Assembly (NCBI GenBank): GCA_045647355.1
Contig: JAZRMF010000001.1
Coordinates: 350,679-414,678, forward strand
Length of the DNA stretch: 64,000 bases
Direction of reading: 5' to 3'
Source: Candidatus Enterousia sp.
GTDB lineage: Bacteria; Pseudomonadota; Alphaproteobacteria; Rs-D84
Below the pieces are notes generated by a model, which was given only the letters and a program-made list of their open reading frames with translations, had not been told where the DNA came from and did no database searches. The position numbers and the translations under genes were made by a program. Of the stretch, positions 1 to 64,000 are shown piece by piece (positions within the stretch are counted from its first letter, which is position 1; each line of letters begins with the position of its first letter).

Positions 1-409
1 AGTGATTGTCCCAACAAAGAATTGCGCGAAAAAAGGTCAAATTGCATGTATGTATGATTCAGACTGTGAATGGGACGGTGGCACATGTCGCGCCGTGGGA
101 GGAACGCCAGATGCCGCATTGGCCAACGAATGTGGTGGAAAAAATGTTACCGCATCAACATGTTCAACGGATAAGTGTGTATGGGATGAAACCAATGGTT
201 GTATTCCAAAGGCTACACAGATTGCAATTGGTGCTGGTCTGAAGGGTAGTTTGTTGGCGACTGGAATATTGGGCGGTGGTGGAACGTCGTCGTCGAGTGG
301 TGGTTCGTTATTGGGAACAGATCAAAGGGCTGCTGGAACAAATATCAATTTAAGGGCTGTTACTTCTGGACTAGGAAATTTTGGCTCAGGTATGGGGTTT
401 GGTAAATAA
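1..409 (+). CDS. 3' end (partial) of Cys-rich secreted protein with Gly/Ser-rich tail; related to the 6318..8693 and 10658..13273 proteins
   Basis: ORF open to the window edge. Many Cys residues and a glycine-zipper segment IAIGAGLKGSLLATGILGGGG, similar to the GAGIGA segments in the other family members. Confidence 0.5.
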   Translation, partial: VIVPTKNCAKKGQIACMYDSDCEWDGGTCRAVGGTPDAALANECGGKNVTASTCSTDKCVWDETNGCIPKATQIAIGAGLKGSLLATGILGGGGTSSSSGGSLLGTDQRAAGTNINLRAVTSGLGNFGSGMGFGK

Positions 410-1170
410 TGGTTAAATGTATGGATTTTTTTAGTGTTAAAAATTTAATCCGCGTTGTTGCGGTGGTGGCGATTTGTATGCTGTCATTTGGCGCGCATGC
501 GGCATATTATGATGACGATGATTATGATGAATGTCCGTATTTTACGCCGGCATACGCGCTGTGTACCACACATGCGTATAATGCGGACATGGCGACAAAC
601 CCGTCTGATTCCAGTCAGATTGCCCATATGAACGAAATTATCGCGTTAAAGTCAACCGTTATTGCACAACAAATGAAACAGCAATACGATGTTTTAAACG
701 CAATGGTTAAACGGTTTAAGACGCAATTGGAAAAATCTGTTTTAAAAAGCAAGATAGAGGTTATGACCGGCGGTTCATCTTCTTCATCGTCTTCATCATC
801 GGGTGGGGCATCTAACAATGGTGGTTTGGCGGCGGCCGAAGATTGCGATACCGTTGGACAAAGAAATGTCTATGACTGTCTTACCCGTAATTTAAGTAAA
901 ATCAATCAGGCGGTTGAAAAAGATTTGTCCAATGCCAGAAAGCAATTGGTCATAGATTACAACATTGCAAAAGATTACAAAGTCTGTGGCGAGGGCGCGG
1001 CTGTTGTGTCAACCAAATGTAATAAATGTGAAGACAATTTCAGTGAAGATACGCGTGCAAACAAAAATGATGTTAAAAATTGCATTTCGCAATTACGTCG
1101 TCAGATTGACCAGGCGCGTACGGAATATGAACGTGAAAACGCCCGCAGTCGTTATGACGACCGCCGTTAA
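409..1170 (+). CDS. hypothetical secreted protein (signal peptide, poly-Ser stretch, coiled-coil)
   Basis: N-terminal hydrophobic signal peptide ...VAICMLSFGAHAAYY. The ATG overlaps the upstream stop (TAATG). No recognisable domain. Confidence 0.5.
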   Translation: MVKCMDFFSVKNLIRVVAVVAICMLSFGAHAAYYDDDDYDECPYFTPAYALCTTHAYNADMATNPSDSSQIAHMNEIIALKSTVIAQQMKQQYDVLNAMVKRFKTQLEKSVLKSKIEVMTGGSSSSSSSSSGGASNNGGLAAAEDCDTVGQRNVYDCLTRNLSKINQAVEKDLSNARKQLVIDYNIAKDYKVCGEGAAVVSTKCNKCEDNFSEDTRANKNDVKNCISQLRRQIDQARTEYERENARSRYDDRR

Positions 1171-1197
1171 TTGGTGGTGTTAAAATACTTAAATCCC

Positions 1198-1226
1198 TTG
1201 ACTTTCTGTAAAAAAAGCTATAAAAT
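1198..1226 (+). promoter_or_regulatory. sigma70-like promoter upstream of rpoA (TTGACT-17-TAAAAT)
   Basis: -35 TTGACT at 1198-1203 and -10 TAAAAT at 1221-1226 with a 17-nt spacer, about 70 nt before the rpoA ATG. Confidence 0.35.
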
Positions 1227-1298
1227 GCCCCGGCACGCAAAGGAATTTGTGTGTGGCCGATTGGCGAAAATGATAAACTAAGCTAAAAGGGAACATAA

Positions 1299-2327
1299 AT
1301 GATTGAAAAAAATTGGATGGCTTTGATTAAGCCAAAAAAACTGAATATCATCCCAGATGAACATAATCCTAACCAGGCGACCCTGATTGCCGAACCATTG
1401 GAAAAGGGTTTTGGTTTGACATTGGGTACCGCGTTGCGTCGCGTTCTGTTGTCATCGTTGCAGGGATGCGCACCATTGTATGTTAAAATTGATGGTGTTC
1501 AACACGAATTTTCCAGTATCCAGGGCGTTCACGAAGACGTCGCGGATATTTTGCTGAACCTGAAAGGCGTTTATTTCAAGGCAAACAGCGAAGGTCAGCA
1601 CAAGGCTTCATTGCATGTTTCCGGTCCGGCGGTTGTCAAGGCGGGCATGATTGAAACAACCAGTGCAATCGAAATTATGAACCCAGATGCAGAAATCTGC
1701 ACGTTGGACAAGGGCGCACAATTTGATATGGAAATCACATTGGGCTGTGGCCGTGGGTATGTTCCGGCAACGGCACACGCAGACGGTTTGCCGTTGGGCG
1801 TGATTCCGGTTGATTCTATCTTTTCGCCAATCTTGAACGTGGCCAGCAATGTTTCAGAAACACGTGTTGGTCAATCAACCGACTTTGATAAATTGGAAAT
1901 GGTCGTCAAAACAAACGGCAGTGTCACACCCGAAGATGCAATCGCATTTGCGGCGCGTATCTTGACCGACCAATTGACATTGTTCATCAACTTTGAAGAT
2001 CCGGCACAAATCAGTGCGCCAAGCGAAGAAGAAGCCGCCAAGGATGCATTGCAATTTGATCCGAAATTGTTGAAACGCGTTGATGAATTGGAATTGTCAG
2101 TACGTGCAAACAACTGTTTAAAGAACGACAAAATCAACTGGCTTGGCGAATTGGTTCAAAAGACCGAAGCCGACATGTTGAAGACACCAAACTTTGGCCG
2201 TAAATCGCTTAATGAAATCAAGATTCAACTTGAAGCGATGGGCCTTGGGTTGGGTATGGAAGTCCCAGGTTGGCCACCAGAAAATATTGCAGAGTTGGCC
2301 AAGAAATACGAAGACCCATACAAATAA
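1299..2327 (+). CDS. rpoA: DNA-directed RNA polymerase subunit alpha
   Basis: N-terminal domain matches RpoA (…[25 protein letters not shown]…[14 protein letters not shown]…). The C-terminal domain with flexible linker is present. 342 aa. Confidence 0.95.
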
Positions 2328-2548
2328 AACAATTTATATGGGCTCTGGTTGTGGTTGTTGCCCCTTATGTAGGTTCACTACACTGCGGGGCGCCAACCAC
2401 TGCCCATAACCTCATCTAAATTGTTTTCTTAACAGTGGCAGTTTAAATGAGAAAATGCGTGTTACTGAATGAAAAGTTTGGGACACGAAAACATGGTGAA
2501 ATCCCACTCGTGATAGAGTAGGGCGGAAACAAAATAAAGGAGTAACCG

Positions 2549-3130
2549 ATGAGACACCAAAAAGCAGGTCGCACTTTTAATCGCGATACAAATGCTCGCA
2601 AGGCTTTGTTTATAGGCTTGGCGAAGAATTTAATTGAAAAAGAACAAATCAAAACAACGTTGCCAAAGGCCAAAGATCTGCGCAGTGTCGTAGAAAAATT
2701 GGTTACACGTGCCAAGGTTGATACCGTTGCAAATCGTCGCCTGGTTGCATCTGAATTGGGCAACGCCAGCGGCGCAGCCGTTAAGAAATTGTTCACTGTA
2801 TTGGGACCACGTTATGCAAAACGTCCGGGTGGTTATACTCGCGTTCTGAAAGCGGGTTTCCGTTACGGTGATGCGGCACCAATGGCGATAATCGAATTTA
2901 TTGACCGTGACGTTAACGCCAAGAAACCGGCGGTTAAACCAGAAGTTGCGGCGGCCAAAGCCGAAGAAGCGGTTGCAACCGAAGCAACAGAAGAAAAGAA
3001 AGCGGCCAAGGCGCCAAAGGCCGAAAAGCCGGCGACCACCAAGAAAGCGCCTGCAAAAGAACCAGCGGCACCAAAGGCCACTGCGGCAAAAAAGACCGTT
3101 GCGGTTAAACGTCGTGCCACAGGCAAATAA
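2549..3130 (+). CDS. rplQ: 50S ribosomal protein L17 with ~70-aa Ala/Lys/Pro-rich C-terminal extension
   Basis: The N-terminal ~120 aa match L17 ([44 protein letters not shown]…). The C-terminal [17 protein letters not shown]…[13 protein letters not shown] tail resembles histone H1. Confidence 0.9.
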
Positions 3131-3165
3131 TCATTAGTGTTAGTGGTTAGTGTAAGTGATTAGTA

Positions 3166-3191
3166 AAAACGGTTGCAATCGCAACCGTTTT
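3166..3191. terminator. bidirectional intrinsic terminator between rplQ and the convergent Cys-rich gene
   Basis: Hairpin aacggttgc-aatc-gcaaccgtt followed by a T-run. Plays the same role on the other strand. Confidence 0.6.
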
Positions 3192-3204
3192 TCTTGTGTT
3201 ATCT

Positions 3205-6132
3205 TTACAGTTTTATTTCACGCGTTTCAATTACAGGTTCTGCATATGACGTGCAATATATACCATGGAAGTTTTCTTTGGTTGTGGTGCTCTGGCTGTA
3301 CCCTATGCCAGATACAGATGTATTACCACTTACAGATCCTCCTGTCAAACCAACATCACCGTCGCCATACGCACAAGCAGTTGCAATACCAGCGCCCGAG
3401 CATTTTTCGGTATCTGTGGTAATAATTGTATCTATGTCGGAACACAGTAAAGATGTTGTTGTGACAGTACAAATGTTTGTTGTGGGACTGTATGTTGATG
3501 TCATAGAAATTGATGCCACCATATTCCCATCACCATCGGTTTGAATAAATTCGCCTTTGCCTTTGGACATTGTTTGCAATTTCTTGGTAAGGTCTGCGGA
3601 TTGTAAAACATACTGGGTGCCATTATTCCTTATCCCTGTATCGCCACTGGTGTCATTAAATATAGATTCCAATCCCTTGGTCCCCCATTCCGTACAAATA
3701 TTCGTTTTCTTTTGGGTAAGCGTGCTGGTGACAGTTACTGATTTTGTGCACACTTTCTCACCGCTGTAACTCATCGCGGCACAAAGCGCAGATTTAATAT
3801 CATCGCTTTGGTCTTCCAGGGCGTTACCGACCAATTCATCATATTTTGCCCGATAATTCAAATATGCCTTCTTTAACCCAGAACTAAACAGCATTTTTGA
3901 ATAGGAATCTAACAGATTCGGGAACCGTGCCATTTTGTCTTGTGATTTGTCCTGTTTGCCGGTACGGCTGTAACGCCAATCACCACTGCGGCCGTTAATA
4001 CACATATCAATTGTTGGGTCGGTTTGCAATGTATCCATCTTTTGCGATATACTGTTTTCAACTGTTTGTATGGCTGCTTTGATACGGGTCAATGTGGACT
4101 CGTCTGTTTCATTCCATGCATCTTTGTTGTTAAATTTAAACTGACTCTTGTCTAAACTATATGCGACTTTGCCATCTTTCGTTGTTTCTTTACTTTTCAG
4201 CAATCCGAAATTCATCAAACCATCGATAATTATTTGATCGCCTTTTTTGTATGTAACCAATGAATCTGTACCCATAACGGTATCTTCATCAAACGCATCA
4301 CAATCAGACAAACTGCCGCAGACTTCTAATACCTTGGATTGTACGGCCTTTTGACATGATGACAACAGGTTGTTATCTATCCCCAAGAATATACCTTGGG
4401 CGATACGTGCCAATTCATCATATATTTCTTCGTCGGTTTTAACCTTGGCACTTTTATTTGTACGTGCGGAACCATCAGAACCATCGTCATCATATTGGCA
4501 ACCGACTAACTTTTCTGCCGGACATAAACGAACGATGGTATCTGTATCCAAACCAATACATTGTGTGTAGTCCGCACCGCAACGATCTTCGGATTGCAAA
4601 CATTCTTTGAACTCTTTGGTACATGCATCAACACGCATAGATGCCAAACGTGCACGTACATAGTCCATAATCTTGGGTTCTGCGGCTTCGCACGGATCAA
4701 TTTCTACTTTACAGAACGAACGCAAGGTTTCCGGACGTGTCAAACACATGTCATATGAACCGTCGGGATTATTCGGGTCCATATTTTCTTTACATGCCTT
4801 TTGGAAACAGTCGGAAATCGTTGAAATACAAGAAGTACGCAAATTAGATTCCGCCGCCAATTCCGCAGATTTTACCTGCGGGGCAACTTCGCGCAGAAAT
4901 GTATCCCAAACCTGGTTTTTAACATTGACACATTGTTGCGTGACGGTCATACACAATGGCTTTTTCGATTCCAATGCATCGTATGTCCATGCGGCAATTT
5001 CAATGCTGGTTGATGCACCCTTGATTTTTTTCATTTTCATTTTGCCGCCTTGCAATGTTTCACGTGTTGTTTGTTGTGTTACGCAACCTGTAAAGTCATC
5101 GCCGCATCCGCCGGTTGTTTGCATGCACTTTTTAAATTCAATTGTACATTGTCCCAAATCGTATTTATTCGCGTTACGATATTGTTCTAATGCCGCTTCG
5201 CGCATTGCGCTTTGCGCAGCCGCCAATTTTTGTGCGCTTTGTGTGCGTTGTTGGCGCAGGCTGTTTTCATATGCGCTGCAATCGGAACGGATGCGTTGTT
5301 GATACATCAATTCCATCATTTTATTTTGGTTGCTGCATTCGGGGATTTGCGCGGTGCAAAGTTTTACAGATGCACGATACAGTGCGTCGCCTTTTTTATT
5401 TGCAACTGACACACCATCCGCGGAAAGCGAGAATATATCTTCGACTTCTTCTTCAAAACCGGAATCGCTGTCATTGTTCCATGTAGACAGGTCCAATGCT
5501 CTGCGTTTTGATTTTTCTTTGTCGGCGTCTTTTTCAATACTGGACGTGATTGATTTCGTCTTGGCCATAACGGCGTCGGCATCGTCACCCATTTCAATAC
5601 GTTCAACACCAACCGTTGCCATTTGATATGATTGATTATCCAAGTCTTGGATTTCGGCAAGAATCGAATCGTATTCGGCATTTTTATCACTGCAGATACA
5701 ACGGCCGCCGGTCGCATTATCCAACATGCAAAATGAATCCATGCATCCGCTGAATTTATTCCAACATTCTTCATCGACAACGGTGTTTTGTGTCGCGGTT
5801 GCGACCTTGGTTCCTGAATTAATAACGTTTTGTTTTGTTCCAGCACGTGCTTTGACGGTTGATGTTGTCGGTGTTGTTGCACTGCGTCCACGTGAAACGG
5901 TTGTTTTAGTATTATTGGTTGTGGCGGCGGTTGGTGTTGTTGCGCTGCGGCCGCGTACAGCGGTTGTTTTTGCGGCACGTGCACCAACTATCCCGGCGGA
6001 ATTTCCAGATGTTGAACCCACAGATTGTGATGTGGAACCTGTTGAACCCCGCGCGTTTCCGCGTGATGGCGTTGCTCCATATGCATCAAATCCGCCAATT
6101 AGAAATGCCAATATCAATAATATATTTTTCAA
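3205..6132 (-). CDS. giant Cys-rich secreted protein, family A (motif C.D.FC.LD…GGRC.CS; C-terminal RSFCKV.IDPCE…RVDACT…)
   Basis: TTG start with a GGGGG RBS and signal peptide MKNILLILAFLIGGFDAYGA. Ser/Thr/Arg-rich repeat RGRSATTPT x2. Shares N-terminal and C-terminal Cys motifs with the 54028, 57590 and 59768 proteins. Confidence 0.8.
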   Translation of the reverse strand: MKNILLILAFLIGGFDAYGATPSRGNARGSTGSTSQSVGSTSGNSAGIVGARAAKTTAVRGRSATTPTAATTNNTKTTVSRGRSATTPTTSTVKARAGTKQNVINSGTKVATATQNTVVDEECWNKFSGCMDSFCMLDNATGGRCICSDKNAEYDSILAEIQDLDNQSYQMATVGVERIEMGDDADAVMAKTKSITSSIEKDADKEKSKRRALDLSTWNNDSDSGFEEEVEDIFSLSADGVSVANKKGDALYRASVKLCTAQIPECSNQNKMMELMYQQRIRSDCSAYENSLRQQRTQSAQKLAAAQSAMREAALEQYRNANKYDLGQCTIEFKKCMQTTGGCGDDFTGCVTQQTTRETLQGGKMKMKKIKGASTSIEIAAWTYDALESKKPLCMTVTQQCVNVKNQVWDTFLREVAPQVKSAELAAESNLRTSCISTISDCFQKACKENMDPNNPDGSYDMCLTRPETLRSFCKVEIDPCEAAEPKIMDYVRARLASMRVDACTKEFKECLQSEDRCGADYTQCIGLDTDTIVRLCPAEKLVGCQYDDDGSDGSARTNKSAKVKTDEEIYDELARIAQGIFLGIDNNLLSSCQKAVQSKVLEVCGSLSDCDAFDEDTVMGTDSLVTYKKGDQIIIDGLMNFGLLKSKETTKDGKVAYSLDKSQFKFNNKDAWNETDESTLTRIKAAIQTVENSISQKMDTLQTDPTIDMCINGRSGDWRYSRTGKQDKSQDKMARFPNLLDSYSKMLFSSGLKKAYLNYRAKYDELVGNALEDQSDDIKSALCAAMSYSGEKVCTKSVTVTSTLTQKKTNICTEWGTKGLESIFNDTSGDTGIRNNGTQYVLQSADLTKKLQTMSKGKGEFIQTDGDGNMVASISMTSTYSPTTNICTVTTTSLLCSDIDTIITTDTEKCSGAGIATACAYGDGDVGLTGGSVSGNTSVSGIGYSQSTTTKENFHGIYCTSYAEPVIETREIKL

Positions 6133-6317
6133 TGGAATTCCCCCTATTATCTTTCATATTTTATCATAAAAATGCATGTTCACCAAGAATAAAAATAAAA
6201 AAATAGTAAATATTGGTTGATAAAATTATGCGCATAAGATACTGATTTTCATCTGCATAACGAAATAAAAAACGCCGTCCGAAATGGACGGCGTTGGGAC
6301 ACCATGCGAAACTGTTA

Positions 6318-8693
6318 TTAACGATCATCAGGATGATTTGGATCGACCTGGTCTACCTCTGTGCAGGTTGAGGTATCCAAATACAATTTTGCCTTCTGAT
6401 AGTTTACTTTGCATTTATGGCTTTGTTGGTTATATTGGCACGCGGTTGAAACTTGCATTGATCTCGGTGTGTATATAACCTTGGCAACATTGCATTCTGC
6501 CGGATTCACCAGTGCCGCGCAAGCATCTCGCCATTCATCACATGTCTTGACATTTGGTGTTTGTGACGGGGTTGGCGGTACGTCAGGATTGGTCATGCAT
6601 TCGCCATTTGCCTGGGCCACAGGTATGTTTGCGATACACGCACTGCCCGATACCATGCAGGCATTTTTAACCAATGTTGTACTTGCCAAATTGCCCGGAC
6701 GATAATTGAACTGTGCCGCACGACATTCGTCCAAATCGGTGTACAACGCGCATGTTAAACCCCAATTCTCACAATTTGTTACAACCGCGGTTGGTGCAAC
6801 GTTTTCCGGCAAATTCAATGCCCATTTGACATAGAAGTCACGCAGACGGTCAATGGTGTATGATTTACCAAATCCAACCTTGGACAGGCCATCGGCCACG
6901 CGGCAGTTAATATTGTTGCGTTCAACAAATGCCGTAATTGCTGTCGCTGTACCACCGGCCGCTGCACCAATACCGGCGCCGACCAATGTGGTTTTCAGAC
7001 GATTCGATTCTTGGCCGTTAAGTATTTCCAGTGATGCAAACACCTTTGTTAATGTTGCCAATTCTGCCTGGAAGTCTGCACGGCTGATACATTCGTTGTT
7101 GTGACCTTTGCAATATACACCTGTGCCATCACGACGCGCCAAATTCAACGCACGGAATGTGCAGTATTCAAGAGCGTCTTGGATTTGTGAGGCATATTGT
7201 TGTGCCAATTCACGGAATGGTGCCTGGACCGCGGCCACAATCTGGTCAACCTGGGCATCGGACAGACACGCGCCGCCAGATGAACATTGTGAACGGATAC
7301 TTCTGCTGATAATATCAATGTCGAATTCAGCATTGATTTCAACAATAACCTGATTCTTGCTTTCACAAGTTTTAACGGCATCTTTACCCATTTGCCACAA
7401 ATCATACAGGTCGATGATTTCGTTACACTGTGCCTGGGTCAGGGTTTTGTCGTTCGTTGAAATCTGGGTTTCAAGGAACTGATTAAGTATACCCGTTTTT
7501 TGGTTGTCTTGAATCTGCTTTAACAATTCGTCACGCATAGATTTTATCGAACAATCAAATTTGCGGTCACCATGTCCGGCCAATGCACCGATACCGGCAC
7601 CGACCAGTGTACCACCACCAATACCAACCACAGCGGCGGTTTTGGTCTTGTTCATAAGTGAAAATCCAAACAAATCTTTGTTGCATGTGAATGTTGAGCC
7701 CGCGGCTTGCCATACTTCGGCCGGATCATCGTTTCCAACGATACCAAACAACCAACTGTTTCTAATTGGTGTTTCTTTGTTATAGGCCGCAACACGCAAC
7801 AAGCACTCTGCTTTTTCCGCGTCCCAACGTGCATAGTATCCACGTTTGCCGTCAATGCCGAAATGATTCACTTGCGCGCCAAGTGGATTTGCTTTGTACA
7901 TCGAATCGTTGTGTGCGCTGTTGTATGCGCCGACTGTGTGCAAGTATTCAGAACTTGTACGGTCAGTGGTGGAAACCGCATCAAACGATGCACCGTATGT
8001 ATTGCGGTCAAGCAACAAACACGTGTTTTCGGCCTGGGTCGGTGTCAAACCAGTTTGTGCAAGAACAAATCGATAGTATTCTGGCTGAACCTTGCGGGCG
8101 TTAAAGTCAAGCCATACATCAGATGCAGATGCATAGACATAATGGCAGTCTTTGCGGACGGTTGATATACATTTTTCAACCTGGGTTAGGCAAAGGCTCA
8201 TACCGTTTATGATAGATTCACGTAAATCTTGGTTAAACAATGAATTTATCCCGTTCGGTAACGCACCACCGTTCACGCATGAAAGAATTTCGTCCATACA
8301 GTTGTCGACGGTATATGCAGAATTTCTGACACCCCCATCTGGACATTCCACTGGGGTATCGGGGTCTGGTTCTGGCCCTGGCGGTGGAGGTGGCGGTGGT
8401 GTTGGCCCCGGCCCCGGCTCAGGTTCCGGTTCTGGTTCTGGGGTCTGGTTGTGATTAGTATTCGTGCTGGTTGACTTATTTCCCAATGCACTTATTGGTA
8501 ATACAGGAATAGATGGCATGCGGCCACTGCTGGCGGCGCTACGACCATGAGTTTGTTGCGTTGTTGCCGTCGCACGACCATTGCTGACGGCGGCATTACC
8601 ACGCGGACTGTCGGCACCAAAACACGCACCTGTCATCGCGATAACAGACAAGCAAATTACACTTTTTCCCAATGTTTTCAGCAGTTTTTGCAT
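6318..8693 (-). CDS. giant Cys-rich secreted protein, family B, with (PE)n/(PG)n/poly-Pro linker and two glycine-zipper segments
   Basis: Strong RBS AAGGAGGG and signal peptide MQKLLKTLGKSVICLSVIAMTGA. Linker PEPEPEPEPGPGPTPPPPPPPGPEPDPD. GAGIGALAG and GAGIGAAAG segments. Confidence 0.8.
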   Translation of the reverse strand: MQKLLKTLGKSVICLSVIAMTGACFGADSPRGNAAVSNGRATATTQQTHGRSAASSGRMPSIPVLPISALGNKSTSTNTNHNQTPEPEPEPEPGPGPTPPPPPPPGPEPDPDTPVECPDGGVRNSAYTVDNCMDEILSCVNGGALPNGINSLFNQDLRESIINGMSLCLTQVEKCISTVRKDCHYVYASASDVWLDFNARKVQPEYYRFVLAQTGLTPTQAENTCLLLDRNTYGASFDAVSTTDRTSSEYLHTVGAYNSAHNDSMYKANPLGAQVNHFGIDGKRGYYARWDAEKAECLLRVAAYNKETPIRNSWLFGIVGNDDPAEVWQAAGSTFTCNKDLFGFSLMNKTKTAAVVGIGGGTLVGAGIGALAGHGDRKFDCSIKSMRDELLKQIQDNQKTGILNQFLETQISTNDKTLTQAQCNEIIDLYDLWQMGKDAVKTCESKNQVIVEINAEFDIDIISRSIRSQCSSGGACLSDAQVDQIVAAVQAPFRELAQQYASQIQDALEYCTFRALNLARRDGTGVYCKGHNNECISRADFQAELATLTKVFASLEILNGQESNRLKTTLVGAGIGAAAGGTATAITAFVERNNINCRVADGLSKVGFGKSYTIDRLRDFYVKWALNLPENVAPTAVVTNCENWGLTCALYTDLDECRAAQFNYRPGNLASTTLVKNACMVSGSACIANIPVAQANGECMTNPDVPPTPSQTPNVKTCDEWRDACAALVNPAECNVAKVIYTPRSMQVSTACQYNQQSHKCKVNYQKAKLYLDTSTCTEVDQVDPNHPDDR

Positions 8694-8799
8694 GAAAAAC
8701 CCTCCTTTTCTATCCCTAGTAGTATATCATAAAAAAGGGCTATAAAAAAGTCTTTTTATAAAAAAATCTGAAAAAATGGTAATTATTTTTGGCTTATGG

Positions 8800-8827
8800 T
8801 TGACAGATAATAAAAAATGTCTATAAT
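8800..8827 (+). promoter_or_regulatory. consensus sigma70 promoter TTGACA-16-TATAAT upstream of 8853 gene
   Basis: Perfect -35 TTGACA (8800-8805) and -10 TATAAT (8822-8827) with a 16-nt spacer. Confidence 0.5.
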
Positions 8828-8852
8828 ATTTAGTGATTAATGGTTAGAAAAC

Positions 8853-9902
8853 GTGGCATGCATAAAGGATTTTTTCAAAAAATGGCGGCTCGCGATTGCG
8901 TGGACGGTTGGCTATGCAGTGGTTATGTGGGCCATTTTGCGTGGATTGTTTAGCTTTAATATGTTGCGCTTAGACCATTGGGAAAAGTTATCACATGTTG
9001 AATTACATGGATTCCCAGGTTTTGTATTTGCGATTTTGCTTTTGGCGGCGATACCGCTTTATATTGCCACAGTCATGTTAACGGTTCGCAAGAACGAAGT
9101 TCCAGTAAAGATTCCTGTGCCGAAATGCTTTGTTAAACCACCCAAGGCTGAACCGGCACCACCCAAGCCGATTGTTACACCTGGTGAAGTCCTGGAAGAT
9201 TTACCAGCCGGTGTTCCCGCCGAAATGCGTGAAATATTTGTGCGCGCGCACAAGAACAAAAGCGTACGCCAGATGTCGGTATTTAATCGTCCGTCTAAAT
9301 TTGATGACAGCCCAGTTGCAACCACTGTCAAGGCGGAACCTGCGCCCGCCCCAATGATGACACCGTCGCCGGCCCCGGTGGCACTAGCACCAACGGTGCA
9401 AACACCGCATCCCGTAGAACCTGTTTCGGATGAGGAATCTGATTTCCCAATACCAACCGATTTTGATATACCTGTCAAAAAAGATTACGATGTGCCCGTA
9501 TTTTCGGATATCAAATTTGATGATGATGACGAAGAAGATGAAGAGAAATCAGAAAAAGCAGAATACGCAAACGTGAAAGACATCATATCTGGGGCAGGGC
9601 ACAAGCCGGAAATTGTTGGTAATTTGATTGTGGTGAATGATTGTGCGATTGCAGTTCATGCGGATGATGATTTCTGGGTCGCAGATGAATTGGATTGGTT
9701 CGCATCGGGTCGTCAAAAACCATCGCCAATTGCAGAATTAAATAAAATTGTCACAGAGAAGGGATTGAAACCAATATTATACCTGGGGCAGACCAATATT
9801 ATGAATTTTGATAAAGTATCTGAACAATGGCGCGCAGAAGGTGTACAAATTGTTACCAGTGTAGACGAACTGTTAAAATTGATTCAGACCGACCCAAAGT
9901 AA
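8853..9902 (+). CDS. hypothetical membrane protein (2 N-terminal TM helices, Pro-rich linker, acidic region)
   Basis: GTG start (an in-frame downstream ATG is possible). TM segments AIAWTVGYAVVMWAIL and FVFAILLLAAIPLYIATVML. Pro/Ala-rich region and a DDDDEEDEEK run. Confidence 0.55.
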   Translation: MACIKDFFKKWRLAIAWTVGYAVVMWAILRGLFSFNMLRLDHWEKLSHVELHGFPGFVFAILLLAAIPLYIATVMLTVRKNEVPVKIPVPKCFVKPPKAEPAPPKPIVTPGEVLEDLPAGVPAEMREIFVRAHKNKSVRQMSVFNRPSKFDDSPVATTVKAEPAPAPMMTPSPAPVALAPTVQTPHPVEPVSDEESDFPIPTDFDIPVKKDYDVPVFSDIKFDDDDEEDEEKSEKAEYANVKDIISGAGHKPEIVGNLIVVNDCAIAVHADDDFWVADELDWFASGRQKPSPIAELNKIVTEKGLKPILYLGQTNIMNFDKVSEQWRAEGVQIVTSVDELLKLIQTDPK

Positions 9903-9969
9903 TTTACTGATGCATTGACTTATTTGGTGTCGCGGATATCACAGGATTTATCCTACTTTGCCAATGGGG

Positions 9970-10425
9970 CTATTTCCATGTTGTGGATGTATATTCACAA
10001 TAATATTCAACTTTGCCTTCGGCATTTTTATTGAATTTTGGCCATGCCTTAGTAATTTTAATTTTGCCACTGCCAAACTGTAACGGTTTGTTCAGTTTGG
10101 TTAAATTTGTACATGCTTCTCGCAGTGCTGGTTTACATGCGGCTTGACACGATGCATCAGGTAGTATTTGCCGGCTGCGGTAAATTTTTTCTGGGGTTAA
10201 ATCTAAACCGTCGCAGACAGTTTTGCATTGTGGATTTCGTGCCAGTGCATTTTCGTCTGATTCATCGTCTTGGTCGTCACTGTTTGGTCTGTTGCGTGGG
10301 GTGCTGCTGGTGGACTTAACCGTTTTGATGTCGCATTTATATTGTGTATCATCACCAACGTGTTTTATTGTTAATGTTACATCGGTTGAGTTGGTTTTAA
10401 AACTACCGCACTTTTGTTCTATCAT
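9970..10425 (-). CDS. Cys-rich segment lacking its own signal peptide; in-frame continuation of the upstream 10658..13273 gene after a -1 shift at an A10 tract
   Basis: The same frame is open with no stop from 10657 down to 9970 (…NNDVNPTPANNTPGDATERRTPTNPNPQ…CDTICKNL…MIEQKCGS…). No RBS or signal peptide of its own. Confidence 0.45.
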   Translation of the reverse strand: MIEQKCGSFKTNSTDVTLTIKHVGDDTQYKCDIKTVKSTSSTPRNRPNSDDQDDESDENALARNPQCKTVCDGLDLTPEKIYRSRQILPDASCQAACKPALREACTNLTKLNKPLQFGSGKIKITKAWPKFNKNAEGKVEYYCEYTSTTWK

Positions 10426-10657
10426 TGATCTGCACTTGCCTTGGCATGATTTCTGTGCAGCAGGTAATACTTGTAGTGGATTAGTTTGGGATATTGCGTT
10501 GGCAAGGTTCTTGCATATGGTATCGCATTGATTTGCACTGCCGCCGGAATTTTGTGGTGCGGGGGTGCCGGTGGCATTCTGTGGATTAGGATTGGTGGGG
10601 GTGCGACGTTCGGTTGCATCACCTGGGGTATTATTCGCTGGTGTCGGATTTACATCG

Positions 10658-13273
10658 TTATTTTTTTTTTGAACTGTTTACAACAGGGCCATCTTCGGTT
10701 TTAATCCGGTATGGGGTGATCTTGCTAACACTATATCGTTTCCCGTCGGGGTCTGTATAAGAAATCTTGCAGTTTGCGTTTGCAGAAACTGTAATAGCAG
10801 GGCTTGAAGAACTTTCAAGTGTCTTTGAATCGCATTCGACTTTTGTCATTGTTGCGTTCTTGACCTTGCTTAATATATCCGACCATTTAAGTGTAATGTT
10901 CGAACATGTCAGGTTTATTGGGGTGTTAGCTTTCTGCATATTGTCCAATTCTGCGACAGTCTTCTTATATGGACCACAATAATCTGCTTTGACGGTGCAA
11001 TTAATTGATGCGGGAACATCATAAATGAGAACTTTGTCAGAATATGTATATGGGCTTTTCTTCCCTGCATTATTATCACAGGTTATATTCAAATTTTTCA
11101 GGTTTATGTTCGATGGGCCTTTGACACCCAAATTAAGCTTGATAAGTGCATCACCGCCGGTACATTCGTTGTTTTCCCATTTCCCGAATTTTGCAAGACA
11201 GTCGTCGACCTTTCTACATACCATTGTTACAGATTGCATCGCAGAAAATTCTTTTGCGGTTTTTTTCATAGGACTACACGTTGGGGCGCTTGTCGCTATT
11301 GTACATTCCGCATTTCCTGGAATCTTTTTTAATGATAAAACGCCTTCTTTGGTTGTTTTGGCCTCTTTGTTTTTATTGTTATACTTACATCTTAAATATC
11401 CTTGTACCGGGGTGTTGGCACTGGTCAGTGCCTTTAAATTAATATTTACCTGTGCGGTTTCATCCTGGGGATTTGATTCGCGTGCGCGACGCTCGTCACC
11501 ACTTGGTTCTTCAGTTGGTTTGTCTTGACACTTGTCGTCTTTCCATTCGCATTTATCAAGTTTGTCGCAACCGTCTTTATTGTTATTATACATTTCGCAT
11601 TTTAGCGCACCTAAAACGGTGTTATCTAGTTGCGCAGTTTGGAATGAATATCTTCCATCACCTGTTTTATAATCGCAATAGAAATTTCCATTGTTGAATA
11701 TAAGTTGTGGATTGGTAATAGTTTTCCCTTCTCCAAGATCTTTGCCTTCTAACATTGTACATAAAGTGCCTATTTCTTCGGTACACTTTGCGCGACAACT
11801 TGGTTCACTTAATGGTTCTTGATGTAAATTATCACCTGATTCAAGTGCAGAATTGAGATTTTCAACAATTGTTTTACATATTGGTTCGCAATCAACAGGT
11901 GGTTCCTCTGCCTCTTTGCATGTATCAGTACTTACGTCGTATGTCTTTGTTGAATCAATACATTCTTGTGTGCACGTGCCATTGCTATACACGCGGCCGG
12001 CATTTGTACATTTTTGTTCGGCGTTCTCTTGACCGCCTTCATCGGTTTGATTTTGGTTTTGTGTACATTGACCATCTTCCCATGTGCCACCGGCATTTGT
12101 ACATGCTTTTTCTGGATCTATGTCCGTACATTCACCCTTTTTCCATGTGCCACCAGAATTTTCACATTCTTGTTTTGCGGCTTTTTCGGCCTTTTGTGTT
12201 TCTAGTGCGCGTCCAATTGCACCCGAAGATAGCAAGCCTGCGGCCGTACCAACACCAGCGCCCAACATTGCAGATGATGCCGCCGTTTGTGAACGTGTCA
12301 AACGATATGCGTTTTCTTTGAACGTTGTAACATCTATGCCAAACCAATTTGCATTGCATTGGAAACTGTCCCCGGCATAGAGTTTTTTCGATGCGGTCGG
12401 GGTACTGGTATTATCGCCGGCAAAGAAATTCACAGTATATACGCAATCCAACGTGCGTTCGTCAAACATTGCACCCAAACGATTGCACTGTGTGCGCATC
12501 AAATCACGCAATTCATACAAACGTTTTTCGTCTTTTTCTGCCTGGGCCTGGGCGATGGTTCGCAAATCGCCAAATACGGTCATAATGCGCGATGCCATGC
12601 CACTGTCTTGTTCTTTACATTCCTTGGCAATGGTTCCACATTTCGATATTGCGCGGTCGCCATCAGATTTAGATAAGCATTTTTCTAATGTCGTTCCGCA
12701 TTCTGCAAATACGCACGCGTTGTATCTGTTGCCGCATGAAATCACAGAATTATAATATGTCATGCGTTCATTAAAGTCACGATCAGCCAATATTTCTGGG
12801 GCAAGTAATGAATATTCGTGACCACTGCATTCTGTTTTGCGACGGCAAGAATCCATTTTTTCACCCCAAATGGTGGTGCTGTCTTTTGAACATTTTGTAA
12901 AATCAGCCCCGCATTTTTCGGCCATACATTTACGCAAGTTCGCATCGCATGCGTTTGCGCCTGTGACACCCGAAGATGATTTTCCGCCGTCGGATGGCGC
13001 TTTTCCTTTGTTGTCTAATAAGGCACGTTGACGGCGCACGCGGTCCGCTAAATCGGAACTGGTTGTGTCAGCGGTTTTTGCACCCAGGTCGGAAAATACT
13101 TCGTTAAATTGAGATGTTTTATTATCAACAACAACCGTTTTCGTAGAAGATGTTGTCGATTTAGTTTTTGATTTTGTCGTTTTTGTGGCGGCATATGAAT
13201 CAGCGGTGTACAGTGCACATGCGGCGATTGCCACAACAAAAATCTTTGATAAAATGTTACGTGTCTTTCTCAT
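10658..13273 (-). CDS. giant Cys-rich secreted protein, family B (glycine-zipper, Cys-rich EGF-like C-terminal region, ends SSKKK)
   Basis: Preferred start is MRKTRNILSKIFVVAIAACALYTADSYA at 13273, which overlaps the upstream stop as TAATG. The ORF track gives 13291. Segment SAMLGAGVGTAAGLL. Confidence 0.8.
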   Translation of the reverse strand: MRKTRNILSKIFVVAIAACALYTADSYAATKTTKSKTKSTTSSTKTVVVDNKTSQFNEVFSDLGAKTADTTSSDLADRVRRQRALLDNKGKAPSDGGKSSSGVTGANACDANLRKCMAEKCGADFTKCSKDSTTIWGEKMDSCRRKTECSGHEYSLLAPEILADRDFNERMTYYNSVISCGNRYNACVFAECGTTLEKCLSKSDGDRAISKCGTIAKECKEQDSGMASRIMTVFGDLRTIAQAQAEKDEKRLYELRDLMRTQCNRLGAMFDERTLDCVYTVNFFAGDNTSTPTASKKLYAGDSFQCNANWFGIDVTTFKENAYRLTRSQTAASSAMLGAGVGTAAGLLSSGAIGRALETQKAEKAAKQECENSGGTWKKGECTDIDPEKACTNAGGTWEDGQCTQNQNQTDEGGQENAEQKCTNAGRVYSNGTCTQECIDSTKTYDVSTDTCKEAEEPPVDCEPICKTIVENLNSALESGDNLHQEPLSEPSCRAKCTEEIGTLCTMLEGKDLGEGKTITNPQLIFNNGNFYCDYKTGDGRYSFQTAQLDNTVLGALKCEMYNNNKDGCDKLDKCEWKDDKCQDKPTEEPSGDERRARESNPQDETAQVNINLKALTSANTPVQGYLRCKYNNKNKEAKTTKEGVLSLKKIPGNAECTIATSAPTCSPMKKTAKEFSAMQSVTMVCRKVDDCLAKFGKWENNECTGGDALIKLNLGVKGPSNINLKNLNITCDNNAGKKSPYTYSDKVLIYDVPASINCTVKADYCGPYKKTVAELDNMQKANTPINLTCSNITLKWSDILSKVKNATMTKVECDSKTLESSSSPAITVSANANCKISYTDPDGKRYSVSKITPYRIKTEDGPVVNSSKKK
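10661..10670 (-). repeat. homopolymeric A10 tract (T10 on + strand) at the 3' end of the 877-aa gene, directly before its stop
   Basis: Ten consecutive T on the + strand at 10661-10670. A 1-nt contraction puts the upstream CDS in frame with ORF 9970..10657. Confidence 0.9.
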
Positions 13274-14136
13274 TACTTTAATACCGTACATGCATTTTCA
13301 TAGAATTTGCATAATTGTTTTGCCATTGATTTTTCTTTTGCGTCTTTGCATTTGCCGCGCATGTTATTTGTACAAACATTTTCTATGCAACCGTCCGCGG
13401 CGGTTCCCTTGGTGCAAGCTGTTTTGATGCTTTCAAGTTTAGTTTTGCGTGTTTTTTGATAATTTTCCGCAATCGTTTTAACCAAGGTTTCGCGGTTGTT
13501 TAGCGCGTTTGTTCGGGCGGATGCCGCGGTCTTTTTGAAATCGGCAATGTATTCGTCGCATCCACTGGCCTCGGCACCACATTCGGCGACAATGCGGTCG
13601 AAATCCGCATCTTTTTCGCATGAATCAAACGCGGTTCCGCACTTTTTATCCATACATTCTGTAAAGGTAGTGTTGCAACTGTTTTTCGTTTTTTTGGTAT
13701 TAAGTTTTGTTGCCGCATTTTGAATTTGCATCGTGACACCCGCGGCCTTGCATGATTGTTCAATTAATTTGTCGTATGCGGCGGATGCATCGTCTGGTGT
13801 GCAATCCGGTAATTTTTTGATACATTCCGTGGTTGCCCAAATATAGCGCTTGCCCGGATCAGATGGTGCAGATTTTAAATCTTTTTCGCTAATTGCATAT
13901 TTTGTTGATTGACCTGCGGTAATATTGTTCAATCCCTTTTGCGATGGGGGTTCGCCGGCACCAGATGTTCCGCAATATTGACAACGCGCCGACGGATTCA
14001 TGCTGGCGTTAATTGCACACGCAGAATCAAGACACCGTGTAAGATTTGTTTTTGAACATTTGCTTACTGCGGCATAACCGCCAAACGCAGTGAATCCGCC
14101 AAATACACCAACAAAGAGCAGGATAAAATGCTTCAT
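13273..14136 (-). CDS. Cys-rich secreted protein (287 aa), first gene of an operon with 10658..13273
   Basis: Signal peptide MKHFILLFVGVFGGFTAFGG. 24 Cys. Translationally coupled to the downstream gene. Confidence 0.75.
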   Translation of the reverse strand: MKHFILLFVGVFGGFTAFGGYAAVSKCSKTNLTRCLDSACAINASMNPSARCQYCGTSGAGEPPSQKGLNNITAGQSTKYAISEKDLKSAPSDPGKRYIWATTECIKKLPDCTPDDASAAYDKLIEQSCKAAGVTMQIQNAATKLNTKKTKNSCNTTFTECMDKKCGTAFDSCEKDADFDRIVAECGAEASGCDEYIADFKKTAASARTNALNNRETLVKTIAENYQKTRKTKLESIKTACTKGTAADGCIENVCTNNMRGKCKDAKEKSMAKQLCKFYENACTVLK

Positions 14137-14262
14137 CTCCCCAATCCAGTGTATTGATTATATCAAAAAAACAACCCCGTTGCAAAATATTTTTATTTAC
14201 CTATTGACAACGTAAAAGTTTTGTCTATAATATATATGAAATCAAACCAAAGGAGTTTGGAA

Positions 14263-14931
14263 ATGGAAAAATTGAGAAACTTATTTGTTCGCGGGGCGGT
14301 ATTTGGTACTATCGTTGTAATGGTATCGTCATGTGGACCAAAAGAAGAAAGCTTGATGCCGGGTATGAAGGCATATGGAGAAAATCCAACATTTACGTTA
14401 TGGATGAGTTCAGTTGACGATTCGCATGCAGCTGCAGATACAGCGGATTTCACTGATCATGTGATAGATTCTGTTCCAACGCAACAAAATGACACTGTCC
14501 CATGTGATTGTGACACAGTGGTGGAACCGAAAAAACCATGTGATTGTGATACAGTAGCAGAACAGAGATGTTGCCCAACTATAAACAACAATAACGGCAT
14601 CTTGATTATCGGTAATAACAATACGGTTAACCAAAATCAGACCACGGTAACAACAAATGGTAATAATAATCAAACGACAGTGAACAGCACTGCGGGTGGC
14701 AATACGTCTATTAATAATATTAATACGCGTAGGAATACGGATCGGACTCAACAAACAGTTGTATGCCGTCAAAATCGACAGACAAACCCATGTCCATGTG
14801 AAACTGTTGAATCTCATACACACATACACGTTAGTGTACGTGGCAGCGCGACAGTGACACAACAACCTGCGCAACAGCAACCACAAAGTAATACAACATA
14901 TTACTATTACAGCAACAGCTATAGCAAATAA
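14263..14931 (+). CDS. lipoprotein with Asn/Gln/Thr-rich low-complexity region and repeated PCDCDTV motif
   Basis: Lipobox VMVSSC after MEKLRNLFVRGAVFGTIV (the ORF track start 14221 is an alternative). Repeats PCDCDTVVEP and PCDCDTVAEQ. N/Q/T-rich NNNNGILIIGNNNTVNQNQTT…. Confidence 0.55.
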   Translation: MEKLRNLFVRGAVFGTIVVMVSSCGPKEESLMPGMKAYGENPTFTLWMSSVDDSHAAADTADFTDHVIDSVPTQQNDTVPCDCDTVVEPKKPCDCDTVAEQRCCPTINNNNGILIIGNNNTVNQNQTTVTTNGNNNQTTVNSTAGGNTSINNINTRRNTDRTQQTVVCRQNRQTNPCPCETVESHTHIHVSVRGSATVTQQPAQQQPQSNTTYYYYSNSYSK

Positions 14932-14946
14932 TCAAAAGGGAACGCG

Positions 14947-15273
14947 ATGAAAAATAAAGTAATTGCTTCTTTGAAAGGTTTGACTTTGTTCTCGTTGTTG
15001 TTTGCCGGTGTGGCGACCGCAAATGCGCAAGAACCGGCGCAACCAAAGCGTGTTGTGGATACAACCTTTGTGAGTGCAATGCGTAATCCAGACAATTGGA
15101 AACTGTATAAAGTAGAGCAGGCGGTACAAATTAAATTTGGCCCAAAACCGAAAAACCCGCCTATCTATAAAAGAGACGAAGATGGTTGGATAGAAATTCC
15201 TGCTGATAGTATTCATCCAGCAATTCCGTCACCAATTGTTAATAAAGCGAAAGAGATTTCACAAGGAAAGTAA
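14947..15273 (+). CDS. small secreted protein (108 aa)
   Basis: RBS AAAGGGAA and signal peptide MKNKVIASLKGLTLFSLLFAGVATANA. Confidence 0.55.
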   Translation: MKNKVIASLKGLTLFSLLFAGVATANAQEPAQPKRVVDTTFVSAMRNPDNWKLYKVEQAVQIKFGPKPKNPPIYKRDEDGWIEIPADSIHPAIPSPIVNKAKEISQGK

Positions 15274-15295
15274 TTTCCAATGTGAAAAAATATTC

Positions 15296-15325
15296 GGGGC
15301 ATCGTTTTGCCCCGTTTATTTTTTG
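15296..15325 (+). terminator. intrinsic terminator
   Basis: Hairpin cggggcatcgttttgccccg followed by TTTATTTTTT. Confidence 0.6.
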
Positions 15326-15383
15326 CTAGACACGCATTGGATATCTATGTTAAAATGCAAGACGTTAGAGAGAGTGTATCTGT

Positions 15384-18300
15384 ATGAAGTTTGTTAGACT
15401 TTTGGTTTTTGCTTTATTCTTTGCGCCGTTTGGTGCATTTGCGGCACCAAATGATTTTACGGTTGCAGCGCAGTTGTTGGCCGCGGCAAAAAATGCCGAT
15501 ATTCAACAGGTTCAGATTTTGGTTAATAATGGCGCAAATATAAACTATGTCGATAGTACAGGGTTATCATTGGTTTGTACGGCATTGATGAATAACGATT
15601 TGCGTGCGGCGCAAATTCTGCAAATGTATGGTGCAGATGCATCACAATGCGACCGACAAATTAAGAATTACAAGACACAAAATTCGCCCGGGCGAACGGG
15701 TGGGCTATTCGGTGGACTATCCACCGCCCAGGGATTAACATTGGCGGCGGCGGGTGCCGCCGTTGTTGTAGGTGGACTTTATTTATTAACGGATGTATTT
15801 GATCATGATAATCATAACCATACATCGTCATCCAGTGATGGTAATCACGGTGGGGGCTCTGGCGGCGGCGGTGGTGGTTCTTCGAATAGTGGTACCGTAT
15901 GGTCTGCGGGTGCATTGCCATATGGGCCGGCGATGTTAAATGCAACCCAAGAAACCGCAAATTACACAAATAATTTGGCATTGTATTACACGCAATATGA
16001 TGCCGATAATGAAGAAACGGTTTATTACAAAGATTTTAATTTGATGAACAGTTACGCAGGGAATAATTCCCAGAATTATTTGTTGTTAATGCGTGGCTAT
16101 TCGCCGTTGGCGCGTGGATATTTGGGAATGCGTACATTACGTGATACATCAACAAATACACCACTTGCCTTGTATAATGCCCAGGGGGATTCATTATACA
16201 ATCTTGGAACAAATGAACATGTTATGGGCGGGCGTCCGGTTAATGTTGCGTTAATTACGGCAAATGGTGTTAATGCCGTAGATGGGTCTTCGTTGCAGGA
16301 TAAATTTGTGTTGTGGACACAACATTCTGGACCCACCAGTTTAGTGGCGGCAAGTAATGACAAGATGTCCAGCAAGTATTACAACAATATGATAACATTC
16401 GGTGCAAATGAACTTTCGATTATTGATGATACATCGGTGGAAGATCCTTTGACGTTGGCAGCGTTTGATTTGTCGGGTGCGGGTACCGCAATACATAATG
16501 GTTCTGCAACCGGTGACGATAATCTGTTGGGTAAAATAGTCGGCGGAAATTTTGAAACAGGGTATAACGGCGATTTTGCGGGCTTTATGCCAAATGGTCA
16601 AATGACAATTTATCGCACAGGTGGCGGCAAGAAACTGATTGCTGCGGATAATTCAATTTCAGGCTCGTATAATTTTGCTGGCACAGAGATTGCGGTTAAC
16701 GATACGATGACATTTGATAGTGTTGGTGTAACCGCAAAGGTTGCGGCAATTGGTACGGTTGGTTTGGGCGATGCAACGAAAAGTATAGCATGGTCTTATG
16801 TCGTTGATGGGCAAACGAAATATTTTTATGGGTATTTGTTGGGTAATTTATACTATATAGATTTTGATGGCGATGGAATGCCAGATGCCGCCTATGCCAC
16901 CAGTTCTGGAGATTTAGTTTTGGTTAAACGTGTAACCAGTGAAGGTGTCGATTACTATAATTACACGGCATTGGTAAATGCGGCACTGCGTTCAACCGGG
17001 GATTTAGAAAAGGGGCGTTCGCGGGTTGATATAATTGCAAATGCGGATGTAATCGAACCACTGCACAGCCGTTCGGCATATACGGTGCGCGATATGTTGG
17101 CAAGTGATTTTGATGATTTGTATTTCGCGGCTTTTGTGGAAAGTAGTTACGGTGCAGAATCTACAGATAATGGTTTTATTCCGCGGGTCCAGGCCCAGGC
17201 GTTCTTTAATGGGTTGGGATCGTTGTATAAACCGTTAACTATTTTTTCTACGGGCGCATCCATTCAAAATACCGGGGCATTGTATGCAGATTCACTGCAA
17301 GAAGCCACGTTTGAAAATGCCGCGCCATTGGTGTTTGATAATCTGAATCATTTATTTATGTCGGTTGTTGCGGTCGGGGCCAGTACGTATGGAACAACAA
17401 CAATTGCCGCGAATTCTGATACAAACACGAACAAATATAGTTTGGCACAGTGGGCAAGTAATGTCGATGGTACAACAAACTATTATAAATCACGTATTTG
17501 TGGAATTGCGGGAACTGGAAATGCGGGTGCGATGGATCCATGGTGTTTCGCATCGGTTGGAATTACCGATGAAATGGCGGTCGCATCGGCGGCGGGTGCG
17601 GCGGGTGTGCTGCGTTCGGCATTTTATTACATGACACCCCAAGAAATATTTACACTGCTTGCGTTGACGGCGGATGGTCCATATCTTAATCGTTTGTCGG
17701 CGGGAACCCAGTTAAATCAGACATCTTTGGCGGCGCATTTACGTTCTTTGTATAATATGCCGTCCGAATATCAATACGAGATAACTGATGATGCCAGTTA
17801 TTTAGAGGTGTTTAAACGTGTGTTTGGTTATGGTGTGATAAATCTTGAACGCGCGACAACACCGGGAACAAATCTGTATTATTACACAAATGGTAAAATT
17901 GTTTCCAGTGCGGGTAATGCGTATTGGCGCGCGGCGACAAATACAAATATGCGTATGTCGCCGGCGTTGAATCTGGGACGTGGTGCAATTAACATTGCGG
18001 CGTATGATATACTGGAAAGTGTTGATGGTTCAATGCGGTTACCGCGTATTTGGGAAAGTAATGTTTCTTTTGGTAATGAATCGCGTAGCGCGCTGTATAT
18101 GGGCGATGTGTTGGGTGATTTGCATACACGTGACGTTGCCGATAATACAATGCATATTGGAAATATGTCGTTTGGTTTTGCGCGTTCGGAACGTTTGTAT
18201 AATGACAGTATGGGTGGGTTGGACAATATGCATTTGTCATACGCGCATGACAATTGGAAATTGTCTGCTGATTATCAGCGTTATTTGACGGATGGTGAAT

Positions 18301-19097
18301 CGCGTTTCTATGGAATGGCGAATCCGATTTTATCTTTGGCGTCGCGTGCAACAACCGGTGGTATAGATTACAGTTTTGGTAAATGGTCATTTGGGGCGCG
18401 CGGATTTACCGGTGCAATAACGGACGAAGGTTTATTGGAAAACGACCCAACGATTTCGTCATTGTATGAACCGATGAGTTTGGGAACGATTGCGGGTGCG
18501 CAATCTGAAATAGGGTGGAACAATGAAAAGTTCGGTTTCAAAACATCGGTTGGTTCAATGCACGAAGATAACACCATGCTGGGTGCGTATGCAACGGGGT
18601 TGTTGGAAATTGGTGGTGCCAGTACGAACTATGTCGATGTTGATACGTTTTGGAAAGTGTCAGATATGTTGAAACTGCGCGCGCGTGCGACATTTGCACA
18701 CACCACACCGAACATGGACAGTGGCGCGATTATAGACGTGTCTGGATTGAATTCTAATGCGTTTGCGTTTGGTGCGGATGTTGGAAATATTAATTTGGGT
18801 GTGTCATTACCATTGGCGGTGTTTGATGGTCACATGAGTTATGATTACGCGAACTATGAAATAGTGGATACAGATGATGGTCGTTATGATTTGGCGATAA
18901 CTGATTTCGGTACAAGACGTGTTAGCATGTCGCCGGCGCATCGCGAAGTTCGTCTGAATGCGACATATCGTCATAACTTTGGGCCGTTTACCGATGGTGC
19001 GATTGGGTTTATATACCGTATAAATCCGAACAATACCGATGAATTCGGAAATGAATCTATATTCATGATGAAAATGTCACATATGATTGGCATTTAA
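15384..19097 (+). CDS. large secreted ankyrin-repeat protein (1237 aa) with Gly-rich segment and beta-rich C-terminal region
   Basis: Signal peptide MKFVRLLVFALFFAPFGAFA. Ankyrin repeats (…LLAAAKNADIQQVQILVNNGANINYVDSTGLSLVCTALMNNDLRAAQILQMYGADA…). A GGGSGGGGGGSS run. Alternating-residue beta pattern near the C-terminus. Confidence 0.75.
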   Translation: MKFVRLLVFALFFAPFGAFAAPNDFTVAAQLLAAAKNADIQQVQILVNNGANINYVDSTGLSLVCTALMNNDLRAAQILQMYGADASQCDRQIKNYKTQNSPGRTGGLFGGLSTAQGLTLAAAGAAVVVGGLYLLTDVFDHDNHNHTSSSSDGNHGGGSGGGGGGSSNSGTVWSAGALPYGPAMLNATQETANYTNNLALYYTQYDADNEETVYYKDFNLMNSYAGNNSQNYLLLMRGYSPLARGYLGMRTLRDTSTNTPLALYNAQGDSLYNLGTNEHVMGGRPVNVALITANGVNAVDGSSLQDKFVLWTQHSGPTSLVAASNDKMSSKYYNNMITFGANELSIIDDTSVEDPLTLAAFDLSGAGTAIHNGSATGDDNLLGKIVGGNFETGYNGDFAGFMPNGQMTIYRTGGGKKLIAADNSISGSYNFAGTEIAVNDTMTFDSVGVTAKVAAIGTVGLGDATKSIAWSYVVDGQTKYFYGYLLGNLYYIDFDGDGMPDAAYATSSGDLVLVKRVTSEGVDYYNYTALVNAALRSTGDLEKGRSRVDIIANADVIEPLHSRSAYTVRDMLASDFDDLYFAAFVESSYGAESTDNGFIPRVQAQAFFNGLGSLYKPLTIFSTGASIQNTGALYADSLQEATFENAAPLVFDNLNHLFMSVVAVGASTYGTTTIAANSDTNTNKYSLAQWASNVDGTTNYYKSRICGIAGTGNAGAMDPWCFASVGITDEMAVASAAGAAGVLRSAFYYMTPQEIFTLLALTADGPYLNRLSAGTQLNQTSLAAHLRSLYNMPSEYQYEITDDASYLEVFKRVFGYGVINLERATTPGTNLYYYTNGKIVSSAGNAYWRAATNTNMRMSPALNLGRGAINIAAYDILESVDGSMRLPRIWESNVSFGNESRSALYMGDVLGDLHTRDVADNTMHIGNMSFGFARSERLYNDSMGGLDNMHLSYAHDNWKLSADYQRYLTDGESRFYGMANPILSLASRATTGGIDYSFGKWSFGARGFTGAITDEGLLENDPTISSLYEPMSLGTIAGAQSEIGWNNEKFGFKTSVGSMHEDNTMLGAYATGLLEIGGASTNYVDVDTFWKVSDMLKLRARATFAHTTPNMDSGAIIDVSGLNSNAFAFGADVGNINLGVSLPLAVFDGHMSYDYANYEIVDTDDGRYDLAITDFGTRRVSMSPAHREVRLNATYRHNFGPFTDGAIGFIYRINPNNTDEFGNESIFMMKMSHMIGI

Positions 19098-19160
19098 TAT
19101 CTTGACTTGTAAATATTTCCATGTAAATATACACAGCTGTTGTGCCACAGGAGGCAGTAT

Positions 19161-19562
19161 ATGGGTTATATGAAGTATGTTTTATCAAAAACAGGATGGT
19201 TTCCGAAATTGGAACCTAATGCTGCAGATGTATTAGATGCGGCGGACAAGGTATTTGAAATTAATACCCACGAAAATGGGTACTATTATATCGTACCGTC
19301 GCGGAATAATTTGTCATATTTGCGTAACATGGTCGATTTATTCGCATCAAACGGTGTTATATTGCGACCACACAAAAGTGACCATTACAGTTGTTTTGTA
19401 TTTCGTGTGCCGGCCAATGGGCAACAGTTTATCAGGGATGTTAGGCGTTTAAAGGAAAAACCAAATGATCATGAAGAATTTCGGAAATTCAAAGAAGAAT
19501 ACGACAAGAGAAAACGTACGGTATTATTGCCTGGATTGGTAAACAGAGTAAAAGGAAGTTAA
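19161..19562 (+). CDS. hypothetical protein
   Basis: AGGAGG RBS at 19149-19154 and ATG at 19161 (the ORF track start 19140 lacks an RBS). No recognisable domain. Confidence 0.5.
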   Translation: MGYMKYVLSKTGWFPKLEPNAADVLDAADKVFEINTHENGYYYIVPSRNNLSYLRNMVDLFASNGVILRPHKSDHYSCFVFRVPANGQQFIRDVRRLKEKPNDHEEFRKFKEEYDKRKRTVLLPGLVNRVKGS

Positions 19563-19573
19563 TTTTATGTAAT

Positions 19574-19606
19574 AAAAATCCCCGGTTTTTACCGGGGATT
19601 TTTCTT
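19574..19606. terminator. bidirectional intrinsic terminator
   Basis: aaaaatccccggtttttaccggggattttt: GC hairpin flanked by A-run and T-run, between convergent genes. Confidence 0.6.
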
Positions 19607-19612
19607 TTGTCA

Positions 19613-20851
19613 TTATGACAATTTGTGGATAACCAAACCGCTACGCAGTTTTGGTTCAAACCATGTTGTCTTTGGTGGCATAATATTGCCGGTATCGGCG
19701 ATGTCAATGATTTGGCGCATTGTGACGGGATACAGCGCAAATGCCGCGACCATTTCACCGCTATCAACGCGTTTCTGTAATTCGCCAAGGCCGCGAATAC
19801 CGCCAACAAAATCTATACGTTTGCTGGTACGCAAATCGCCCAGGTTCAATATTTTATCAAATACCAAATTAGACAGAACTGTTACGTCCAAAACACCGAT
19901 TGGATCGTTGTCGTTGTATGTGCCGGGCTTTGCGGTTAATGAATACCATTTGCCACCCAGATACATTCCAAAGTTATGCAATTTTGTTGGTTTGTATATT
20001 TCGGTGCCCATTTCCACAACATCAAACGATTCGGAAAGTTTCGCCAAGAATTCTTCTGGGGTCAAACCGTTCAAATCTTTGACCACGCGGTTATAGTCAA
20101 TAACTTTCAATTGGCTTTCTGGGAATATAACGGCCAAGAAATAGTTATATTCTTCGTTCCCGGTGTGGTTCGGATTTTGTTCGCGTTTTTCTGCACCAAC
20201 ACGTGCCGCGGCGGCGGTTCTGTGGTGACCGTCTGCGACATACATTGCCGGAATGTTTTTGAATATTTCGGTTATACGTGCATTGATTGCATCATCACGA
20301 ATTGCCCAGAACGTGTGGCCAAAGCCATCGGCCGCAACAAAGTCATATTCTGGTTCATGTGTTTTGACAAAGTTTTCAACAATTTCGTTCATTTCGGCAA
20401 CGTCCGGATATGCAAAGAACACCGGTTCGATGTTTGCGTTTTGGATACGGACGTGAATCATACGATCGTCTTCTTTATCTTTACGTGTCAATTCATGCTT
20501 TTTAATTTTGCCGGTCATATAATCATCGACATTTGCCGCCGCAACCAAACCGTACTGTGTACGACCGTCCATTGTTTGGGCATAGATATAATACATTTCC
20601 TTATCGTCTTGGACCAACCAACCGCGATCTTGCCACAGTTTGAAATTTTCAACCGCTTTGTCATATACAGGTTGGCTGTGTTCATCGGCAATTGGGTCAA
20701 AATCTATTTCTGGTTTGATAATATGCAACAGTGATTTTTCACCGGCCTCGGCCTTGGCTTCGACAGAATTCAAAACGTCATATGGACGTGAAGCAACTTC
20801 GGCCGCGATTTCTTTTGGTGGGCGAACACCCGCAAATGGTTTTATTTTCAT
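19613..20851 (-). CDS. DUF1015-family protein
   Basis: N-terminus MKIKPFAGVRPPKEIAAEVASRPYDVL matches the conserved M.I.PF.A.RP…PYDV start of DUF1015 proteins. 412 aa. Confidence 0.7.
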   Translation of the reverse strand: MKIKPFAGVRPPKEIAAEVASRPYDVLNSVEAKAEAGEKSLLHIIKPEIDFDPIADEHSQPVYDKAVENFKLWQDRGWLVQDDKEMYYIYAQTMDGRTQYGLVAAANVDDYMTGKIKKHELTRKDKEDDRMIHVRIQNANIEPVFFAYPDVAEMNEIVENFVKTHEPEYDFVAADGFGHTFWAIRDDAINARITEIFKNIPAMYVADGHHRTAAAARVGAEKREQNPNHTGNEEYNYFLAVIFPESQLKVIDYNRVVKDLNGLTPEEFLAKLSESFDVVEMGTEIYKPTKLHNFGMYLGGKWYSLTAKPGTYNDNDPIGVLDVTVLSNLVFDKILNLGDLRTSKRIDFVGGIRGLGELQKRVDSGEMVAAFALYPVTMRQIIDIADTGNIMPPKTTWFEPKLRSGLVIHKLS

Positions 20852-20945
20852 GATATCTCCTTCATGTTAAGCCAATGGATTATAAACCGATTTTTATAAA
20901 AGGCAACTGTGATATTCTGTATATGTATTTTTTATTTTTTTGCTC

Positions 20946-20975
20946 TTGACCTGATTCGGTGATTTTTGATAAAAT
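20946..20975 (+). promoter_or_regulatory. sigma70-like promoter (TTGACC-17-TG-ATAAAAT, extended -10) flanked by a 7-bp inverted repeat ctgattc/gaatcag
   Basis: -35 at 20946-20951. TG and -10 at 20967-20975. The IR at 20951-57 and 20982-88 brackets the -10 and is a possible operator. Confidence 0.4.
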
Positions 20976-20984
20976 ACCTGTGAA

Positions 20985-21205
20985 TCAGATGGGAATCTGG
21001 TTCGGGACTGTAGCAAGCCCACAAGGTACCGGTGCAACGGCATCGTAATCTGTTTGATTCCATGTTATTGCACCGTATATCGTCCCCGAATTTAATATGT
21101 CGGGGTGTCGTTGGATATACAACAGGGTCACACCGAAGTTCAACGAAGTCATTGTATCTTGTGATTTGCTAACACCCCGACCGCCAGAATCCTTGGCGGT
21201 TTTTG
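20985..21205 (+). ncRNA. candidate structured 5' leader or small RNA (promoter to intrinsic terminator, no ORF) upstream of the DGR-target paralog pair
   Basis: About 220 nt between the promoter and the hairpin ccgccag-aatcct-tggcgg plus TTTTT (21181-21204). No ORF with an RBS. The next gene starts at 21240. Confidence 0.3.
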
Positions 21206-21239
21206 ATAAGGCAAACAAACGAAAATGGGGGGATATTCC

Positions 21240-21788
21240 ATGCAAACAAAAACATTATTCGCATCAGTAATCGCGGCATTGGCGATTGTGCCGGCATTCG
21301 CGGCCGACCCAACACCGGGTGATAAAACGGTGACATCGGTTGGTTATGTGACACGTACACGTCAACCAATAATTGAGGCAAAACAAGGGGATTACGTTGT
21401 TATGTATCCGAACGATGATAACGGCGATGCCGATGGCGAAGTCCAAGAACGTGGCATTATCACGAATGTCTATAATTATGACGAAGGTAATGAATTGGTG
21501 ACGGTCGGCGGTGTGAACACGGCATTGGCGGAAAAGCAAGATGCGATACCGGCGGGCACATCGGGTAATTTGGTGACATATAACGGTCAATCGGGTTCGG
21601 TTGGTTCTGCGGCGGTGTATAATGCGACCGGCACGTACAACAGCCAAACAGGTTCCCTGGTCCAGGCCCAGCATGTAAACACCGCGGCGCAAAATGCGTT
21701 TAATGCGCATGTGACATGTTCTAATCCCCCAGATTGCACATTATGGACAATAAATGAATTGTCGGGGACATATGTACCACATAATTAA
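21240..21788 (+). CDS. secreted protein, N-terminal paralog of the DGR target protein (no VR)
   Basis: GGGGGGA RBS and signal peptide MQTKTLFASVIAALAIVPAFA. TSVGYVTRTRQPIIEAKQGD aligns with TSVSYVTRTTQPMLEAKSGD of the 21814 protein. Confidence 0.65.
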   Translation: MQTKTLFASVIAALAIVPAFAADPTPGDKTVTSVGYVTRTRQPIIEAKQGDYVVMYPNDDNGDADGEVQERGIITNVYNYDEGNELVTVGGVNTALAEKQDAIPAGTSGNLVTYNGQSGSVGSAAVYNATGTYNSQTGSLVQAQHVNTAAQNAFNAHVTCSNPPDCTLWTINELSGTYVPHN

Positions 21789-21813
21789 TAGTTGGTGAAA
21801 GGGGGACAACAAT

Positions 21814-22827
21814 ATGAAACGAATAATATCCATAATTGCAATGACGGTGGCGATACCATGTGTTGCCATTGCGGATAATGAACCGTCACCAACAACGACA
21901 ACATCGGTTAGTTATGTGACGCGAACGACCCAACCAATGTTAGAGGCAAAATCCGGGGATAAAGTTGTGACATACGGCACAACCAATGGTGTGGTTGGCA
22001 CGCGTAATGTATTGGACGATTTGGACGGCACGACGACAACAGACCCGAACCTTGCCACCGCCGAGGCATTAGAGATGGCCATAGGTGAAAAACAGAGTGA
22101 GTTTATAAACCTGTCGAATCGTAATGTTTTGACATATACCGGGTCGCAATATAATGTGACATCTACACCAATATATGACGATACGGTAAATACATTTGCG
22201 AATGGTTTGGTTGATGCGGCGACATTAAATACGGCGGTAACGGATGCGGCAAATGCCGAATTCACCCAGGTTGATGAAAACGGTACCCCCAGTTCAAACG
22301 GTTTATTGTGGCGAATAAATGATGCGCCGGCGGCGACATTGGGTGTGGATGCGAACCTGCCGGCGAATATTGCGGGAACCTCATATTGTTATAAAAGGCA
22401 TAATGGCCAGAATGGCAGTGCAGGTAATTGTGGCAGCACGGTATATAATGCCATGCAAAAGGGTGAATGGGGCACGGTGTTTCCGTATGGCACGGTTACG
22501 GGGATAAGTGTGTGCAGCAATATCGAACCATCGGTACAATATGGTACCGGTGATGATAAATGGTACCAGTATGGTCAGGTATCAACGAATCAAAGCGGTG
22601 TGCAATCGCAATATGACACATGGGTATCGAACGGTCGACCGGCGACGCCCGTGGGTGGATATTGCTATTGCAAGTTAACAAATCCATCAATTTCGGCGGC
22701 GCGTTGGGTGTTCAGGCTCTCGGACTCCGTTTCGAACTGTGCGCTCAACTGTGCGAACTTCTGCGCGAGCCGCGTCCAGCGCGGCTCCGATTTCCGGGGC
22801 GCTGTGTTCGGGGCGGCCGCAAATTGA
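21814..22827 (+). CDS. DGR target protein: secreted protein whose last ~43 codons are the variable region (VR)
   Basis: RBS GAAAGGGGGA and signal peptide MKRIISIIAMTVAIPCVAIA. C-terminus …RWVFRLSDSVSNCALNCANFCASRVQRGSDFRGAVFGAAAN. The VR is 130/130 alignable to the TR with differences only at TR adenines. Confidence 0.85.
   Translation: MKRIISIIAMTVAIPCVAIADNEPSPTTTTSVSYVTRTTQPMLEAKSGDKVVTYGTTNGVVGTRNVLDDLDGTTTTDPNLATAEALEMAIGEKQSEFINLSNRNVLTYTGSQYNVTSTPIYDDTVNTFANGLVDAATLNTAVTDAANAEFTQVDENGTPSSNGLLWRINDAPAATLGVDANLPANIAGTSYCYKRHNGQNGSAGNCGSTVYNAMQKGEWGTVFPYGTVTGISVCSNIEPSVQYGTGDDKWYQYGQVSTNQSGVQSQYDTWVSNGRPATPVGGYCYCKLTNPSISAARWVFRLSDSVSNCALNCANFCASRVQRGSDFRGAVFGAAAN
22691..22820 (+). repeat. 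DGR variable repeat (VR)
   Basis: 130-nt copy of TR 22985..23114 with 15 mismatches, every one at a TR adenine (A to G, C or T). Its 3' 50 nt are identical to the TR. Confidence 0.9.
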
Positions 22828-22887
22828 TGTATCGGTATAGCCAATAAAATGTAGCACATTTTATTGGCGATCGTACGGGTGGGGTTT

Positions 22888-22906
22888 GGGGCGGGTGTCC
22901 CGCCCC
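22888..22906 (+). other. GC-rich hairpin (8-bp stem ggggcggg/cccgcccc, 3-nt loop) downstream of VR; candidate DGR target-recognition hairpin
   Basis: Perfect 8-bp G/C stem 67 nt after the VR end. Comparable to the hairpin beside the VR in characterised DGRs. Confidence 0.45.
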
Positions 22907-22984
22907 AGTAAGAAGATTCCCGATGTAACACGGGAATAGGTTGTATCGCCGTATTCAGTTGCGTGCGTTGAACGTTGGTCGTTC

Positions 22985-23114
22985 TTTCGGCGGCGCGTTG
23001 GGTGTTCAAGAACTCGAACTCCGTTTCGAACTGTGCGAACAACTGTGCGAACAACTGCGCGAACAACGTCCAGAACAACTCCGATTTCCGGGGCGCTGTG
23101 TTCGGGGCGGCCGC
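22985..23114 (+). repeat. DGR template repeat (TR)
   Basis: The invariant copy is AAC-rich (…gcgaacaactgtgcgaacaactgcgcgaacaacgtccagaacaac…). It encodes N at the positions that vary in the VR and lies between the target gene and the RT. Confidence 0.9.
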
Positions 23115-23358
23115 TCCTTTGGGTGTGATTAGTAAAAAGGAAACTTTTTCGCCAACCTGCGGGACAAAGTGCATGGGCACTTTTCAGATGCGTAAAAAAC
23201 ATCTGTTTTAATACCTTGTTACATCAAAAGGTGGGGTGGTACGACCTGTGATGATGATATGGGATTTGTCCCATGTCCGTCCAAATACAAAACGCAGGGG
23301 ATGTTTGGGCCAGTAGTGGGTTCTGTATCGTCGCGAACGCCCGGAACATCCGATTGTA

Positions 23359-23703
23359 ATGGAATATAAAATGACATTGGATGAAATAGAACACCTTAAT
23401 AAAACAACATGTCCACGATTTGCCAATTTTGCACGTGAACAGTTGCCTATGCCGGGTGTAAAAAAATACCTTAATGATATTTTAAATCGGGAAATATTGG
23501 TTACAGATTTTAGAATAACAAAATCTAAACGCCGTGAAGGAACCGAATGTATGCAATTCCAATTCAAATTGGATGATACAATTTGTGTTGCCTTCACCGG
23601 CAGTGCCGTTTTAATGGACCAAATGCAAACCGCACGGGATGGCGGTAATATGCCTTTCGTTGGAACAATAGTCAAAATAGATAAATATTTTTCTTTTTCG
23701 TAA
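23359..23703 (+). CDS. small ORF immediately upstream of the RT, candidate DGR accessory protein
   Basis: 114-aa ORF on the same strand whose stop lies 7 nt before the RT ATG. Its position suggests an accessory gene, but no sequence feature recognisably matches Avd. Confidence 0.35.
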   Translation: MEYKMTLDEIEHLNKTTCPRFANFAREQLPMPGVKKYLNDILNREILVTDFRITKSKRREGTECMQFQFKLDDTICVAFTGSAVLMDQMQTARDGGNMPFVGTIVKIDKYFSFS

Positions 23704-23709
23704 ATCGCC

Positions 23710-24723
23710 ATGAAAACATACAATAACCTGTGGGAACAGTTCATTTCTGTTGAAAATTTTGAATTGGCTGCACGCAAGGCTGTCAAAAGCAAAAAATCAA
23801 AAAAATCGGTGCAAAAATTCCTGCGTAATAAAGATGTGCTGTTGAAAAAACTGCGACAGCAACTGATAGAAGGCAAATTCAAAACATCAGAATACAAGAC
23901 TTTTGTCATACACGAACCAAAAGAACGTGTCATATATAAATTGCCCCTGTATCCCGACCATATATTGCATCACGCGTTGATAAATGTGTTGGGACCGATT
24001 TGGCAAAAAATGTTTATACATGATTCTTATGCGTGCATACCGGGACGGGGATTGCACGCCGCATCAAAACGCACCATGGATTTCGTTCGCAGAAATAAAT
24101 ACGTGTTGCAATGCGATATAAGAAAATTCTATCCAAGTATAAATCATAATAAAATGATGGAAATTATCGCCCGAAAAATAAGCGACAGACGAATACTTAA
24201 AATACTTGATGAAATTGTGCGTTCGGTCGGCGGGGAAACAAACCTGCCGATTGGTAATTTGACAAGTCAATGGTTGGGAAATGTCTATCTTAATGAACTT
24301 GACCATTTTGTTAAAAGTGAACTGCGATGGCGGGATTATATTAGATATTGTGATGATTTTTGCCTGTATGGGAATGATAAAAATACCCTAAAACATATGG
24401 CACAAAAAATTAAAGTTTTTATTACGGATGGTCTAAAACTTGTGTTTTCACGCAGTATCGTGCGCCAGACGGTTTTTGGGGTGGCGTTTGTCGGGTACAG
24501 GCATTTTAAGAATTTTATATTGCTTAAAAAATACGCTGCACGAAAAATAAAACACAGAATTATGAATATAATAAATCATTCGGATATCAGTGAACACGCC
24601 ACCGGGCAAATTGCTGCGTTCTGGGGGTGGGTCCGATGGTCGTGTTCGTATAATTACTGTCGAGGGTTCGTTGGAAAAAAAGGGGAAAATAAAAATCTTT
24701 TACCCTTTTTTAATTGGATTTAA
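23710..24723 (+). CDS. DGR-type reverse transcriptase
   Basis: RT motifs YKLPLYPDHILHHALI and PIGNLTSQWLGNVYLNELD (the DGR-typical I-G-x-x-T-S-Q rather than QG…SP), plus a YCDD catalytic box. ~337 aa with no maturase or endonuclease domains. Confidence 0.9.
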   Translation: MKTYNNLWEQFISVENFELAARKAVKSKKSKKSVQKFLRNKDVLLKKLRQQLIEGKFKTSEYKTFVIHEPKERVIYKLPLYPDHILHHALINVLGPIWQKMFIHDSYACIPGRGLHAASKRTMDFVRRNKYVLQCDIRKFYPSINHNKMMEIIARKISDRRILKILDEIVRSVGGETNLPIGNLTSQWLGNVYLNELDHFVKSELRWRDYIRYCDDFCLYGNDKNTLKHMAQKIKVFITDGLKLVFSRSIVRQTVFGVAFVGYRHFKNFILLKKYAARKIKHRIMNIINHSDISEHATGQIAAFWGWVRWSCSYNYCRGFVGKKGENKNLLPFFNWI

Positions 24724-24726
24724 TTC

Positions 24727-25809
24727 CTATTTCCCAATCCGCACGTCCAGGATTGTTTCGTCGGGTGTTTTGTCCAATGGATGATATTGGAATGGAATAT
24801 TTGTAAAATCAATTTTATTCATGTCAATACGGCGAATTGTGCGGTTGTACATCGTGTGATAGTAAATCTTTTTATTCGTAATATCACTTGCGATGGTCCA
24901 CTGGGTCGCCGATGGCATGTCAAATGTTGCGGTGCCTGTTTTAAACGCGGTGCCAAAAGGAACATCGACATTATTCAGCAAATGAAACGATTGCATTGCG
25001 GTATCAAAACCGGTGCTTTGTGGAATTGCATAGTCTTTGAAAAATGCCATACGAACAAATCGCGATGGTGATGAAAAATCACCGGGCAGGCCCAACAGTC
25101 CCGTTCCGTGGCTAAGCGACCGCAGGGTAATTGGACCGAATTTGACTGGTGATTCTGTGCCAGACCGGACGTTAATATAATTATTCAAATTCGTTAAATG
25201 CCACGGCAATCCCGGCGAGTTTGCGATTACGCCCAACGGGTTTTCATAGAAATGCGGAATACCGTTCACGATTTCCAAAACGACCTGGTGTCCGTTGGGT
25301 TCGGTAATGCGCCAATGAACCGTGGATGCGGTTTTATCGATATTGATTATGTTGATGTTGTCGATGGCCTCTTTGACTTCGGCAATCGTTGAAAATTGCG
25401 ATAGTATCCATGATACAACCTGGAAATCCGCCAATGAATTGGCCTTCATGGCCGGCGAATAGGGTTGATATTTACCATAGTCGGGAAAGTAGAATAGGGC
25501 GGCGGAAAGGCCCGCTTCGTTCGTGCCGTCAACGACAAATTCGGGCTGTTGCATCCCAAGGCCGACAAATCCATATTTTGCGGTGAATCGCGCGCCATCC
25601 ATCGTGCCATTTGGCAAAAGTGATTGTTCGCTATGTCCACGTGGAACGATAACATACATGTTATTCATTTTTGAACCCGCCCAATCAACGGTGCGCGCAA
25701 CAACAATGGAATTATCTTTGGATTTCATGGTGATACCGGTGCATGCATCGGCATTTGGCACCGTTGCAATACACGCAATTAATACGGCAAGAGAGATTTT
25801 TTTATTCAT
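24727..25809 (-). CDS. secreted Ntn-hydrolase, choloylglycine hydrolase / linear amide C-N hydrolase family
   Basis: Signal peptide, then the nucleophile Cys directly after the cleavage site (…NADA/CTGITMKSKDN…), as in bile-salt hydrolase and penicillin V acylase. 360 aa. Confidence 0.75.
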   Translation of the reverse strand: MNKKISLAVLIACIATVPNADACTGITMKSKDNSIVVARTVDWAGSKMNNMYVIVPRGHSEQSLLPNGTMDGARFTAKYGFVGLGMQQPEFVVDGTNEAGLSAALFYFPDYGKYQPYSPAMKANSLADFQVVSWILSQFSTIAEVKEAIDNINIINIDKTASTVHWRITEPNGHQVVLEIVNGIPHFYENPLGVIANSPGLPWHLTNLNNYINVRSGTESPVKFGPITLRSLSHGTGLLGLPGDFSSPSRFVRMAFFKDYAIPQSTGFDTAMQSFHLLNNVDVPFGTAFKTGTATFDMPSATQWTIASDITNKKIYYHTMYNRTIRRIDMNKIDFTNIPFQYHPLDKTPDETILDVRIGK

Positions 25810-25954
25810 TTTGCATCCTTTTGGTTATGAAAAATTATGTTACGCCCGGCCAATTTGATTCAATAGGAACGAATGCGTCCCTTTGTGCCGGTTATATAAA
25901 GCAAAAGATTTTTGGTTCGGGGCGGGTTGATTTTATTGACAAAACAAAATATTC

Positions 25955-27667
25955 GTGTTATATCCAGAGAAAGCAGAAAAATCTATGTTAACGGATGTTG
26001 TTGATTTTTTTCCGGATATTCAAAGCATAAATCCAACCAAGTATACGGGATTTGTGCTGTTTTGTGATACCGATAAAGAGGCCGTGGCCATACAATACCA
26101 ATTGACGCATGATTTTAATATGCCTTCGAGTTTAGATATTGATTATTATGGCGCGCGTTACATTGTGCCGTTGGAAGATGTGGATGCGGATGTTGCATTA
26201 AAATTTATTCGCCGTGGTTGGAGTTGGGATCGTGACCAGCAATTCAACCGGTATTTAATCACACTGTACAGTGAAGATGCCGCAAATAAAATCTATGATA
26301 TAATGATTGCGCATGGATATAACGTGACGTTATCACCCAATAAAATGCAATTGGTTGTAAAGTGCATAGCAGATTCCCCGCGGAATACCGCCATCACAGA
26401 ATTAAAACGTGAATTTGATACCTTTGAAAGAAAGTCGCCAAAATCCATAGACGATTATTTCAACAAAATTTTATTTAATGGCGTAATAGAAAACCCAGAA
26501 TATCGTAAAGTTCGCGAACAAAAATTTTCGCCCGAAACAATTAAACAAAACAAAGATTTAATTATTCGTGAAATCGTGTATAGATATTTTAACATTATAA
26601 TTTACGCCTATTTGACTTGTCCAAAATTCGATGCAAACAAATTAGATGACACAACAATACAAAACATAAATCTTGTGCGCGACTTTTTGTGTTCTGTGGC
26701 GGACAAATATATCGATACACAAATAGATGTCGCAGGCAAGGCATCACAACAACCAACCATTAATTTTGGTTGTCTGACAACGTGCAGGGAATACGATAAT
26801 TTCAACAACGTATTAAACCTTGCCAAGAAGTGGCACCGTGCAGATATAAAGAACGAAAGGGCAGAAAACCGCAATATCCGTATGTCACAACGATGGGCAT
26901 ATAAATTGATGGATTTGAATGATGGCTATTATATCGTTTGTCTGGGGGGGCAAGAAGCATTAGATTATGAAAACCGGACATTAAAACACCCCGTTGAAAT
27001 ATTTTATCAAGATGATATTTACGAAGGAATCGCCAGATATTCTATACGCAAAGGATACACGCCAATTCTGACATTGAAAGTAGATAATGACAAAGTGGTT
27101 AGATGCTATGGCTATGAAAATGTCGTTCCGTGTGATAGTACTCTGCGCGCGGTGGTGCGTACGTTTATGCGGGAACGTGAGTTAACCATCCCCGATAACA
27201 GCTGGAATAAATTAATCGGGTACATAAAGAAAAATGGCAAACTATATGACATAGATAATTTACCCAAAGGTTTTATATTAGATGATATATTGAACTTGGA
27301 AGAAATGGGCCTGAAAAAATTACCTGATATGTCAACGGTAAAGGTAAATGGTCATCTTTTGTTACATGGTAATAATTTACATGACCTGAAAGGGGCGCCA
27401 TACAGGGTTTCGGGAAACCTTGATGCCAGTGGAAATCCGTTAGAATCGCTATACGGATTGCCACGTGAGATTGGTGGACTGATTTTGTTGCCAAAAGATA
27501 AATTAACCGCTGAATCATTTGTGCCATTGTATATCGAAGACAAATTGAAAAAGGGTGATGTTCTGGGCGTGGATGAAACGGTTAGCACCGCGTGGCAAGA
27601 TCAAATCGAACAAAGAAAAATTGGCATTGCAAATATAATTGCATCCTTGCGTGATAGAAACCAATAA
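25955..27667 (+). CDS. hypothetical protein with C-terminal leucine-rich-repeat-like region
   Basis: 570 aa. …LDDILNLEEMGLKKLPDMSTVKVNGHLLLHGNNLHDLKGAPYRVSGNLDASGNPLESLYGLP… resembles LRR units. Confidence 0.5.
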   Translation: MLYPEKAEKSMLTDVVDFFPDIQSINPTKYTGFVLFCDTDKEAVAIQYQLTHDFNMPSSLDIDYYGARYIVPLEDVDADVALKFIRRGWSWDRDQQFNRYLITLYSEDAANKIYDIMIAHGYNVTLSPNKMQLVVKCIADSPRNTAITELKREFDTFERKSPKSIDDYFNKILFNGVIENPEYRKVREQKFSPETIKQNKDLIIREIVYRYFNIIIYAYLTCPKFDANKLDDTTIQNINLVRDFLCSVADKYIDTQIDVAGKASQQPTINFGCLTTCREYDNFNNVLNLAKKWHRADIKNERAENRNIRMSQRWAYKLMDLNDGYYIVCLGGQEALDYENRTLKHPVEIFYQDDIYEGIARYSIRKGYTPILTLKVDNDKVVRCYGYENVVPCDSTLRAVVRTFMRERELTIPDNSWNKLIGYIKKNGKLYDIDNLPKGFILDDILNLEEMGLKKLPDMSTVKVNGHLLLHGNNLHDLKGAPYRVSGNLDASGNPLESLYGLPREIGGLILLPKDKLTAESFVPLYIEDKLKKGDVLGVDETVSTAWQDQIEQRKIGIANIIASLRDRNQ

Positions 27668-27736
27668 CAACGTGTCACGCGCCGGTAATTTTTCATTTGC
27701 AAATGGGAAAGTGTTGGTATATAATGCGCTCTGCCT

Positions 27737-27810
27737 TGGGGCATAGTTTAATGGTAGAACATCGGACTCTGACTCCGCTAGTATTGGTTCGAATCCAGTT
27801 GCCCCAACCA
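27737..27810 (+). tRNA. tRNA-Gln (anticodon CTG)
   Basis: Cloverleaf with a 7-bp acceptor stem tggggca/tgcccca, anticodon loop CTCTGAC, T-loop GGTTCGAATCC, and an encoded CCA. Confidence 0.85.
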
Positions 27811-27902
27811 TAGTTTCAAAACTTACCTGTTTGGGCAAGTTTTTGTTGGGAATATAAGTATTTCAACAAGTTTAAGTCTGAAGTATATCAAAGGTGGTTT
27901 AT

Positions 27903-28538
27903 ATGAAACAGGATTTCTATATATTTAGACATGGTCAAACCGATTACAATGTAGAAAAGAGAGTCCAAAGTTTCTTGGATATACCGCTAAACAGTAATGG
28001 AATTGCACAAGCACAGGTGTTGGCCAAGAATTTATCAAATGTGCAATTTGATTGTATATATAGTTCGACATTATCCAGGGCTTTGGATACTGCAAAAATT
28101 GTTTTGGGTGACAAAAAAGTGCAAATTATAACTGACCCGGGCTTACGCGAAAGAAACCTTGGGATACTGTGTGGCAAGATAATGAATCTTACAGATGCAC
28201 CAGCAGATACATTGGTTGACATGAATAAAGATAAAATAGATATGCCTGCGGCTCTTTTATTTAATGGTGATTATGCGCCGGAAAATGGTGAAAGTGATAA
28301 TATGTTCGTTCAGCGTGTCTGTGATACGATAACAAAAATTGCCAAAAATACAAATGCCAGGACCGTTGGCATCGCAACCCATGCCGGGGTTATTAGTGTT
28401 TTTGTTCGGCGTTTTACCAATTTCAATTTTAGTAGTATGCCAAATGCAGAATACATCAAAATGCAATGGGACGGGGAAAAATTCAGTTTACCAGAACCAC
28501 CAGATTGGTTGCTACAAACACAATCAAACCAGAAATAG
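27903..28538 (+). CDS. histidine phosphatase (phosphoglycerate-mutase-like) family protein
   Basis: RHGQTDYN catalytic motif near the N-terminus. AAGGTGG RBS before the ATG at 27903 (the ORF track starts at a GTG at 27894). Confidence 0.75.
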   Translation: MKQDFYIFRHGQTDYNVEKRVQSFLDIPLNSNGIAQAQVLAKNLSNVQFDCIYSSTLSRALDTAKIVLGDKKVQIITDPGLRERNLGILCGKIMNLTDAPADTLVDMNKDKIDMPAALLFNGDYAPENGESDNMFVQRVCDTITKIAKNTNARTVGIATHAGVISVFVRRFTNFNFSSMPNAEYIKMQWDGEKFSLPEPPDWLLQTQSNQK

Positions 28539-28634
28539 TTTATCTTTCATCTCTTCAATCTTTTGCCCGATTTTGATTATGTCGGTTTGCGAATTGCCCA
28601 GACAAGTGCAACCACAGTTCCCAAACTTGCCCAC
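28524..28634 (-). CDS. small ORF (36 aa, GTG start) embedded in repeat module copy 1: MGKFGNCGCTCLGNSQTDIIKIGQKIEEMKDKLFLV
   Basis: Against copies 2 and 3, substitutions fall at codon positions 1 and 3 with none at position 2, and indels are multiples of 3. Its 3' end overlaps the convergent phosphatase gene. Confidence 0.35.
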   Translation of the reverse strand: MGKFGNCGCTCLGNSQTDIIKIGQKIEEMKDKLFLV

Positions 28635-28745
28635 CGGGGCAAGTTTTTATTTATTTTCCAATACCTACAAAAAGTTCAAAAGTTTAAAACATTGTGATTT
28701 TTCGCCACTTTTGAACCCCAGAAAAAAACGGTTCTTGTAATGGTA
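28539..28745 (+). repeat. intergenic repeat module, copy 1 (conserved core 28539..28625 plus hairpin and T-run 28626..28652)
   Basis: The core tttatctttcatctcttcaatcttttgcccgattttga…tcggtttgcgaatt…caaccacag aligns with 30461.., 31990.. and 32695... The distal part (cgccacttttgaac…ggtactataaat) also recurs after copy 2. Confidence 0.7.
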
Positions 28746-29525
28746 CTATAAATATTTATTTTTATTCTGTAAAAGTTTATCCAGTATATCTATTGGTATG
28801 GGTTTTCGATTATCAATATCGCCATACATCCCAAGTTCCCTGTTTATTTTGCTCGGGCTGTGATAATCACTGCCGCCACTGACCAACAAATCATTTTTTC
28901 GTGCTAAATCTGTAACAAAATCTGTATATTCATCTGTTTGGCCGGACTGATATACCTCTATACCATCGATTCCGTATTGTTTTAGTTCGCAAATAAATTC
29001 TTGCAAATTATTACTATCAATGCCTTTTGTCCTGTTTGGGTGTGCCAATATCGCCAAACCGCCAGAACGATGAATCATATCTATTGCCTCGCCATATCCA
29101 AACGGCGGTTGCAGAAAATGTTCAATAACAAATGTTTTGTCTGAACCCTTGTCGGTATCAATCATCATTTTTATAAAAGCATCCCTGGCACCAATCAGTG
29201 TTTCATATTTTCCCTTGGTATAACCATAGTTTTTTAGCGATTGTTCTATGTATTCCCTGCGTATGGCGGCTTTGTTATTTATCTCGTCAAACCGTTTTAG
29301 AAATAATCCGATAATGTGTGTATTTCTTTCACAAGAAACCTCTATCCCATTTATAAAGTTGATACCGCATTGCTCTGCCGCTTTTGCCGCCGCATGCAAT
29401 CCATCGACATTGTTATGATCTGTTAAAGCAATATATTTTAGTCCCTTTTTGGTGGCCAAATCAACCAATTCACTTGGGGACAACGCCCCATCCGAAGCAT
29501 TACTGTGCGTATGAAAATCTATCAT
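28746..29525 (-). CDS. PHP-domain phosphoesterase
   Basis: MIDFHTHSNASDG… and C-terminal GGSDYHSP metal-binding motifs of the PHP (TrpH/YciV-like) family. Confidence 0.8.
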   Translation of the reverse strand: MIDFHTHSNASDGALSPSELVDLATKKGLKYIALTDHNNVDGLHAAAKAAEQCGINFINGIEVSCERNTHIIGLFLKRFDEINNKAAIRREYIEQSLKNYGYTKGKYETLIGARDAFIKMMIDTDKGSDKTFVIEHFLQPPFGYGEAIDMIHRSGGLAILAHPNRTKGIDSNNLQEFICELKQYGIDGIEVYQSGQTDEYTDFVTDLARKNDLLVSGGSDYHSPSKINRELGMYGDIDNRKPIPIDILDKLLQNKNKYL

Positions 29526-29597
29526 TCTAATCTCTTTTTTTCTTTACATTCATTTGGGGCATTATATCATAGAAACCAACAATGAAAAGGTTTTATT

Positions 29598-30365
29598 ATG
29601 ATAATTGGTATGGTCAGATACGCAATCCCGAACAGTTTTATGAATTCGAATAATTCGCGTTCTTTGGTGCAATTATATGAAGATCCATATTTTTCAGACC
29701 GGTTTAATATCTTTCGCAATATAACACTGCCATCATTTGCACAGCAAACAAACCAGGATTTTACCCTGTGTGTATATCATACGAACTTGATTCCAGATGA
29801 TAAAAAGGTATTGTTTGATAACCTTGCCAAACAATATCCATTCCTAAGAAATGTTTACACAGCCGGCAAAATGGACATTCCGGATGATTTGAAAGAACGG
29901 CAAATGCTGACATTCCGAATAGATAATGATGATGGCATGGCCTTGGATTTTATTGAAAAATTGCAACAAATCAAAGAAATCGTTGGGAATAAAACATCAA
30001 ATTTTGCGATCAGCATTCCACATATGCGAAAAATCGCCAGGATTGATAATTTTTTGTATCAAACATTGGAAACGGATTTTATATCAAATTCTATGGGCTT
30101 AGCGTACCTTGGGAACGATGGGCGCACTGTTATGAACCTGGGTAATCATACCAAGGTTGCTTATTCCACCCCAATGCTGATGGTTGCCGGCAATGGCGGT
30201 CTGCAAGTGATAAATGGTTATAATGTGGCCAATGGTTTTAAGAAAGTATATCAAAACCAATCGGATATGGCTATTTTGAATCAAAAAGATATGCAAGATC
30301 TGCTGGTCAAAGACGGATATGCCAAAATGGATTTATCTTGCCTGCCAATCATAAAATCCAGATAG
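29598..30365 (+). CDS. hypothetical protein (possible GT-A-like fold; DNDDG motif)
   Basis: 255 aa with RBS AAAAGG. No confident family assignment. Confidence 0.5.
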   Translation: MIIGMVRYAIPNSFMNSNNSRSLVQLYEDPYFSDRFNIFRNITLPSFAQQTNQDFTLCVYHTNLIPDDKKVLFDNLAKQYPFLRNVYTAGKMDIPDDLKERQMLTFRIDNDDGMALDFIEKLQQIKEIVGNKTSNFAISIPHMRKIARIDNFLYQTLETDFISNSMGLAYLGNDGRTVMNLGNHTKVAYSTPMLMVAGNGGLQVINGYNVANGFKKVYQNQSDMAILNQKDMQDLLVKDGYAKMDLSCLPIIKSR

Positions 30366-30437
30366 TGTTTGTGTATTTTGCATATTACATATTTTTAACT
30401 TATTGCCCACACAGGCATAATTTATTAATAAAATTAT

Positions 30438-30524
30438 TTAATACAGATTCGGTAAACCTAATTTATCTTTTACTTCATCAATCTCTTGCCCGAATTCTAA
30501 CAACTCGGTTTGCGAATTACACAT
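30438..30524 (-). CDS. small ORF (28 aa from ATG; 36 aa from an upstream TTG) in repeat module copy 2: MCNSQTELLEFGQEIDEVKDKLGLPNLY
   Basis: Paralog of the copy 1 and copy 3 small ORFs. Conserved NSQT…(I/F)GQ(K/E)I.E(M/V)K(D/E)KL. Confidence 0.35.
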   Translation of the reverse strand: MCNSQTELLEFGQEIDEVKDKLGLPNLY

Positions 30525-30662
30525 ATAGCACAACCAAAGATTCAAACACCCGAAAGGGTGTTTTAATTTTTTGTTCGGGTCGAAAGGTTGAAATTAAAAA
30601 GTGGTAAAAAAATCACCATTTTCGAACTTTTTATACTATAAAAAGTTTTATTTTTTAATGAT
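30441..30662 (+). repeat. intergenic repeat module, copy 2 (core 30461..30540, hairpin acacccgaaagggtgt plus T-run)
   Basis: Aligns with copy 1 through tttatcttttacttcatcaatctcttgcccgaattct…tcggtttgcgaattac…cacaaccaaag and the distal part. Confidence 0.7.
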
Positions 30663-31187
30663 TTATTTGTTTTTTAGGTAAAAATCCAGTGCATGATATG
30701 CACTATCAAAAGCCAAAGGTAGATCTGCTAAGTCTTGCGGATTTTCTATGGAATACCATTTTACATCAGATACTTCGTCTCTTTGTAAATTGAATTTCGC
30801 ATCATCATCAATTTTTGCAACAAAAAAAGCATCACACGTTTTGTATTGAAAATTTTTGTATTCGTATGTATTAGGAAAAGTACACAAATATTTCAAAATT
30901 GTTATATTGATACCTAATTCTTCACGACATTCACGAATACACGCCTGTTCGGTACTTTCATCGTGTTCTACAAAACCACCAGGTAAACCAAGTAAGCCAA
31001 ATTTAGGTTCTTTGGCGCGTACTTCAAATAATATTTGACCGTGGGTATTTATAATAATCACGGCGACCGCTGTTGCAGAATTATTGTATAAAACAAACCC
31101 GCAATCAGGACATTCCCATTTACGATTATTTATATTTTTGACATTTTGACCGGCACAAATAGGGCAAAATTTAAAGTCATTTTTCAT
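30663..31187 (-). CDS. NUDIX hydrolase with N-terminal zinc ribbon (NudC-like architecture)
   Basis: CPIC…CPDC zinc ribbon and NUDIX box GGFVEHDESTEQACIRECREELGI. Start taken at MKNDFKFCPICAG (the ORF track extends to 31259). Confidence 0.75.
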   Translation of the reverse strand: MKNDFKFCPICAGQNVKNINNRKWECPDCGFVLYNNSATAVAVIIINTHGQILFEVRAKEPKFGLLGLPGGFVEHDESTEQACIRECREELGINITILKYLCTFPNTYEYKNFQYKTCDAFFVAKIDDDAKFNLQRDEVSDVKWYSIENPQDLADLPLAFDSAYHALDFYLKNK

Positions 31188-31282
31188 ATAAACTGCTTTT
31201 AATAAAATTATTCCAATATAAACTAAGTTGAATAGTACAAAAAATCTATCATTTTTCAAGTTGTTATATTACAATTCAATTT

Positions 31283-31681
31283 ATGAAAGTACTTACTTTA
31301 TATCAACCATATGCGGCTGCGATAGCATTGGGCTTAAAGAAATATGAAACGCGATCTTGGGCAACATCTTATCGCGGGCTTTTGGCGATTCATACATCGG
31401 TAAAAAAACTATCGCCAGAATTAAAGAAATTAGCCGAACATTATCAAATAACAAATCTTGAATATGGAAAGATAATTGTTATTTGCGAATTGCAAGATTG
31501 TATCGAAATGACAGATTGTTTTATACAATCTCAATCAATCACGGAAAGGAATTTTGGAATTTGGACGCCAGGTCGTTTTGCGTGGAAAATAAAAGTATTA
31601 AAAATCTTGAAAGAACCAATTTCTGTTCGTGGTTATCAAAAGCTTTGGAATATAGATTTAACCGAAGAGATTGTAAAATGA
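31283..31681 (+). CDS. ASCH (PUA-like) domain protein
   Basis: MKVLTLYQPYAAAIALGLKKYETRSWATSYRGLLAIHTS matches the ASCH consensus M..L.I.QPWA..I..G.K..E.R.W.T.YRG.L.IHA. Confidence 0.6.
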   Translation: MKVLTLYQPYAAAIALGLKKYETRSWATSYRGLLAIHTSVKKLSPELKKLAEHYQITNLEYGKIIVICELQDCIEMTDCFIQSQSITERNFGIWTPGRFAWKIKVLKILKEPISVRGYQKLWNIDLTEEIVK

Positions 31682-31989
31682 TTATAACAATTTGTGGCAG
31701 TTTGAAATTTCAACAAGAAATGATAACCATAGCACAAAAGATGACTTTCAGGGGGCATTGTGTAATCACACCAATTTTCCAAACCTCTAAAAATCCAAAT
31801 TATACCGAAGAACAAATACAAAAGTTAAAAAATGCACATTTAAAAAAAATAGATATTTCTGATGCGATATTGGTTGTAAATGTAAATAATTATATCGGCG
31901 ATTCTACAAGTTTAGAGATTGAATATGCTGAACAACACAAGAAACAGGTGTTGTATTATACAAACCTTATGCGAGAATTAGAAAAATAA
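31678..31989 (+). CDS. hypothetical small protein (103 aa); possibly nucleoside 2-deoxyribosyltransferase-like fold
   Basis: The ATG overlaps the upstream stop (ATGA). The ORF track's longer form 31483.. overlaps the ASCH gene in another frame, so 31678 is preferred. Confidence 0.45.
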   Translation: MIITICGSLKFQQEMITIAQKMTFRGHCVITPIFQTSKNPNYTEEQIQKLKNAHLKKIDISDAILVVNVNNYIGDSTSLEIEYAEQHKKQVLYYTNLMRELEK

Positions 31990-32094
31990 TTTCTCTTTCA
32001 TCTCATTAATCTCTTGCCCAATCTGAATCAAATCGGCTCGCGTTTTGCTAGCATCCCACAACCAAGATAAAATAAAAATATCCCATCGGGGCAT
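31978..32094 (-). CDS. small ORF (38 aa from MPRW…; ORF track gives a 93-aa form 31978..32259) in repeat module copy 3: MPRWDIFILSWLWDASKTRADLIQIGQEINEMKEKLFF
   Basis: Paralog of the other small ORFs, two codons longer (in-frame indel). Its C-terminus overlaps the convergent 31678..31989 gene by about 12 nt. Confidence 0.35.
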   Translation of the reverse strand: MPRWDIFILSWLWDASKTRADLIQIGQEINEMKEKLFF

Positions 32095-32148
32095 TTTTTT
32101 GCATTTCTGCATTTTTTGTAATACAGTGGAACAAAAGAGGTAATTTCC
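31990..32148 (+). repeat. intergenic repeat module, copy 3 (core 31990..32066)
   Basis: tttctctttcatctcattaatctcttgcccaatctgaatcaaatcggctcgcgttttgc…ccacaaccaag aligns with copies 1 and 2. A T7 run at 32094-32100. Confidence 0.7.
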
Positions 32149-32694
32149 ATGCAAGAATTGTTGAGTTTTCCACAAATCATAAAATCGGCCCGATTGGTGT
32201 TGAGTGTGGTTGCGCCAACCACAGAAAATGCTTCGATGCTTTTGGACATTATCAATCAAGATCGTGATTATTTAATGGCTTGGCAAGGACACTTCGGCGA
32301 ATTAAAAACTGTTGATGATGTGATGGCATACCTGACAAAACGTGCAAACCAAATAAAAACCAACCAAGGTATGTGCTTTTACATTTTTCACAATAATATT
32401 ATTATTGGTCGCATTCAGTTCTTTGGTGTTGAAAATAATGCCTGCGAAATAGGATATTGGTTGATAAAATCTGCAAATGGTAGTGGGTTTATGAGTGAAG
32501 CGCTGCAAGCATTAGAAGTTGAATTATTTAAATTCGGTTTTGAAAAGATTAAATTGGATATAGACAAGGGTAATACACGTTCAGAAAATCTAGCAAAACG
32601 CAATGGTTATAAATTGGAAAAAGTATTGCCTATGGCTTCTTGGGCAAAATGTGTTGGTAAATGTGATTCTTTGATTTACGTGAAAGAAAAATAA
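32149..32694 (+). CDS. GNAT family N-acetyltransferase (RimJ/RimL-like)
   Basis: …ACEIGYWLIKSANGSGFMSEALQALEVELFKFGFEKIKLDIDKGNTRSENLAKRNGYKLEKV… contains the GNAT acetyl-CoA-binding core. Confidence 0.8.
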   Translation: MQELLSFPQIIKSARLVLSVVAPTTENASMLLDIINQDRDYLMAWQGHFGELKTVDDVMAYLTKRANQIKTNQGMCFYIFHNNIIIGRIQFFGVENNACEIGYWLIKSANGSGFMSEALQALEVELFKFGFEKIKLDIDKGNTRSENLAKRNGYKLEKVLPMASWAKCVGKCDSLIYVKEK

Positions 32695-32765
32695 AATTTA
32701 TCTTTCAACTGCTTATGCCCAATAATTCAGTTCGCGGATAGTGCATATTTGCGTTGCGGGCATTT
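32695..32765 (+). repeat. intergenic repeat module, copy 4 (degenerate)
   Basis: tttatctttcaactgcttatgcccaataattcagttcgcggatag… shares the copy 1 start. The antisense ORF is interrupted by TGA, leaving the remnant …IGHKQLKDKF. Confidence 0.5.
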
Positions 32766-32810
32766 TTATTTTTTTTATTTTTATGATATAATTCTCATAG
32801 AGGTGTGTTT

Positions 32811-33104
32811 ATGAAAGTCACGATTGCGCTTGTGTTATTATCCATTTATACCGTGTTGGAATTTATCGCGTATATGCCACAAATAATAAAATTATTAAAA
32901 ACTAAATCAGCCGATGATTTAAGTTTGACATCTTGGTTCACATGGATTACCGCAGATTTGTGCTATTTGGCGTATGTGTTGTTGGAAAGTCCAGAGATTG
33001 GCGTCATATTTATTTGCTCATTGGATTTGGTTTTCTTGTTGGTGGTGTTTTTATTGACGGCATGTTATCAAAAACGTAAAAAACGCAAAAGAATTCGCCG
33101 TTAA
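32811..33104 (+). CDS. PQ-loop repeat protein, SemiSWEET-like 3-TM transporter
   Basis: 98 aa with 3 predicted TM helices. PQ motif in AYMPQIIKLLKTKSADDLS, then a basic KRKKRKRIRR tail. RBS AGAGGTG. Confidence 0.6.
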   Translation: MKVTIALVLLSIYTVLEFIAYMPQIIKLLKTKSADDLSLTSWFTWITADLCYLAYVLLESPEIGVIFICSLDLVFLLVVFLLTACYQKRKKRKRIRR

Positions 33105-34507
33105 TGTGTTTTGATATTGTGGCGTTGTAAAAATTTATTTTGATTTTCAATATATCTTTCTTGGGATAATCGACCGTTATTTGACATTTGCGGCGGTAAA
33201 CTGGCGATATAATTACCGTATGCGGTATTAAAATATTTTTTATCATAATTCTTTTCTTGTGATAATCGAATTCTATCGGCATCCCGTATAGATGCAGAAA
33301 TTAGATCTGGGGCACATATATCGGTTGAATTATGATATTTAATTGCATAAACAATCTTATCTATTGTGCCAGGGAAAAGACGCTCGCTATAATTTTTTTC
33401 TAGGAATATGCGTGCGATTTCCGCACCACGTTGTGCATGTTCTGCGTCGTCATCATAATCGCCGTCATCATGTTCTTTGGGTACGCGTGCAATATCGTGC
33501 AATGCCGCCCCTAACATAATTGGAAATGGGTCGGTTCCCATCGATATGGCGATTTCAATCGCAAATTGAACGACCTGGAACGTATGTGTGTACAGGCCAT
33601 GGTATCCGTATTTTGGTTGCGTGCCGATATTTTCAATTTTGGGTAAAATTTCGTTTATAAACAATTTGGTATAATATTCACGTGCACGAACCGCAGATTT
33701 TATGACCGATGGACGAGACCGCAGATTGTTAATGTTCGACCATATCGTCTGTTTGATATCCATTGAACATGCATGAGAAGATTCTGCTTTACGTAATAAT
33801 ATTTTTTCAAACTCGGCCATTTTGCGACAAGGAAATATTTGGTAATCCGCATGGATTTCCAATGGTTCACGTGGCGTAATTTTTTGGCCCAGATCCATGC
33901 GGGCAATATTTTCTGGGCGAAATACTATGTATGATGTGTGACCACGGTCTTCACGACGGTTGGTATAATTAAATCCGTCGTATCCCAGATGTTCAAAGTA
34001 TTGAATCATACGTTGTTGATATAGATGATATCGGTTTACTTGTTCGGGTGTGTGGCATGCATGTTGTTGTGCCGTGGTATTGTATAAATTATCTGTTTGC
34101 AATTCTTTTTTTACATCTGGTGTTGGTATATGAAATGGTTCTGTAAAAATATAATCATAAAAATAGGGAATATTGTTTAATTTTAGATCATGCACAATGT
34201 GGTATAAAACCACGCATTGAAAATAGTTGATATCTGAGGCTCCACCAAAATCATCAATTTCGTATGTGTTGATCAGATTTAATTGCACTGGAATAATTTT
34301 ATATGTTGAATCGTTTTTGAATGACGGGGGCATTTGTATGGAATATTCGTGTCTTATGTCCAATGTTTCGTCTTTTTGGCATGGACATAATAGTACACAT
34401 TCTTGGGCGGCGGGATAAGAGCCAAAATGCGATAGTGGGCGGAATTTTTCAAATTCTGCCCGGGTGCCATGATAGAAAATATTATTTTGATCCAAAAATA
34501 ATGCCAT
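33101..34507 (-). CDS. HD-domain phosphohydrolase with unknown ~300-aa N-terminal region
   Basis: HTFQVVQFAIEIAISMG…LGAALHDIARV… is the H…HD signature of the HD superfamily. The N-terminal half has no recognisable domain. Confidence 0.65.
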   Translation of the reverse strand: MALFLDQNNIFYHGTRAEFEKFRPLSHFGSYPAAQECVLLCPCQKDETLDIRHEYSIQMPPSFKNDSTYKIIPVQLNLINTYEIDDFGGASDINYFQCVVLYHIVHDLKLNNIPYFYDYIFTEPFHIPTPDVKKELQTDNLYNTTAQQHACHTPEQVNRYHLYQQRMIQYFEHLGYDGFNYTNRREDRGHTSYIVFRPENIARMDLGQKITPREPLEIHADYQIFPCRKMAEFEKILLRKAESSHACSMDIKQTIWSNINNLRSRPSVIKSAVRAREYYTKLFINEILPKIENIGTQPKYGYHGLYTHTFQVVQFAIEIAISMGTDPFPIMLGAALHDIARVPKEHDDGDYDDDAEHAQRGAEIARIFLEKNYSERLFPGTIDKIVYAIKYHNSTDICAPDLISASIRDADRIRLSQEKNYDKKYFNTAYGNYIASLPPQMSNNGRLSQERYIENQNKFLQRHNIKTH

Positions 34508-34557
34508 AGGGTATATGGTATCACTAATTAAGAAAATGTCAATATTGCAAGTCTATA

Positions 34558-35121
34558 TTAAAACTGTATTATTGGCATGATTTCTGGTAATTTTGGTAAC
34601 ACAAAATGTCCGTACCCAGAAAATCGATGAACACGAATATCGGGTATGTTTTTTGTGATTTTATCAAAACTGCTGACTATGTGGGGCATATCATCGTCCG
34701 AGATTAACAGGTCTATGCCGCATTTTGTTTGTGATACAATTTTGTTGTTTAAATTGGCGCCTTTATAGAATTCAAATGGTTGAAAATCTTCGGCGTCTAT
34801 CCATGGTGCAACCAATACGATTTGCTTTACCACCAATTCAGGGTGCGTTGCCATATACTTTAATATGAACCCGCCACCGGCGGAATGTCCAATTAGTATT
34901 GTATCTGTATTTATATCATGGGTATCCATAATTTTTTCCCATTCGGGGTATTTCATAAGCAGTGCATGCGCATGTGGAAAGCGCGGTATTTGCATAACAA
35001 CATCATGTTGGGCTTCGGTCATAAATTGCAACCAATCTTTCCACCCCTTGGCCTCGTTGTAGATTTTATTGTTCCAATCTTCATCTGGTCCCATAACACC
35101 GTGACAGAAAATGATATTCAT
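34558..35121 (-). CDS. alpha/beta serine hydrolase, RBBP9/YdeN-like
   Basis: 187 aa. Nucleophile elbow GHSAGG. IFCHG start and His near the C-terminus, as in the Ser_hydrolase family. Confidence 0.7.
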   Translation of the reverse strand: MNIIFCHGVMGPDEDWNNKIYNEAKGWKDWLQFMTEAQHDVVMQIPRFPHAHALLMKYPEWEKIMDTHDINTDTILIGHSAGGGFILKYMATHPELVVKQIVLVAPWIDAEDFQPFEFYKGANLNNKIVSQTKCGIDLLISDDDMPHIVSSFDKITKNIPDIRVHRFSGYGHFVLPKLPEIMPIIQF

Positions 35122-35248
35122 GCGTGTTATCCTTTTGTTTGTTGAAAGTATCCTAGTATTCGGGTGTGGAAAAATCTAGTCTTTTATCTTGCCATAAGGT
35201 ATTTTTTCCTTTACGATTAAATTAAGAAAAAAATCAAAGGGGTAATGC

Positions 35249-36178
35249 ATGTATAAATACAGCAAGTTTCGTCAGATTTGTGCAACAATTGCCGGATGTT
35301 TCGGTAAAACGCGGTCGGCGCGTCGTCTGCATCGTGACCTGGTACGGTATAAAGGGCTGATTTCTACAGTTGGTCAAACGATGATTCCACGCAAGAAATA
35401 CCCAGTAAAAATTCCAATGGCGTTTTGCTTTGATGCGCGTGGTTGCAAAATGGCGGCGGTAACATTGAAGTCTTTACTTTTGGCATCCAAAGATCGTTGC
35501 GATTATGATGTTTATTGTGTCGTTACCCCCGATGTAGATGAGAGTTTGCGTGACGTTATTCGTGGTGTTTTAAAGGGTACAGATTCAGATGTCCACTTTG
35601 TTTTGGGTAACAATGATTTCGATGAATCTTGGCGTGGCAAATGGCCGGTTGCGATGTGGTATCGGTTGATGTTGCCGAAATTAGTGCCAAACGTTGATAG
35701 AATTATTTATGCGGATATTGATATGATATTCTTCCGCGATTTGATTGATATATATGAACTGGAATTGGGCGATAATGTGATTGCCGCGGTTCCAACACGT
35801 ACGACCAAGTATATCAATTCAGGATTTTTGTTGATGGATTTAGACAAGATTCGTCGTGAAAATATTTATGAAAAATGGGTTACAGAATCCAGAACTCATG
35901 AATACAGCAATCCTGACCAAGACGTGTTGAATTATACTTTGATTGGGCGCATAACATTTTTGCCGTTGCGGTATAATTTTCAACTGTCGCATGGGTCACG
36001 CATATTCAAGATATACCCAGAATCGGAATTGGATGATTTAAAACATAATTTGGTCGTGTTGCATTATTCTGATTATATGAAGCCCTGGTACGAGGTGGGA
36101 CGTCGCCCGGTGTATTCTGAATACTGGTGGAATGTTGCGCGTCAAACCGGATTGTTTGATGAAGGGGCGGGCAAATAA
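35249..36178 (+). CDS. family 8 glycosyltransferase (LPS-core 1,2-glycosyltransferase-like)
   Basis: GT8 motifs DIDMIFFRDL (DxD), NSGFLLMDL, and C-terminal LHYSDYMKPW. A start at MIPRKKY (35381) is also possible. Confidence 0.75.
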   Translation: MYKYSKFRQICATIAGCFGKTRSARRLHRDLVRYKGLISTVGQTMIPRKKYPVKIPMAFCFDARGCKMAAVTLKSLLLASKDRCDYDVYCVVTPDVDESLRDVIRGVLKGTDSDVHFVLGNNDFDESWRGKWPVAMWYRLMLPKLVPNVDRIIYADIDMIFFRDLIDIYELELGDNVIAAVPTRTTKYINSGFLLMDLDKIRRENIYEKWVTESRTHEYSNPDQDVLNYTLIGRITFLPLRYNFQLSHGSRIFKIYPESELDDLKHNLVVLHYSDYMKPWYEVGRRPVYSEYWWNVARQTGLFDEGAGK

Positions 36179-36262
36179 ACTGTCTATGCGGCGGTTTATT
36201 TCCTTTACACGGTTTTGAAAAATATATTATGATGAGTATGGGAAAAAAATCTTAACACAGGA

Positions 36263-37015
36263 TTGAGAGTTATGCGACACGCAATTGTGAATATTATTTG
36301 TATGTTTATTTGGAAAAAATCCCTGCGTGACAAGGTGCGTACCATACTTTATTATCCCCAGGTTCGTGACTATAACCAATTCGTTCGTGATTATGCGCAT
36401 CGCCATAAAATGAAAAATTGCAAGATTAAAACCAAGGTCGGTTGGATATGTTGCAACTGGGTCGTTATATTAAATGATAAACATGTGTTTAAATTTCCTT
36501 TAAAGTCGGATGGCAAGGATGCCGCAATACGTGAACAAAGGTTAACCGATGCGTTGCGTAAAGTGTCACCAATCAAGATTCCGCAAATGGAAACGATTAT
36601 TTATAAAGATATTGCGGTCCGCCGTTATGAATTTGCCCACGGTAAATTGTTTTCTGATTTGTCCCGGGCCGAGGTCGCAAAAAATGCGCAACATTTGTCG
36701 AAACAGATTGCAAATTTCTTGTACGTGTTGGGGCGTGCAGATCCACGCGAAATTGCCGATTTAAAACCAAGTGGCGCGGGCAAACCGGGGTTTTTATATG
36801 GATGGAATCATGGCGATATATGGCAGAATTTTATGGTTAATCCGAAAACGTTTGATATAACGTTCTTTATAGATTGGGAATCGGCAAATTTTGGTTCAAT
36901 GTATCCATGCCTTTATTCTGCGGACTATCATTGGGTACGATTTGGTTTCCGTGGGTTGATAGTCTATATCATGGCGGAATATGCAACAATGTATTTTAAA
37001 AAGAATTCAAAATGA
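36263..37015 (+). CDS. kinase-fold phosphotransferase (APH / Kdo-WaaP LPS-kinase-like), tandem paralog 1
   Basis: Catalytic-loop signature WNHGDIWQNFMVNP…IDWESANFG (HGD…N…IDWE). Paralog of the next gene. Confidence 0.55.
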   Translation: MRVMRHAIVNIICMFIWKKSLRDKVRTILYYPQVRDYNQFVRDYAHRHKMKNCKIKTKVGWICCNWVVILNDKHVFKFPLKSDGKDAAIREQRLTDALRKVSPIKIPQMETIIYKDIAVRRYEFAHGKLFSDLSRAEVAKNAQHLSKQIANFLYVLGRADPREIADLKPSGAGKPGFLYGWNHGDIWQNFMVNPKTFDITFFIDWESANFGSMYPCLYSADYHWVRFGFRGLIVYIMAEYATMYFKKNSK

Positions 37016-37710
37016 AAAAATTATTAGTAAATATTTTGTGTATGTTTGTTCCGGGGCGACATCGGCGGGCGATGTTGCGCGTGCGCCTTAATTATCCGAT
37101 TCGTCGTTGGACACGTTTCGCAAAAAGTTTTAGTCATAAACCCAATCCGTATGTGAAATATACTTATGGTCATCGTTGCATAAATTTTGTTGTGAACATT
37201 GATAATAAATATGTTTTTAAATTTCCATTAAAGACAGACGGTCATGAAATTTCGATTCGGGAAAAGCGTATAACCGATGCGTTGCGTCCGATATCACCGA
37301 TTAAAATTCCGAAAATGGACATAGTGGAATTTGACGGTATGGCGATTCGTAAATATGAATATGTTAATGGTGTTGGGTTTCATGCGCTGGACAGAAAAAC
37401 GCAGGATGCGCATATTGAAAGAATTGCAAAACAATTGGCGAAGTTCTTTTTTGTTGTTGGCATGTCTGACCCGCGCGAGATTCGTGATTTAAAGCCCAAG
37501 AAAAATGATAAGCCATCCATCATGCATGGTTGGAATCAAAACGATTTGTGGGATAATTTCATGCTGAACCCAAAGACGTTTGATGTTGTTGCCATGATAG
37601 ATTGGGAAGAGGCCGGATTTAACGATTTTCATCGTCGGTTTAGTGGTGGTACGGGAAATGGTTTGGCCAAGGCAACGTTGTTGCGCGAATATTTAAAATT
37701 GTTTTCATAA
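37012..37710 (+). CDS. kinase-fold phosphotransferase (APH / Kdo-WaaP LPS-kinase-like), tandem paralog 2
   Basis: WNQNDLWDNFMLNP…IDWEEAGFN. HGD is altered to NQND, so activity may differ. Overlaps the upstream gene by 4 nt. Confidence 0.5.
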   Translation: MKKLLVNILCMFVPGRHRRAMLRVRLNYPIRRWTRFAKSFSHKPNPYVKYTYGHRCINFVVNIDNKYVFKFPLKTDGHEISIREKRITDALRPISPIKIPKMDIVEFDGMAIRKYEYVNGVGFHALDRKTQDAHIERIAKQLAKFFFVVGMSDPREIRDLKPKKNDKPSIMHGWNQNDLWDNFMLNPKTFDVVAMIDWEEAGFNDFHRRFSGGTGNGLAKATLLREYLKLFS

Positions 37711-37768
37711 CGTGCCGATTTTTTTGATGGCGTTCATTTTATATAGAAAAAAATCCTAAATAAAAAAA

Positions 37769-37798
37769 CGCAGATTTCTGCGGGTTCTGTTGTTTTTT
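37769..37798 (+). terminator. putative intrinsic terminator
   Basis: cgcag-attt-ctgcg hairpin followed by ggttctgttgttttttg. Confidence 0.35.
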
Positions 37799-37876
37799 GA
37801 AAATCAAAAAAACACTTGCCAATTCATAATATATGTAGTTAAGTATATAACATTAGGAAAAGAAAGGAGAGCCTTT

Positions 37877-40800
37877 ATGAAACAATCAAAAACCACACTC
37901 AAAGAATTAACTGCCGCATATCGTGCAGTGTTACGTCATGGTATATTGTGCAATGCAATTGCACTTGGCTTAATCGCCGCAACACCGGCGGTGGGTGCAA
38001 CACATAACTATATACCTGATGCGGGAAATTGGGGAACGCAGGAAATTAAAAATGAAATTGCAGCGGATACTTGGGATAGTTCGGTTATATTTATCAATAA
38101 AGCAGGGGTTATTATCGGAGAGAATTCTGTATTTGAAGGAAATAAATCGGGATTGGGTGGTGCCATTAGTATTGCAAAACAAATCGGCGAAGTTTCAATT
38201 GGAGACGGAACGGTATTCAAGAATAACACCTCTATTTATGATGGTGGGGCCATAGGAAATTATGGATCTGCGATTTTGGGTAGCGATATTTCGTTTATCA
38301 ATAATAGGTCAAATATCGCTGTTGATGGTTCCCAAGTTATGAGTGATAGTCAACCCATTGGCGGTGGTGCCATCTCTCTGGGTGTTAATGGCATTTTGAG
38401 TATATACAATTCCGCATTTATTGGAAACGAAACGGGATATAATGGTGGTGCTATTGCAACGCGCAGAACATTGCAAGCATCAGAGGCAACAGAAAGCGGT
38501 TTCGCCAATTTGGGAAATTTGTTGGAAATAGGCAGAGGAACAATATTTGATTCTAATAAAGCATGGGGTTATACAATAGATACCGCGAATGGTTCCAAAG
38601 TAGGCGGTAATGGTGGTGCAATTGCGAATACATTTGCGACGGCGGATATTACAGGTGCCACATTTACCAATAATATCGCACAAACAAATGGTGGCGCAAT
38701 TTATAACACTACATTTATAAATGCGGATGCAACAGGGACAGATTCTGGGAAAGGTGGTGTGATGACAATCACCGATTCTGGGTTCTCTGGGAACAGCGCT
38801 GGTGGTGAAGGCGGGGCAATTTATAATACTGGCGATTTGACCATTGCGGCGATGAATTCTGACGTAAATTTCCATGGCAATACCGCAAATGGCGCGGCAA
38901 ATGATATCTATAATGCCGGTCATTTAACATTGCATGCTTCAGAAGACAGGACTATGAGCTTGGCCGGTGGTATCAGTGGACTTAACGGAACATTAGATGT
39001 CGTTGGTCGTGGCACGGTTGAGATATCTAATTCTTTAAATAACCAAACGGTTACGGTTGGTTCGGGGCAACTGCATCTAACTTCACCTATGGATTTGACA
39101 GGTACGATGATTACTGTTGCAACGGGCGCAAAATTAAATACAGTGGATAATGCCATTAATGATTATTCGGCGCATACCATGTTGGGTAACTATTCTGAGA
39201 TTTTGGTCGATGTTAGTGCAGACGGCATAGATAAATTTAATATCCTGTTTGGAAATACCATTTCTGTGGATGGATTTACACTGTTGTCTGATTTAGAAAC
39301 AGTTGACACGGTAAGAAAGTTGTCTGAATATGGAAATATTACAGATAACCCGACATTTAAGGCCTATACAACCAACAGTATTTACACCTTGACCGGGAAT
39401 AATGCAAATGATGGTACGGTCACAATTCACAAAGGTGGCACCGGTGGTTTGATTAATGCGATTGGTGATACGACAGATGAAAATCACGAAGGCATGTATT
39501 ATTCTCTGACAGGGAATGATACCAGTGTTACGTCCAATGTAGCACTTAGAAATGCCGATGTCGACGTTCATGGTGTTGGCACGGGCGATGGTGACTATGG
39601 TATAACATTGGGGGCGAATATTGGGGTTGGTGATAACTCTTCGTTTGTAACGCACAATGTCAAAATTGATGGTAATGCTAATATAGAAAATTCTGAAGGG
39701 GCACAGATTGGGTTTAACAGTTCCAAGATTGATGTGGGCATTACTAATGATGGTATCATTGGTGTATTTGATACAACATTGGTCGCCGGAAATATGTTTG
39801 AAAACCGTGCAACTGCGACCACGGTGGTGTTTAATTCAACGGTAGATGCAAATGTTTGGAATTTTGGTCGTTGGATTTCTGACCCGTCAACGTACACTGG
39901 TGAATTTGAAAACGAAGGCTACGCATCGTTTGATGCAGATACATTTACATCGACCGCGGTGTTGAATAATGTGGGAACGGTTGATTTAACAAATGGGGTT
40001 ACGTTTGAAAATGGTGCAGAAATCGCCAGCGATGGTATAATCAATTTGGCAAGTGGTACGACACACTTTAATAATACTGCATCTTCAAATACAATCAATT
40101 TGTTAAATGGTGCGGACTTTGATGGTGTGTTAACTGGAACCGGAATCCTGAATATGTCAAACGGTACCATTGATACGGTTACTGGTGGGGTTGCCGGTGG
40201 CGGTTTGATTGTTGATGCAAACCTGAAAGGTGCGGGAACAATTGATACATTAACCGGCGGTACAACAGGTGCCAAAATCAAAACCATCAATGTTTTGAAC
40301 AGCGAATATGGAACAGCAGGTTCTTTAAGTTTGAATATTGGTGGTGCAACGTTGGATGATGATTTGCAGATTAATGGTATGAATTATTATACCAACGTAG
40401 CCGTAGATGGTGAAAATCTTGTATTGAGTGACAAGTTGATGAATACGTCAGGGTTGCATGCTCAATTGGGCAGTTGGAATGGAACCATTATCGGCACGTC
40501 CAGTACATATGATGCAGAAACCAATTCATATACATCCACAGGGACCACGGTTGGCGAAGCTTTGACGGCATTGGAAACCGCGGTCAATGGAAAGGTTGGT
40601 GCGTCTGATATATACACGGCGACAATAACCGACACAGCGGTTGACAATAGCAATAGCAAAGTTGTTTCTGTGACCGCTTTCCAAAACTCAATTGCTAACT
40701 TAAAGAACAGTGCAAATACCTGGGCTGGTGTCCAAGGGTTTACCAATGGCATAACCATTGGCAGTGACTATGGTATTACCGGTGCAGGTGTCGCGACATT

Positions 40801-41929
40801 GGGGGCAACCAGCGTTTCATCTTTGACGATGGGAGGTCAAACGGTTTCTGGTATTGATACATCCGTTGCACAGGGTAGCAGTAATTTGGTTACGTCTGGT
40901 GCGGTTTATTCGGCGGTTACCACTGCTGTGGGACATGCAAGTGATTCAGAGCATGGTGTAGATGCGTCAGGGGTGTACGTTGCTATCGAGGCCAATACAG
41001 CGGCAATTACATCCAATACGGAAGCAATTGAAACATTGACTGGTACTGGTTCAAATTCTGTGTCAGGTCAGATTGCGAGCAATGCAGAAAATGCGACTTA
41101 TACCGCGGGTGGCACTCATGCAGATGGTACAATTGGTGCAGCATTGGATAGTTTGAATATTACGGTTGCAGAGCATACCAATGCGATAAATGATATAAGC
41201 ACTGCATTGGGGCATGCAAGTGACGGAAACAATGCGGCCACAGGTTTATTCGCAACAGTTGAAGAGAATTCTGCGACAATTGCTGCATTGACTGGTAACG
41301 GTTCAGGTTCTATTTCAGGTCAGATTGCAAGTAATGCAGAAAATGCGACATATACCGCAGATGCAGATCATGCGTCTGGAACCATTGGTGCGGCGATAAG
41401 TCAAAATGCATCAGATATTGCTGCAATTGACGGAAAGATCGGTGATATGACCGAATTTGATGGCAATAATTATGCGACCGATACAGCAAGTGTTTCGGCG
41501 AACTTGGTTGCGTTGGATGGTCAATTAAAGACAACATCGGACAAAGTTGATAAATTGAACGCTGATGAAAATACCGACGGTTCTGTGCGCAATATTGCCA
41601 AGAGTTACTTCGACTTGATGGCACAGGATAGCGCATTAACATTGAGTGAAGCAAATGCGTATACCGACAAACGTATCGAAAAGTTAGATCAAGATTTGTC
41701 TGCGGGTATCGCAAGTGCGGTTGCGTTGTCATCGGTTGCGGTGTCTGATGTACGTCGTGGCGAACTGTCGGTCGGTGCGGGTTACGGTTACTTTAACGGT
41801 CAATCCGCCGGTGCGTTCGGTGCCGCGATGGGTATATCGAACAGATGGTCTGTTAATGCCGGTGCTGGTATATCTGGATACGATGTATCGTTCCGCGCAG
41901 GTACAAACTATAAATTCAAAGTATTTTAA
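37877..41929 (+). CDS. trimeric autotransporter adhesin (YadA-like C-terminal anchor) with chlamydial Pmp-type (GGAI / FxxN) passenger repeats
   Basis: RBS AAGGAGA and ATG at 37877 (the ORF track starts at 37790). Multiple GGAI and FxxN motifs (GLGGAISIA, YDGGAIGNY, YNGGAIATR, GNGGAIANTF, TNGGAIYNTTF, GEGGAIYNTG). Repeated ~78-aa stalk units with SGQIASNAENATYTA. C-terminal …GIASAVALSSVAVS…SVGAGYGYFNGQSAGAFGAAMGISNRWSVNAGAGISGYDVSFRAGTNYKFKVF matches the YadA anchor. Confidence 0.8.
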   Translation: MKQSKTTLKELTAAYRAVLRHGILCNAIALGLIAATPAVGATHNYIPDAGNWGTQEIKNEIAADTWDSSVIFINKAGVIIGENSVFEGNKSGLGGAISIAKQIGEVSIGDGTVFKNNTSIYDGGAIGNYGSAILGSDISFINNRSNIAVDGSQVMSDSQPIGGGAISLGVNGILSIYNSAFIGNETGYNGGAIATRRTLQASEATESGFANLGNLLEIGRGTIFDSNKAWGYTIDTANGSKVGGNGGAIANTFATADITGATFTNNIAQTNGGAIYNTTFINADATGTDSGKGGVMTITDSGFSGNSAGGEGGAIYNTGDLTIAAMNSDVNFHGNTANGAANDIYNAGHLTLHASEDRTMSLAGGISGLNGTLDVVGRGTVEISNSLNNQTVTVGSGQLHLTSPMDLTGTMITVATGAKLNTVDNAINDYSAHTMLGNYSEILVDVSADGIDKFNILFGNTISVDGFTLLSDLETVDTVRKLSEYGNITDNPTFKAYTTNSIYTLTGNNANDGTVTIHKGGTGGLINAIGDTTDENHEGMYYSLTGNDTSVTSNVALRNADVDVHGVGTGDGDYGITLGANIGVGDNSSFVTHNVKIDGNANIENSEGAQIGFNSSKIDVGITNDGIIGVFDTTLVAGNMFENRATATTVVFNSTVDANVWNFGRWISDPSTYTGEFENEGYASFDADTFTSTAVLNNVGTVDLTNGVTFENGAEIASDGIINLASGTTHFNNTASSNTINLLNGADFDGVLTGTGILNMSNGTIDTVTGGVAGGGLIVDANLKGAGTIDTLTGGTTGAKIKTINVLNSEYGTAGSLSLNIGGATLDDDLQINGMNYYTNVAVDGENLVLSDKLMNTSGLHAQLGSWNGTIIGTSSTYDAETNSYTSTGTTVGEALTALETAVNGKVGASDIYTATITDTAVDNSNSKVVSVTAFQNSIANLKNSANTWAGVQGFTNGITIGSDYGITGAGVATLGATSVSSLTMGGQTVSGIDTSVAQGSSNLVTSGAVYSAVTTAVGHASDSEHGVDASGVYVAIEANTAAITSNTEAIETLTGTGSNSVSGQIASNAENATYTAGGTHADGTIGAALDSLNITVAEHTNAINDISTALGHASDGNNAATGLFATVEENSATIAALTGNGSGSISGQIASNAENATYTADADHASGTIGAAISQNASDIAAIDGKIGDMTEFDGNNYATDTASVSANLVALDGQLKTTSDKVDKLNADENTDGSVRNIAKSYFDLMAQDSALTLSEANAYTDKRIEKLDQDLSAGIASAVALSSVAVSDVRRGELSVGAGYGYFNGQSAGAFGAAMGISNRWSVNAGAGISGYDVSFRAGTNYKFKVF

Positions 41930-42009
41930 GTTATGGTTTGAATTAAACAAAAATGCCTTGGCGTTGGCCAAGGTGTTTTTGTTTGTTGTGTTGAAATGTT
42001 TCGTAAATA

Positions 42010-43122
42010 TTATGCGGCTTTTTCCATGCCTGCCTTGATATTCCGTACATATTTACGCAATTCGTCAATTGAAACCAATTTGCCATCGCGCTTTTCGGCC
42101 GACCAATAATCCCAACCATTATAACTGGTACAATGTTGGATGCGGGCCGCCATAACATGGATGGATGCCTTGCCATATAAACTGTGCACCAGGTTGCCAT
42201 CAGACGCAATCATGACACGTTCGCCCTTGGGGCTGACCAATGTTTGTCCAGGATAGAGCAGGCCACCATCGATAAGTTCACGAAATGCAACACGCACTTC
42301 GTCACGTTTTGGTTTTGCAACCTCGATATTCGATAAATCAATTGGGGTTACATGTGCAACACGTTCACGTGCCGCCAAAACGTATGATTCTTCGCGATCA
42401 ATGCCGATAAATTGTCTGCCCAATTCGCGTGCCGCGGCGGCGGTGGTTCCAGACCCGACAAATGGATCTAAAATAATATCGCCGGGTTTGGTTGATGCCA
42501 AAATTACGCGGCGCAATAAGTCCATTGGTTTTTGTGTGTTGTGCAAACTTTTGCCAGTTGCATCTTTAAGGCGTTCTTCTCCAAGACAAATGTTCATTTC
42601 CCAATCCGAACGCATTTGTTTTCCACCGTTCAGATTTTTCATCGTTTCATAATTAAATGTATATTTGCCGGTCTTGGTTGGTGTTGCCCATATCAATGTT
42701 TCATGCGCATTGGTAAAACGTGTGCCACGAAAGTTAGGCATAGGATTTGTTTTTACCCATACGATGTCGTTTAAAACCCAAAAACCTTGTTCTTGCAATA
42801 TGGCGCCAATTTGAAAAATATTGTGATATGTTCCAATAACCCACATGGCGCCATCTGGGCGCAGGACACGTTTACATTCAGCAATCCATTTTCGTGAAAA
42901 TTCATTATATTCTGCGGGTGACGCAAAAGAGTCCCAATTATCGCGAACCGCACGTGCGGCTGTTTGATCTTCGGGGCGATAAAGTGTTTTCTGCCCCAGT
43001 TGTAAATTGTATGGAGAATCCGCAAATACTGCATCAACAGAACCGTCGGGAATCCCGCGCATCAGTTCAATGCAATCACCAATTAAAATTTGGTTAAGGT
43101 ATTTTTCCATTCTCTCTGCCAT
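42010..43122 (-). CDS. ccrM: CcrM-like N6-adenine DNA methyltransferase (GANTC-type, beta-class) with C-terminal CcrM extension
   Basis: FADSPYNLQ (DPPY-type motif IV) precedes DPFVGSGTTAAAA (motif I). WVIGTYHNIF and LNDIVWVKTNPMPNFRGTRFTNAHETLIWA are near-identical to Caulobacter CcrM. ~90-aa C-terminal extension. Confidence 0.85.
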   Translation of the reverse strand: MAERMEKYLNQILIGDCIELMRGIPDGSVDAVFADSPYNLQLGQKTLYRPEDQTAARAVRDNWDSFASPAEYNEFSRKWIAECKRVLRPDGAMWVIGTYHNIFQIGAILQEQGFWVLNDIVWVKTNPMPNFRGTRFTNAHETLIWATPTKTGKYTFNYETMKNLNGGKQMRSDWEMNICLGEERLKDATGKSLHNTQKPMDLLRRVILASTKPGDIILDPFVGSGTTAAAARELGRQFIGIDREESYVLAARERVAHVTPIDLSNIEVAKPKRDEVRVAFRELIDGGLLYPGQTLVSPKGERVMIASDGNLVHSLYGKASIHVMAARIQHCTSYNGWDYWSAEKRDGKLVSIDELRKYVRNIKAGMEKAA

Positions 43123-43271
43123 ATCAAGTCAATTATACCACATTTTGAACCTAAAAAATTTGTCATTGGGGCGATATACAATAAAAAAAGGTCTTGATTT
43201 TTTGTAAAAAAGCAATTTTTTAGAAATAAAATCACTTTACACAAGACGAATAGATTGCTAAATTATCGTGT

Positions 43272-43772
43272 ATGAGATGTCCATATTGTAATTATGCCGA
43301 CAGCAGGGTCGCGGATTCGCGCCCTGATATGGAAAGCGGAACTATCCGCCGCCGTCGTGTTTGTAATCAATGCGGGGCGAAATTTACCACTGTGGAACGT
43401 GTGCAAATGCGGGATTTGGTTGTTAAGAAAAACAGTGGTAAAACAGAACCGTTTGATCGCGATAAATTGCGTCGCAGTATAAAATTGGCGTGTCATAGCC
43501 GTGAAGTAGGGGACGAGCAAATTGAACGCCTGGTGGCATCTATTCAACGAAGACTAGAAACAGAAACGGCCGATGATATGGTAACCAGCGCGCAAATTGG
43601 TGAAATGGTTTCCGATTCGTTGCTGAATTTGGATCCGATTGCGTTTGTGCGATTTGTTTCTGTATATCGCAAGTTTTCAAAAGTATCTGACTTTAAAAAA
43701 ATTATCGACACTATCCCAGAGGTTACCGACGAAACCATTGTTTGCAAATTGCCAAAGACCACACTTTTCTAG
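43272..43772 (+). CDS. nrdR: transcriptional repressor NrdR
   Basis: MRCPYCNYADSRVADSRP…RRRRVCNQCGAKFTTVERV zinc ribbon plus an ATP-cone domain. Confidence 0.9.
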   Translation: MRCPYCNYADSRVADSRPDMESGTIRRRRVCNQCGAKFTTVERVQMRDLVVKKNSGKTEPFDRDKLRRSIKLACHSREVGDEQIERLVASIQRRLETETADDMVTSAQIGEMVSDSLLNLDPIAFVRFVSVYRKFSKVSDFKKIIDTIPEVTDETIVCKLPKTTLF

Positions 43773-43778
43773 GGTTTA

Positions 43779-45503
43779 ATGATGAAAAAAATTGTTGCCT
43801 TCATTTTTACCTTGTTTGTGCCGCTTGCATTGTACGCATCGCCGACCATAGACATATTGTCTGATGCCGATGAAAGTTTATATTCGCAAATTTTTATGTT
43901 GCAAGATGCCGAGAAAATTTCTGTGGCGCAAAAATTAGAACATCAATTATCTGACCCAATTTTGATGAACGAGGTTTTGTATCAACGTTATTTTTCAAAA
44001 TCGTATCATACCAAGGGTGCAGAGGTTCAGGCATGGATGAAAAAATATAATGATATGCCCGGCGCGGCGCGTGTTGAAAAGTTGGCCAAATTGAAAAAGG
44101 TTACCGTAAATTCGGCACGTGTCCCCAGTATGTTATCGGGTGGAATGTCAATTGAGACGGCGCAATCTGAAACATGGACAGCAAAGCAATATTCTGGGGC
44201 GGCCGATAAAAATATTACAAAATTTCGTAAGGCGATTCGTTCGGGCAGCACCAAGACTGCGCGCAATATATTGGAAGACAAATCATTTAAACGCAAATTA
44301 ACAGAATCTGATTATGGCCGTTTGGCGGGGCGTTTGGCATATGTTTATTATACAAATGGCGAATATGAACTGGCCAAGAAATGGGGTTTTGTGGCGTCTG
44401 ATGCAGAATCAGAATATGGATTGTGGACGATGGGGTTGTTGTATTTCAAAGAAGAAAAGTATAAAGAAAGCGAAAAATATTTTAGTCGAATTTTGCAATT
44501 AAAACAAATCAACAATGCACGCAAGACCGAGGCAGCATTTTGGGCGGGGCGCGCGGCAAGTATGCGTGACGAAAGGTCCAAGGCGCGTGAATATTGGGAA
44601 ATTGCGGCCGCACATCCGATGGCTTTCTATGGTGCATTGGCGGCAACGATGATGGGTAATGTTCCAGAATACGAATTTTTTGAACAAGAATTTACCGATG
44701 ATGATATTGAAGAACTGCGGCGTGATAAATACGGCAAGATGGCACTTGCGTTATTGCAATTAAATCGTCGTGAACGTGCCGAGGCATATCTTAAATACAT
44801 GATAACGTCCAAGGTTTCTGATAGAAATCTGCATGCGATAAATGCAATCGCAACGGCATATGGTTTATCACGTGTCGCGATTCAAGCATCGGGTGTTATT
44901 CGTGATAGGGGTATTTTAGAAATAGACGATGATGTTATATATACTGCGCAATATCCGTTGCCTGATTGGGAACCAATGGGTGGTTGGTCTATTGATCGCG
45001 CATTGTTGTTGGCGATTATTAAACAAGAAAGTGGTTTTAGAACGGGCGCAAAATCTGGCGCTGGCGCAAATGGGGTTATGCAGATTATGCCGGGAACCGC
45101 AAAGCGTGTTGCGCGTGCAAACAAGGTAAAAATGTCTGATATTGATATGTCGAATCCGGAACATAACATGTTCTTGGGGCAGCAGTATATTGTTGATTTG
45201 TTAATGCACCCGAATATCAATAATAATATTATTAAAATGTTGGCCGCATATAATGCGGGGATGGGGTCATTGGTTAAATTTGAAAAATCGTTCAGTACCA
45301 AAGATCCTTTATTGTATATCGAAAGTTTCCCTGCATACGAAACACGTGGATATATAAAACGTGTTATGGCGAATTTATGGCTGTATCGTGCGCGCCTTAA
45401 TCAGCCACTTACGACGTTGAAAGTTTTGGCGGATTCTGATTGGCCACTTTACAATAGTCAAGATGAATATGTTCGTGCAGAAGAGATTCCTTATTCGATT
45501 TAA
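43779..45503 (+). CDS. soluble lytic murein transglycosylase (Slt family)
   Basis: Signal peptide, superhelical N-terminal region, and catalytic core …LLAIIKQESGFRTGAKSGAGANGVMQIMPGTAKRVA…AYNAGMG. Confidence 0.8.
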   Translation: MMKKIVAFIFTLFVPLALYASPTIDILSDADESLYSQIFMLQDAEKISVAQKLEHQLSDPILMNEVLYQRYFSKSYHTKGAEVQAWMKKYNDMPGAARVEKLAKLKKVTVNSARVPSMLSGGMSIETAQSETWTAKQYSGAADKNITKFRKAIRSGSTKTARNILEDKSFKRKLTESDYGRLAGRLAYVYYTNGEYELAKKWGFVASDAESEYGLWTMGLLYFKEEKYKESEKYFSRILQLKQINNARKTEAAFWAGRAASMRDERSKAREYWEIAAAHPMAFYGALAATMMGNVPEYEFFEQEFTDDDIEELRRDKYGKMALALLQLNRRERAEAYLKYMITSKVSDRNLHAINAIATAYGLSRVAIQASGVIRDRGILEIDDDVIYTAQYPLPDWEPMGGWSIDRALLLAIIKQESGFRTGAKSGAGANGVMQIMPGTAKRVARANKVKMSDIDMSNPEHNMFLGQQYIVDLLMHPNINNNIIKMLAAYNAGMGSLVKFEKSFSTKDPLLYIESFPAYETRGYIKRVMANLWLYRARLNQPLTTLKVLADSDWPLYNSQDEYVRAEEIPYSI

Positions 45504-45515
45504 TGACGGTGTGGT

Positions 45516-46124
45516 ATGATAACGGTTGCGGATTTTTCCATTGAAAACGAAATAGGTTCAAAATTTATTGCCGGTGTGGACGAGGCCGGACGTGGCCCGT
45601 TATGTGGGCCGGTTGTTGCGGCGGCGGTTGTTTTCCCAAATCGTGAAATTGAAATCCCTGTTGTGATACGTGATTCTAAAAAAATGTCGGCACATCAAAG
45701 AGCGATTGCTTATGATTGGATAACGCAGAATACGATTTGGGCGACCGGCCAATGCAGCCCCACAGAAATCGATGAATTAAATATACTGTGGGCATCTATG
45801 CGTGCGATGGAACGCGCGGTGGCGGGGTTGCAGCAAAAACCAGATATGTGTTTGATTGATGGTAATCGGGTTCCAAAGAATTTGACTGGTATGTCGGTGG
45901 TCAAAGGTGATGCAAAATCGATTTCTATTGCGGCGGCATCTATAATTGCCAAAGAAACACGTGATAAGATTATGCACGAATTGGCGGCGCAATTTCCGAT
46001 GTACGGTTGGGAAAAAAATGCGGGATACCCCACCGCAGAACATTTGACGGCAATCGAAAAATATGGTATAACAGAACACCACCGGAAAACATATGGACCG
46101 GTAAAGGAAAGGATAAAGAAATGA
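45516..46124 (+). CDS. rnhB: ribonuclease HII
   Basis: …IAGVDEAGRGPLCGPVVAAAVVF… active-site region. 202 aa. Confidence 0.9.
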   Translation: MITVADFSIENEIGSKFIAGVDEAGRGPLCGPVVAAAVVFPNREIEIPVVIRDSKKMSAHQRAIAYDWITQNTIWATGQCSPTEIDELNILWASMRAMERAVAGLQQKPDMCLIDGNRVPKNLTGMSVVKGDAKSISIAAASIIAKETRDKIMHELAAQFPMYGWEKNAGYPTAEHLTAIEKYGITEHHRKTYGPVKERIKK

Positions 46125-47287
46125 AATTGCGTGATTTAAGTGGGGTGTCATTGCGCGGAAAATATGTGTTGTTGCGCGATGATTTTAATGTACAAATACT
46201 CGAAGGAAAAATTACCGAAGGATTCCGTATTGAACGGAGTATGCCAACGATAGATTTCCTGCGTAATGCAGGTGCGCGTGTTGCGATTGCATCACACCTG
46301 GGGCGGCCAAAGGGTATGCGTGATATGAAATATTCTTTGCGTCCAATTGCGGAATATATGAAATTGCCATTGGTTGAAGATTGTTTGGATAAATCTTTTA
46401 TGGCAAATATGAAAGACGGCGATGTTGTGTTGTTGGAAAACGTGCGTTTTTATCCAGGCGAAGAAGCTAATGATGCCGAATTCGCAGAAACTTTGGCAGA
46501 TGGTTTTGATTTGTTTGTTAATGATGCCTTTGCAGTATCGCATCGTGCGCATGCAAGTACCGTTGGTGTGACCGCATATCTGCCGTCATATGCGGGGATG
46601 CTGTTGCAAAGTGAAATTGATAATATAACACGCGTTATGGAAAATCCGAAACATCCGGTGTTATCTATTGTCGCAGGTTCCAAGGTTTCAACCAAAATTG
46701 GTGTGTTGCGTGCGTTGATAAAACTTTCGGATACGGTGATTGTTGGTGGCGCATTGGGAACAACATTTAATTACGCATTGGGTGAAAAGGTTGGCAATTC
46801 GTTGTATGAACCTGATCAGAAAGATAATGCATTGGATATTATGGAATATGCGCGTGAAAATAATTGCCGTTTCTTGGTGCCGTTAGACAAAGGGGTCGGC
46901 CCAGTGTTTGAACCAGATGCACCACGTACCGATAAAGATATGAATGATATCACTGATACGGATGTTATTATTGACGGCGGTCCAAAAACGGCGGCGCGTG
47001 ATGTTGCCGAAATCGGCAACGCCGCGACAGTAATTTGGAACGGAACGGTTGGTATGGCGGAATGGATGCCGACATGGTCACATGGTTCGTTTGCAATCGC
47101 ACGTGCAATTGCCGGAAATACTCGCGATGGAAAACTGCACAGTATTGTTGGCGGTGGCGATACGGTTGCGGCGTTGGATGCATGTGGTGTTATGGATGAT
47201 ATAACATATGTATCAACCGGTGGCGGCGCATTTTTAGAGTTCATCGAAGGTCGTGAATTGCCAGGAATTAAGGTTTTGGAACAGTAG
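46121..47287 (+). CDS. pgk: phosphoglycerate kinase
   Basis: ATG at 46121 overlaps the rnhB stop (ATGA). MKLRDLSGVSLRGKYVLLRDDFNV…IASHLGRPKG… 388 aa. The ORF track start at 46007 is too long. Confidence 0.9.
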   Translation: MKLRDLSGVSLRGKYVLLRDDFNVQILEGKITEGFRIERSMPTIDFLRNAGARVAIASHLGRPKGMRDMKYSLRPIAEYMKLPLVEDCLDKSFMANMKDGDVVLLENVRFYPGEEANDAEFAETLADGFDLFVNDAFAVSHRAHASTVGVTAYLPSYAGMLLQSEIDNITRVMENPKHPVLSIVAGSKVSTKIGVLRALIKLSDTVIVGGALGTTFNYALGEKVGNSLYEPDQKDNALDIMEYARENNCRFLVPLDKGVGPVFEPDAPRTDKDMNDITDTDVIIDGGPKTAARDVAEIGNAATVIWNGTVGMAEWMPTWSHGSFAIARAIAGNTRDGKLHSIVGGGDTVAALDACGVMDDITYVSTGGGAFLEFIEGRELPGIKVLEQ

Positions 47288-47354
47288 TTTTTATGCTTGC
47301 ATTTGGTATTTGTACAAATTATAATTTTGTTGACATAACAAAAAGGAAGTGAAA

Positions 47355-48794
47355 ATGTCAGATGCAAGAAAAACAGAAAATCCATCCCCGATCACAGTAC
47401 AGCCGATTGCAGCAACAGATAGAGATCCGATCACGTTGGCTTCACATGCGGCGCGCACATGTTATTCCGCGACAGAGGCAAAGCTTGGTGACATTATGAA
47501 TGTTGAAGATCCGTATCGTGCTGGCCATCATACGTTATTTCAAATTCCTCATTATACATTTCATATAGAGGGTATTCCGGTGTCTAGTATGGTGTTCGGC
47601 TTGCATTTAACTGGTGGACATTATACGACCGCTCAACGTTCAGGGCGTTTTTCCAAAATGTATGATAATCCAGATATGGATGAAATTGAAAATATTATAT
47701 ATGCATATTATCCGGAATTGTGGGCGTCGGATGTAAATCGTATAACAGATTTTATTAAATTTGGTTTGGATGTGTATCACGACAGCAAACCACGTATAGA
47801 TGAACTTGCACGTGACGCAATCAAAGCGGAACGTCCGCATGCATCTGATAAATATATTAATCAGAATGCACCAAAATTTGCCCAGGAACAATTGCGTATG
47901 TTTGTATCCATGATTGCGCCAACGGCATTGGATTGGACCGTTAATTTGTCGGCGATTAACGCGTTTTATCGGACGGCATATACACGGCCTATGCGTGATG
48001 TCATGGACCAGATTGTAGAATTGGTTGAACAAGACCAAAAGAATAGGGCAAACCATGATCCGGAAAATGCGGATAAAAATACCAGTGATATTTCATATAT
48101 GTTCAAGGATTCTGTCCGTGGAACAGAAGATTGGTCACCAGATTATCCGGGATACAAAGGTGTTAAAACACATCCAGAATGTGAATTGATTGATTATCGT
48201 TACGATGACGATGCTTTCCAAGAAATTAATCCACATGATATGGTTGATATTTGGCCATTTACACCGAATACAATGGATAATTCGTTAATGTATGTCCACA
48301 GCCGTGTTCATATTGATGCGGGCGCAACAGGTGGTCAGGATCAACGTCACCGCAGTATTAAACGGTCACAACCGAAATTCACCGGATATTTTTATTTGCC
48401 ACCGTTGTTGGACGCGGCACATTTAAGACCGGCGGCGGACGAATTTATGCAACGGTATGATGATTTATATAAAGATCCGAAATTCGCAAAAAGTTTGATG
48501 ACCATGATTGCGCCGTATGGTTTGATGGTGCAATACGACAAACGTGCTGATTTGAATGCCTTTGTTCACGAACAGGGTAAACGCACATGTTGGTGTGCAC
48601 AAGAGGCGATATACCATATTTCTTGTGATTTGCGTGAACAACTTGCGGAAAAGATAGGTGGTGATGCGAAATTGTTGAAATATATGACCCCGCCATGTTT
48701 GTCGATGGGTAAATGCCCCGAAGGTAAACGTTGTTGCGGACGTGATATTATCTCTGCTTTACAATCCGGATATTTCCAAAAACGACGGGTTTAA
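47355..48794 (+). CDS. Thy1 (ThyX)-fold domain protein, divergent: canonical RHR motif absent; long C-terminal extension
   Basis: …AARTCYSATE…GHHTLFQIPHYTFHIEGIPVSSMVFGLHLTGGHYTTAQRSGRF… parallels ThyX …AARxCY…GHxSxxEHxxFTFxIxGxSR…RHRxxSxxQxSQRY, but has TGGHY in place of RHR. 479 aa. RBS AAGGAAG. Confidence 0.4.
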   Translation: MSDARKTENPSPITVQPIAATDRDPITLASHAARTCYSATEAKLGDIMNVEDPYRAGHHTLFQIPHYTFHIEGIPVSSMVFGLHLTGGHYTTAQRSGRFSKMYDNPDMDEIENIIYAYYPELWASDVNRITDFIKFGLDVYHDSKPRIDELARDAIKAERPHASDKYINQNAPKFAQEQLRMFVSMIAPTALDWTVNLSAINAFYRTAYTRPMRDVMDQIVELVEQDQKNRANHDPENADKNTSDISYMFKDSVRGTEDWSPDYPGYKGVKTHPECELIDYRYDDDAFQEINPHDMVDIWPFTPNTMDNSLMYVHSRVHIDAGATGGQDQRHRSIKRSQPKFTGYFYLPPLLDAAHLRPAADEFMQRYDDLYKDPKFAKSLMTMIAPYGLMVQYDKRADLNAFVHEQGKRTCWCAQEAIYHISCDLREQLAEKIGGDAKLLKYMTPPCLSMGKCPEGKRCCGRDIISALQSGYFQKRRV

Positions 48795-49207
48795 TGAAAG
48801 TAAAATCAGCATATTCTTTTCATACTGTTCGCCGGGCATTTATAATGATGCCCGGCGGGACTTTATTGGTTGCGCCTGAAAATACCGATATATCGCATCA
48901 ACAGATGTTCCAAAACCAAGGAATTGCATCAAGTGACATCCCAAAATTTCTTATGACAATTCCGCGCGGGTATTTTATGGATGGCGAACTATGTATCTAC
49001 CAGGGTGCCGATATGACCCCTGGGGCAATTTGGCGGTTGCCTGTGGAAAATTACGATATTGTGCGCACATTTATGCCACAATTGAAACATAATTTCGAAA
49101 TCGACGATGATGCCAATTTATATTTAGGTGTTCGTGTTGGTGAAATAGGCACCGTTTGGGAAAAGCTTTATAAAACCACAATTGGTTCGTTTATGCATCA
49201 AAAATAA
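48794..49207 (+). CDS. hypothetical protein
   Basis: Start is coupled to the upstream stop (TAATG). No recognisable domain. Confidence 0.5.
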   Translation: MKVKSAYSFHTVRRAFIMMPGGTLLVAPENTDISHQQMFQNQGIASSDIPKFLMTIPRGYFMDGELCIYQGADMTPGAIWRLPVENYDIVRTFMPQLKHNFEIDDDANLYLGVRVGEIGTVWEKLYKTTIGSFMHQK

Positions 49208-49208
49208 A

Positions 49209-49232
49209 AACGGGGCATTTGCCCCGTTTAGC
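49209..49232. terminator. bidirectional intrinsic terminator
   Basis: aaacggggcatttgccccgttt hairpin between convergent genes. Confidence 0.6.
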
Positions 49233-49247
49233 AATTATCAATAACAA

Positions 49248-50657
49248 TTATCTTACAAATCTGTTATATGTCTTTTCATTTATTTTGATTGGATATTCGC
49301 GTTCCAAATATGCGTCATAATCGGCACGTATATTTTCAGAGGACATTTTTGCAACCTCGTCCTTTAACGCATCCAATTTTTTATCATCGGCGGTTGGCAA
49401 TTTCTCATCCGTCACATGCATTACGTAAAATGCGTCAGTATCTTCAACAATAGAATTGTCACCGATGTTTTTATGAAATGCGGCGGTCAGCACATTTGGT
49501 GCCGCACCATCGGTACGTGACACAGATACAGTTTTGCCGGTCTTTAATTTTCCGTCTTTGTTCAAATCAACCAATAATTCATTCGCACGAACGTATGCCG
49601 CTTTGCGCTGTTCGGCGCGTGTCCATTCGGTGGCCAAATCTTTTTTGACCGAATCGAATTCCGCATCATGTTCGGCGACAATTTTATCAACGCGGACAAT
49701 GATAAAACCTTCTTTGGTTTCAATCAGTTCGCTTTCTGTGCCTTCATCCATACTGAATACGCGTTTCATCATTGCATCATCAATGTTCTTGTCCTCAGGC
49801 GATTTGTCGGCAGATAGGTTGTTGTGCTGTTTGTATTTTGCATCATGCTTTTTTGCGGCATCAGCCAAGGCATCACCACCGATAATATCGTCTTCTAATT
49901 TCTGGGCGGCTTTTAATCCTTTTTCATATTCATCAGGTTTGTCCATTTCGGCATTAATCATAACATATGAAATGTCACGTGTTTCAGCAATACGATGCGG
50001 ATTTTGTTTATAGAATTCGCGCAATGCTTCGTCGGTTGGTTTTTCAACCTTGAAATCTGCGAATTTAACCGTTGTTAAATCAATCGTGCGTGATGCACCG
50101 CGCGCATTGTATGTTGCCAACATAACAAACCGCGGTGTTTTTAATTCGGTTTCAATCGGTGTTTTTACCATGTTGTTTAATGTCTTCATACGAAAATCGT
50201 TAATTACATCTGATTCGGTCAAACCAGAATTTTGTAAAACGATATCATATGCCGCCGAAGAAAATTTTCCGTTTTCTTGGAATTGCGGAACGGCGCGAAT
50301 ATCATTTGCAATATGGTGGTCAGATACGACATATCCCAAATCGTTTGCGTGATGTTCCAAACGGCGCAGTGTGGCAAGGTCTTTTACAACCTGGTTTTGA
50401 AAGGCGGTCATCGCAACAGGGTCGGTGTAAAGTTTACGCTGTTCTTCACGTGAAAGCTTTGCCAATTCGTTTGACCGCATAGAGTTATATTGATTGATTG
50501 ATATCTTTTCGCCACCAACACGCATAATCGTTGTATCCGAAGATGTTAAACCAAATACCCATTCGGCCACACCCCAACCAACGAATGAAAAGATAAGAAT
50601 CCCCATTAAAATCTTCGCAACAGGTTTATCTGCCGCATTACGTAAATATTCTAGCAT
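49248..50657 (-). CDS. periplasmic chaperone PpiD/SurA-like (N-terminal membrane anchor)
   Basis: MLEYLRNAADKPVAKILMGILIFSFVGWGV aligns with the E. coli PpiD N-terminus MMDSLRTAANSLVLKIIFGIIIVSFILTGV. Start taken at this Met (the ORF track 50780 adds 41 aa). Confidence 0.75.
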   Translation of the reverse strand: MLEYLRNAADKPVAKILMGILIFSFVGWGVAEWVFGLTSSDTTIMRVGGEKISINQYNSMRSNELAKLSREEQRKLYTDPVAMTAFQNQVVKDLATLRRLEHHANDLGYVVSDHHIANDIRAVPQFQENGKFSSAAYDIVLQNSGLTESDVINDFRMKTLNNMVKTPIETELKTPRFVMLATYNARGASRTIDLTTVKFADFKVEKPTDEALREFYKQNPHRIAETRDISYVMINAEMDKPDEYEKGLKAAQKLEDDIIGGDALADAAKKHDAKYKQHNNLSADKSPEDKNIDDAMMKRVFSMDEGTESELIETKEGFIIVRVDKIVAEHDAEFDSVKKDLATEWTRAEQRKAAYVRANELLVDLNKDGKLKTGKTVSVSRTDGAAPNVLTAAFHKNIGDNSIVEDTDAFYVMHVTDEKLPTADDKKLDALKDEVAKMSSENIRADYDAYLEREYPIKINEKTYNRFVR

Positions 50658-50723
50658 TTTATCCCCTTTTGCGATAACATAGCAAAATATCGTGTGAAAA
50701 AGCAACGGAAAAAAGGAAAAAAA

Positions 50724-51431
50724 ATGAAAATAATTGCAGGAAACTGGAAAATGAATGGAACACGTGCGGCCTTGGGGCAAATAATTGGCGAATTGGCCAC
50801 CGTGAAGACAGAAAACAAAGTTATCTTATGTGTACCGTACACTATGTTGGATGTGCCATCAAAGGGCGTTGTACAAATTGGTGCCCAAGATATCAGTAGT
50901 CATGAACGTGGGGCTTATACTGGCGAAGTGTCGGGGGCGATGCTGGCCGAAGTTGGCGTAAAATACGTTATTGTTGGGCACAGTGAACGCCGTATGTATC
51001 ATGATGAGACCAATGATGTTGTGCGTGCCAAGGCGCAAATGGCACTGGAAAACGGCATCACACCAATTATATGTGTTGGCGAAACCATGGAAGAAAAGCG
51101 CGCTGGTAAAACAATGGACGTTATTACCGCAGGGGTTCGGGAATCTGTGCCCGAAGATGTCCATGATGACATAATTGTTGCGTATGAACCACGTTGGGCA
51201 ATTGGGGCCGGAATTACGCCCACTGCGGAAGAAATTGCCGAAGCTCATCGGGTCATTGCCGAAACCTTATCTTATATGGGGCTTGACGGAACACCGATTT
51301 TGTACGGTGCAAGTGTAAATGCAGGCAATGTGGCCGGGATTGTTGCGATTAAAAACGTATCTGGGGTATTGGTTGGTGGTGCGTCCTTGAAACCGGGCGA
51401 ATTTATACCTATAATAGAAAATGCTCAATAA
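50724..51431 (+). CDS. tpiA: triosephosphate isomerase
   Basis: MKIIAGNWKMNG…IGAQD…VIVGHSERR…ICVGET…AYEPRWAIGAGITPT. RBS AAGGAAA. Confidence 0.9.
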   Translation: MKIIAGNWKMNGTRAALGQIIGELATVKTENKVILCVPYTMLDVPSKGVVQIGAQDISSHERGAYTGEVSGAMLAEVGVKYVIVGHSERRMYHDETNDVVRAKAQMALENGITPIICVGETMEEKRAGKTMDVITAGVRESVPEDVHDDIIVAYEPRWAIGAGITPTAEEIAEAHRVIAETLSYMGLDGTPILYGASVNAGNVAGIVAIKNVSGVLVGGASLKPGEFIPIIENAQ

Positions 51432-51990
51432 CCTAAACAGAGATGTTGATATGGAAGACAAAGAAGTAAAAGTTGAATCTGTGTCCGTAAACGATATAAA
51501 AAAACCGGATGCTGGTACCGAAAAATCAGAAAAGGGACCCAAGGTCGAATCGCCAGATGCGGCAAAGATTGCCGAATTAACGGCGGCTTTGGCAGACGTC
51601 CAAGATAAATATCTGCGTACGGCGGCGGAATTAGAAAATACCCGTCGTCGTGCGGCATTGGATGCGGAATCGCGTGCACGGTCACGTGCGATGGCGGTCG
51701 CAGAAAAAATATTGCCTGTCATGGATGCTGTTGATGCGGCATTGAAACATACGCCTGATGACGAGGGGATAATTTCCTTGGCCCAGGCATTAAAATCGTC
51801 ATTTGCAGAAATAGGGGTTACAAAAATAGAATCAGTTGGAAAACCGTTGAATCCGGCGTTGCATAACGCGATTCAGGTGGTCCAGGCCCCCGAAAATACC
51901 GCTCCAAATACCATCGTTGAAGAAATGCAACCTGGGTATATGTTCGGCGATACGGTTCTGCGTAGTGCGATGGTTATTGTCGCAAAATAA
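51421..51990 (+). CDS. grpE: nucleotide exchange factor GrpE
   Basis: …DKYLRTAAELENTRRRAALDAE… GrpE signature. An alternative start at 51451 avoids the 11-nt overlap with tpiA. Confidence 0.85.
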   Translation: MLNNLNRDVDMEDKEVKVESVSVNDIKKPDAGTEKSEKGPKVESPDAAKIAELTAALADVQDKYLRTAAELENTRRRAALDAESRARSRAMAVAEKILPVMDAVDAALKHTPDDEGIISLAQALKSSFAEIGVTKIESVGKPLNPALHNAIQVVQAPENTAPNTIVEEMQPGYMFGDTVLRSAMVIVAK

Positions 51991-52003
51991 AATATCGCAT
52001 ATG

Positions 52004-52032
52004 TTTGCGAACCCACCTTTTGTGTGGTATAA
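52004..52032 (+). promoter_or_regulatory. sigma70-like promoter for clpP-clpX (TTGCGA-17-TATAAT)
   Basis: -35 at 52004-52009 and -10 TATAAT at 52027-52032 with a 17-nt spacer. The clpP ATG is 29 nt downstream. Confidence 0.45.
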
Positions 52033-52060
52033 TTAAAAGTAATCGAATAAGGATGAAGTT

Positions 52061-52642
52061 ATGTCATTGATACCTGTTGTAATAGAAGAATCGCCACGTG
52101 GTGAACGTTCTTTTGATATTTATTCACGTTTATTGCGTGATCGTATTATTATGATAAATGGTGATATTGTACCACAAATGGCCGCGGCTGTGGTGGCACA
52201 ATTATTATTTCTGGAATCAGAAAATCCAAATGCAGATATATCACTTTATATCAGCAGCCCTGGTGGTGATATTGCGTCTGGGTGGGCGATTATGGATACA
52301 ATGCATTACATAAAATCACCAGTTTCCACGATTGGTATGGGTTTGGTTGCGTCTATGGCATCGGTGTTGTTGGCTGCGGGCGAAAAAGGTAAACGGTTTG
52401 CGTTGCCAAATACCGAAATTATGATTCACCAGCCACTTGGTGGGGTACAGGGCCAGGCGACCGATATGGAAATTGAAATCAATCAAATGCAGAAAGTTAA
52501 ATCAACACTTATACATCAAATGGCCACGTTCACAGGTCGCAAAGAAAAAGAATTACAGGCGGCGATGGAACGTAACAATTGGATGGATCCAAATCAGGCC
52601 AAGGACTTTGGCATCATTGACGAGGTTTTAAAAAGAAAATAA
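52061..52642 (+). CDS. clpP: ATP-dependent Clp protease proteolytic subunit
   Basis: …ERSFDIYSRLLRDRII…ISSPGG…GMGLVASMASVLLAAG…IMIHQP… 193 aa. Confidence 0.95.
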   Translation: MSLIPVVIEESPRGERSFDIYSRLLRDRIIMINGDIVPQMAAAVVAQLLFLESENPNADISLYISSPGGDIASGWAIMDTMHYIKSPVSTIGMGLVASMASVLLAAGEKGKRFALPNTEIMIHQPLGGVQGQATDMEIEINQMQKVKSTLIHQMATFTGRKEKELQAAMERNNWMDPNQAKDFGIIDEVLKRK

Positions 52643-52666
52643 TCACAAATCAACGGGTCGTATAAA

Positions 52667-53929
52667 ATGAGCGAAGATAAAAAAACACCGGATTCAAAAG
52701 AGAAATACCAGTTTTGCAGTTTCTGTGGCAAAGCGGTGTACGAAGTAAAAAAATTGGTTAGTGGTCGTAATGTCTGTATTTGCGATGAATGTATCGCATT
52801 GTGTAATGACATTATGGCGGATGATATGCGGACCGAAGTTACACGTGACGCCGAGAAATTGCCGACCCCATCACAAATCTACGATTTTCTTAATGAATAC
52901 ATAATTGGTCAAGATACTGCTAAACGTACGTTGGCGGTTGCGGTGTATAATCACTATAAACGGCATAGTGTTGCGATATCTTCGAATGTTGAAATTCAAA
53001 AATCTAATGTATTACTAATTGGACCAACGGGTACGGGAAAAACTTTGTTCGCGCAAACATTGGCGCGTATATTGGATGTGCCATTTGCAATCGCAGATGC
53101 AACCACATTGACCGAAGCGGGTTATGTCGGTGATGACGTTGAAAGCGTTTTGACGCAATTATTGCATAATGCAAATTTCGATGTTGAAAAGGCGCAACGT
53201 GGGATTGTCTATATTGATGAAATAGACAAGATTGCACGTAAATCTGAAAACCCATCATTGACCCGTGATGTTTCTGGTGAAGGTGTACAACAGGCATTGT
53301 TGAAATTGGTTGAAGGAACTGTTGCAAATGTTTCTGCCAGTGGGGCAGGGCGCAAACACCCAGGCGAAGCGACTGTGCGGTTGGATACATCAAAAATACT
53401 GTTCATTTGTGGCGGGGCATTTGATGGATTAAATCGTATCATTGGAAATCGTAAAAGTGAACGTGCGGGAATCGGATTTGGGGCGACGGTTGTATCCAAG
53501 AAAGATCGTGAATCCAAAAATTATATCACTGATGTGCAACCTGAAGATTTGGTGAAATATGGTATTATACCTGAATTGGTTGGACGTTTGCCTGTGGTTG
53601 CTACATTGACCGAATTGGATGAAGATGCATTGGTTCGTATTTTAACGGAACCCAAAAACGCGATAGTAAAGCAATATGTCGCGATGTTGGAAATGGACAA
53701 TGTAAAATTGAATATTACATCGGACGGGTTGCGCGAAATTGCTAAATTGGCGCTTGCACGGAAAACCGGGGCACGCGGGTTACGCAGTATTTTGGAAAAG
53801 ATACTTTTGGAACCGATGTTCACGGCGCCCGATAAGACAGATTTGGCGGAAATTGTAATCGATAAAAATGTCGTCTTGGGTAAAAAGGCGCCAATGGAAA
53901 TATTACGCGGTGCCAAAAAAGCGGCGTAG
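52667..53929 (+). CDS. clpX: ATP-dependent Clp protease ATP-binding subunit ClpX
   Basis: C4 zinc finger CSFCGK…CICDEC, Walker A GPTGTGKT and IYIDEIDKI. 420 aa. Confidence 0.95.
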
Positions 53930-54027
53930 TTTTTATCACAATTATCGATTGATTCACATTTTACATAAAATTTGCGAAAATGTCCTTGCGGCACGTTTTC
54001 GTTTTTTGCTAGCATACATTATCGGAG

Positions 54028-56400
54028 ATGAAAAAAACAGTAGTTTCTATTGTAATGTGTGCAATTTGCACGTGTTCTGCGTTTGCCGCAACGCGCGGTT
54101 CTGACGCTGTTTTGCGTGGAACAAATAATGTGCAAAATAATCGTAATTCTGGGAATATTTCTTCACGTGTGGCAACAACCACCAATGTGGCACCACGTGC
54201 CGTTTTATCGCGCAATGTCGGCACGCGTACACGTGATGTTGTGGCGGGGACCGCACGCAGTACACAAACACGTACAATAAAAAGTGCACGCACAGCAACA
54301 AGTAATGTTAGTACGCGTGGTGCAATAATTTCAAAGGTAAATTCGGCACGCCCATCGCGCAGCGCGGTAAAAAAATCAACGGCGCGTGCAGGGATGTTGA
54401 ATGTGGATATTTTCAATACCAATAAATCAAACGTAAGTGTTTTTGATGCGGATTATGAAAAATGTCAAACGGCGTATTTTACGTGTATGGATCAATTCTG
54501 TGCGTTGCAAAATGAAAGTTATCGTCGTTGCATTTGTTCATCAAAATTGGAAACAGTTAAATCGCGTGAACGCGCACTGTCCCAGACATCAACACAGTTA
54601 CAAGATTTTAAAGATTTGAATATAGACGCAATACTTAAAACCCCGGCCGAGGTCAAGGCCATGTTATCCGCAACCGAAGGCGAAGTAAAACTTTCGCAAA
54701 GTCGTGATAAATCACAATCTATGAAAAAACTTACCGCGATAAGCAGTGTTTTGGAAAGCACACGTCAAAATGCGATGTCTACGTCGGGCCAATTGGATGT
54801 TGGTGGTGATATAAAACAAATATGGAATACAACTGATTTGATATCAGGTGCAAATATTGCAAACCTTACGGGTGAATCGCTTTATAATGCGGTACATTCA
54901 CAATGCGCAGAATTGGTTAAAGAACAATGTTCTTCGGACAAGGCATTAAGTATGGTTATGTCCGCGTATGGAATGTATATCGAAAATGATTGCGCAACAA
55001 TATTGGCTGCGTTGGATAAACAAGCAAACAATGCGAATACCGCCATACGGCAAACGAATCGTGAAATGATGACGGCGCGGTTAGAAAATTACGATTCGCA
55101 TAATTCGGCGGCGATAAATGAATGTATTGCGGGTGTGCGTGAAAACCTGACGGCGGATACCGCGTGCGGTACAGATTATGTACATTGTTTGGACTTAACG
55201 GGGCGGTTTTTGAATAAAAATACTGGCGAACCGATTTATACGGCTAATTTCTATGAATTAAATAACCAAGTGTCTTTATCGGGTGATGTTTTAACAAATG
55301 CAACAAACGCGAAATTGGTTAACGAACTGAACAGAAAAAAAGAATTTGCAAAAAAGACGCTTGAAACCTGTCGTGATATCGCGGACCAGGTTTGGGAAGA
55401 ATTCTTGCGCCAGGCCATAACCGAGATTTATCAAGGTCAACAATCCAAAATACGTCAGGTTAAAAATGAATGTATGGATATCGTAAATAAATGCTATGAC
55501 GAAACGACCGCGCAGTTGCGCGATTATAGTAATATCGAAGAACAAATGTTGTTGGGCGCACGATTGGAATTGTCTGAAGAAATGTGCGCGGAAAAAATGG
55601 CAACGTGCAGCAATCTTTATGGTGGCGGATCCACAGGGTTGCAATTGTTGATTGAAGAAATGCATAAAATTACTAATCAAAAAATATCACAGAATTGCTT
55701 TGATACATTGAAGGAATACGCCCAGAAATTGTGTCGTGTGGCGGGTTCCGATACATTGCATGGATATCCGTACGGGTGTCGTGTTTATACACCTGGGGAT
55801 ATATTCTATGCAACGCATCCAGAGTGTACCTATATTCACGATCCAACATACAGTGGCGGTGATTTGGAACGTCCAGCTGATGCGAAATTAGAGATTATTG
55901 GTGTTAATACTTCCGGCATGGAAAATCGTATTTGCTGGGATAACAGGATTTATCGTAATTGTAATGATAATTATTTCTTGTGGCGTGGAAAATGTTATAA
56001 CTGTCCAGAAGGTTATGTATGTCGTGATAATATTGCGCGTCCTGTTAGTTGGGCTGGGTGTGGTAATTACATTGGCAGTTTGTATCAAAAAATGGTTATT
56101 TATGCACTGCAATATTGCGTTCGTCCATCAGAAGCCAATGATACTATTCCAAGTGAGGTTTTGGGCGATGTGAATATGTTAATGGATACTGTGCGTTCGG
56201 ATATGGCATCTGTGTTGGCAGAAGATTGCGAGAGATACGGCGGTGAATGGGTTCGGGATTTTGCCAAAGCAAATGAAGAAACCTGCGAACCAGCAGAAGG
56301 TATAGAAAAAAATATGACGTTCTATAACGAAACCAATGCAAACCTATGTTGGGGGTTGTGTAAGAAAAAAGCCACAGAAGAAAATGGCGATGAACCTTGA
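54028..56400 (+). CDS. giant Cys-rich secreted protein, family A
   Basis: Signal peptide MKKTVVSIVMCAICTCSAFA. Arg/Ser/Thr-rich region. N-terminal motif C.TAYFTCMDQFCALQNESYRRCICS, shared with the 3205, 57590 and 59768 proteins. Confidence 0.8.
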   Translation: MKKTVVSIVMCAICTCSAFAATRGSDAVLRGTNNVQNNRNSGNISSRVATTTNVAPRAVLSRNVGTRTRDVVAGTARSTQTRTIKSARTATSNVSTRGAIISKVNSARPSRSAVKKSTARAGMLNVDIFNTNKSNVSVFDADYEKCQTAYFTCMDQFCALQNESYRRCICSSKLETVKSRERALSQTSTQLQDFKDLNIDAILKTPAEVKAMLSATEGEVKLSQSRDKSQSMKKLTAISSVLESTRQNAMSTSGQLDVGGDIKQIWNTTDLISGANIANLTGESLYNAVHSQCAELVKEQCSSDKALSMVMSAYGMYIENDCATILAALDKQANNANTAIRQTNREMMTARLENYDSHNSAAINECIAGVRENLTADTACGTDYVHCLDLTGRFLNKNTGEPIYTANFYELNNQVSLSGDVLTNATNAKLVNELNRKKEFAKKTLETCRDIADQVWEEFLRQAITEIYQGQQSKIRQVKNECMDIVNKCYDETTAQLRDYSNIEEQMLLGARLELSEEMCAEKMATCSNLYGGGSTGLQLLIEEMHKITNQKISQNCFDTLKEYAQKLCRVAGSDTLHGYPYGCRVYTPGDIFYATHPECTYIHDPTYSGGDLERPADAKLEIIGVNTSGMENRICWDNRIYRNCNDNYFLWRGKCYNCPEGYVCRDNIARPVSWAGCGNYIGSLYQKMVIYALQYCVRPSEANDTIPSEVLGDVNMLMDTVRSDMASVLAEDCERYGGEWVRDFAKANEETCEPAEGIEKNMTFYNETNANLCWGLCKKKATEENGDEP

Positions 56401-56469
56401 AATGGTGGTTAATTGCCCCTTGCACATATAATGGAAAAATGATAAAATATGGAAAGTGGGAAGGAATAA

Positions 56470-57171
56470 ATGAAATTACATTTTGCGTCTTTGATTTTGT
56501 TAGGGGTGCTATGTGATACGGCATTTGGTGCGGTGCAGTGGTGGAATATGGATACCGTATGCCAGATTGATAATACGCCGTGTTATACTGGGCTTAGTGC
56601 CGGGATAGATTCTTCATTGGAAACGGGTTGGGATGTTTCGGGTTCGTGTCGTGGTAAAAAATATATATGCGCGGATGCATTAACAAACAGTGACGAAGCC
56701 GTCGCAATGGAACGTGCCGATATTGCACGTGGCACGGGGATAGATTCTGATTTTGATACGACCGTTTTTGTGGCGGACGCAAATTGCTATGGCGCACGCA
56801 AGACACGTGATTCTGGAACTTCGGCACTTGTCAATGGTCGGTATGCACACGTATGGTGTAATGGGGTTTTAAGCAACCCAACCGAACAATTACCAAATGG
56901 TGAAATTACAACAGGTACCGAACCAACGTGCAAACAACTTGCCGCGGATGGTTATGCTGCTGTGTTAAACGGAAAATGTTATGGAAAATATTATAATGTC
57001 GATAAGTATGTTATCGAATGTGATGGTGAAAAGCCAAGTTTGGTTGTATTAAATGGTGCAAATTATTCATCGGGTGGGCATACATCTGTTACGACATCGT
57101 CGGTTAATGCGTTATTCAACACAATGATGACGGCGGCGGCATCGCAACGTGCAAAATATTTTAAGAATTAA
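56470..57171 (+). CDS. small Cys-rich secreted protein (233 aa)
   Basis: Signal peptide MKLHFASLILLGVLCDTAFGA. 12 Cys. RBS GGAAGGAA. Confidence 0.6.
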   Translation: MKLHFASLILLGVLCDTAFGAVQWWNMDTVCQIDNTPCYTGLSAGIDSSLETGWDVSGSCRGKKYICADALTNSDEAVAMERADIARGTGIDSDFDTTVFVADANCYGARKTRDSGTSALVNGRYAHVWCNGVLSNPTEQLPNGEITTGTEPTCKQLAADGYAAVLNGKCYGKYYNVDKYVIECDGEKPSLVVLNGANYSSGGHTSVTTSSVNALFNTMMTAAASQRAKYFKN

Positions 57172-57190
57172 ATTTTATCTATAAACGAAA

Positions 57191-57217
57191 AGGGTTGCGT
57201 GTTTGCAACCCTTTTTA
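57191..57217. terminator. bidirectional intrinsic terminator
   Basis: agggttgc-gtgttt-gcaaccct plus TTTTT between convergent genes. Confidence 0.6.
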
Positions 57218-57222
57218 ATTTG

Positions 57223-57474
57223 TTATTGTTGTTCTGTGGTTTCATTCGGATTGCGTTTGCGTTCGACAAACGTTATGCGCCCCTTGGCCAAATCATATGG
57301 GGTCATTTCAACGCGAACACGTTCGCCAACGTTGACCCAAATGCGTGCCTTGCGCATTTTACCACACACAGTTGCCAAAATTTCATGGCCGTTATCTAAC
57401 TTTACCCGAAACATTGTGTTGGGTAATTTGTCTTCAACGACACCACTAAAAACAACGACATCATCTTTTGCCAT
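57223..57474 (-). CDS. infA: translation initiation factor IF-1 (short C-terminal extension)
   Basis: [42 protein letters not shown]…[20 protein letters not shown] matches the IF-1 S1 fold. Confidence 0.9.
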
Positions 57475-57589
57475 ATTTTATTCCCTTTGGGTTATTTGTC
57501 GTAAATAATATGTTGAATAGTCAAAAAAATCAAGAATTTTTTGTTGCGACACGGCATATGTTCTGATAAAATTATATAGAAAATGTAGG

Positions 57590-59764
57590 ATGGAAAATAT
57601 GAAGATAAAATATTTTGTCTGCCTGTTGGCAATTATTCCTTGTATTGCGTTTGGTGCGGCGCGCGAAGGTGTGCGTACCGGGATTCGTGGTGCGTCCATG
57701 GCATCGGTTGCGTCTGCGAACAAGGTAAAAGGTATGTCCAAGGCAAAATCAAAAGCCAAGGTTCAAGATGTCGTGGTTGAAGAAGAACCTGTGGAAGAGG
57801 TTGAAATAGAAGAAATAGTTGTCGAAGAAGAACCTGTCAAAGAACAGGAAAAGAACGAAGATACAAAGCTGGATGCAGAAGAATGTCGTGATGCATATCG
57901 TGAATGTATGGATGATTTTTGTATGTTGGATGAATCTGAAGGTGGCCGTTGTTCGTGTTCGGATAACATAAAACAGTCAAAAAGTTTAATCCAAGAAATT
58001 CAAAAAATTCAACAGGAAGCCGAAAAATTATACACCGAAGGTGTTGAAAAAGAACGTCTTGGCGCCAAGGCAAAATTTGTTAAGTTTGGTGAAAGTGAAA
58101 AGGCAAAAAAGTCTTCCCGTGTGTCTGGTATAGATTTGGCGGCATGGATAAATGGTTCGGATAGTGAAAGTTTAGAGGCCGATGATGATATCGGCGAAAA
58201 CCTTTATGCAATGGCGGCGGATTCTTGCGAAGAAGTTTTGAAAAAGTGCGATAAAAAACGTGGCGAAATGGAAGCCAAACTTTATCAACGCGAAGTTGTA
58301 AAAGATTGCAAGGCATTTAGCGGATATTTGGCGGAACAGAAAAATGCGGCACAATCTAATAAACGTACGGCCGAGGCCGCGGTTCGTTCTGCAAAATTGG
58401 ATATGTTGGGAACCACAGAAAAGTATAATCGTGGTGAATGTTTGTTGGCATATCGTGCGTGCATTGCTGACAAGGGTGGCTGCGGTGTCAATTTTGAAAA
58501 CTGTCTGGATGCAGATTTGTTGGCGCGTCGTTCGCATGCGTGTGAAAATGTCCTTGATCAATGTATGTCTGTTAAGACGTACGTTTTGCAAGATTGGGAG
58601 GCCGAATCCAAGACGGTTCTTGCCGATGCCGCAATTTATAGCGACAAAAATATGCGCCGCACATGTTTGGCTCAAATTCAGGCGTGTTTGGAAGATGGGT
58701 GCAGTACGTCGACCAATTCTGCGTGTTTAACTAATGTTAAGGTTGCCGCGGGTGTTTGTCCAATTATTACGGATTGTGAGAAAAAGATTCCTGGTATCCA
58801 GGGGGCCATAAATGATAAGTTGGCTGAATTACGTACACGTTTTTGTCAAAACGACGTTGATAAATGTTTGCAGGCAAAATGTGGTGTTAATTATACTGCG
58901 CCGGAATGTGTTGGTAAAAAGACATCAGAAATTGTTGCCATGTGCCCACAGGGTATGTTTGCGTCATGCAAAAATGAAAAATTCTTTAGCGTGATTGTTC
59001 AATCTACACTGTTACAAATGGACTATCAGATGTTGGAAGGTTGCAAAAATTATTACGCGGATGCATTGGGCAAGGTGTGCGGAATGGATATGAATTGCTT
59101 GCCGGGCAGTACGGTGGTTGAAGCATTAGATAAAACACCAAGTGATATCGCAGAAATTGAAGGCGAGGTTCGTGCGGAAAGTAAAAATGCGGTTGATGAA
59201 TTCTTTAAACGTTTTGAAACGGAACAAACAGTTGCGGCATGTAAAAGTTCACAACAACCGTCGGGTTCCAGCCGCAAGAGTTTGAAAGATGCGATGTTCT
59301 TGTTTACAAAACAGGCGGCTGAGATTCAGGCAGAAAACCGCTATCTGACCGATTTCCGTACTAAACTGGCGGAATTATCGCGTAAAGAGGATGTTGCCAA
59401 GGCAGAAAAGAATTGTTATGCACAATACAAGGTTGAAAAGAAACCAGAAGTCAAGGATGACGAATTAGGCTCTTATTCTTATATCCGCAGTGTGTCGTTT
59501 GAACCGTCTTTGCGTAACTGTCACGTATGTCGTATGCAACGCGTGTGCGAAGTTGGTGGCGAATCCAAAGCAACGTCTGCATTAAAGGCGGCGGCGGGTG
59601 GTTTAACTGCTGGGGCATCTGCTGGAACTATGGTTAGTGCCGGTTGGGGAACCGCGATTGGTGCCGTTGTTGGTGGTGTTGGTGCTGGTTTATTGGGTAT
59701 GGCATCTGGTGGCGAGAAGGAATTCTGCCAAGAAATAGAATCTTGTGAAGATATAAACATGTAA
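57590..59764 (+). CDS. giant Cys-rich secreted protein, family A
   Basis: Signal peptide. Acidic (EEEPVEE)n region. Motif CRDAYRECMDDFCMLDESEGGRCSCS. Confidence 0.8.
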   Translation: MENMKIKYFVCLLAIIPCIAFGAAREGVRTGIRGASMASVASANKVKGMSKAKSKAKVQDVVVEEEPVEEVEIEEIVVEEEPVKEQEKNEDTKLDAEECRDAYRECMDDFCMLDESEGGRCSCSDNIKQSKSLIQEIQKIQQEAEKLYTEGVEKERLGAKAKFVKFGESEKAKKSSRVSGIDLAAWINGSDSESLEADDDIGENLYAMAADSCEEVLKKCDKKRGEMEAKLYQREVVKDCKAFSGYLAEQKNAAQSNKRTAEAAVRSAKLDMLGTTEKYNRGECLLAYRACIADKGGCGVNFENCLDADLLARRSHACENVLDQCMSVKTYVLQDWEAESKTVLADAAIYSDKNMRRTCLAQIQACLEDGCSTSTNSACLTNVKVAAGVCPIITDCEKKIPGIQGAINDKLAELRTRFCQNDVDKCLQAKCGVNYTAPECVGKKTSEIVAMCPQGMFASCKNEKFFSVIVQSTLLQMDYQMLEGCKNYYADALGKVCGMDMNCLPGSTVVEALDKTPSDIAEIEGEVRAESKNAVDEFFKRFETEQTVAACKSSQQPSGSSRKSLKDAMFLFTKQAAEIQAENRYLTDFRTKLAELSRKEDVAKAEKNCYAQYKVEKKPEVKDDELGSYSYIRSVSFEPSLRNCHVCRMQRVCEVGGESKATSALKAAAGGLTAGASAGTMVSAGWGTAIGAVVGGVGAGLLGMASGGEKEFCQEIESCEDINM

Positions 59765-59767
59765 GGT

Positions 59768-62221
59768 ATGACGATGAAAATACTAAAATATGGTATGTTG
59801 GCCGTCGCGTTGGGTGTGCCGTGCTTGTTGATTGCGGCGCCGGCGGCGAAGAAGCAGTCTGCAATCCAAGAAGGAACCACCGTTCGGACCAAAACAGCCG
59901 CCAAGGGTGTTTATTCCGAAGAATGTTATGAAGAATACTATGGCTGTATGGATCAGTTTTGTATTTCAGAAAATGAAAACGGGGGCAGTTGTACGTGCAG
60001 TAATAAATATGCCAAATATGAACGCGAATTGTCCGAAATAAATGACACCCTGGCCGAGGCTGAAAGAATCAAAACGGTTGAAGTTGAAAAAGTAAAACTT
60101 GGCGCCAATGCGGATATTGTTTTTAATGGTGAACGCAAATATGATGACAAAGGTAATGTTATCGCCCTGGGCAAGGATTCAAAAACATCCAAGGCATCAA
60201 AAAAGCAAGATTTGTTAAAGATGTTCGAAACAAAACTGGAAGATGATGACGATGAAGACGATGGCGATATCATGAGCAAAAAAGGCGCAGCGTTATTTAC
60301 TGCGGCGGATGCAACATGTACGGAACAGATGGAAGATTCTTGTTCGAAAGATTTGAAAATTCTGCGTCAAATGTATCAACGTCAAATAGAATCTGATTGC
60401 CAAGGGTTTGCAAATAGTATTAAAAAACAGAAAAATGCGGCCAAGAATGCGGTGGCCCAGGCCGAAACAGATGTTCGTACGGCACTTAAAGAAAGTTTTG
60501 ATAGTGCGAATAAATACAACCAGGGTGAATGCATGGTTGAATTTAAAAAGTGCATGCAGGGACCAGACGCGTGCGGCACGGATTGGATAAATTGTGTTTC
60601 AACAATCGCATCAGAAAATATGCAAAACAAGGCGGCCAAAAGCACTGCGGGAACCAAGGCAAAAACAACTGTCACATATGATATAAGCCCATCTGTATTG
60701 GATCGGTTGGATGCAAAACGTACAATATGTGAACGTGTGTTGGATCAATGTATGGCGGTACGTGATACGGTTTGGACCGTGTTCTTGCGCGAAGCGGCAC
60801 CGACACTTAAACTTGCCGAACAACAGGCCGAATCCAAATTCCGCCAGTCTTGTTTAACAGATATCGCAGATTGTATCCAAACGGCATGTCGTGATGATAT
60901 CGCGGGCAAGGGTGTCGCAACAATGGATTCATGTTTGTCACGTCCCGATATGGCGCGTTCTTTCTGCAAGGTTCAAATTGACCCTTGTGAACGTATGGAA
61001 CCATTGATTTGGGGATATGTGACGGATAAACTGGCGGCGATGCGTGTTGATGCCTGTACCCAGGAAGTCAAAGATTGCTTTATGGATGATAATCGTTGCG
61101 GTAAAGACTTTATGAATTGTATTGGTATGGATTATGAATTTATACATGGCCTGTGTCCGTTGGATAAATTGGTGGTATGTAAAAAGAATAATCCGAATTT
61201 CAAAATGGAAGATATTGATTCCATGATTATGGGGTTATATCTGAATATCGATAATACGGCGTTAGAAACTTGCCAGAACATAGTTAATGCCAAGATGACA
61301 GAAATATGCGGTTCTACCACAGATTGCAACAAGTTTGCAACAGATGATGTTATCGGTACGGGCAGTTTACGCAGTGTCAAAGATAAAAACATATATCGTA
61401 TTACTGGGTTGATTTCTTTCGGCGCATTAAAGATGGAAAACGAGGGTGAAAATGTTGGTAAAATTGACATTACTGAATACATGGAAAATGCCCGCAAGAA
61501 TATAGATAATGTGCCAAATGGTGAAGAAATTTTGAAATCTATCGAAATGGAATTGCAAAGTGTGGCCAGCAATATTAATCGGGTCATCGATTTAATTGCG
61601 TCTGATACCAAGATTCAATACTGTGTAACGGGACGTAATTTGGAACAGATTGTTGGCGAAAAGGGTGCGCGTATGACCAAGGCACGTTTCCCAAATCTGT
61701 TGAATCAGTTAAAGATGGAAATATCGATGGCGGCATTGCGCCAGGCCCAAACCAATTATCAGACAAAGTATAATGAATATCTGACCCAGGCAACCAAGGA
61801 TGCATCGGCTGATGTTGCACAATACATGTGTCAAATGTTGCCGTTGTCTAATGGGGCGCCGGTTGGTAGCAAAGATCTTAAAGACGAAAATGTTGGGCTG
61901 AACCCGCCGTACGCAATAAGTTATGATGTTGGTGCCGGGTTTAGTAAGAAAATTCTTGCCCAGGGTGGAAAGTCCACAACAAATTCGGGAACAACCAAGA
62001 TTTCAATGGCCAAGAACCGGAAGATAGATTTGCCGGGTGGGTCGCGTGAAGTGTGGGCAACATTTAATCGTGAAACGCGAGTTTGTCATATGTGTTCTTC
62101 GACGATAACCAAAAATTGTACTTCGGAATATAAGAACGGATTTTGGGGATTGGGACGCAAGAGCAATGTTGATTGCACGGAATCAGAACCAGTTGAAAAG
62201 TGCGAAGATATAGAAATGTAA
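59768..62221 (+). CDS. giant Cys-rich secreted protein, family A (closest paralog of 3205..6132)
   Basis: CYEEYYGCMDQFCISENENGGSCTCS motif. …RSFCKVQIDPCERMEP…RVDACTQEVKDC… and KARFPNLL align with the 3205 protein. Confidence 0.8.
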   Translation: MTMKILKYGMLAVALGVPCLLIAAPAAKKQSAIQEGTTVRTKTAAKGVYSEECYEEYYGCMDQFCISENENGGSCTCSNKYAKYERELSEINDTLAEAERIKTVEVEKVKLGANADIVFNGERKYDDKGNVIALGKDSKTSKASKKQDLLKMFETKLEDDDDEDDGDIMSKKGAALFTAADATCTEQMEDSCSKDLKILRQMYQRQIESDCQGFANSIKKQKNAAKNAVAQAETDVRTALKESFDSANKYNQGECMVEFKKCMQGPDACGTDWINCVSTIASENMQNKAAKSTAGTKAKTTVTYDISPSVLDRLDAKRTICERVLDQCMAVRDTVWTVFLREAAPTLKLAEQQAESKFRQSCLTDIADCIQTACRDDIAGKGVATMDSCLSRPDMARSFCKVQIDPCERMEPLIWGYVTDKLAAMRVDACTQEVKDCFMDDNRCGKDFMNCIGMDYEFIHGLCPLDKLVVCKKNNPNFKMEDIDSMIMGLYLNIDNTALETCQNIVNAKMTEICGSTTDCNKFATDDVIGTGSLRSVKDKNIYRITGLISFGALKMENEGENVGKIDITEYMENARKNIDNVPNGEEILKSIEMELQSVASNINRVIDLIASDTKIQYCVTGRNLEQIVGEKGARMTKARFPNLLNQLKMEISMAALRQAQTNYQTKYNEYLTQATKDASADVAQYMCQMLPLSNGAPVGSKDLKDENVGLNPPYAISYDVGAGFSKKILAQGGKSTTNSGTTKISMAKNRKIDLPGGSREVWATFNRETRVCHMCSSTITKNCTSEYKNGFWGLGRKSNVDCTESEPVEKCEDIEM

Positions 62222-62236
62222 TAAAAGGTAAAAATT

Positions 62237-63133
62237 ATGGAAGCTAATGTAGTAGAAGGTGTTGTTGGTAATGCAGTAGAGGCCGTTCAGGCTGTGCCTG
62301 AAAAAGTGCAGGCCAGTGCCGCTGCGTTAAAAGATATGATTTCATCGTTGACCGGTATGGCGGTTGATTTCGGTTTGAAATTATTGGCGGCGATTATTGT
62401 ATTGGCCGGTGGTATGTGGATTGCAAAACGTATTGCGCGTTCGTTTAAACGCATGTTGGAACGTCGTAATGCCGATGCATCGTTGGTATCGTTTCTGGGG
62501 TCGTTTATAAATATTCTGTTGCGGATATTTGTTGTGATAATATCGTTGGCTACGGTCGGTGTTCAAATGACATCTATCGTTGCCGTTCTTGGTGCGGCGT
62601 CATTGGCGGTTGGTATGGCGCTGTCTGGGACAATGCAGAATTTTGCCGGTGGTATAATCATCATGTTTTTAAAACCGTTCAAGGTTGATGATATAATTGT
62701 AACCGCCGATGGCAAAGCCGGTGTCGTCAAAAAGATTATGATTTTCACAACTGAACTGCATACTTTTGATAACCAGGTTGTGTTGTTGCCTAATGGTCCA
62801 CTTGCCAACAGTCAGATTACAAACCTGTCTGTGAATGACACGCGGCGCATGGACTTTACGGTGGCGATTTCCTATGGCGATAATATTGATACGGCGCGCA
62901 AAGAAATACTTGCGATATTAAAGGCCAATAAAAAGATATTGAAAACGCCGGAACCGGTGGTGTTCGTGTCTGATTTGGCGGACAGTGCGGTTGTGTTGGG
63001 CGTGCGGTATTGGATATCTGCGGCGGATTTCTTGCCAAGTCGTGGTGACATGTTAGAACAGATTTATAACAAATTACCGAAAAAGAAAATACACTTCCCA
63101 TTTCCGCAAATGGATGTGCATGTTAAGAAATAG
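62237..63133 (+). CDS. mscS: small-conductance mechanosensitive channel (MscS family)
   Basis: 3 TM helices then …GTMQNFAGGIIIMFLKPFKVDDIIVTADGKAGVVKKIMIFTTEL…, the MscS pore and beta-domain signature. Confidence 0.85.
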   Translation: MEANVVEGVVGNAVEAVQAVPEKVQASAAALKDMISSLTGMAVDFGLKLLAAIIVLAGGMWIAKRIARSFKRMLERRNADASLVSFLGSFINILLRIFVVIISLATVGVQMTSIVAVLGAASLAVGMALSGTMQNFAGGIIIMFLKPFKVDDIIVTADGKAGVVKKIMIFTTELHTFDNQVVLLPNGPLANSQITNLSVNDTRRMDFTVAISYGDNIDTARKEILAILKANKKILKTPEPVVFVSDLADSAVVLGVRYWISAADFLPSRGDMLEQIYNKLPKKKIHFPFPQMDVHVKK

Positions 63134-63143
63134 CGATTATTAC

Positions 63144-63169
63144 ATGGGGCAAAAGCCCCATGTTTTGTT
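63144..63169 (+). terminator. intrinsic terminator after mscS
   Basis: atggggc-aaaa-gccccat followed by GTTTTGTT. Confidence 0.5.
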
Positions 63170-63214
63170 ACACCACTTGTTTTTTTTGAAAAATAGGTTA
63201 TAATAACCATACGT

Positions 63215-63290
63215 GCGCCCGTAGCACAATGGATAATGCAACAGATTTCTAATCTGTGGATTGCAGGTTCGAGTCCTGCCGGGCGTGCCA
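63215..63290 (+). tRNA. tRNA-Arg (anticodon TCT)
   Basis: Acceptor stem GCGCCCG/CGGGCGT, anticodon stem ACAGA/TCTGT with loop TTTCTAA, T-arm GCAGG-TTCGAGT-CCTGC, and encoded CCA. A T8 run follows. Confidence 0.85.
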
Positions 63291-63387
63291 TTTTTTTTAC
63301 TTGGTAATTTTTTATCCGCTTTTGTTCCTGTGTTATGATTATGGCGGGTGTGGTATAATTTTCCCATATAAACAAAGGGGGAATTAT

Positions 63388-63864
63388 ATGATGAAAAAAT
63401 GTATGTGGTTTGTTATCGCCATGGTGATTTCTTTCATGCCAGGAATATTTGGTGTGTTCTTTACGCCACATGGACATTCAAATATTTGGTATAATAGTTT
63501 GATTAAATCGGGACTGACACCGCCAGGATGGGTGTTTTCTGTTGCGTGGACAGTACTGTATATATTATTGGGTGTTGCGTTGTATTTAATTATTCGCGCC
63601 GCGCGCAAAAATATTAACAAAATACGTGCGTATGTTTTCTTTGGCGCGCAATTGGTGTTAAACGGATTTTGGTCTTATATGTTCTTTGGCGCGCATTTGC
63701 CAGGGTTTGCGTTGGTGACATTATTGGTACTGTTCACAGTTGCGGTATGGATGGCGCGTGTGTTTGGCGAAATTAATCGCCCAGCGGCATATTTGATTAT
63801 TCCATATATCTTGTGGATGATGTTTGCTTTCTATTTGAACGCGTACATTGTTTTGATGAATTAA
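63388..63864 (+). CDS. tspO: TspO/MBR family tryptophan-rich sensory protein
   Basis: RBS AAGGGGGA and start MMKKCMW. 5-TM protein with …LTPPGWVFSVAWTVLYILLGVALYL… The ORF track start 63256 overlaps the tRNA and is rejected. Confidence 0.8.
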   Translation: MMKKCMWFVIAMVISFMPGIFGVFFTPHGHSNIWYNSLIKSGLTPPGWVFSVAWTVLYILLGVALYLIIRAARKNINKIRAYVFFGAQLVLNGFWSYMFFGAHLPGFALVTLLVLFTVAVWMARVFGEINRPAAYLIIPYILWMMFAFYLNAYIVLMN

Positions 63865-64000
63865 ATCTTCAAGACCTTGAATGCAGGGTCGCCAACGTTT
63901 AAGTATTTCAGCCCCAGTTCTTCAACGTAATCGGGGCTGTAATTTTGTAATAATTTTATATGGCGATTCATGGTTTCAAGTTTCAATTGTTCGACCGCAA
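63861..64000 (-). CDS. 3' end (partial) of a minus-strand gene running off the window
   Basis: Open frame …ETMNRHIKLLQNYSPDYVEELGLKYLNVGDPAFKVLKI*, convergent with tspO. Too short in the window to classify. Confidence 0.3.
   Translation of the reverse strand, partial: AVEQLKLETMNRHIKLLQNYSPDYVEELGLKYLNVGDPAFKVLKI

Follow-up and report, generated by a model that had tools for sequence, protein, structure and literature searches.

Large cysteine-rich exported proteins beside rpoA–rplQ in Candidatus Enterousia, one with a candidate phase-variable tail

Introduction

One of the questions raised by the genome of Candidatus Enterousia, an alphaproteobacterium of the order Rs-D84, is what the very large, cysteine-rich proteins encoded next to rpoA and rplQ are doing in this organism. 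The lineage consists of gut anaerobes with an anaerobic, fermentative habitat and reduced genomes of less than 1 Mb, for which a partner-dependent lifestyle has been proposed, and its coding density gives no sign of pseudogene build-up (PMC12306168). The stretch of DNA analyzed here, called the window, is 64,000 nucleotides long. Its first cluster had been predicted to hold five consecutive minus-strand genes of two paralogous families, A and B, all with signal peptides. Our analysis changes this gene content and leads us, with modest confidence, to regard the proteins as components of the envelope that are specific to the order and stabilized by disulfides, with a phase-variable outer part probably displayed by one of them; their location and function we infer.

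Gene content and order

All five minus-strand frames have exactly the coordinates originally predicted, including that of 151 aa (9970-10425, 8 Cys), and Pfam confirms both rpoA and rplQ, which the cluster flanks. The features are:

2-409, plus strand: C-terminal end of an exported Cys-containing protein of a 667-aa type, upstream of rpoA and on its strand
409-1170, plus strand: exported Cys-containing protein, 253 aa, upstream of rpoA and on its strand
1299-2327: rpoA (Pfam match)
2549-3130: rplQ (Pfam match)
3205-6132, minus strand: Family A protein, 975 aa, 38 Cys (ORF)
6271-6295, minus strand: hairpin resembling a terminator, with a 10-bp stem and then a run of T, situated between the p791 and Family A genes (consensus match only)
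6318-8693, minus strand: p791, a separate family, 791 aa, 32 Cys (ORF)
8853-9902, plus strand: p349, 349 aa, not Cys-rich, divergent from p791 (ORF)
9970-13291, minus strand: single gene made of p877 and the 151-aa frame, split by a frameshift
10658-13291, minus strand: p877 as called, 877 aa, 46 Cys (ORF)
13273-14136, minus strand: p287, exported, 287 aa, 20 Cys (ORF)

The Cys-rich minus-strand genes are thus four, not five, and they are not consecutive, as the plus-strand membrane-protein gene of p349, overlooked in the first reading, sits among them. Signal-peptide-like N-termini mark the 975-, 791-, 877- and 287-aa proteins and are seen throughout the alignments. The 151-aa frame has no signal peptide and no separate orthologue in 78 loci. 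The two proteins encoded upstream of rpoA are related to neither p791 nor p877.

The cluster had been described as a dense group of paralogues. It is instead a conserved neighbourhood of different large-protein genes that is specific to the gut order Rs-D84: in most of the 78 species loci its members are different, single-copy, syntenic core genes, and Family A, the divergent p349/p791 pair, p287-p877 and p1237 are linked near rpoA-rplQ. The predicted lineage specificity is borne out, since the named homologues are all hypothetical proteins from Alphaproteobacteria/'Rickettsiales' gut MAGs and the GTDB loci belong to Candidatus Enterousia or to gut Alphaproteobacteria, proteobacteria or 'Rickettsiales' MAGs, the sole exception being a bin labelled Bacteroides fragilis (L063). 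In a set of 1.84 billion proteins, relatives of p287 amount to no more than 62 representative clusters, and those that are named all come from the same lineage. As expected from the first reading, in which no domain could be named, the Cys-rich proteins have no match in Pfam, NCBIfam, PHROGs, PADLOC, PDB sequences or PDB folds; a recognized outer-membrane translocation or beta-barrel domain was also not found in them (Pfam, NCBIfam).

Family A

In the Family A protein a signal peptide and a disordered stretch of ~100 aa rich in Arg, Ser and Thr come first. The helical region after them, at about residues 120-550, is conserved and stapled by Cys; the C-terminal part varies more and its end is beta-rich. 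The kinship with three genes of a second cluster was correctly predicted, which gives four Family A paralogues in the window:

59768-62221, plus strand: Family A paralogue, 817 aa (E 7e-132 against the 3205-6132 protein)
57590-59764, plus strand: Family A paralogue, 724 aa (E 6e-48)
54028-56400, plus strand: Family A paralogue, 790 aa (E 1e-20)

The closest of these to the 3205-6132 protein is 59768-62221, with 35% identity over 709 aa (BLASTP). In the 57590-59764 paralogue a Gly-zipper-like segment occupies residues 684-705, in the C-terminal part.

p791 and its divergent partner p349

Apart from a signal peptide and a Pro-rich linker, p791 is marked by 22 invariant Cys and by the motif RMP[ST]xPxLP, which is likewise invariant. 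Its conserved blocks (residues 100-400 and 550-700) are separated by a variable helical stretch (400-550). The imperfect hexanucleotide repeats that had been noticed behind the linker could be located, and two Gly-rich segments stand out:

8379-8450, minus strand: imperfect hexanucleotide repeats (TGGCGG, GGCCCC, GGTTCT on the plus strand) encoding the PEPEPEPEPGPGPTPPPPPPP linker of p791
7569-7637, minus strand: first Gly-zipper-like hydrophobic segment, residues 353-375, AAVVGIGGGTLVGAGIGALAGHG
6924-6998, minus strand: second, less hydrophobic Gly-zipper-like segment, residues 566-590, LKTTLVGAGIGAAAGGTATAITAFV

The first segment has a mean Kyte-Doolittle hydropathy of 1.73 over 19 aa and sits on the border of conserved and variable parts. 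The second, where conserved sequence resumes, gives a Pfam Gly-zipper_Omp score of 13.4 bits (E 0.073), below the cut-off of 25. Both have pLDDT <50. The Gly-rich segments of these proteins are in general borderline hydrophobic (1.4-1.7) and fail the Pfam Gly-zipper thresholds.

Where one of the 78 loci has both genes, p349 almost always adjoins p791 and is read from the other strand. Its N-terminal part has two hydrophobic segments (residues 11-33 and 58-76), its middle is acidic and rich in Pro, and its C-terminal domain is conserved; Pfam and PDB give no match. The p349/p791 region also contains a perfect TTGACA-16-TATAAT match (8800-8827).

Family B, which was to unite p791, p877 and the 2-409 fragment under the mark of Gly zippers, dissolves on comparison. 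p791 and p877 have no BLASTP match to each other, and their profiles match over ~27 columns only, before the Gly-rich segment (hhalign probability 52%). The fragment belongs to another protein, of the 667-aa type, whose C-terminus it forms, and a Gly-zipper-like segment occurs in a Family A paralogue too. What p877 shares instead is a four-Cys module, with p287 (BLASTP E 3e-4; module HMM E 2.4e-4; hhalign probability 76%) and, weakly, with Family A.

The p287-p877 operon and the split p877 gene

The stop codon of p287 overlaps the probable start of p877 (TAATG), from which we infer that the two genes are co-transcribed. Three features of p877 are needed for what follows:

12287-12994, minus strand: conserved N-terminal Cys-helical domain, about residues 100-335
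12212-12280, minus strand: Gly-zipper-like segment, residues 338-360, hydropathy 1.41
10661-10670, minus strand: A10 tract on the coding strand (T10 on the plus strand), at the frameshift junction

The N-terminal domain contains 15 invariant Cys and two copies of a C-x6-C-x4-C-G-x-D-F-x2-C module. A conserved F-x-C312-N-x3-F-G motif, which p791 has too, precedes the Gly-zipper-like segment, and ~40 residues beyond the segment conservation falls sharply, the C-terminal regions being hypervariable, also in length. In one species the C-terminus includes a domain, present twice, that shows homology (E 7e-11) to the variable-region domain in the target of the window's diversity-generating retroelement (DGR); the copies differ by ordinary, not adenine-specific, substitutions, and the window's own p877 gene contains no copy of the DGR template repeat.

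The 151-aa frame is not a gene but the tail of p877. An intact homologue (P0122, 1110 aa) spans both in tblastn, its residues 1-874 aligning with 13291-10676 and its residues 878-1110 with 10671-9973 in another frame. Deletion of one A from the tract gives an uninterrupted 1106-aa ORF; the intact product would thus have about 1106 aa with 58 Cys, of which the last ~230 residues are out of frame in the window genome.

The A10 tract is the longest homopolymer of the window. Tract lengths come from consensus assemblies, one state per assembly. In a relative of 97% identity both independent assemblies (ENA ERZ27298419, Logan SRR12711017) show A10, and the cassette downstream of it, which differs from that of the window, remains open for ~222 codons; in a relative of 81% identity the tract is A15, in frame, and the gene is intact (1110 aa). 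Tracts of A10 or G8-G10 occur in 11 of the 49 p877 orthologues; some of these are in frame, and others stop immediately while another frame stays open for 75-288 codons. Proteins ending in KKK or GGG number 17 of 120 in the p877 family vs none of 120 in each of the other two families. Slipped-strand phase variation looks likely because long homopolymers are enriched in p877 orthologues (P = 5.8e-5), and judged from sequence the A10 tract looks like a candidate switch of this kind for the p877 tail. Family A and p791 may never be surface-exposed, since their genes show no homopolymer enrichment and the proteins are well conserved.

Cysteine conservation and parity

The disulfide-rich character that had been proposed is supported by near-invariant Cys positions and by Cys counts whose parity is far from random. 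In Family A, 34 of 38 Cys are at least 94% conserved. Variable Cys are gained and lost pairwise (e.g., 795/813 and 891/970). The mature Cys count is even in 104/118 Family A proteins (p = 4e-18), 109/117 p791 proteins (p = 9e-24) and 25/31 p287 proteins (p = 9e-4), and odd in 117/120 p877-family proteins (p = 4e-31). Such parity fits structural disulfides together with one free cysteine in p877. A C-x6-C spacing recurs on predicted helices; the two structure models are of moderate confidence only (pLDDT 67.6 and 60.7). No Dsb-type disulfide-forming enzyme was found among the scanned window ORFs of at least ~150 aa.

Discussion

The model that we prefer is as follows. The Cys-rich proteins would be exported through Sec, as their N-termini suggest, and would fold into mainly helical domains held by many intramolecular disulfides, a proposal that rests on the near-invariant Cys positions, the C-x6-C spacing on predicted helices and the even Cys counts. 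p877 would keep one unpaired cysteine, probably C312 just before the Gly zipper, which could form an intermolecular link. Through their Gly-zipper-like segments p791, p877 and one of the Family A paralogues may be attached to a membrane, and because the segments of p791 and p877 lie at or close to the boundary of conserved and hypervariable sequence, these two proteins would have their conserved parts buried within the envelope, with the variable parts exposed. The distal C-terminal cassette of p877 would be toggled by poly-A slippage (poly-G in other species).

Does anything need to be exposed at all? A disulfide-cross-linked layer between both membranes could stiffen the envelope in the manner of the chlamydial complex, with nothing reaching the surface. 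In favour of this, Sec-type signals were the only ones found, and Pfam and NCBIfam gave no known domain for export to the outer membrane. Family A and p791 belong to the strongly conserved core and lack phase-variation tracts, and the odd cysteine conserved in p877 suggests cross-links between molecules. Yet the p877 C-terminal regions vary greatly in sequence and length, homopolymer frame switching and a shared DGR-type variable domain are ill-suited to a buried layer, and Pfam reveals no sequence relation to the chlamydial cysteine-rich proteins, so that we consider such a lattice rather unlikely. It is also improbable, in our judgement, that there is no switch and that the frameshift is a homopolymer assembly error or early gene decay in a shrinking genome. 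Long homopolymers may be wrong in MAG consensus sequences, the lineage is genome-reduced (PMC12306168) and several p877 orthologues are short; but the window, ENA ERZ27298419 and Logan SRR12711017, which are independent assemblies, all three have A10, and the out-of-frame segment is open for 229 and ~222 codons in two lineages despite differing sequences. Tracts moreover occur at comparable positions in many species, in frame and out of frame, with the enrichment given above, and the coding density of the lineage shows no pseudogene accumulation (PMC12306168).

Other readings concern the chemistry and the target of the proteins. As redox or metal-handling factors that an anaerobe employs outside its cytoplasm, they would use their cysteines for redox chemistry or to bind zinc or iron-sulfur centres, which would suit the anaerobic, fermentative habitat (PMC12306168). 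Their Cys are grouped in tight clusters, and no Dsb-type gene turned up among the window ORFs scanned. CxxC and CxxCH are the spacings typical of iron-sulfur and haem sites, whereas here C-x6-C recurs on predicted helices; even parity and pairwise gain and loss are predicted by disulfides and not required for metal sites, and no cofactor-binding family is matched in Pfam or NCBIfam, which makes this reading very improbable. We give hardly any credence to released toxins or effectors that act on a host or competitor membrane with Gly-zipper segments as pore-forming elements. The large exported proteins with such segments, the variable C-termini and the dependence on a partner (PMC12306168) would agree with it, but no adjacent secretion-system genes, immunity-like small genes or toxin domains (Pfam, NCBIfam) were found. 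These are, besides, single-copy core genes in fixed synteny by housekeeping genes across the order. Typical polymorphic toxin loci are unlike this.

The preferred model of a disulfide-stabilized envelope set with a switchable p877 tail has partial parallels in known systems. The chlamydial complex is made of the cysteine-rich outer-membrane proteins OmcB and OmcA together with MOMP, OmcB being beta-rich. Like OmcB and OmcA, the Enterousia proteins are large, apparently Sec-exported, a few percent cysteine and found in a genome-reduced bacterium taken to be obligately dependent, and they would be expected to stabilize the envelope by disulfides, intermolecular ones included (compare the odd cysteine of p877). 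Unlike them, they are mainly helical, much larger and divided into several unrelated families, one with a homopolymer tract, and no developmental cycle is known for the lineage. The chlamydial likeness originally proposed thus survives as analogy only, the chlamydial cysteine-rich outer-membrane family being absent from the Pfam matches. Contingency genes of Campylobacter, Helicobacter, Haemophilus and Neisseria place surface proteins under homopolymer control. In p877, too, a poly-A or poly-G tract within the coding region sets the frame by its length, and tracts recur among orthologues in both on and off states, as known from consensus assemblies of different relatives; the difference is that here only the distal C-terminal cassette is truncated and the conserved N-terminal domain is predicted to stay expressed. 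In Giardia the VSPs, eukaryotic proteins with CXXC motifs that switch by other means, also have no homology to the Enterousia proteins, and resemble p877 in a cysteine-rich variable region, taken as extracellular, on a conserved anchor, the expressed form being proposed to vary. The two domain copies in the one p877 orthologue resemble DGR targets, but these copies show no adenine-specific substitutions, and the window's p877 gene has no template repeat. Glycine-zipper lipoproteins of Proteobacteria, such as SlyB, YfgH and the Rickettsia 17-kDa antigen family (see bioRxiv 10.64898/2025.12.22.696046 and 10.64898/2026.06.08.730324), also have short Gly/Ala-rich hydrophobic segments, which there sit in the outer membrane. 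Those are small lipoproteins; each Enterousia segment is, unlike theirs, a single stretch of ~22 residues inside a protein of 700-1100 aa with no conserved lipobox, and its match in Pfam is sub-threshold.

The surface or host-interaction role that had been suggested is supported indirectly, by the hypervariable C-terminal parts and the frame switching of the p877 family. We propose that the purpose of these proteins would be a disulfide-stabilized envelope scaffold bearing a variable, phase-switchable outer part, which a metabolically dependent bacterium may use for contact with, or evasion of, its partner, host or phage.

Genes and families of cluster 1

The original prediction described cluster 1, the minus-strand Cys-rich genes adjoining rpoA-rplQ, as five consecutive genes for signal-peptide proteins. 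All five open reading frames (ORFs) were found at exactly the predicted coordinates on the minus strand, and both flanking genes are upheld by Pfam:

1299-2327, rpoA (Pfam)
2549-3130, rplQ (Pfam)
3205-6132, minus strand, ORF, Family A protein, 975 aa, 38 Cys
6318-8693, minus strand, ORF, p791, 791 aa, 32 Cys
8379-8450, imperfect hexanucleotide repeats encoding the Pro-rich linker of p791
8853-9902, plus strand, ORF, p349, 349 aa, two hydrophobic segments, no Cys enrichment
9970-10425, minus strand, ORF of 151 aa, 8 Cys
10658-13291, minus strand, ORF, p877, 877 aa, 46 Cys
10661-10670, coding strand minus, A10 tract at the frame junction of the p877 gene
13273-14136, minus strand, ORF, p287, 287 aa, 20 Cys

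The hexanucleotide repeats noticed behind the Pro-rich linker are indeed present. The genes are not consecutive, since the plus-strand p349 gene interrupts the series, and signal-peptide-like N-termini were found except on the 151-aa ORF. The relation of the 975-aa protein to three genes of cluster 2 (the Family A paralogues at 54028-62221) also stands, with BLASTP matches to 59768-62221 (35% identity over 709 aa, E 7e-132), 57590-59764 (E 6e-48) and 54028-56400 (E 1e-20). A collection of 5.8 billion proteins yields over 1,100 Family A homologues, and none of these homologues has a Pfam domain.

A second proposed family, Family B, which joined p791, p877 and a fragment at 2-409 as carriers of glycine-zipper segments, falls apart. 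The 791- and 877-aa proteins have no BLASTP match to each other, their profiles align over only ~27 columns (hhalign, probability 52%), and the fragment instead forms the C-terminal end of another protein, of the 667-aa type. The stretch common to p791 and p877 is the motif A-G-x-x-F-x-C-N-x3-F-G, directly before a Gly-rich hydrophobic segment. Since the Family A paralogue 57590-59764 also bears a Gly-zipper-like segment, we regard this segment as a shared small module and not as a family marker. The partner with which p877 does group is p287, since the two share a different module with four Cys, C-x6-C-x4-C-G-x-D-F-x2-C (BLASTP E 3e-4; module HMM E 2.4e-4; hhalign probability 76%), and two copies of it are found in p877 and in each Family A paralogue. 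An HMM built from the p877 module alone picks up Family A where the module is expected, with domain E-values of only 0.07 and 0.17, and the hhalign probability between the Family A and p877 profiles is only 40%; as an HMM built from the Family A module alone misses p877, this relation stays weak.

Searches against known families

As originally predicted, no nameable domain is present: Pfam, NCBIfam, PHROGs, PADLOC and PDB sequence searches were all negative. Scans of all proteins with the first four gave nothing above threshold, the sole matches being of low complexity (Trypan_PARP on the Pro-rich linker and an unnamed PHROG, E 0.0018), and PDB sequence searches with the three family profiles, p287 and p349 returned only low-complexity or coiled-coil noise. 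The chlamydial OmcB/OmcA Pfam families were not matched by any of the five proteins (hmmscan, Pfam-A, E up to 0.1), and the autotransporter and YadA-anchor Pfam domains are absent from them. Residues 564-581 of p791 stay below threshold for Gly-zipper_Omp (PF13488; E 0.073, 13.4 bits vs a cut-off of 25), p877 matches no Gly-zipper Pfam family, and the NCBIfam OmpA-family lipoprotein model gave 13.4 bits vs the 307 required. The signal-peptide Cys of p791 and p877 occurs in only 27-34% of aligned homologues, which does not make an N-terminal lipobox; the N-termini end in AxA-type sites. Among the viral contigs scanned there was no relative of Family A, and a literature search found no paper describing these protein families.

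Elsewhere in the window, a 1379-aa ORF (37790-41929) has a YadA_anchor match (E 1.7e-9) and a Chlamydia PMP-repeat match below threshold. Its product is a trimeric autotransporter adhesin, which indicates that the organism has an outer membrane.

Architecture and cysteine conservation

The proteins are built from conserved and variable parts. In Family A, residues 100-550 are conserved and the later part is more variable; in p791, conserved blocks (100-400 and 550-700) flank a variable stretch; and in p877, residues 50-400 are conserved and everything beyond is hypervariable, with 5-20% identity and many gaps. The Gly-rich segments (p791 353-375 and 566-590; p877 338-360) lie at or near the conserved/variable boundaries. 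AlphaFold models of moderate quality (pLDDT 67.6 for Family A and 60.7 for p791) are mostly helical, with a beta-rich C-terminus in Family A.

Conservation of the cysteines is high. In Family A, 34 Cys are at least 94% conserved, even between paralogues at 22-35% identity, and p791 and the p877 N-terminal domain have 22 and 15 invariant Cys, respectively. Cys are commonly spaced as C-x6-C, in many cases along predicted helices, and the variable Cys are gained and lost in pairs. Counted after signal-peptide removal, Cys numbers are even in 104/118 Family A proteins (p = 4e-18), 109/117 p791 proteins (p = 9e-24) and 25/31 p287 proteins, and odd in 117/120 members of the p877 family (p = 4e-31), in which totals range from 15 to 65. 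This parity is what intramolecular disulfide pairing predicts, plus one conserved unpaired Cys in p877. The export signals, the parity and the paired gain and loss of conserved Cys, from which disulfides are predicted, place these proteins among the disulfide-rich extracytoplasmic proteins. By elimination, C312, in the motif that precedes the Gly-zipper, is the probable unpaired Cys of p877; the conserved odd count is the only hint that p877 might be cross-linked to other molecules, as in the chlamydial outer-membrane complex.

In cluster 2, two adjoining genes (both within 54028-57171) encode proteins whose mature forms have odd numbers of Cys: the Family A paralogue at 54028-56400, with 31, and a 233-aa exported protein, with 9. 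The two genes are also adjacent in the three other species loci that have both (L026, L052 and L079), which might point to the proteins being paired through an intermolecular disulfide.

A split gene and a homopolymer tract

The 151-aa ORF is not a separate gene. Upstream of it the frame stays open for ~80 codons that contain no start codon, and the ORF has no signal peptide. In an alignment with P0122, an intact homologue of p877 (1110 aa, 81% identical), residues 1-874 align to 13291-10676 and residues 878-1110 to 10671-9973 in another frame, so that the ORF is the out-of-frame tail of the 877-aa gene. At the junction lies the A10 tract (10661-10670), the longest homopolymer of the 64-kb window, and deletion of one A from it gives an uninterrupted ORF of 1106 aa. 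By BLASTP with default settings this restored p877 contains no internal repeats; its tail resembles its own residues 454-541 only without composition correction, and since the similarity vanishes with the correction we do not rely on it.

Such an interruption could reflect a dead gene or an error of assembly. The tract is likewise A10 in a 97%-identical relative, which is truncated to 872 aa in two independent assemblies (ENA ERZ27298419 and Logan SRR12711017); its out-of-frame segment past the tract is open for ~222 codons and diverges from that of the window after ~45 residues. In the 81%-identical relative the tract is A15, in frame, and the protein is intact at 1110 aa. The 1.50 Mb of the 78 species loci contain 53 long homopolymers; 12 of these fall within p877 orthologues, although such orthologues account for only 6% of that sequence (P = 5.8e-5, binomial), and no such enrichment was found for Family A and p791 in these loci. 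Tracts of A10 or G8-G10, with lengths read from consensus assemblies, are present on the coding strand in 11/49 p877 orthologues, past the conserved N-terminal domain. In some species the tract is in frame and followed by 200-300 codons; in others the ORF ends 0-5 codons past the tract and an alternative frame is open for 75-288 codons. Proteins ending in KKK or GGG number 17/120 in the p877 family vs 0/120 in each of the two other families. As in simple-sequence contingency (phase-variable) genes, the p877 coding sequence holds a long homopolymer whose length sets the frame, with on and off states among relatives. The interruption is best explained as a candidate homopolymer-slippage switch of the distal cassette of p877, rather than as an error or a dead gene.

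In one locus (L079), a Family A paralogue of the 817-aa type (20673-22448) is split into two ORFs of the same frame (20673-21170 and 21243-22448), with a G8 tract (21212-21219) inside the 72-nt gap.

The DGR of the window and its link to p877

A complete diversity-generating retroelement (DGR) lies at 21814-24723:

21814-22827, DGR target, 337-aa exported protein
22691-22820, variable repeat, 3' end of the DGR target gene
22985-23114, template repeat
23710-24723, DGR reverse transcriptase (PF00078, E 4e-12)

The template and variable repeats are 88% identical, and the template base is A at every mismatch. Another ORF (21225-21788) is a paralogue of the N-terminal part of the target. The p877 gene is not a target of this DGR, as the conserved 36-nt stretch of the repeats occurs only at 22785-22820 and 23079-23114 (up to 3 mismatches). 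P0135, the p877 orthologue of another Enterousia species, has a C-terminus (L085 12254-13160) of two tandem domain copies with a 525-nt period, and this domain is homologous to the variable-region domain of the DGR target (window 22462-22806; 32-34% identity, E 7e-11). The two copies are not a template/variable pair, since they differ by ordinary substitutions, and no gene of the 23-kb P0135 locus has a reverse-transcriptase Pfam annotation.

Distribution and synteny

The genes belong to the order Rs-D84, whose genomes are smaller than 1 Mb; most biosynthesis and respiration is missing and dependence on a partner organism was proposed; Rs-D84/Enterousia are common in ruminant, horse, chicken and human guts (PMC12306168). 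With each GTDB species represented by one genome, a scan detected 492 loci with Family A relatives, of which 79 were kept. Some of the kept loci carry the label Candidatus Enterousia and the others come from gut MAGs of Alphaproteobacteria, proteobacteria or "Rickettsiales", except for L063, whose bin is labelled Bacteroides fragilis. Wherever a homologue is named, it is a hypothetical protein of an "Alphaproteobacteria bacterium" MAG of rumen or gut origin. In a set of 1.84 billion proteins, just 62 representative clusters match p287, and the named ones all belong to the same lineage. Their locus-tag prefixes are similar to ones used for termite-gut MAG sets.

Most of the 78 loci keep the following genes together near rpoA-rplQ, with some inversions: Family A, p349 and p791 (transcribed divergently), p287 and p877 (on one strand), and p1237, which encodes a 1237-aa protein. 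The p287 stop codon overlaps the probable p877 start (TAATG), which suggests that the two genes are co-transcribed. This conserved linkage indicates that cluster 1, which had been seen as a dense group of paralogues, is a set of different core genes in conserved synteny. The Cys-rich genes of clusters 1 and 2 occupy ~17 kb, about a quarter of the window and ~2% of a 0.9-Mb genome; being conserved across the order, they are probably central to the way of life of this lineage.

Several neighbouring features were also observed. The 1237-aa exported protein (15384-19097), with N-terminal ankyrin repeats (PF13637, E 5.5e-5) and a C-terminal part that by eye seemed beta-rich and like a barrel and is without a Pfam match, is encoded divergently from p287 and linked to it in many species. 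Locus L001 has four Pfam-less genes (109, 106, 667 and 245 aa; 16494-20129) on the same strand between rpsK and rpoA, and window positions 2-1170 correspond to the last two of these, exported Cys-containing proteins within the ribosomal-protein/rpoA string. Perfect sigma-70 consensus sequences (TTGACA-16-TATAAT) are found at 8800-8827, upstream of the plus-strand p349 gene, and at 14204-14231, upstream of a plus-strand gene for a 236-aa lipobox-like protein; both point away from the Cys-rich genes.

Discussion

The best-supported reading of these sequences is that the proteins are predicted to be Rs-D84-specific, Sec-exported, disulfide-stabilised envelope proteins, with a slippage-switched distal cassette in p877. 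The observation behind the original prediction is partly confirmed, and its interpretation as a lineage-specific family of disulfide-rich surface or secreted proteins partly supported. Based on the hypervariability, the switch and the DGR-target-like domain of one orthologue (E 7e-11), we infer that the variable parts would be exposed on the surface. The main rival explanation is a purely periplasmic cross-linked layer that would work like the chlamydial complex. Such a layer accounts for Family A and p791 no less well than the preferred reading.

A more far-reaching option is an undescribed surface apparatus specific to Rs-D84. Its scaffold, helical and cross-linked by disulfides, would be made of Family A, p791 and the N-terminal domains of p287 and p877, and helical Gly-zipper segments, not beta-barrels, would let it span the outer membrane or hold it there. 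It would display exchangeable, phase-variable binding cassettes, by which the bacterium would attach to and exploit a partner cell – a gut protist, another bacterium or the host epithelium. That all of these parts hold jointly we consider improbable.

Returning to the reading as exported, disulfide-stabilised envelope proteins, both the sequences and the fold of these families are new; what they appear to represent, Cys-rich envelope proteins and a homopolymer contingency gene, are kinds already known. The analysis yields a defined set of core envelope proteins without known relatives, a Cys-parity signature that predicts disulfides and one free Cys in p877, and a homopolymer switch for which metagenomic reads that already exist allow direct measurement. 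Should the variable cassettes be surface-exposed ligand binders, they would be obvious candidates for finding the partner of the uncultured Rs-D84 bacteria.

Follow-up and report, generated by a model that had tools for sequence, protein, structure and literature searches.

In the genome of Candidatus Enterousia sp., the gene for a large, cysteine-rich protein ends at a run of ten adenines, behind which a second cysteine-rich frame stays open in another register, raising the question of whether the two frames are separate genes, the pieces of a broken gene or the alternative ends of one protein. Having analyzed the 64,000-nucleotide stretch that carries this locus (the window) together with its relatives, we consider it probable, though well short of certain, that selection maintains the A10 run as a poly(A) frameshift switch, placed exactly where an exchangeable C-terminal cassette meets the protein body.

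The preliminary description of the locus had placed ten T's at positions 10661-10670 of the plus strand, as the end of a gene finishing in SSKKK-TAA, and the window sequence confirms both: on the minus strand, the 3′ end of the gene reads GTA AAC AGT TCA AAA AAA AAA TAA (VNSSKKK*), with the stop at 10660-10658. As had also been claimed, removing one A fuses the two frames without an intervening stop. The result is a single open frame of 1106 codons from ATG 13291, which ends ...EYYCEYTSTTWK ahead of TAG 9972-9970 and whose added part comprises 230 codons, an Asn/Pro/Thr linker and then 12 Cys. With one A more than in the window, the protein would end in KKKITM*, at the stop 10652-10650. The tract lies late in the ORF, at about codon 875 of 1106, and the two out-of-frame products, KKK* and KKKITM*, have an altered C-terminus rather than abolished expression; the in-frame product gains 230 residues. 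The description of this change as a -1 slip is apt insofar as removal of an A brings the tail into frame, but in recoding terms the tail occupies the +1 frame, so that a ribosomal -1 shift at the tract would not work. The window holds only one A10, its next longest run being 8, whereas dinucleotide shuffles of the window contain a mean of 3.1 such runs, with at least one in 86 of 100 shuffles. By itself, the A10 is within chance expectation for 64 kb, and it is the related sequences that make the case.

Table 1. Features of the junction and its surroundings (window coordinates; all on the minus strand)
Feature	Position	Strand	Basis
Short-form CDS, 871 aa from ATG 13273 (877 aa from ATG 13291), ending SSKKK-TAA	10658..13273	-	Window sequence
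A10 slippery tract, candidate frameshift switch	10661..10670	-	Longest homopolymer in the window
0-frame stop TAA adjoining the tract; short form ends KKK	10658..10660	-	Window sequence
Third-frame stop (KKKITM* tail), used if the tract is A11	10650..10652	-	Window sequence
C-terminal extension ORF, +1 frame, 230 codons plus TAG 9972-9970, accessible only through a shift at the tract	9970..10662	-	Window sequence
Asn/Pro/Thr-rich linker, predicted disordered	10528..10662	-	pLDDT <50 for extension residues 1-40
79 tail codons before the first possible start (ATG 10425)	10426..10662	-	Purifying selection
First six-Cys alpha/beta unit of the extension	10321..10539	-	Model pLDDT ~80-86; BLASTP to body unit, E = 1e-6
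Second six-Cys alpha/beta unit of the extension	9973..10248	-	Model pLDDT ~80-87; BLASTP to body unit, E = 7e-5
Exchangeable C-terminal cassette	9906..10546	-	Non-homologous 10-Cys module instead in the otherwise 97% identical allele L001/L002

The short form consists of a signal peptide, a conserved Cys-rich helical N-domain of ~300 aa, a Gly/Ala-rich hydrophobic segment and variable Cys-rich modules. ATG 13273 is a likelier start than ATG 13291, because it shares TAATG with the stop of the 287-aa gene upstream, agrees with the gene calls in relatives and matches an NCBI protein of 871 aa, whose C-terminus is identical to that of the short form. The length of 877 aa initially assigned to the gene is that of the ORF from ATG 13291, but the coordinates given with it, 10658..13273, encode 871 aa. 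AlphaFold models the N-domain with pLDDT values of 85-90 across residues 105-310. Scanned against Pfam and NCBIfam, the gene, its tail and six neighbors showed no family except ankyrin repeats in one neighbor, and Foldseek searches against the PDB with AlphaFold models of the N-domain and the tail gave no match better than E = 0.17, so that we make no functional assignment. The signal peptide, the richness in cysteine (46+12) and the mosaic cassette structure together suggest that the variation described below may be surface variation.

It had been noted that the downstream frame lacks a ribosome-binding site and a signal peptide of its own. This holds, and the frame has no start of its own either: the first ATG, GTG or TTG of the tail frame is ATG 10425, which lies 79 codons in, within the first six-Cys unit, and is preceded only by a weak, badly spaced AAGG, whereas many other genes of the window have a clear Shine-Dalgarno sequence. 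No promoter-like or terminator-like site was found on the minus strand between the tract and this ATG. The 79 codons ahead of it are open and under purifying selection (dN/dS 0.14, 6 nonsynonymous versus 12 synonymous changes, p = 1.6e-4, for the window versus L004, both short-form), which indicates that translation of the extension includes them. The first start of other lineages falls elsewhere, in non-homologous places (ORFs of 168, 214 and 186 aa). Thus, although gene callers report a 151-aa ORF in relatives (L004, P0121, P0122), it is exceedingly improbable that 9970..10425 is an independent small gene starting at ATG 10425. Both six-Cys units of the extension are homologous to a unit in the protein body by BLASTP, and a phmmer search of the tail against 1.84 billion representatives returned one weak match, indicating that the tail module is very rare.

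That the two ORFs make up one protein, as first proposed, is supported by relatives in which they are fused, namely P0001 (1110 aa, 78% identity at 100% coverage, tract A15), P0004 (1099 aa) and P0010 (843 aa). Such relatives would also be expected if an ancestrally fused gene had recently suffered a pseudogenizing frameshift, as the preliminary description had considered, leaving 9970..10662 as a decaying remnant, and the window allele as written does encode the short form only. The tail, however, does not look like a remnant. In every short-form allele its frame runs for 213-234 codons without a stop, and between pairs of short-form alleles its dN/dS ranges from 0.15 to 0.33, with p down to 1e-7 (0.18, p = 8e-6, for the window versus L004; 0.33, p = 1.6e-7, for the window versus L029; 0.28 for L010 versus L012), values similar to the 0.18-0.43 of the upstream part. 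None of the 9 out-of-frame haplotypes has a stop or an indel in the tail, and all tail Cys are conserved. Moreover, the out-of-frame arrangement recurs in lineages with saturated synonymous sites, and an intact alternative cassette, in which 10 of 10 Cys are invariant across 7 lineages, has been swapped in behind the same A10. We therefore regard recent gene decay as very unlikely.

A pure A-run of 10-15 bases occupies the same joint in all 12 distinct junction haplotypes that we obtained from 25 loci (A10 in eight, A11 in three and A15 in one). The 36 nt upstream of the run belong to at least five unrelated modules, with the first A at codon position 1, 2 or 3, and still no haplotype has an interrupted run, despite these unrelated flanks and saturated synonymous divergence. 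Given the codon usage (AAA 73%, TCA 22%), the chance retention of such a run has a probability of ~0.1 per lineage. Homopolymers are error-prone on some platforms, and a sequencing or assembly error hiding a true A9, and with it a plain 1106-codon ORF, had been among the first suggestions; this is scarcely credible, as the identical A10 and flanks appear in independent assemblies of several samples (ENA MEGAHIT k141, SPAdes-type or scaffolded, Logan and JGI), and A11 and A15 assemble readily in other lineages. Searching for the junction as a DNA pattern gave 10 matches over one genome per GTDB species, all of them chance matches in unrelated taxa, and 31 matches over the JGI metagenomes, of which only two, L047 (A10) and L063 (T+A11), are true relatives.

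The ortholog comparison envisaged at the outset revealed tract lengths varying from A10 to A15 and both fused and split alleles among the relatives. All three frame states are seen among near-identical alleles (at least 90% identity). In the P0001 lineage, a fused A15 allele (L003) stands against a split A10 allele (L029), a fused T+A11 allele (L005) is likewise paired with a split A10 allele (L008), and P0134 (1099 aa) and P0008 (890 aa) are grouped in one 90% cluster. The P0012 cluster and its close relatives include the ends QKKNN (in frame) and QKKKKITQ* (third frame), as well as QKKK* in P0007/P0146, which represents the out-of-frame state ON+1; P0012 and P0145 share one 90% cluster, and P0007 is a close relative in a separate cluster. 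The protein tail of P0139 implies an A9 allele, the tract lengths of P0145, P0139 and P0126 being deduced from protein tails and not from DNA. Third-frame alleles were found in P0013/L030 and P0145, and the short tails in relatives read ITQ*, MSNQ* or MKI*. Out-of-frame alleles that were all ON+1 would indicate a strictly programmed site, but P0013/L030, P0145 and P0139 show the third frame as well.

An approximate tally of contigs, many of which stem from a few ruminant studies, gives 23 in frame, 26 in the ON+1 state and 6 in the third frame; searching proteins for the tail by itself yielded nothing but called fragments (two with the window-type module and six with the alternative module), which provide no unbiased census of ON and OFF states. 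Among out-of-frame haplotypes, ON+1 outnumbers the third frame by eight to one, and in 8 of 8 ON+1 haplotypes TAA, TAG or TGA follows the run immediately. In all lineages both wrong frames stop at once, either right behind the run or 3-4 codons on. The lineage of the window is represented by ~11 contigs from several samples, all in the A10 short-form state, as is the window allele, although exact-protein look-ups return same-frame contigs only and the uniformity within a haplotype is thus partly built in. No in-frame allele of this lineage turned up when 5.8 billion proteins were searched with the fused query. The out-of-frame arrangement appears fixed here (0 in frame among ~11 contigs), as it does in lineages P0043 and P0005, and is polymorphic in three others. 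As the tail is constrained in the window lineage without any in-frame allele, the simplest explanation is that A10 alleles, too, give rise to the long form. Taken together, the pure and conserved run, the frame-varying alleles and the constrained tail exclude, in our assessment, a sequencing error, a recent pseudogenization and an independent downstream gene, leaving, among the options of the preliminary description, a phase-variable OFF or short form of a surface protein, which fits the data, fused and split near-identical alleles included.

Under the frameshift switch that we favor, the length of the tract would set the default product: A9, A12 or A15 would give a long protein of ~1100 aa with two extra six-Cys units, A10 would give a clean end at KKK-stop, and A11 an end three codons later. 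Two routes could lead to the other product. One is a slipped-strand change of tract length in the DNA, which the comparison of near-identical alleles demonstrates between strains. The other would be slippage of RNA polymerase, which on runs of at least 9 A may produce a minority of A9 or A12 transcripts from an A10 template, so that a short-form allele would still yield some long form. As A10 is within the length range of bacterial RNA polymerase slippage, both isoforms are possible from one allele, and, by analogy with Citrobacter tssM1, such slippage probably leaks the other isoform here. The likely effect is that a surface or secreted protein varies in length and composition, in addition to the cassette exchange at the same joint.

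Alternatively, the locus might vary at the DNA level alone, as a contingency locus at which slipped-strand mispairing at high frequency makes cells either short- or long-form and any RNA leak is irrelevant. The occurrence of all three frames and of lengths 9 (inferred), 10, 11 and 15 among alleles at least 90% identical fits this well, as does the retention of the tract in in-frame alleles (L003, L005, L032); the family-wide mix of three frames needs no RNA-level leak, and C-terminal versions set by homopolymeric tracts have been described in Helicobacter canadensis (PMC2823697). Yet the ~11 contigs of the window lineage are all A10 while their tail is under purifying selection, and the ON+1 state exceeds the other out-of-frame state (~26 versus 6 contigs, 8 versus 1 haplotypes). 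Furthermore, the RNA polymerases studied so far slip on at least 9 A (PMC5009743, PMC4256274), and zero leak would therefore be unusual. We accordingly think this purely DNA-based alternative unlikely.

A shift by the ribosome on faithful mRNA is a further alternative, either as a prfB-like +1 event, in which AAA occupies the P site when the stop enters the A site, or as sliding on AAA-AAA-AAA. The stop right behind the last AAA in all ON+1 alleles (TAA, TAG or TGA) would suit the former, and E. coli ribosomes have been reported to slide on iterated AAA codons (PMC4363877). Against this, the upstream flanks are unrelated between lineages, and neither a stimulatory RNA hairpin nor a Shine-Dalgarno-like sequence upstream of the run is conserved among the junction haplotypes compared. 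RNA folding at the tract is no stronger than expected by chance (z = -0.6, not significant), tRNA-Lys would pair imperfectly after moving from AAA to AAU, and the nucleotide after the stop varies (C, T or G). Nor is the shift site fixed, given that in-frame and third-frame alleles exist. A ribosomal mechanism is thus highly improbable.

The same joint is also where cassettes change. The window and L001 are 97.3% identical over 15000..10547 and 97.7% identical over 9905..8001, with no similarity between these segments (10546..9906), and the intact alternative cassette of L001 sits behind the same A10. Roughly the first 114 nt of the linker are common to alleles with another cassette, and similarity to L001 stops at 10547. 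A candidate array of silent cassettes downstream in L010 was rejected, as its ORFs proved to be fragments of a DUF3419 gene split by scaffold gaps. It is tempting to speculate that the poly(A) and linker form a dedicated element of a surface-variation system in uncultured Alphaproteobacteria of gut and rumen: an obligate two-isoform recoding site, at which RNA polymerase slippage yields a fixed short:long ratio from A10 and DNA length changes reset that ratio, and which doubles as a conserved homology anchor where strains exchange non-homologous C-terminal cassettes. This extended reading is possible but doubtful; if it is true, one short sequence controls both which tail is added and in what amount.

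Thermus thermophilus dnaX and the transposases of IS elements are known for transcriptional realignment on A/T runs (reviewed in PMC5009743), where, as proposed here, runs of at least 9 A lead to mRNAs with extra or missing A's and hence to two products with different C-termini. Unlike in our locus, with its signal peptide and polymorphic tract, the run length there is fixed within a species and the products are cytoplasmic enzymes. A close likeness is to the tssM genes, in which slippage was demonstrated by mass spectrometry of cDNA and both forms are needed (Gueguen et al. 2014, PMC4256274). In C. rodentium tssM1, A11 precedes a +1-frame domain, transcripts carry 10-15 A, and 20-25% of the product is full-length, while the in-frame A9 of Y. 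pseudotuberculosis tssM3 gives 15-25% short form (PMC4256274). These genes, which encode large envelope proteins, share with ours an A-run late in the gene, a +1-frame C-terminal domain behind a premature stop, two length variants per gene, and a split between out-of-frame and in-frame defaults, which runs between species there and between lineages here. However, the stop in tssM1 lies 28 nt past the run instead of adjoining it; our locus, from an alphaproteobacterium that is uncultured, differs further in having near-identical alleles of unequal tract length and a tail that can be swapped as a cassette, and slippage at it is a prediction.

Snyder et al. (2010, PMC2823697) described homopolymeric tracts that cause C-terminal phase variation in Helicobacter canadensis, and the same has been proposed for Neisseria (PMC5320596). 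In H. canadensis, too, a homopolymer near the 3′ end alters the C-terminus rather than silencing the gene, and the evidence is tract-length polymorphism. The tracts in H. canadensis and Neisseria, however, consist mostly of poly-G/C, and the usual change there is a gain or loss of only a few residues, whereas here a poly-A run gates a folded module of 213-234 residues at a joint that a diverged family has conserved. Buchnera and Blochmannia provide examples of frameshifts in poly(A) tracts that polymerase infidelity rescues (cited in PMC5009743 and PMC2831843). Genes out of frame at about A10 stay under selection there, as ours does, because slippage restores the frame in part of the transcripts. 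The endosymbiont cases are read as decay that is tolerated in reduced, AT-rich genomes containing many such tracts. In our window, long runs are depleted relative to the shuffled expectation, and the sole tract coincides with a conserved module joint, an indication that the tract itself is selected for. Transcriptional slippage is associated with at least 9 A or T in a coding region (PMC5009743), and this tract has ten A's.

For annotation, these results mean that this gene and at least eight relatives, which public records split into a “complete” short gene and an orphan ORF (150-235 aa), are each to be annotated as a single gene that contains a slippery joint. The locus is probably a new example of a known mechanism, phase variation or polymerase slippage, in an uncultured alphaproteobacterium of the gut or rumen. 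It adds a well-supported comparative case of poly(A) C-terminal switching in a group without a cultured representative, and it ties the proposed switch, whose junction is a 60-nt element, to cassette exchange.

On the minus strand, the secreted Cys-rich gene ends ...GTA AAC AGT TCA AAA AAA AAA TAA, so that its short-form product closes in SSKKK at a run of ten A's (the tract). When we delete one A, the reading frame stays open for 1106 codons, from ATG 13291 to TAG 9972-9970, with the junction peptide NNDVNPTPANNTPGDATER, and the fusion by loss of one A that the preliminary description had proposed is thereby borne out; adding one A makes the protein end KKKITM*. Relative to the body, the product upstream of the tract, the tail is in frame +1, and therefore one A fewer or two more are needed to read it and a ribosomal −1 shift cannot reach it. 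An A10 by itself is not unusual, with a mean of 3.1 expected in dinucleotide shuffles of the window, and no other run in the 64 kb exceeds 8.

Coordinates of the gene, its tract and tail, and neighboring features in the window (plus-strand numbering)
Feature	Position	Strand	Remarks
Tail (+1-frame extension ORF)	9970-10662	-	
The gene, short form	10658-13273	-	
Stop TAA of the short form	10660-10658	-	
T10 on the plus strand (A10 on the minus strand)	10661-10670	-	
Cys-rich ORF, 975 aa	3205-6132	-	flanks the gene; no Pfam or NCBIfam match
Cys-rich ORF, 791 aa	6318-8693	-	flanks the gene; no Pfam or NCBIfam match
Cys-rich ORF, 287 aa	13273-14136	-	flanks the gene; no Pfam or NCBIfam match
ORF, 1237 aa, N-terminal ankyrin repeats	15384-19097	+	conserved beside the locus in every relative (1184-1245 aa)
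ORF, 468 aa	33101-34507	-	HD domain; sub-threshold match to ADP-ribosyltransferase of polyvalent proteins (ART-PolyVal)
ORF, 1379 aa	37790-41929	+	YadA-like membrane anchor and Chlamydia PMP repeat

The length of 877 aa first assigned to this gene belongs to the ORF starting at 13291, which shares 19 nt with the upstream gene, and had been paired with the start at 13273, from which the ORF encodes 871 aa. ATG 13273 appears the likelier start, since it overlaps, as TAATG, the stop codon of the 287-aa gene upstream and since gene callers choose it in relatives; P0131, an NCBI protein of 871 aa that matches this start, has the same C-terminal end (...VVNSSKKK) as the window gene. The TAATG overlap also suggests translational coupling to the 287-aa gene. 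In all related loci the order of the 287-aa, ~350-aa, and ~790-aa genes is kept. A DUF3419 gene (PF11899, 289-316 aa) directly follows the tail, between the gene and the ~350-aa gene, in L005-L007, L012, L013, L018, and L032, and is absent after the tail in the window, L001, L003, and L004. Judging by its domains, the 1379-aa ORF is a trimeric-autotransporter-type adhesin, and because the window encodes this YadA-type autotransporter together with a SurA-like chaperone, the organism is diderm.

The protein consists of a signal peptide, a conserved Cys-rich helical N-domain, a conserved and moderately hydrophobic Gly/Ala-rich segment, and variable Cys-rich modules; Gly/Ala-rich hydrophobic segments are also found in the 791-aa ORF. 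The 230 codons of the tail encode an Asn/Pro/Thr linker followed by 12 Cys in two units of ~80 residues, modeled as a disordered linker and two alpha/beta six-Cys units (pLDDT ~80-87), and the N-domain is modeled at pLDDT 85-90 for residues 105-310. The tail model gave no match in the PDB, and the N-domain model gave no fold match there. The six-Cys unit also occurs once in the protein body (BLASTP 1e-6 and 7e-5), and the tail module is very rare, with one weak match among 1.84 billion representatives.

A search with the fused query, that is, the window protein with one A deleted, returned 271 homologues, all unnamed or called “hypothetical protein,” from Alphaproteobacteria MAGs whose sample names indicate ruminant gut studies. 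P0001 (1110 aa, 78% identity over 100% of the query) has a fused C-terminus and P0004 (1099 aa, 82% over 40%) is in frame (...GCVKKKNNEVTP...); P0002 (872 aa, 97% identity) and P0003 (850 aa, 76% over 79%) end ...GSKKK, and P0008 derives from a gene of the P0004 kind but ends ...GCVKKK, a KKK end being present in 8 of the listed homologues. At the DNA level, the 25 related loci that we fetched represent 12 distinct junction haplotypes, all of which have an uninterrupted A-run at the joint (eight with A10, three with A11, one with A15), and the 36 nt upstream of the run fall into at least five unrelated modules. Lineages differ in whether the first A occupies codon position 1, 2, or 3, and therefore it is the nucleotide run that is conserved and not a poly-Lys motif; based on codon usage (AAA, 73% of Lys codons; TCA, 22% of Ser codons), the probability of chance retention is roughly 0.1 per lineage. 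Three haplotypes are in frame (L003 with A15; L005-7 and L063 with GTT+A11; L032 with C+A10), eight carry one A more than the in-frame length (ON+1), with TAA, TAG, or TGA directly 3′ of the run, and one (L030/31, encoding P0013, A11) is in the remaining out-of-frame state, with a stop after MKI. Counted by contig, the numbers are approximately 23 (in frame), 26 (ON+1), and 6 (third frame). Clusters at 90% mix these states: P0134 (1099 aa, in frame) groups with P0008 (short), and P0145, which ends ...QKKKKITQ* in the third frame after a Lys segment of 15 nt, groups with P0012 (QKKNN, in frame), whose lineage also includes P0007 and P0146 (QKKK*) in a cluster of their own (cluster 9). The sequence of P0139 (MGRPKLRSKKNN...) implies an A9 allele; the A15 and A9 lengths for P0145, P0139, and P0126 are those we infer. 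Thus, tract length differs between otherwise nearly identical alleles, a hallmark of a hypermutable tract. In all lineages both wrong frames end at once, so that mis-framed products are clean.

The tail remains open for 213-234 codons in every out-of-frame allele. Between pairs of short-form alleles (Nei-Gojobori), tail dN/dS was 0.18 for the window and L004 (12 nonsynonymous versus 18 synonymous changes, p = 8e-6), 0.15 for the window and L047, 0.33 for the window and L029 (p = 1.6e-7), 0.28 for L010 and L012, and 0.20 for L010 and L018, compared with 0.18-0.43 for the upstream part of the gene, and in an alternative cassette 10/10 Cys are invariant across seven lineages. Together, dN/dS of 0.15-0.33, the intact frame, and the invariant Cys exclude a decaying remnant, and the pseudogene considered in the preliminary description gives way to a tail that is kept functional. 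Nor is the tail a separate gene. The earliest ATG, GTG, or TTG in its frame lies 79 codons in, at 10425, within the first Cys unit; many window genes have AAGGAG- or GGGG-type sites, and no well-placed SD site precedes 10425, in line with the earlier remark that the tail has no RBS of its own. The minus strand carries no promoter-like or terminator-like site from the tract to this ATG. An independent start is excluded by the constraint, which includes the 79 codons preceding the first ATG (dN/dS 0.14 for the window and L004, p = 1.6e-4). Short-form alleles of the window's lineage (P0002, P0129, P0131, P0132, P0003, and L047) are present on ~11 contigs in ENA, Logan, JGI, and NCBI, and the A10 is identical across differing assemblers and samples, which excludes the sequencing error once entertained as an alternative. 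The collection holds no in-frame allele of this lineage, which the fused query would detect at ~97% identity and full coverage. Because the tail is constrained though the lineage is seen only out of frame, the pattern is most simply explained if A10 alleles also make the long form.

At the sequence level, these comparisons establish a conserved tract, polymorphic in length, that gates a constrained tail. The feature is homopolymer-mediated C-terminal switching, a known kind, and the gene was rightly suspected of being the short form of a phase-variable protein. RNA polymerase would slip on the run, and transcriptional slippage at the tract is probable by analogy: bacterial runs of ≥9 A yield transcripts with extra or missing A's (PMC5009743). 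The closest precedent, with the same geometry as the window tract and tail, is Citrobacter rodentium tssM1, with an A11 and a C-terminal domain in the +1 frame, where transcripts contain 10-15 A and the full-length form makes up 20-25% of the product (PMC4256274). In Yersinia pseudotuberculosis tssM3, an in-frame A9 leads to 15-25% short form (PMC4256274), and the tssM1/tssM3 pair mirrors the out-of-frame and in-frame lineages of this family. Sliding of ribosomes on AAA repeats (PMC4363877) may play a part. There is no support for a prfB-like +1 site, since neither an SD-like element nor an RNA structure is conserved and the site itself is not fixed. Switching may be mainly genetic, through DNA tract length, or mainly transcriptional.

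The joint is also where cassettes are exchanged. The window and L001 match at 97.3% identity over 15000 to 10547, a stretch spanning the tract and 114 nt of the linker; they are unrelated from 10546 to 9906, and from 9905 on identity is back at 97.7%. In L001 the tail consists of another module, with 10 Cys, which is intact behind an A10. Likewise, L004 is ~97% identical apart from a mid-gene segment (12079-11503) swapped for unrelated sequence. The two replaced segments (9906-10546 and 11503-12079) therefore indicate that the gene is a recombination mosaic. Three independent metagenome contigs break within ~55 nt of the tract, L047 starting 45 nt before it and L008 and L009 ending ~55 nt after it, which fits assembly-graph branching where co-occurring strains share the joint and differ on either side. 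What stands out is the conservation of the joint across a diverged family and the coupling of the switch to cassette exchange.

Follow-up and report, generated by a model that had tools for sequence, protein, structure and literature searches.

The window, a 64-kb stretch of DNA from an uncultured gut or rumen alphaproteobacterium, carries on its plus strand a gene for a secreted paralog, a gene for a variable target protein ending in a variable repeat (VR), a template repeat (TR), a structured non-coding region (Sp), a small accessory gene and the gene of a diversity-generating retroelement (DGR) reverse transcriptase (RT). A promoter-like site (20946..20975, TTGACC-18 nt-TAAAAT with TG, 10/12 matches) marks the left edge of the cassette shared with related contigs, and homology with the copies at other loci (L028, L029) begins at 20942. 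The site is followed by a structured 5' leader (20976..21239, MFE -89.6 kcal/mol, z = -4.8), which ends in a terminator-like hairpin (21181-21199) and a T-run. The leader is kept in L028, L029, L032 and, more distantly, L003, and is missing from L030 and L018. It had no Rfam match at E <= 1, and we regard it as a candidate cis-regulatory leader of the paralog-target operon.

The target gene (21814..22827), supported by the open reading frame list, homologues and an AlphaFold2 (AF2) model, encodes a 337-aa protein with a signal-peptide-like N-terminus (MKR, a hydrophobic stretch, then AIA/D). An N-domain is followed by a Cys-rich C-domain (about residues 185-334) bearing the VR. We found 56 homologues, and Pfam domains were present in 0/56; neither a lipobox nor pilin features were detected in the target. 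By sequence comparison, the target belongs to a cellular family of 1,622 representatives, in which N-domain-only proteins are common; the family's C-domain is also found in giant surface proteins that bear Listeria-Bacteroides repeats. The secreted 182-aa paralog (21240..21788) corresponds to the N-terminal domain of the target only (35% identity to target residues 6-170, E = 5e-14), and it accompanies the cassette in L003, L018, L028-L033, L037 and L040. The preliminary description had placed a VR-less paralog upstream of the target. It is a paralog of the N-terminal ~170 residues, but the whole VR-bearing domain is absent from it, not just the VR.

The VR (22691-22820) and the TR (22985-23114) are both 130 nt long. 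The VR encodes residues 294-336 of the target and ends 7 nt upstream of the stop codon. The repeat comparison gave 88% identity with 15 mismatches over 130 nt, and in 15/15 of these a TR adenine is replaced in the VR by another base (7 G, 4 C, 4 T). Since the TR holds 26 adenines in 130 nt, the chance of all 15 mismatches falling on adenines is P = 4.6e-13 (hypergeometric). In the frame 21814-22827, every VR substitution falls on a first or second codon position, and the translated VR and TR peptides are FKNSNSVSNCANNCANNCANNVQNN versus FRLSDSVSNCALNCANFCASRVQRG. We could thus reproduce the coordinates and counts of the preliminary description, its reading that the TR encodes N (AAC) where the VR residues differ, and its placement of the VR at the extreme C-terminus. 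A single TR codon, AAG, is able to mutate to a stop. The 11 AAC codons hold 22 of the adenines, so that about 1.8e15 proteins could be encoded without stops at these codons. The repeat ends are invariant (23 nt at the 5' end and a GC-rich 36 nt at the 3' end), and no further VR-like copy of the TR was found on either strand of the whole window.

Two hairpins were found 3' of the VR. The AT-rich one (13 bp, 22840..22868, from RNA folding) lies 19 nt from the VR, and its stem in L030 is preserved by one compensatory pair change and one wobble. The GC hairpin (22887..22907, 8-9 bp stem, TGT loop) lies 67 nt from the VR and pairs 22888-22895 with 22899-22906, or 9 bp including the T-A pair 22887-22907. 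The 8-bp GC hairpin reported earlier is thus real, with the AT-rich hairpin as a second one nearer the VR. The post-VR region with the GC hairpin folds at z = -5.2, and L016 has a similar GGGGCGG...CCGCCCC hairpin 3' of its VR. A pre-TR element recognised by conservation (22916..22984) consists of the hairpin ATTCCCG...CGGGAAT, then TAGGYTGTATCGCCGTATYCAGTTG. It is kept 5' of the TR in L003, L006, L018 and partly L016, and is 98.8-100% identical in L028, L029, L032 and L033, which are closely related (96.3% in L030).

Folding and covariation define the Sp RNA (23115..23370) after the TR. The non-coding stretch here is 244-256 nt, in agreement with the untranslated spacer of ~240 nt noted before. 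A long-range helix pairs the TR 3' end (23110-23117) with 23233-23240. Three hairpins occupy 23147-23205, an A-rich stretch is single-stranded at 23281-23295, and 23299-23351 form a long stem-loop. Of the cells, 92.7% were paired, against 40-50% in slid controls; compensatory pairs numbered 14, against 6.0 in shuffles (0/500). A covariance model of the 3' stem-loop, built on 23280-23354, gave 26 matches, comprising 8 alphaproteobacterial loci outside the training set, 17 viral loci and the window's own training sequence. All 26 are on the RT strand just 5' of the accessory or RT gene, and the model matched nowhere else in the 1.04 Mb searched.

The RT gene (23710..24723) encodes a 337-aa protein identified by profile and structure-database matches. 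Its closest solved relative is the Bordetella bRT (8ub7, E = 7e-42, residues 2-316), and the alignment includes the catalytic D and the YCDD box. The DGR-specific IGNLTSQ motif recognised in the preliminary description is present and stands opposite IGSLTSQ of bRT. The protein matches the PHROG 1423 RT family at 1.4e-91, and its matches to group II or retron RTs are about 1e-21 or weaker and below every NCBIfam cutoff. We rejected a group II intron RT (group_II_RT_mat, 112.9 bits vs cutoff 300), a retron RT (St85 profile, 65 bits vs cutoff 235) and a defence RT (Drt3a profile, 51 bits vs cutoff 200). These comparisons place it with the Bordetella DGR RT and apart from the group II and retron enzymes. 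The gene is conserved to about 24656, and its final ~20 codons vary by insertion site.

The accessory gene (23371..23703) encodes a 110-aa protein from its likelier start at 23371; from the alternative ATG at 23359 the product would be 114 aa long. An ORF between the TR and the RT had been noted before, but it is more than a spacer ORF: it encodes a conserved OB-fold accessory in the place of Avd. The model confidently predicts an OB fold (beta1-3/alpha/beta4-5), with a beta-barrel of five strands in which a helix separates strand 3 from strand 4, as in nucleic-acid-binding proteins of the SSB/PriB-like type. The structural claims for this protein and for the VR domain come from AlphaFold models built on 57-sequence alignments. 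The OB family has 20 invariant columns in 57 sequences, indicating clear purifying selection. It adjoins DGR RTs in 80/83 viral loci and also in the archaeal virus ANMV-1. The linkage is kept at RT identities from 76% to 34%, and despite a change of order from TR-Sp-OB-RT in Alphaproteobacteria to RT-OB in phages, L017 and ANMV-1. Avd is a basic four-helix-bundle protein with a pI of about 9.5. The accessory protein has a pI of 7.7 (OB-family mean 8.1), it gave no Pfam match at E <= 0.01, to Avd (bAvd, PF22296 / PF05635) or to any other family, hhalign against a true Avd returned a probability of 0.08%, and the predicted fold is not helical. A Pfam search found no Avd inside the 3.7-kb mobile unit. 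Going by its fold and its RT linkage, the OB protein may bind single-stranded DNA or RNA, and it may serve as an Avd substitute and/or a cDNA binder.

To place the variable residues in the target, we used the AF2 model, in which the C-domain has a pLDDT of about 90. The variable residues are predicted to lie mostly on one exposed face of an alpha-helix that also carries an invariant C-x3-C-x3-C motif, and these three cysteines may staple the helix to the domain core. The C-type-lectin or FGE fold suggested earlier for the target C-terminus was not found, as the VR domain matched no C-type-lectin, FGE or Ig structures or profiles. We infer that the helix face could give this secreted or surface protein a tunable binding face, with a ligand and surface display both presumed.

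Among related contigs the VR changes from sample to sample, and the changes are confined almost entirely to TR-adenine positions. An invariant VR in populations, named in the preliminary description as a refutation, was thus not what these samples showed. In 8/10 fetched contigs the TR is unchanged; L030/L031 and L035 carry single-base changes in it. Six distinct VRs were found, each with 50-62% of the 26 TR adenines substituted, and across them every one of the 26 is substituted at least once. They differ at 9-22 positions, 89-100% of which are TR adenines. Non-adenine differences occupy only 2/624 cells, and one of the two is a TR change copied into its own VR (G-to-T at position 125 of the L030 TR, mirrored in the L030 VR). 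In close homologues (88-91% identity), 11-13 of 14 TR-adenine codons differ and 0/29 other VR codons do. Over the whole family, TR-adenine codons have an entropy of 3.11 bits, and the remaining VR positions one of 0.92. At one locus, L032 and L033 share an identical RT protein, TR and Sp and have 9 VR differences, all at TR adenines; diversification is therefore more recent than any other core change. Identical VRs were found in different samples (L030 = L031; L032 = L037 = L040), and therefore the activity may be episodic or low. Judged from these differences between assemblies, the element appears to be active in nature.

Genomes that match at about 80% in the flanks have cassettes (about 3.7 kb) with 99-100% identity, and the cassette was found at three or more different loci. 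Comparison of these sequences indicates that cassettes have clearly been exchanged between genomes. In L028 and L029 the cassette is located between housekeeping genes, with ffh, ftsJ and dxs on one side and ompA and rpsF on the other. Across copies the RT, OB gene, TR and Sp are 96-100% identical, and the ORFs and catalytic motifs are intact. A large serine recombinase gene lies about 5 kb downstream in L032-L034. Genomes of Rs-D84/Enterousia are smaller than about 1 Mb, without a TCA cycle, respiration or the standard transporters (PMC12306168), and the host is a gut bacterium with a reduced genome that probably depends on a partner.

Taken together, we are highly confident that the locus holds a complete, functional, chromosomally carried DGR. 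If it were instead a fossil, its parts would still be recognisable but retrohoming would be lost, and the VR differences would be relics spread by whole-cassette recombination. The recurrence of identical VRs across samples fits such a history, as does the exchange of cassettes, with which VR alleles could travel. However, the core is near-identical and intact across copies; the L032/L033 pair, with RT protein, TR and Sp identical, differs in the VR only at adenines, and the TR change of L030 has been copied into its VR. We consider a fossil improbable. Still less probable is a prophage remnant or mobile element whose target is a phage receptor-binding protein without cellular function. Viral contigs carry the RT-OB module in abundance and use it to diversify Mtd-like tail proteins, the cassette here has moved from locus to locus, and a recombinase gene is found near some copies. 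But rpoA, clpX, a surA-like gene, thyX and tRNAs are neighbours in the window, in which Pfam and PHROGs turned up no phage genes for structure, packaging or lysis, as expected for the chromosomal, cellular DGR of the preliminary description. The L028/L029 copies also sit among housekeeping genes, and the target has a signal peptide, cellular relatives, a C-domain shared with giant surface proteins and no similarity to viral structures.

Less certain is what the OB protein does in this DGR. It could be a passenger syntenic with the RT, in a DGR lineage that works without an accessory (architecture A of Wu et al.). Indeed, no accessory gene is recognised in 29% of catalogued DGRs (PMC5758913), no OB gene was detected beside the RT of L013, and the proposed role draws on gene linkage and predicted fold. 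We think this unlikely, since the linkage survives gene-order changes and RT divergence, the family is under purifying selection, and the unit that moves between loci contains no Avd.

In our main reading, one operon starts from the promoter at about 20946 and codes for the N-domain paralog and the secreted variable protein, whose final 43 residues are specified by the VR. By analogy with the Bordetella phage DGR, the TR would be transcribed together with the structured Sp (about 250 nt), and this RNA would be bound by the RT with the OB protein. cDNA priming would occur within Sp, probably beside the duplex of the TR 3' end and Sp, and copying of the TR would be faithful save at its 26 adenines. 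The adenine-mutagenised cDNA would then replace the VR via the invariant 5' and GC-rich 3' repeat ends, also using the hairpins 3' of the VR.

The element resembles the BPP-1 DGR (mtd-VR, avd, TR, Sp, brt) in its RT (the closest solved relative, with IGxLTSQ shared), its adenine-specific TR-to-VR divergence and AAC codons, and its VR at the target 3' end with a GC-rich invariant 3' end and following hairpins. In both, a structured Sp follows the TR. The TR 3'-end:Sp duplex, the A-rich single strand and the long terminal stem-loop are reminiscent of the template:primer duplex, the Thumb Ring and the bRT-binding stem-loop of the Bordetella RNA (bioRxiv 10.1101/2023.10.23.563531); no clear equivalent of an Avd-binding stem-loop emerged. 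However, Sp is about 250 nt here versus 140 nt in BPP-1, an OB-fold protein instead of Avd is encoded between Sp and RT, the target is neither Mtd-like nor detectably a C-type lectin, and the element is chromosomal, not phage-borne. It departs from the textbook DGR in accessory protein, VR domain and mobility.

The same two-gene module is found in RT-OB DGRs of uncultured phages (for example, IMG/VR contigs L041, L091 and L109) and ANMV-1 (KP703175.1), with RTs 34-50% and OB accessories 37-52% identical to those here, an Sp 3' stem-loop just upstream and no bAvd detected. Their gene order is VR-TR-Sp(~140 nt)-RT-OB, whereas OB is upstream of RT here. They diversify receptor-binding proteins of the classic Mtd or CLec kind, unlike the VR scaffold here; the viral TR peptide is LLAGGNWNNGTN..NIG, and the target in L041 has a match to Pfam mtd_2nd. 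An ORF of ANMV-1 was labelled 'Avd' by Paul et al. 2015 (PMC4372165), where size and charge are the basis given for Nanoarchaeota ORFs. The ORF that follows the RT in ANMV-1 belongs to the OB family and is not homologous to Avd.

The reduced host lifestyle and the single, cellular, secreted target recall the CPR/DPANN DGRs (Paul et al.; Wu et al. 2018). Remoter RT relatives (32-40% identity) occur in Nanoarchaeia and Woesearchaeota MAGs, but the Avd genes of these are genuine (Pfam bAvd, E about 1e-20) and their targets are of the FGE-sulfatase/CLec type; the element here has neither. Diversification of the C-terminus of a signal-peptide surface protein is shared with Legionella (LdtA), Treponema (TvpA) and Bacteroides (type V pilus tip adhesins), whose cellular DGRs are chromosomal, as here, or ICE-borne. 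In Bacteroides pilus loci a related non-variable structural gene likewise adjoins the variable gene, and about 50% of adenines are substituted per VR, similar to our values (bioRxiv 10.1101/2024.11.15.621889). In contrast to the element here, these three use Avd (+/- Msl, or HRDC) and CLec-fold VR domains.

We put forward tentatively, as quite possible, that RT-OB DGRs, widespread in phages, ANMV-1 and reduced-genome gut Alphaproteobacteria, are a distinct, so far undescribed sub-class in which a small OB protein of the single-strand-binding type replaces Avd at the side of the RT. The alphaproteobacterial branch would, in addition, have shifted the machinery to a new display scaffold, a disulfide-stapled alpha-helix within an extracellular domain of 6-8 cysteines. 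In surveys, VR domains with an annotation are systematically C-type lectins (PMC8144416), and this scaffold would break the rule of C-type-lectin display. A helix with a variable face opposite a Cys-x3-Cys-x3-Cys face would be a second structural solution for massive variation and, if true, an attractive small scaffold for engineered DGR diversification. To our knowledge, the current DGR mechanism is known from one system, the Bordetella bRT-Avd-RNA complex. A large natural lineage with a closely related RT, an OB-fold protein and a recognisably similar Sp RNA offers a comparison for the role of Avd, and an SSB-like partner may bear on the least understood step, the replacement of the VR by cDNA. 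For CPR and DPANN it was first proposed that partner-dependent microbes need DGRs to follow changes in their attachment targets. The presence here of a DGR that is conserved, exchanged horizontally and acting on a secreted binding protein supports this idea.

The element lies on the forward strand, where a promoter-like site (20946-20975) is followed by a structured leader of about 260 nt (20976-21239) and a 182-aa ORF (21240-21788). The target gene (21814-22827, 337 aa) carries the 130-nt variable repeat (VR, 22691-22820), which ends 7 nt before the stop codon. Downstream are a 13-bp AT-rich hairpin (22840-22868), a GC hairpin of 8-9 bp (22887-22907), a conserved pre-TR element (22916-22984), the 130-nt template repeat (TR, 22985-23114), a non-coding spacer (Sp) region (23115-23370), a 110-aa accessory ORF (23371-23703) and the reverse transcriptase gene (RT, 23710-24723). 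A reverse-strand ORF at 22665-23180, which some assemblies annotate as a gene, was rejected as the mere complement of the VR and TR.

The leader separates the paralog gene from the strong promoter-like site. Its minimum free energy is -89.6 kcal/mol (z = -4.8), and its 3' end is a terminator-like hairpin (21181-21199) with a T-run (21181-21204). Among related loci, the leader is kept with substitutions in L003, is 96-99% identical in L028, L029 and L032, and is cleanly missing from L030 and L018. Rfam gave no match to the Sp RNA or the leader (20850-23720, E <= 1), and at gathering thresholds it detected two tRNAs only in the whole window. A metagenome scan with the leader 14-mer AACACCCCGACCGC returned only chance matches on soil and sediment contigs, none of them leader-like. 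The leader looks like a riboswitch or attenuator-type control of the variable-protein operon.

The preliminary description had placed two 130-nt repeats at 22691-22820 and 22985-23114, with mismatches confined to template adenines, and both points were borne out. All 15 differences are A in the downstream copy and non-A in the upstream one, an outcome with a chance probability of 4.6e-13 for a TR holding 26 A in 130 nt, and all 15 substitutions fall on codon positions 1 or 2 of the target frame. The TR peptide is FKNSNSVSNCANNCANNCANNVQNN and the VR peptide FRLSDSVSNCALNCANFCASRVQRG. The theoretical diversity amounts to 4.5e15 DNA sequences and 1.8e15 protein sequences. No further VR-like copy of the TR was found on either strand of the 64-kb window.

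The RT matched only RVT_1 in Pfam, and PHROG 1423 (RT) at 1.4e-91. Its best solved relative was the Bordetella phage DGR RT (8ub7, E = 7e-42, residues 2-316), in an alignment that pairs IGNLTSQ with IGSLTSQ, as well as the YxDD box and the catalytic aspartates. Matches to group II and retron RTs reached 1e-21 or worse, and every NCBIfam model for group II, retron or DRT enzymes stayed far under its cutoff. This confirmed the proposed DGR-type RT with IGNLTSQ, whose nearest solved relative is the Bordetella phage enzyme and not a group II or retron RT.

We identified 56 homologues of the target, every one from an uncultured alphaproteobacterium of the gut or rumen. In those 88-91% identical overall, 11-13 of the 14 TR-adenine codons differ and none of the 29 other VR codons does; outside the VR, only 6-9% of positions differ. 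Family-wide, TR-adenine codons had a mean column entropy of 3.11 bits, against 0.92 for the remaining VR positions and about 1.5 outside the VR.

We also compared the DNA of related cassettes on 10 related contigs, in 8 of which the TR is identical. Six distinct VRs were found, each with 13-16 of the 26 TR adenines substituted (50-62%). Every TR adenine (26/26) is substituted in at least one VR; among the 624 non-adenine cells there are just 2 differences. The substitution density of about 50% matches that of Bacteroides and Bordetella DGRs, for which ~50% adenine substitution has also been reported (bioRxiv 10.1101/2024.11.15.621889). The cleanest comparison is that of L032 and L033, two relatives with the same locus and identical RT protein, TR and Sp, whose VRs show 9 differences, all at TR adenines. 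A G-to-T change at TR position 125 in L030 and L031 is mirrored in their VR, the trace that a transfer of information from TR to VR should leave. Identical VRs also occurred in different samples (L030 = L031; L032 = L037). An invariant VR across populations had been named as the contrary case; we found that VRs vary between related contigs, almost wholly at TR adenines. We are highly confident that the element is a canonical DGR in working order.

The interval between the TR and the accessory gene (210-340 nt) shows block-wise conservation among loci with RTs of 56-76% identity. For the Sp region, RNAalifold predicted 46 pairs in 7 helices; 92.7% of alignment cells were paired, compared with 40-50% with slid partners. 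Two-sided changes were present at 14 pairs, against 6.0 +/- 1.7 in shuffles, and 0 of 500 shuffles reached 14. The predicted forward-strand fold includes a long-range helix of the TR 3' end plus TCC (23110-23117 with 23233-23240), three hairpins within 23147-23205, an A-rich single strand CCAAATACAAAACGC (23281-23295) and a long stem-loop with an inner hairpin (23299-23351). This order parallels that of the Bordetella DGR RNA, with its template:primer duplex, Thumb Ring and bRT-binding stem-loop (bioRxiv 10.1101/2023.10.23.563531), and the elements may be equivalent. A covariance model of 23280-23354, trained on 8 loci, detected 8 further alphaproteobacterial loci (E 1e-23 to 1e-9) and 17 viral loci (E <= 0.01). 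All matches shared the strand of the RT and directly preceded the accessory or RT gene, and none was found elsewhere in 1.04 Mb. In another related locus, L014, two VRs accompany one TR (4440-4570, 5817-5947, 6694-6824), with 13/13 mismatches at adenines in one pair, and the Sp region has grown to 825 nt packed with short tandem repeats (AAAGTACAAAGTAC...).

An exact look-up of a 114-aa form of the accessory protein returned no match; the start used by gene callers gives 110 aa. The ORF had no match in Pfam, NCBIfam or PHROG. Its family is well conserved: 65 clusters were found at first and at least 310 later, all of them lacking a Pfam domain, and the clusters bearing taxon-specific names are all from Alphaproteobacteria. 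The published DGR accessory classes are Avd, HRDC, MSL and CH1, the last acidic and of 160-169 aa (PMC5758913). Pfam bAvd does detect accessory ORFs of distant archaeal RT relatives (~1e-20), and hhalign of the accessory family against such an archaeal Avd gave a probability of 0.08%. Sequence-profile searches of the PDB, run with the alignments of the accessory and target proteins, yielded no meaningful match, and full-text searches found no relevant literature linking DGRs to an OB fold or SSB. By its structural model, the accessory protein is a predicted OB fold, not an Avd.

Accessory relatives were also present on IMG/VR viral contigs (n = 127). A DGR-type RT, 34-50% identical to the window RT, directly adjoins the OB gene in 80 of the 83 viral loci holding one, and in nearly all such loci the OB gene is immediately downstream of the RT. 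These viral elements have the order VR-TR-(~140 nt)-RT-OB, and their TRs encode the classic lectin motif LLAGGNWNNGTN...NIG; in at least one of them the target is Mtd-like and the vicinity holds no bAvd. In the archaeal virus ANMV-1 (L246, KP703175.1), the 98-aa hypothetical protein AJP62065.1 (4016-4312) directly follows the DGR RT. It belongs to the accessory family by hhalign (99.5%, E = 8e-23) and had no match to Pfam bAvd. A figure in Paul et al. 2015 labels an ORF of the ANMV-1 DGR 'Avd'; the only basis seen in the paper's text, size and charge, is given for Nanoarchaeota ORFs (PMC4372165). The OB gene had thus probably been seen already, with its different fold unrecognised. We consider it rather likely that the OB protein is a functional partner of the RT.

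At the related locus L013 (8001-8945), an RT 63% identical to the window RT has no OB gene or TR/VR pair detectable within 8 kb, and may represent a decayed or split element. In L004, from a 'Ca. Enterousia' MAG, the order over 6035-8948 is TR (6035-6168), OB (6422-6751), VR (7119-7252) and RT (8001-8948), so that the target, whose end carries the VR, is placed between the accessory gene and the RT.

The N-terminus of the target looks like a Sec signal peptide (MKR, hydrophobic stretch, AIA|D), judging by its sequence. The AlphaFold model is poor in the N-terminal half and confident for residues ~185-334 (pLDDT about 90). In this model, the VR forms strand 299-303 and helices 306-323 and 325-331, and 10 of the 14 variable residues lie on the predicted helices. 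C309, C313, C317, C192, C234 and C284 are invariant in 57/57 sequences, and C206 and C286 nearly so. On a helical wheel, Cys and Ala occupy 0-180 degrees and most variable positions the opposite face. We take the C-x3-C(-x3-C) helix motif and C-x-C strand motif to recall cysteine-stabilised alpha/beta motifs, and infer disulfides among the cysteines.

A C-type-lectin or FGE-like fold had been suggested for the target C-terminus and was not found. Neither the whole target nor its C-domain alone matched Pfam, NCBIfam or PHROG, BFVD held no match for the domain, and hhalign against a CLec target gave 0.05%; the positive controls of these searches worked. We consider it reasonably likely that the VR scaffold is a genuinely non-lectin fold. 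A full profile search returned 1,622 representatives, among which the N-domain and C-domain occur apart. The C-domain appears in tandem, with 4-7 copies, in proteins of 755-6,218 aa (P0233, P0282, P0291, P0299, P0321). Listeria-Bacteroides repeats were present in 2 of 5 scanned multi-C-domain proteins (P0291, P0321), and P0291 also has an Endonuclease I domain. Non-DGR copies of the C-domain retain the Cys pattern, and this, together with the tandem recurrence, points to an extracellular binding module. The VR-bearing Cys-rich domain constitutes an uncharacterised extracellular domain family without a Pfam model. The upstream 182-aa protein, previously taken as a VR-less paralog, is indeed a paralog but consists of the N-domain only, and is not merely VR-less. 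The target is plausibly a surface or secreted adhesin-like binder for partner or host attachment.

The window belongs to an alphaproteobacterial MAG, in which its contig spans 445 kb; related loci come from MAGs of gut or rumen origin, 'Ca. Enterousia' among them. Genomes of the Rs-D84 lineage are under about 1 Mb and lack central metabolism (PMC12306168). The absence of surrounding phage genes, noted earlier, held: no phage structural genes were found in the 64-kb window, which contains rpoA, clpX, a surA-like gene, thyX, SLT, tRNAs, a YadA-anchor autotransporter (1,379 aa, 37790-41929) and an ankyrin-repeat protein (1,237 aa, 15384-19097), consistent with a chromosomal setting. Six ORFs of 724-975 aa without Pfam match (3205-13291, 54028-62221) lie in an otherwise housekeeping neighbourhood; uncharacterised, probably surface, proteins are a large share for a ~1 Mb genome. 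The DGR adjoins a variable island (25955-27810), just past the CBAH gene, with a 570-aa ORF without family match and then tRNA-Gln; at this place the relatives L032-L036 have 324- and 958-aa ORFs, some with a large serine recombinase. The stretch 28000-36000 is low in GC (0.32-0.38, about 0.43 elsewhere). It encodes a 468-aa protein (33101-34507) that has an HD domain and matches the ART-PolyVal ADP-ribosyltransferase family weakly, below threshold. These features hint at foreign or mobile origin.

Comparison of 20780-24790 with the related contigs placed the ~3.7-kb cassette at no fewer than three different chromosomal sites, with no integrase inside. L028 and L029 share 20942-24656 with the window at 94.5-95.4%, but their flanks, with BOF and OmpA on opposite sides, are unrelated. 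In L030 and L031 the shared part is 21212-24661, adjoining HlyIII. The right edge falls within the last ~20 RT codons, so the tail of the RT varies from copy to copy. For L032 and L033, which are syntenic, identity is 99-100% in the core (leader, TR, Sp, RT) and 80-82% in the flanks, and the high-identity tract reaches slightly into the flanking genes. The cassette has therefore been exchanged between lineages, through homologous replacement at the shared locus, and it has also reached new loci. Retrotransposition of the whole operon transcript was rejected, since the shared block includes the -35 box and the exchange tracts at the same locus reach into neighbouring genes.

DGRs are common in gut microbiomes, and the element as such therefore belongs to a known kind. 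It is the combination that sets it apart: a reduced-genome alphaproteobacterium carries a compact cassette, exchanged horizontally, with a predicted OB-fold accessory protein and a putative helix-display VR domain. If confirmed experimentally, the OB-fold accessory protein and the helix-display VR domain would be of interest to DGR specialists.
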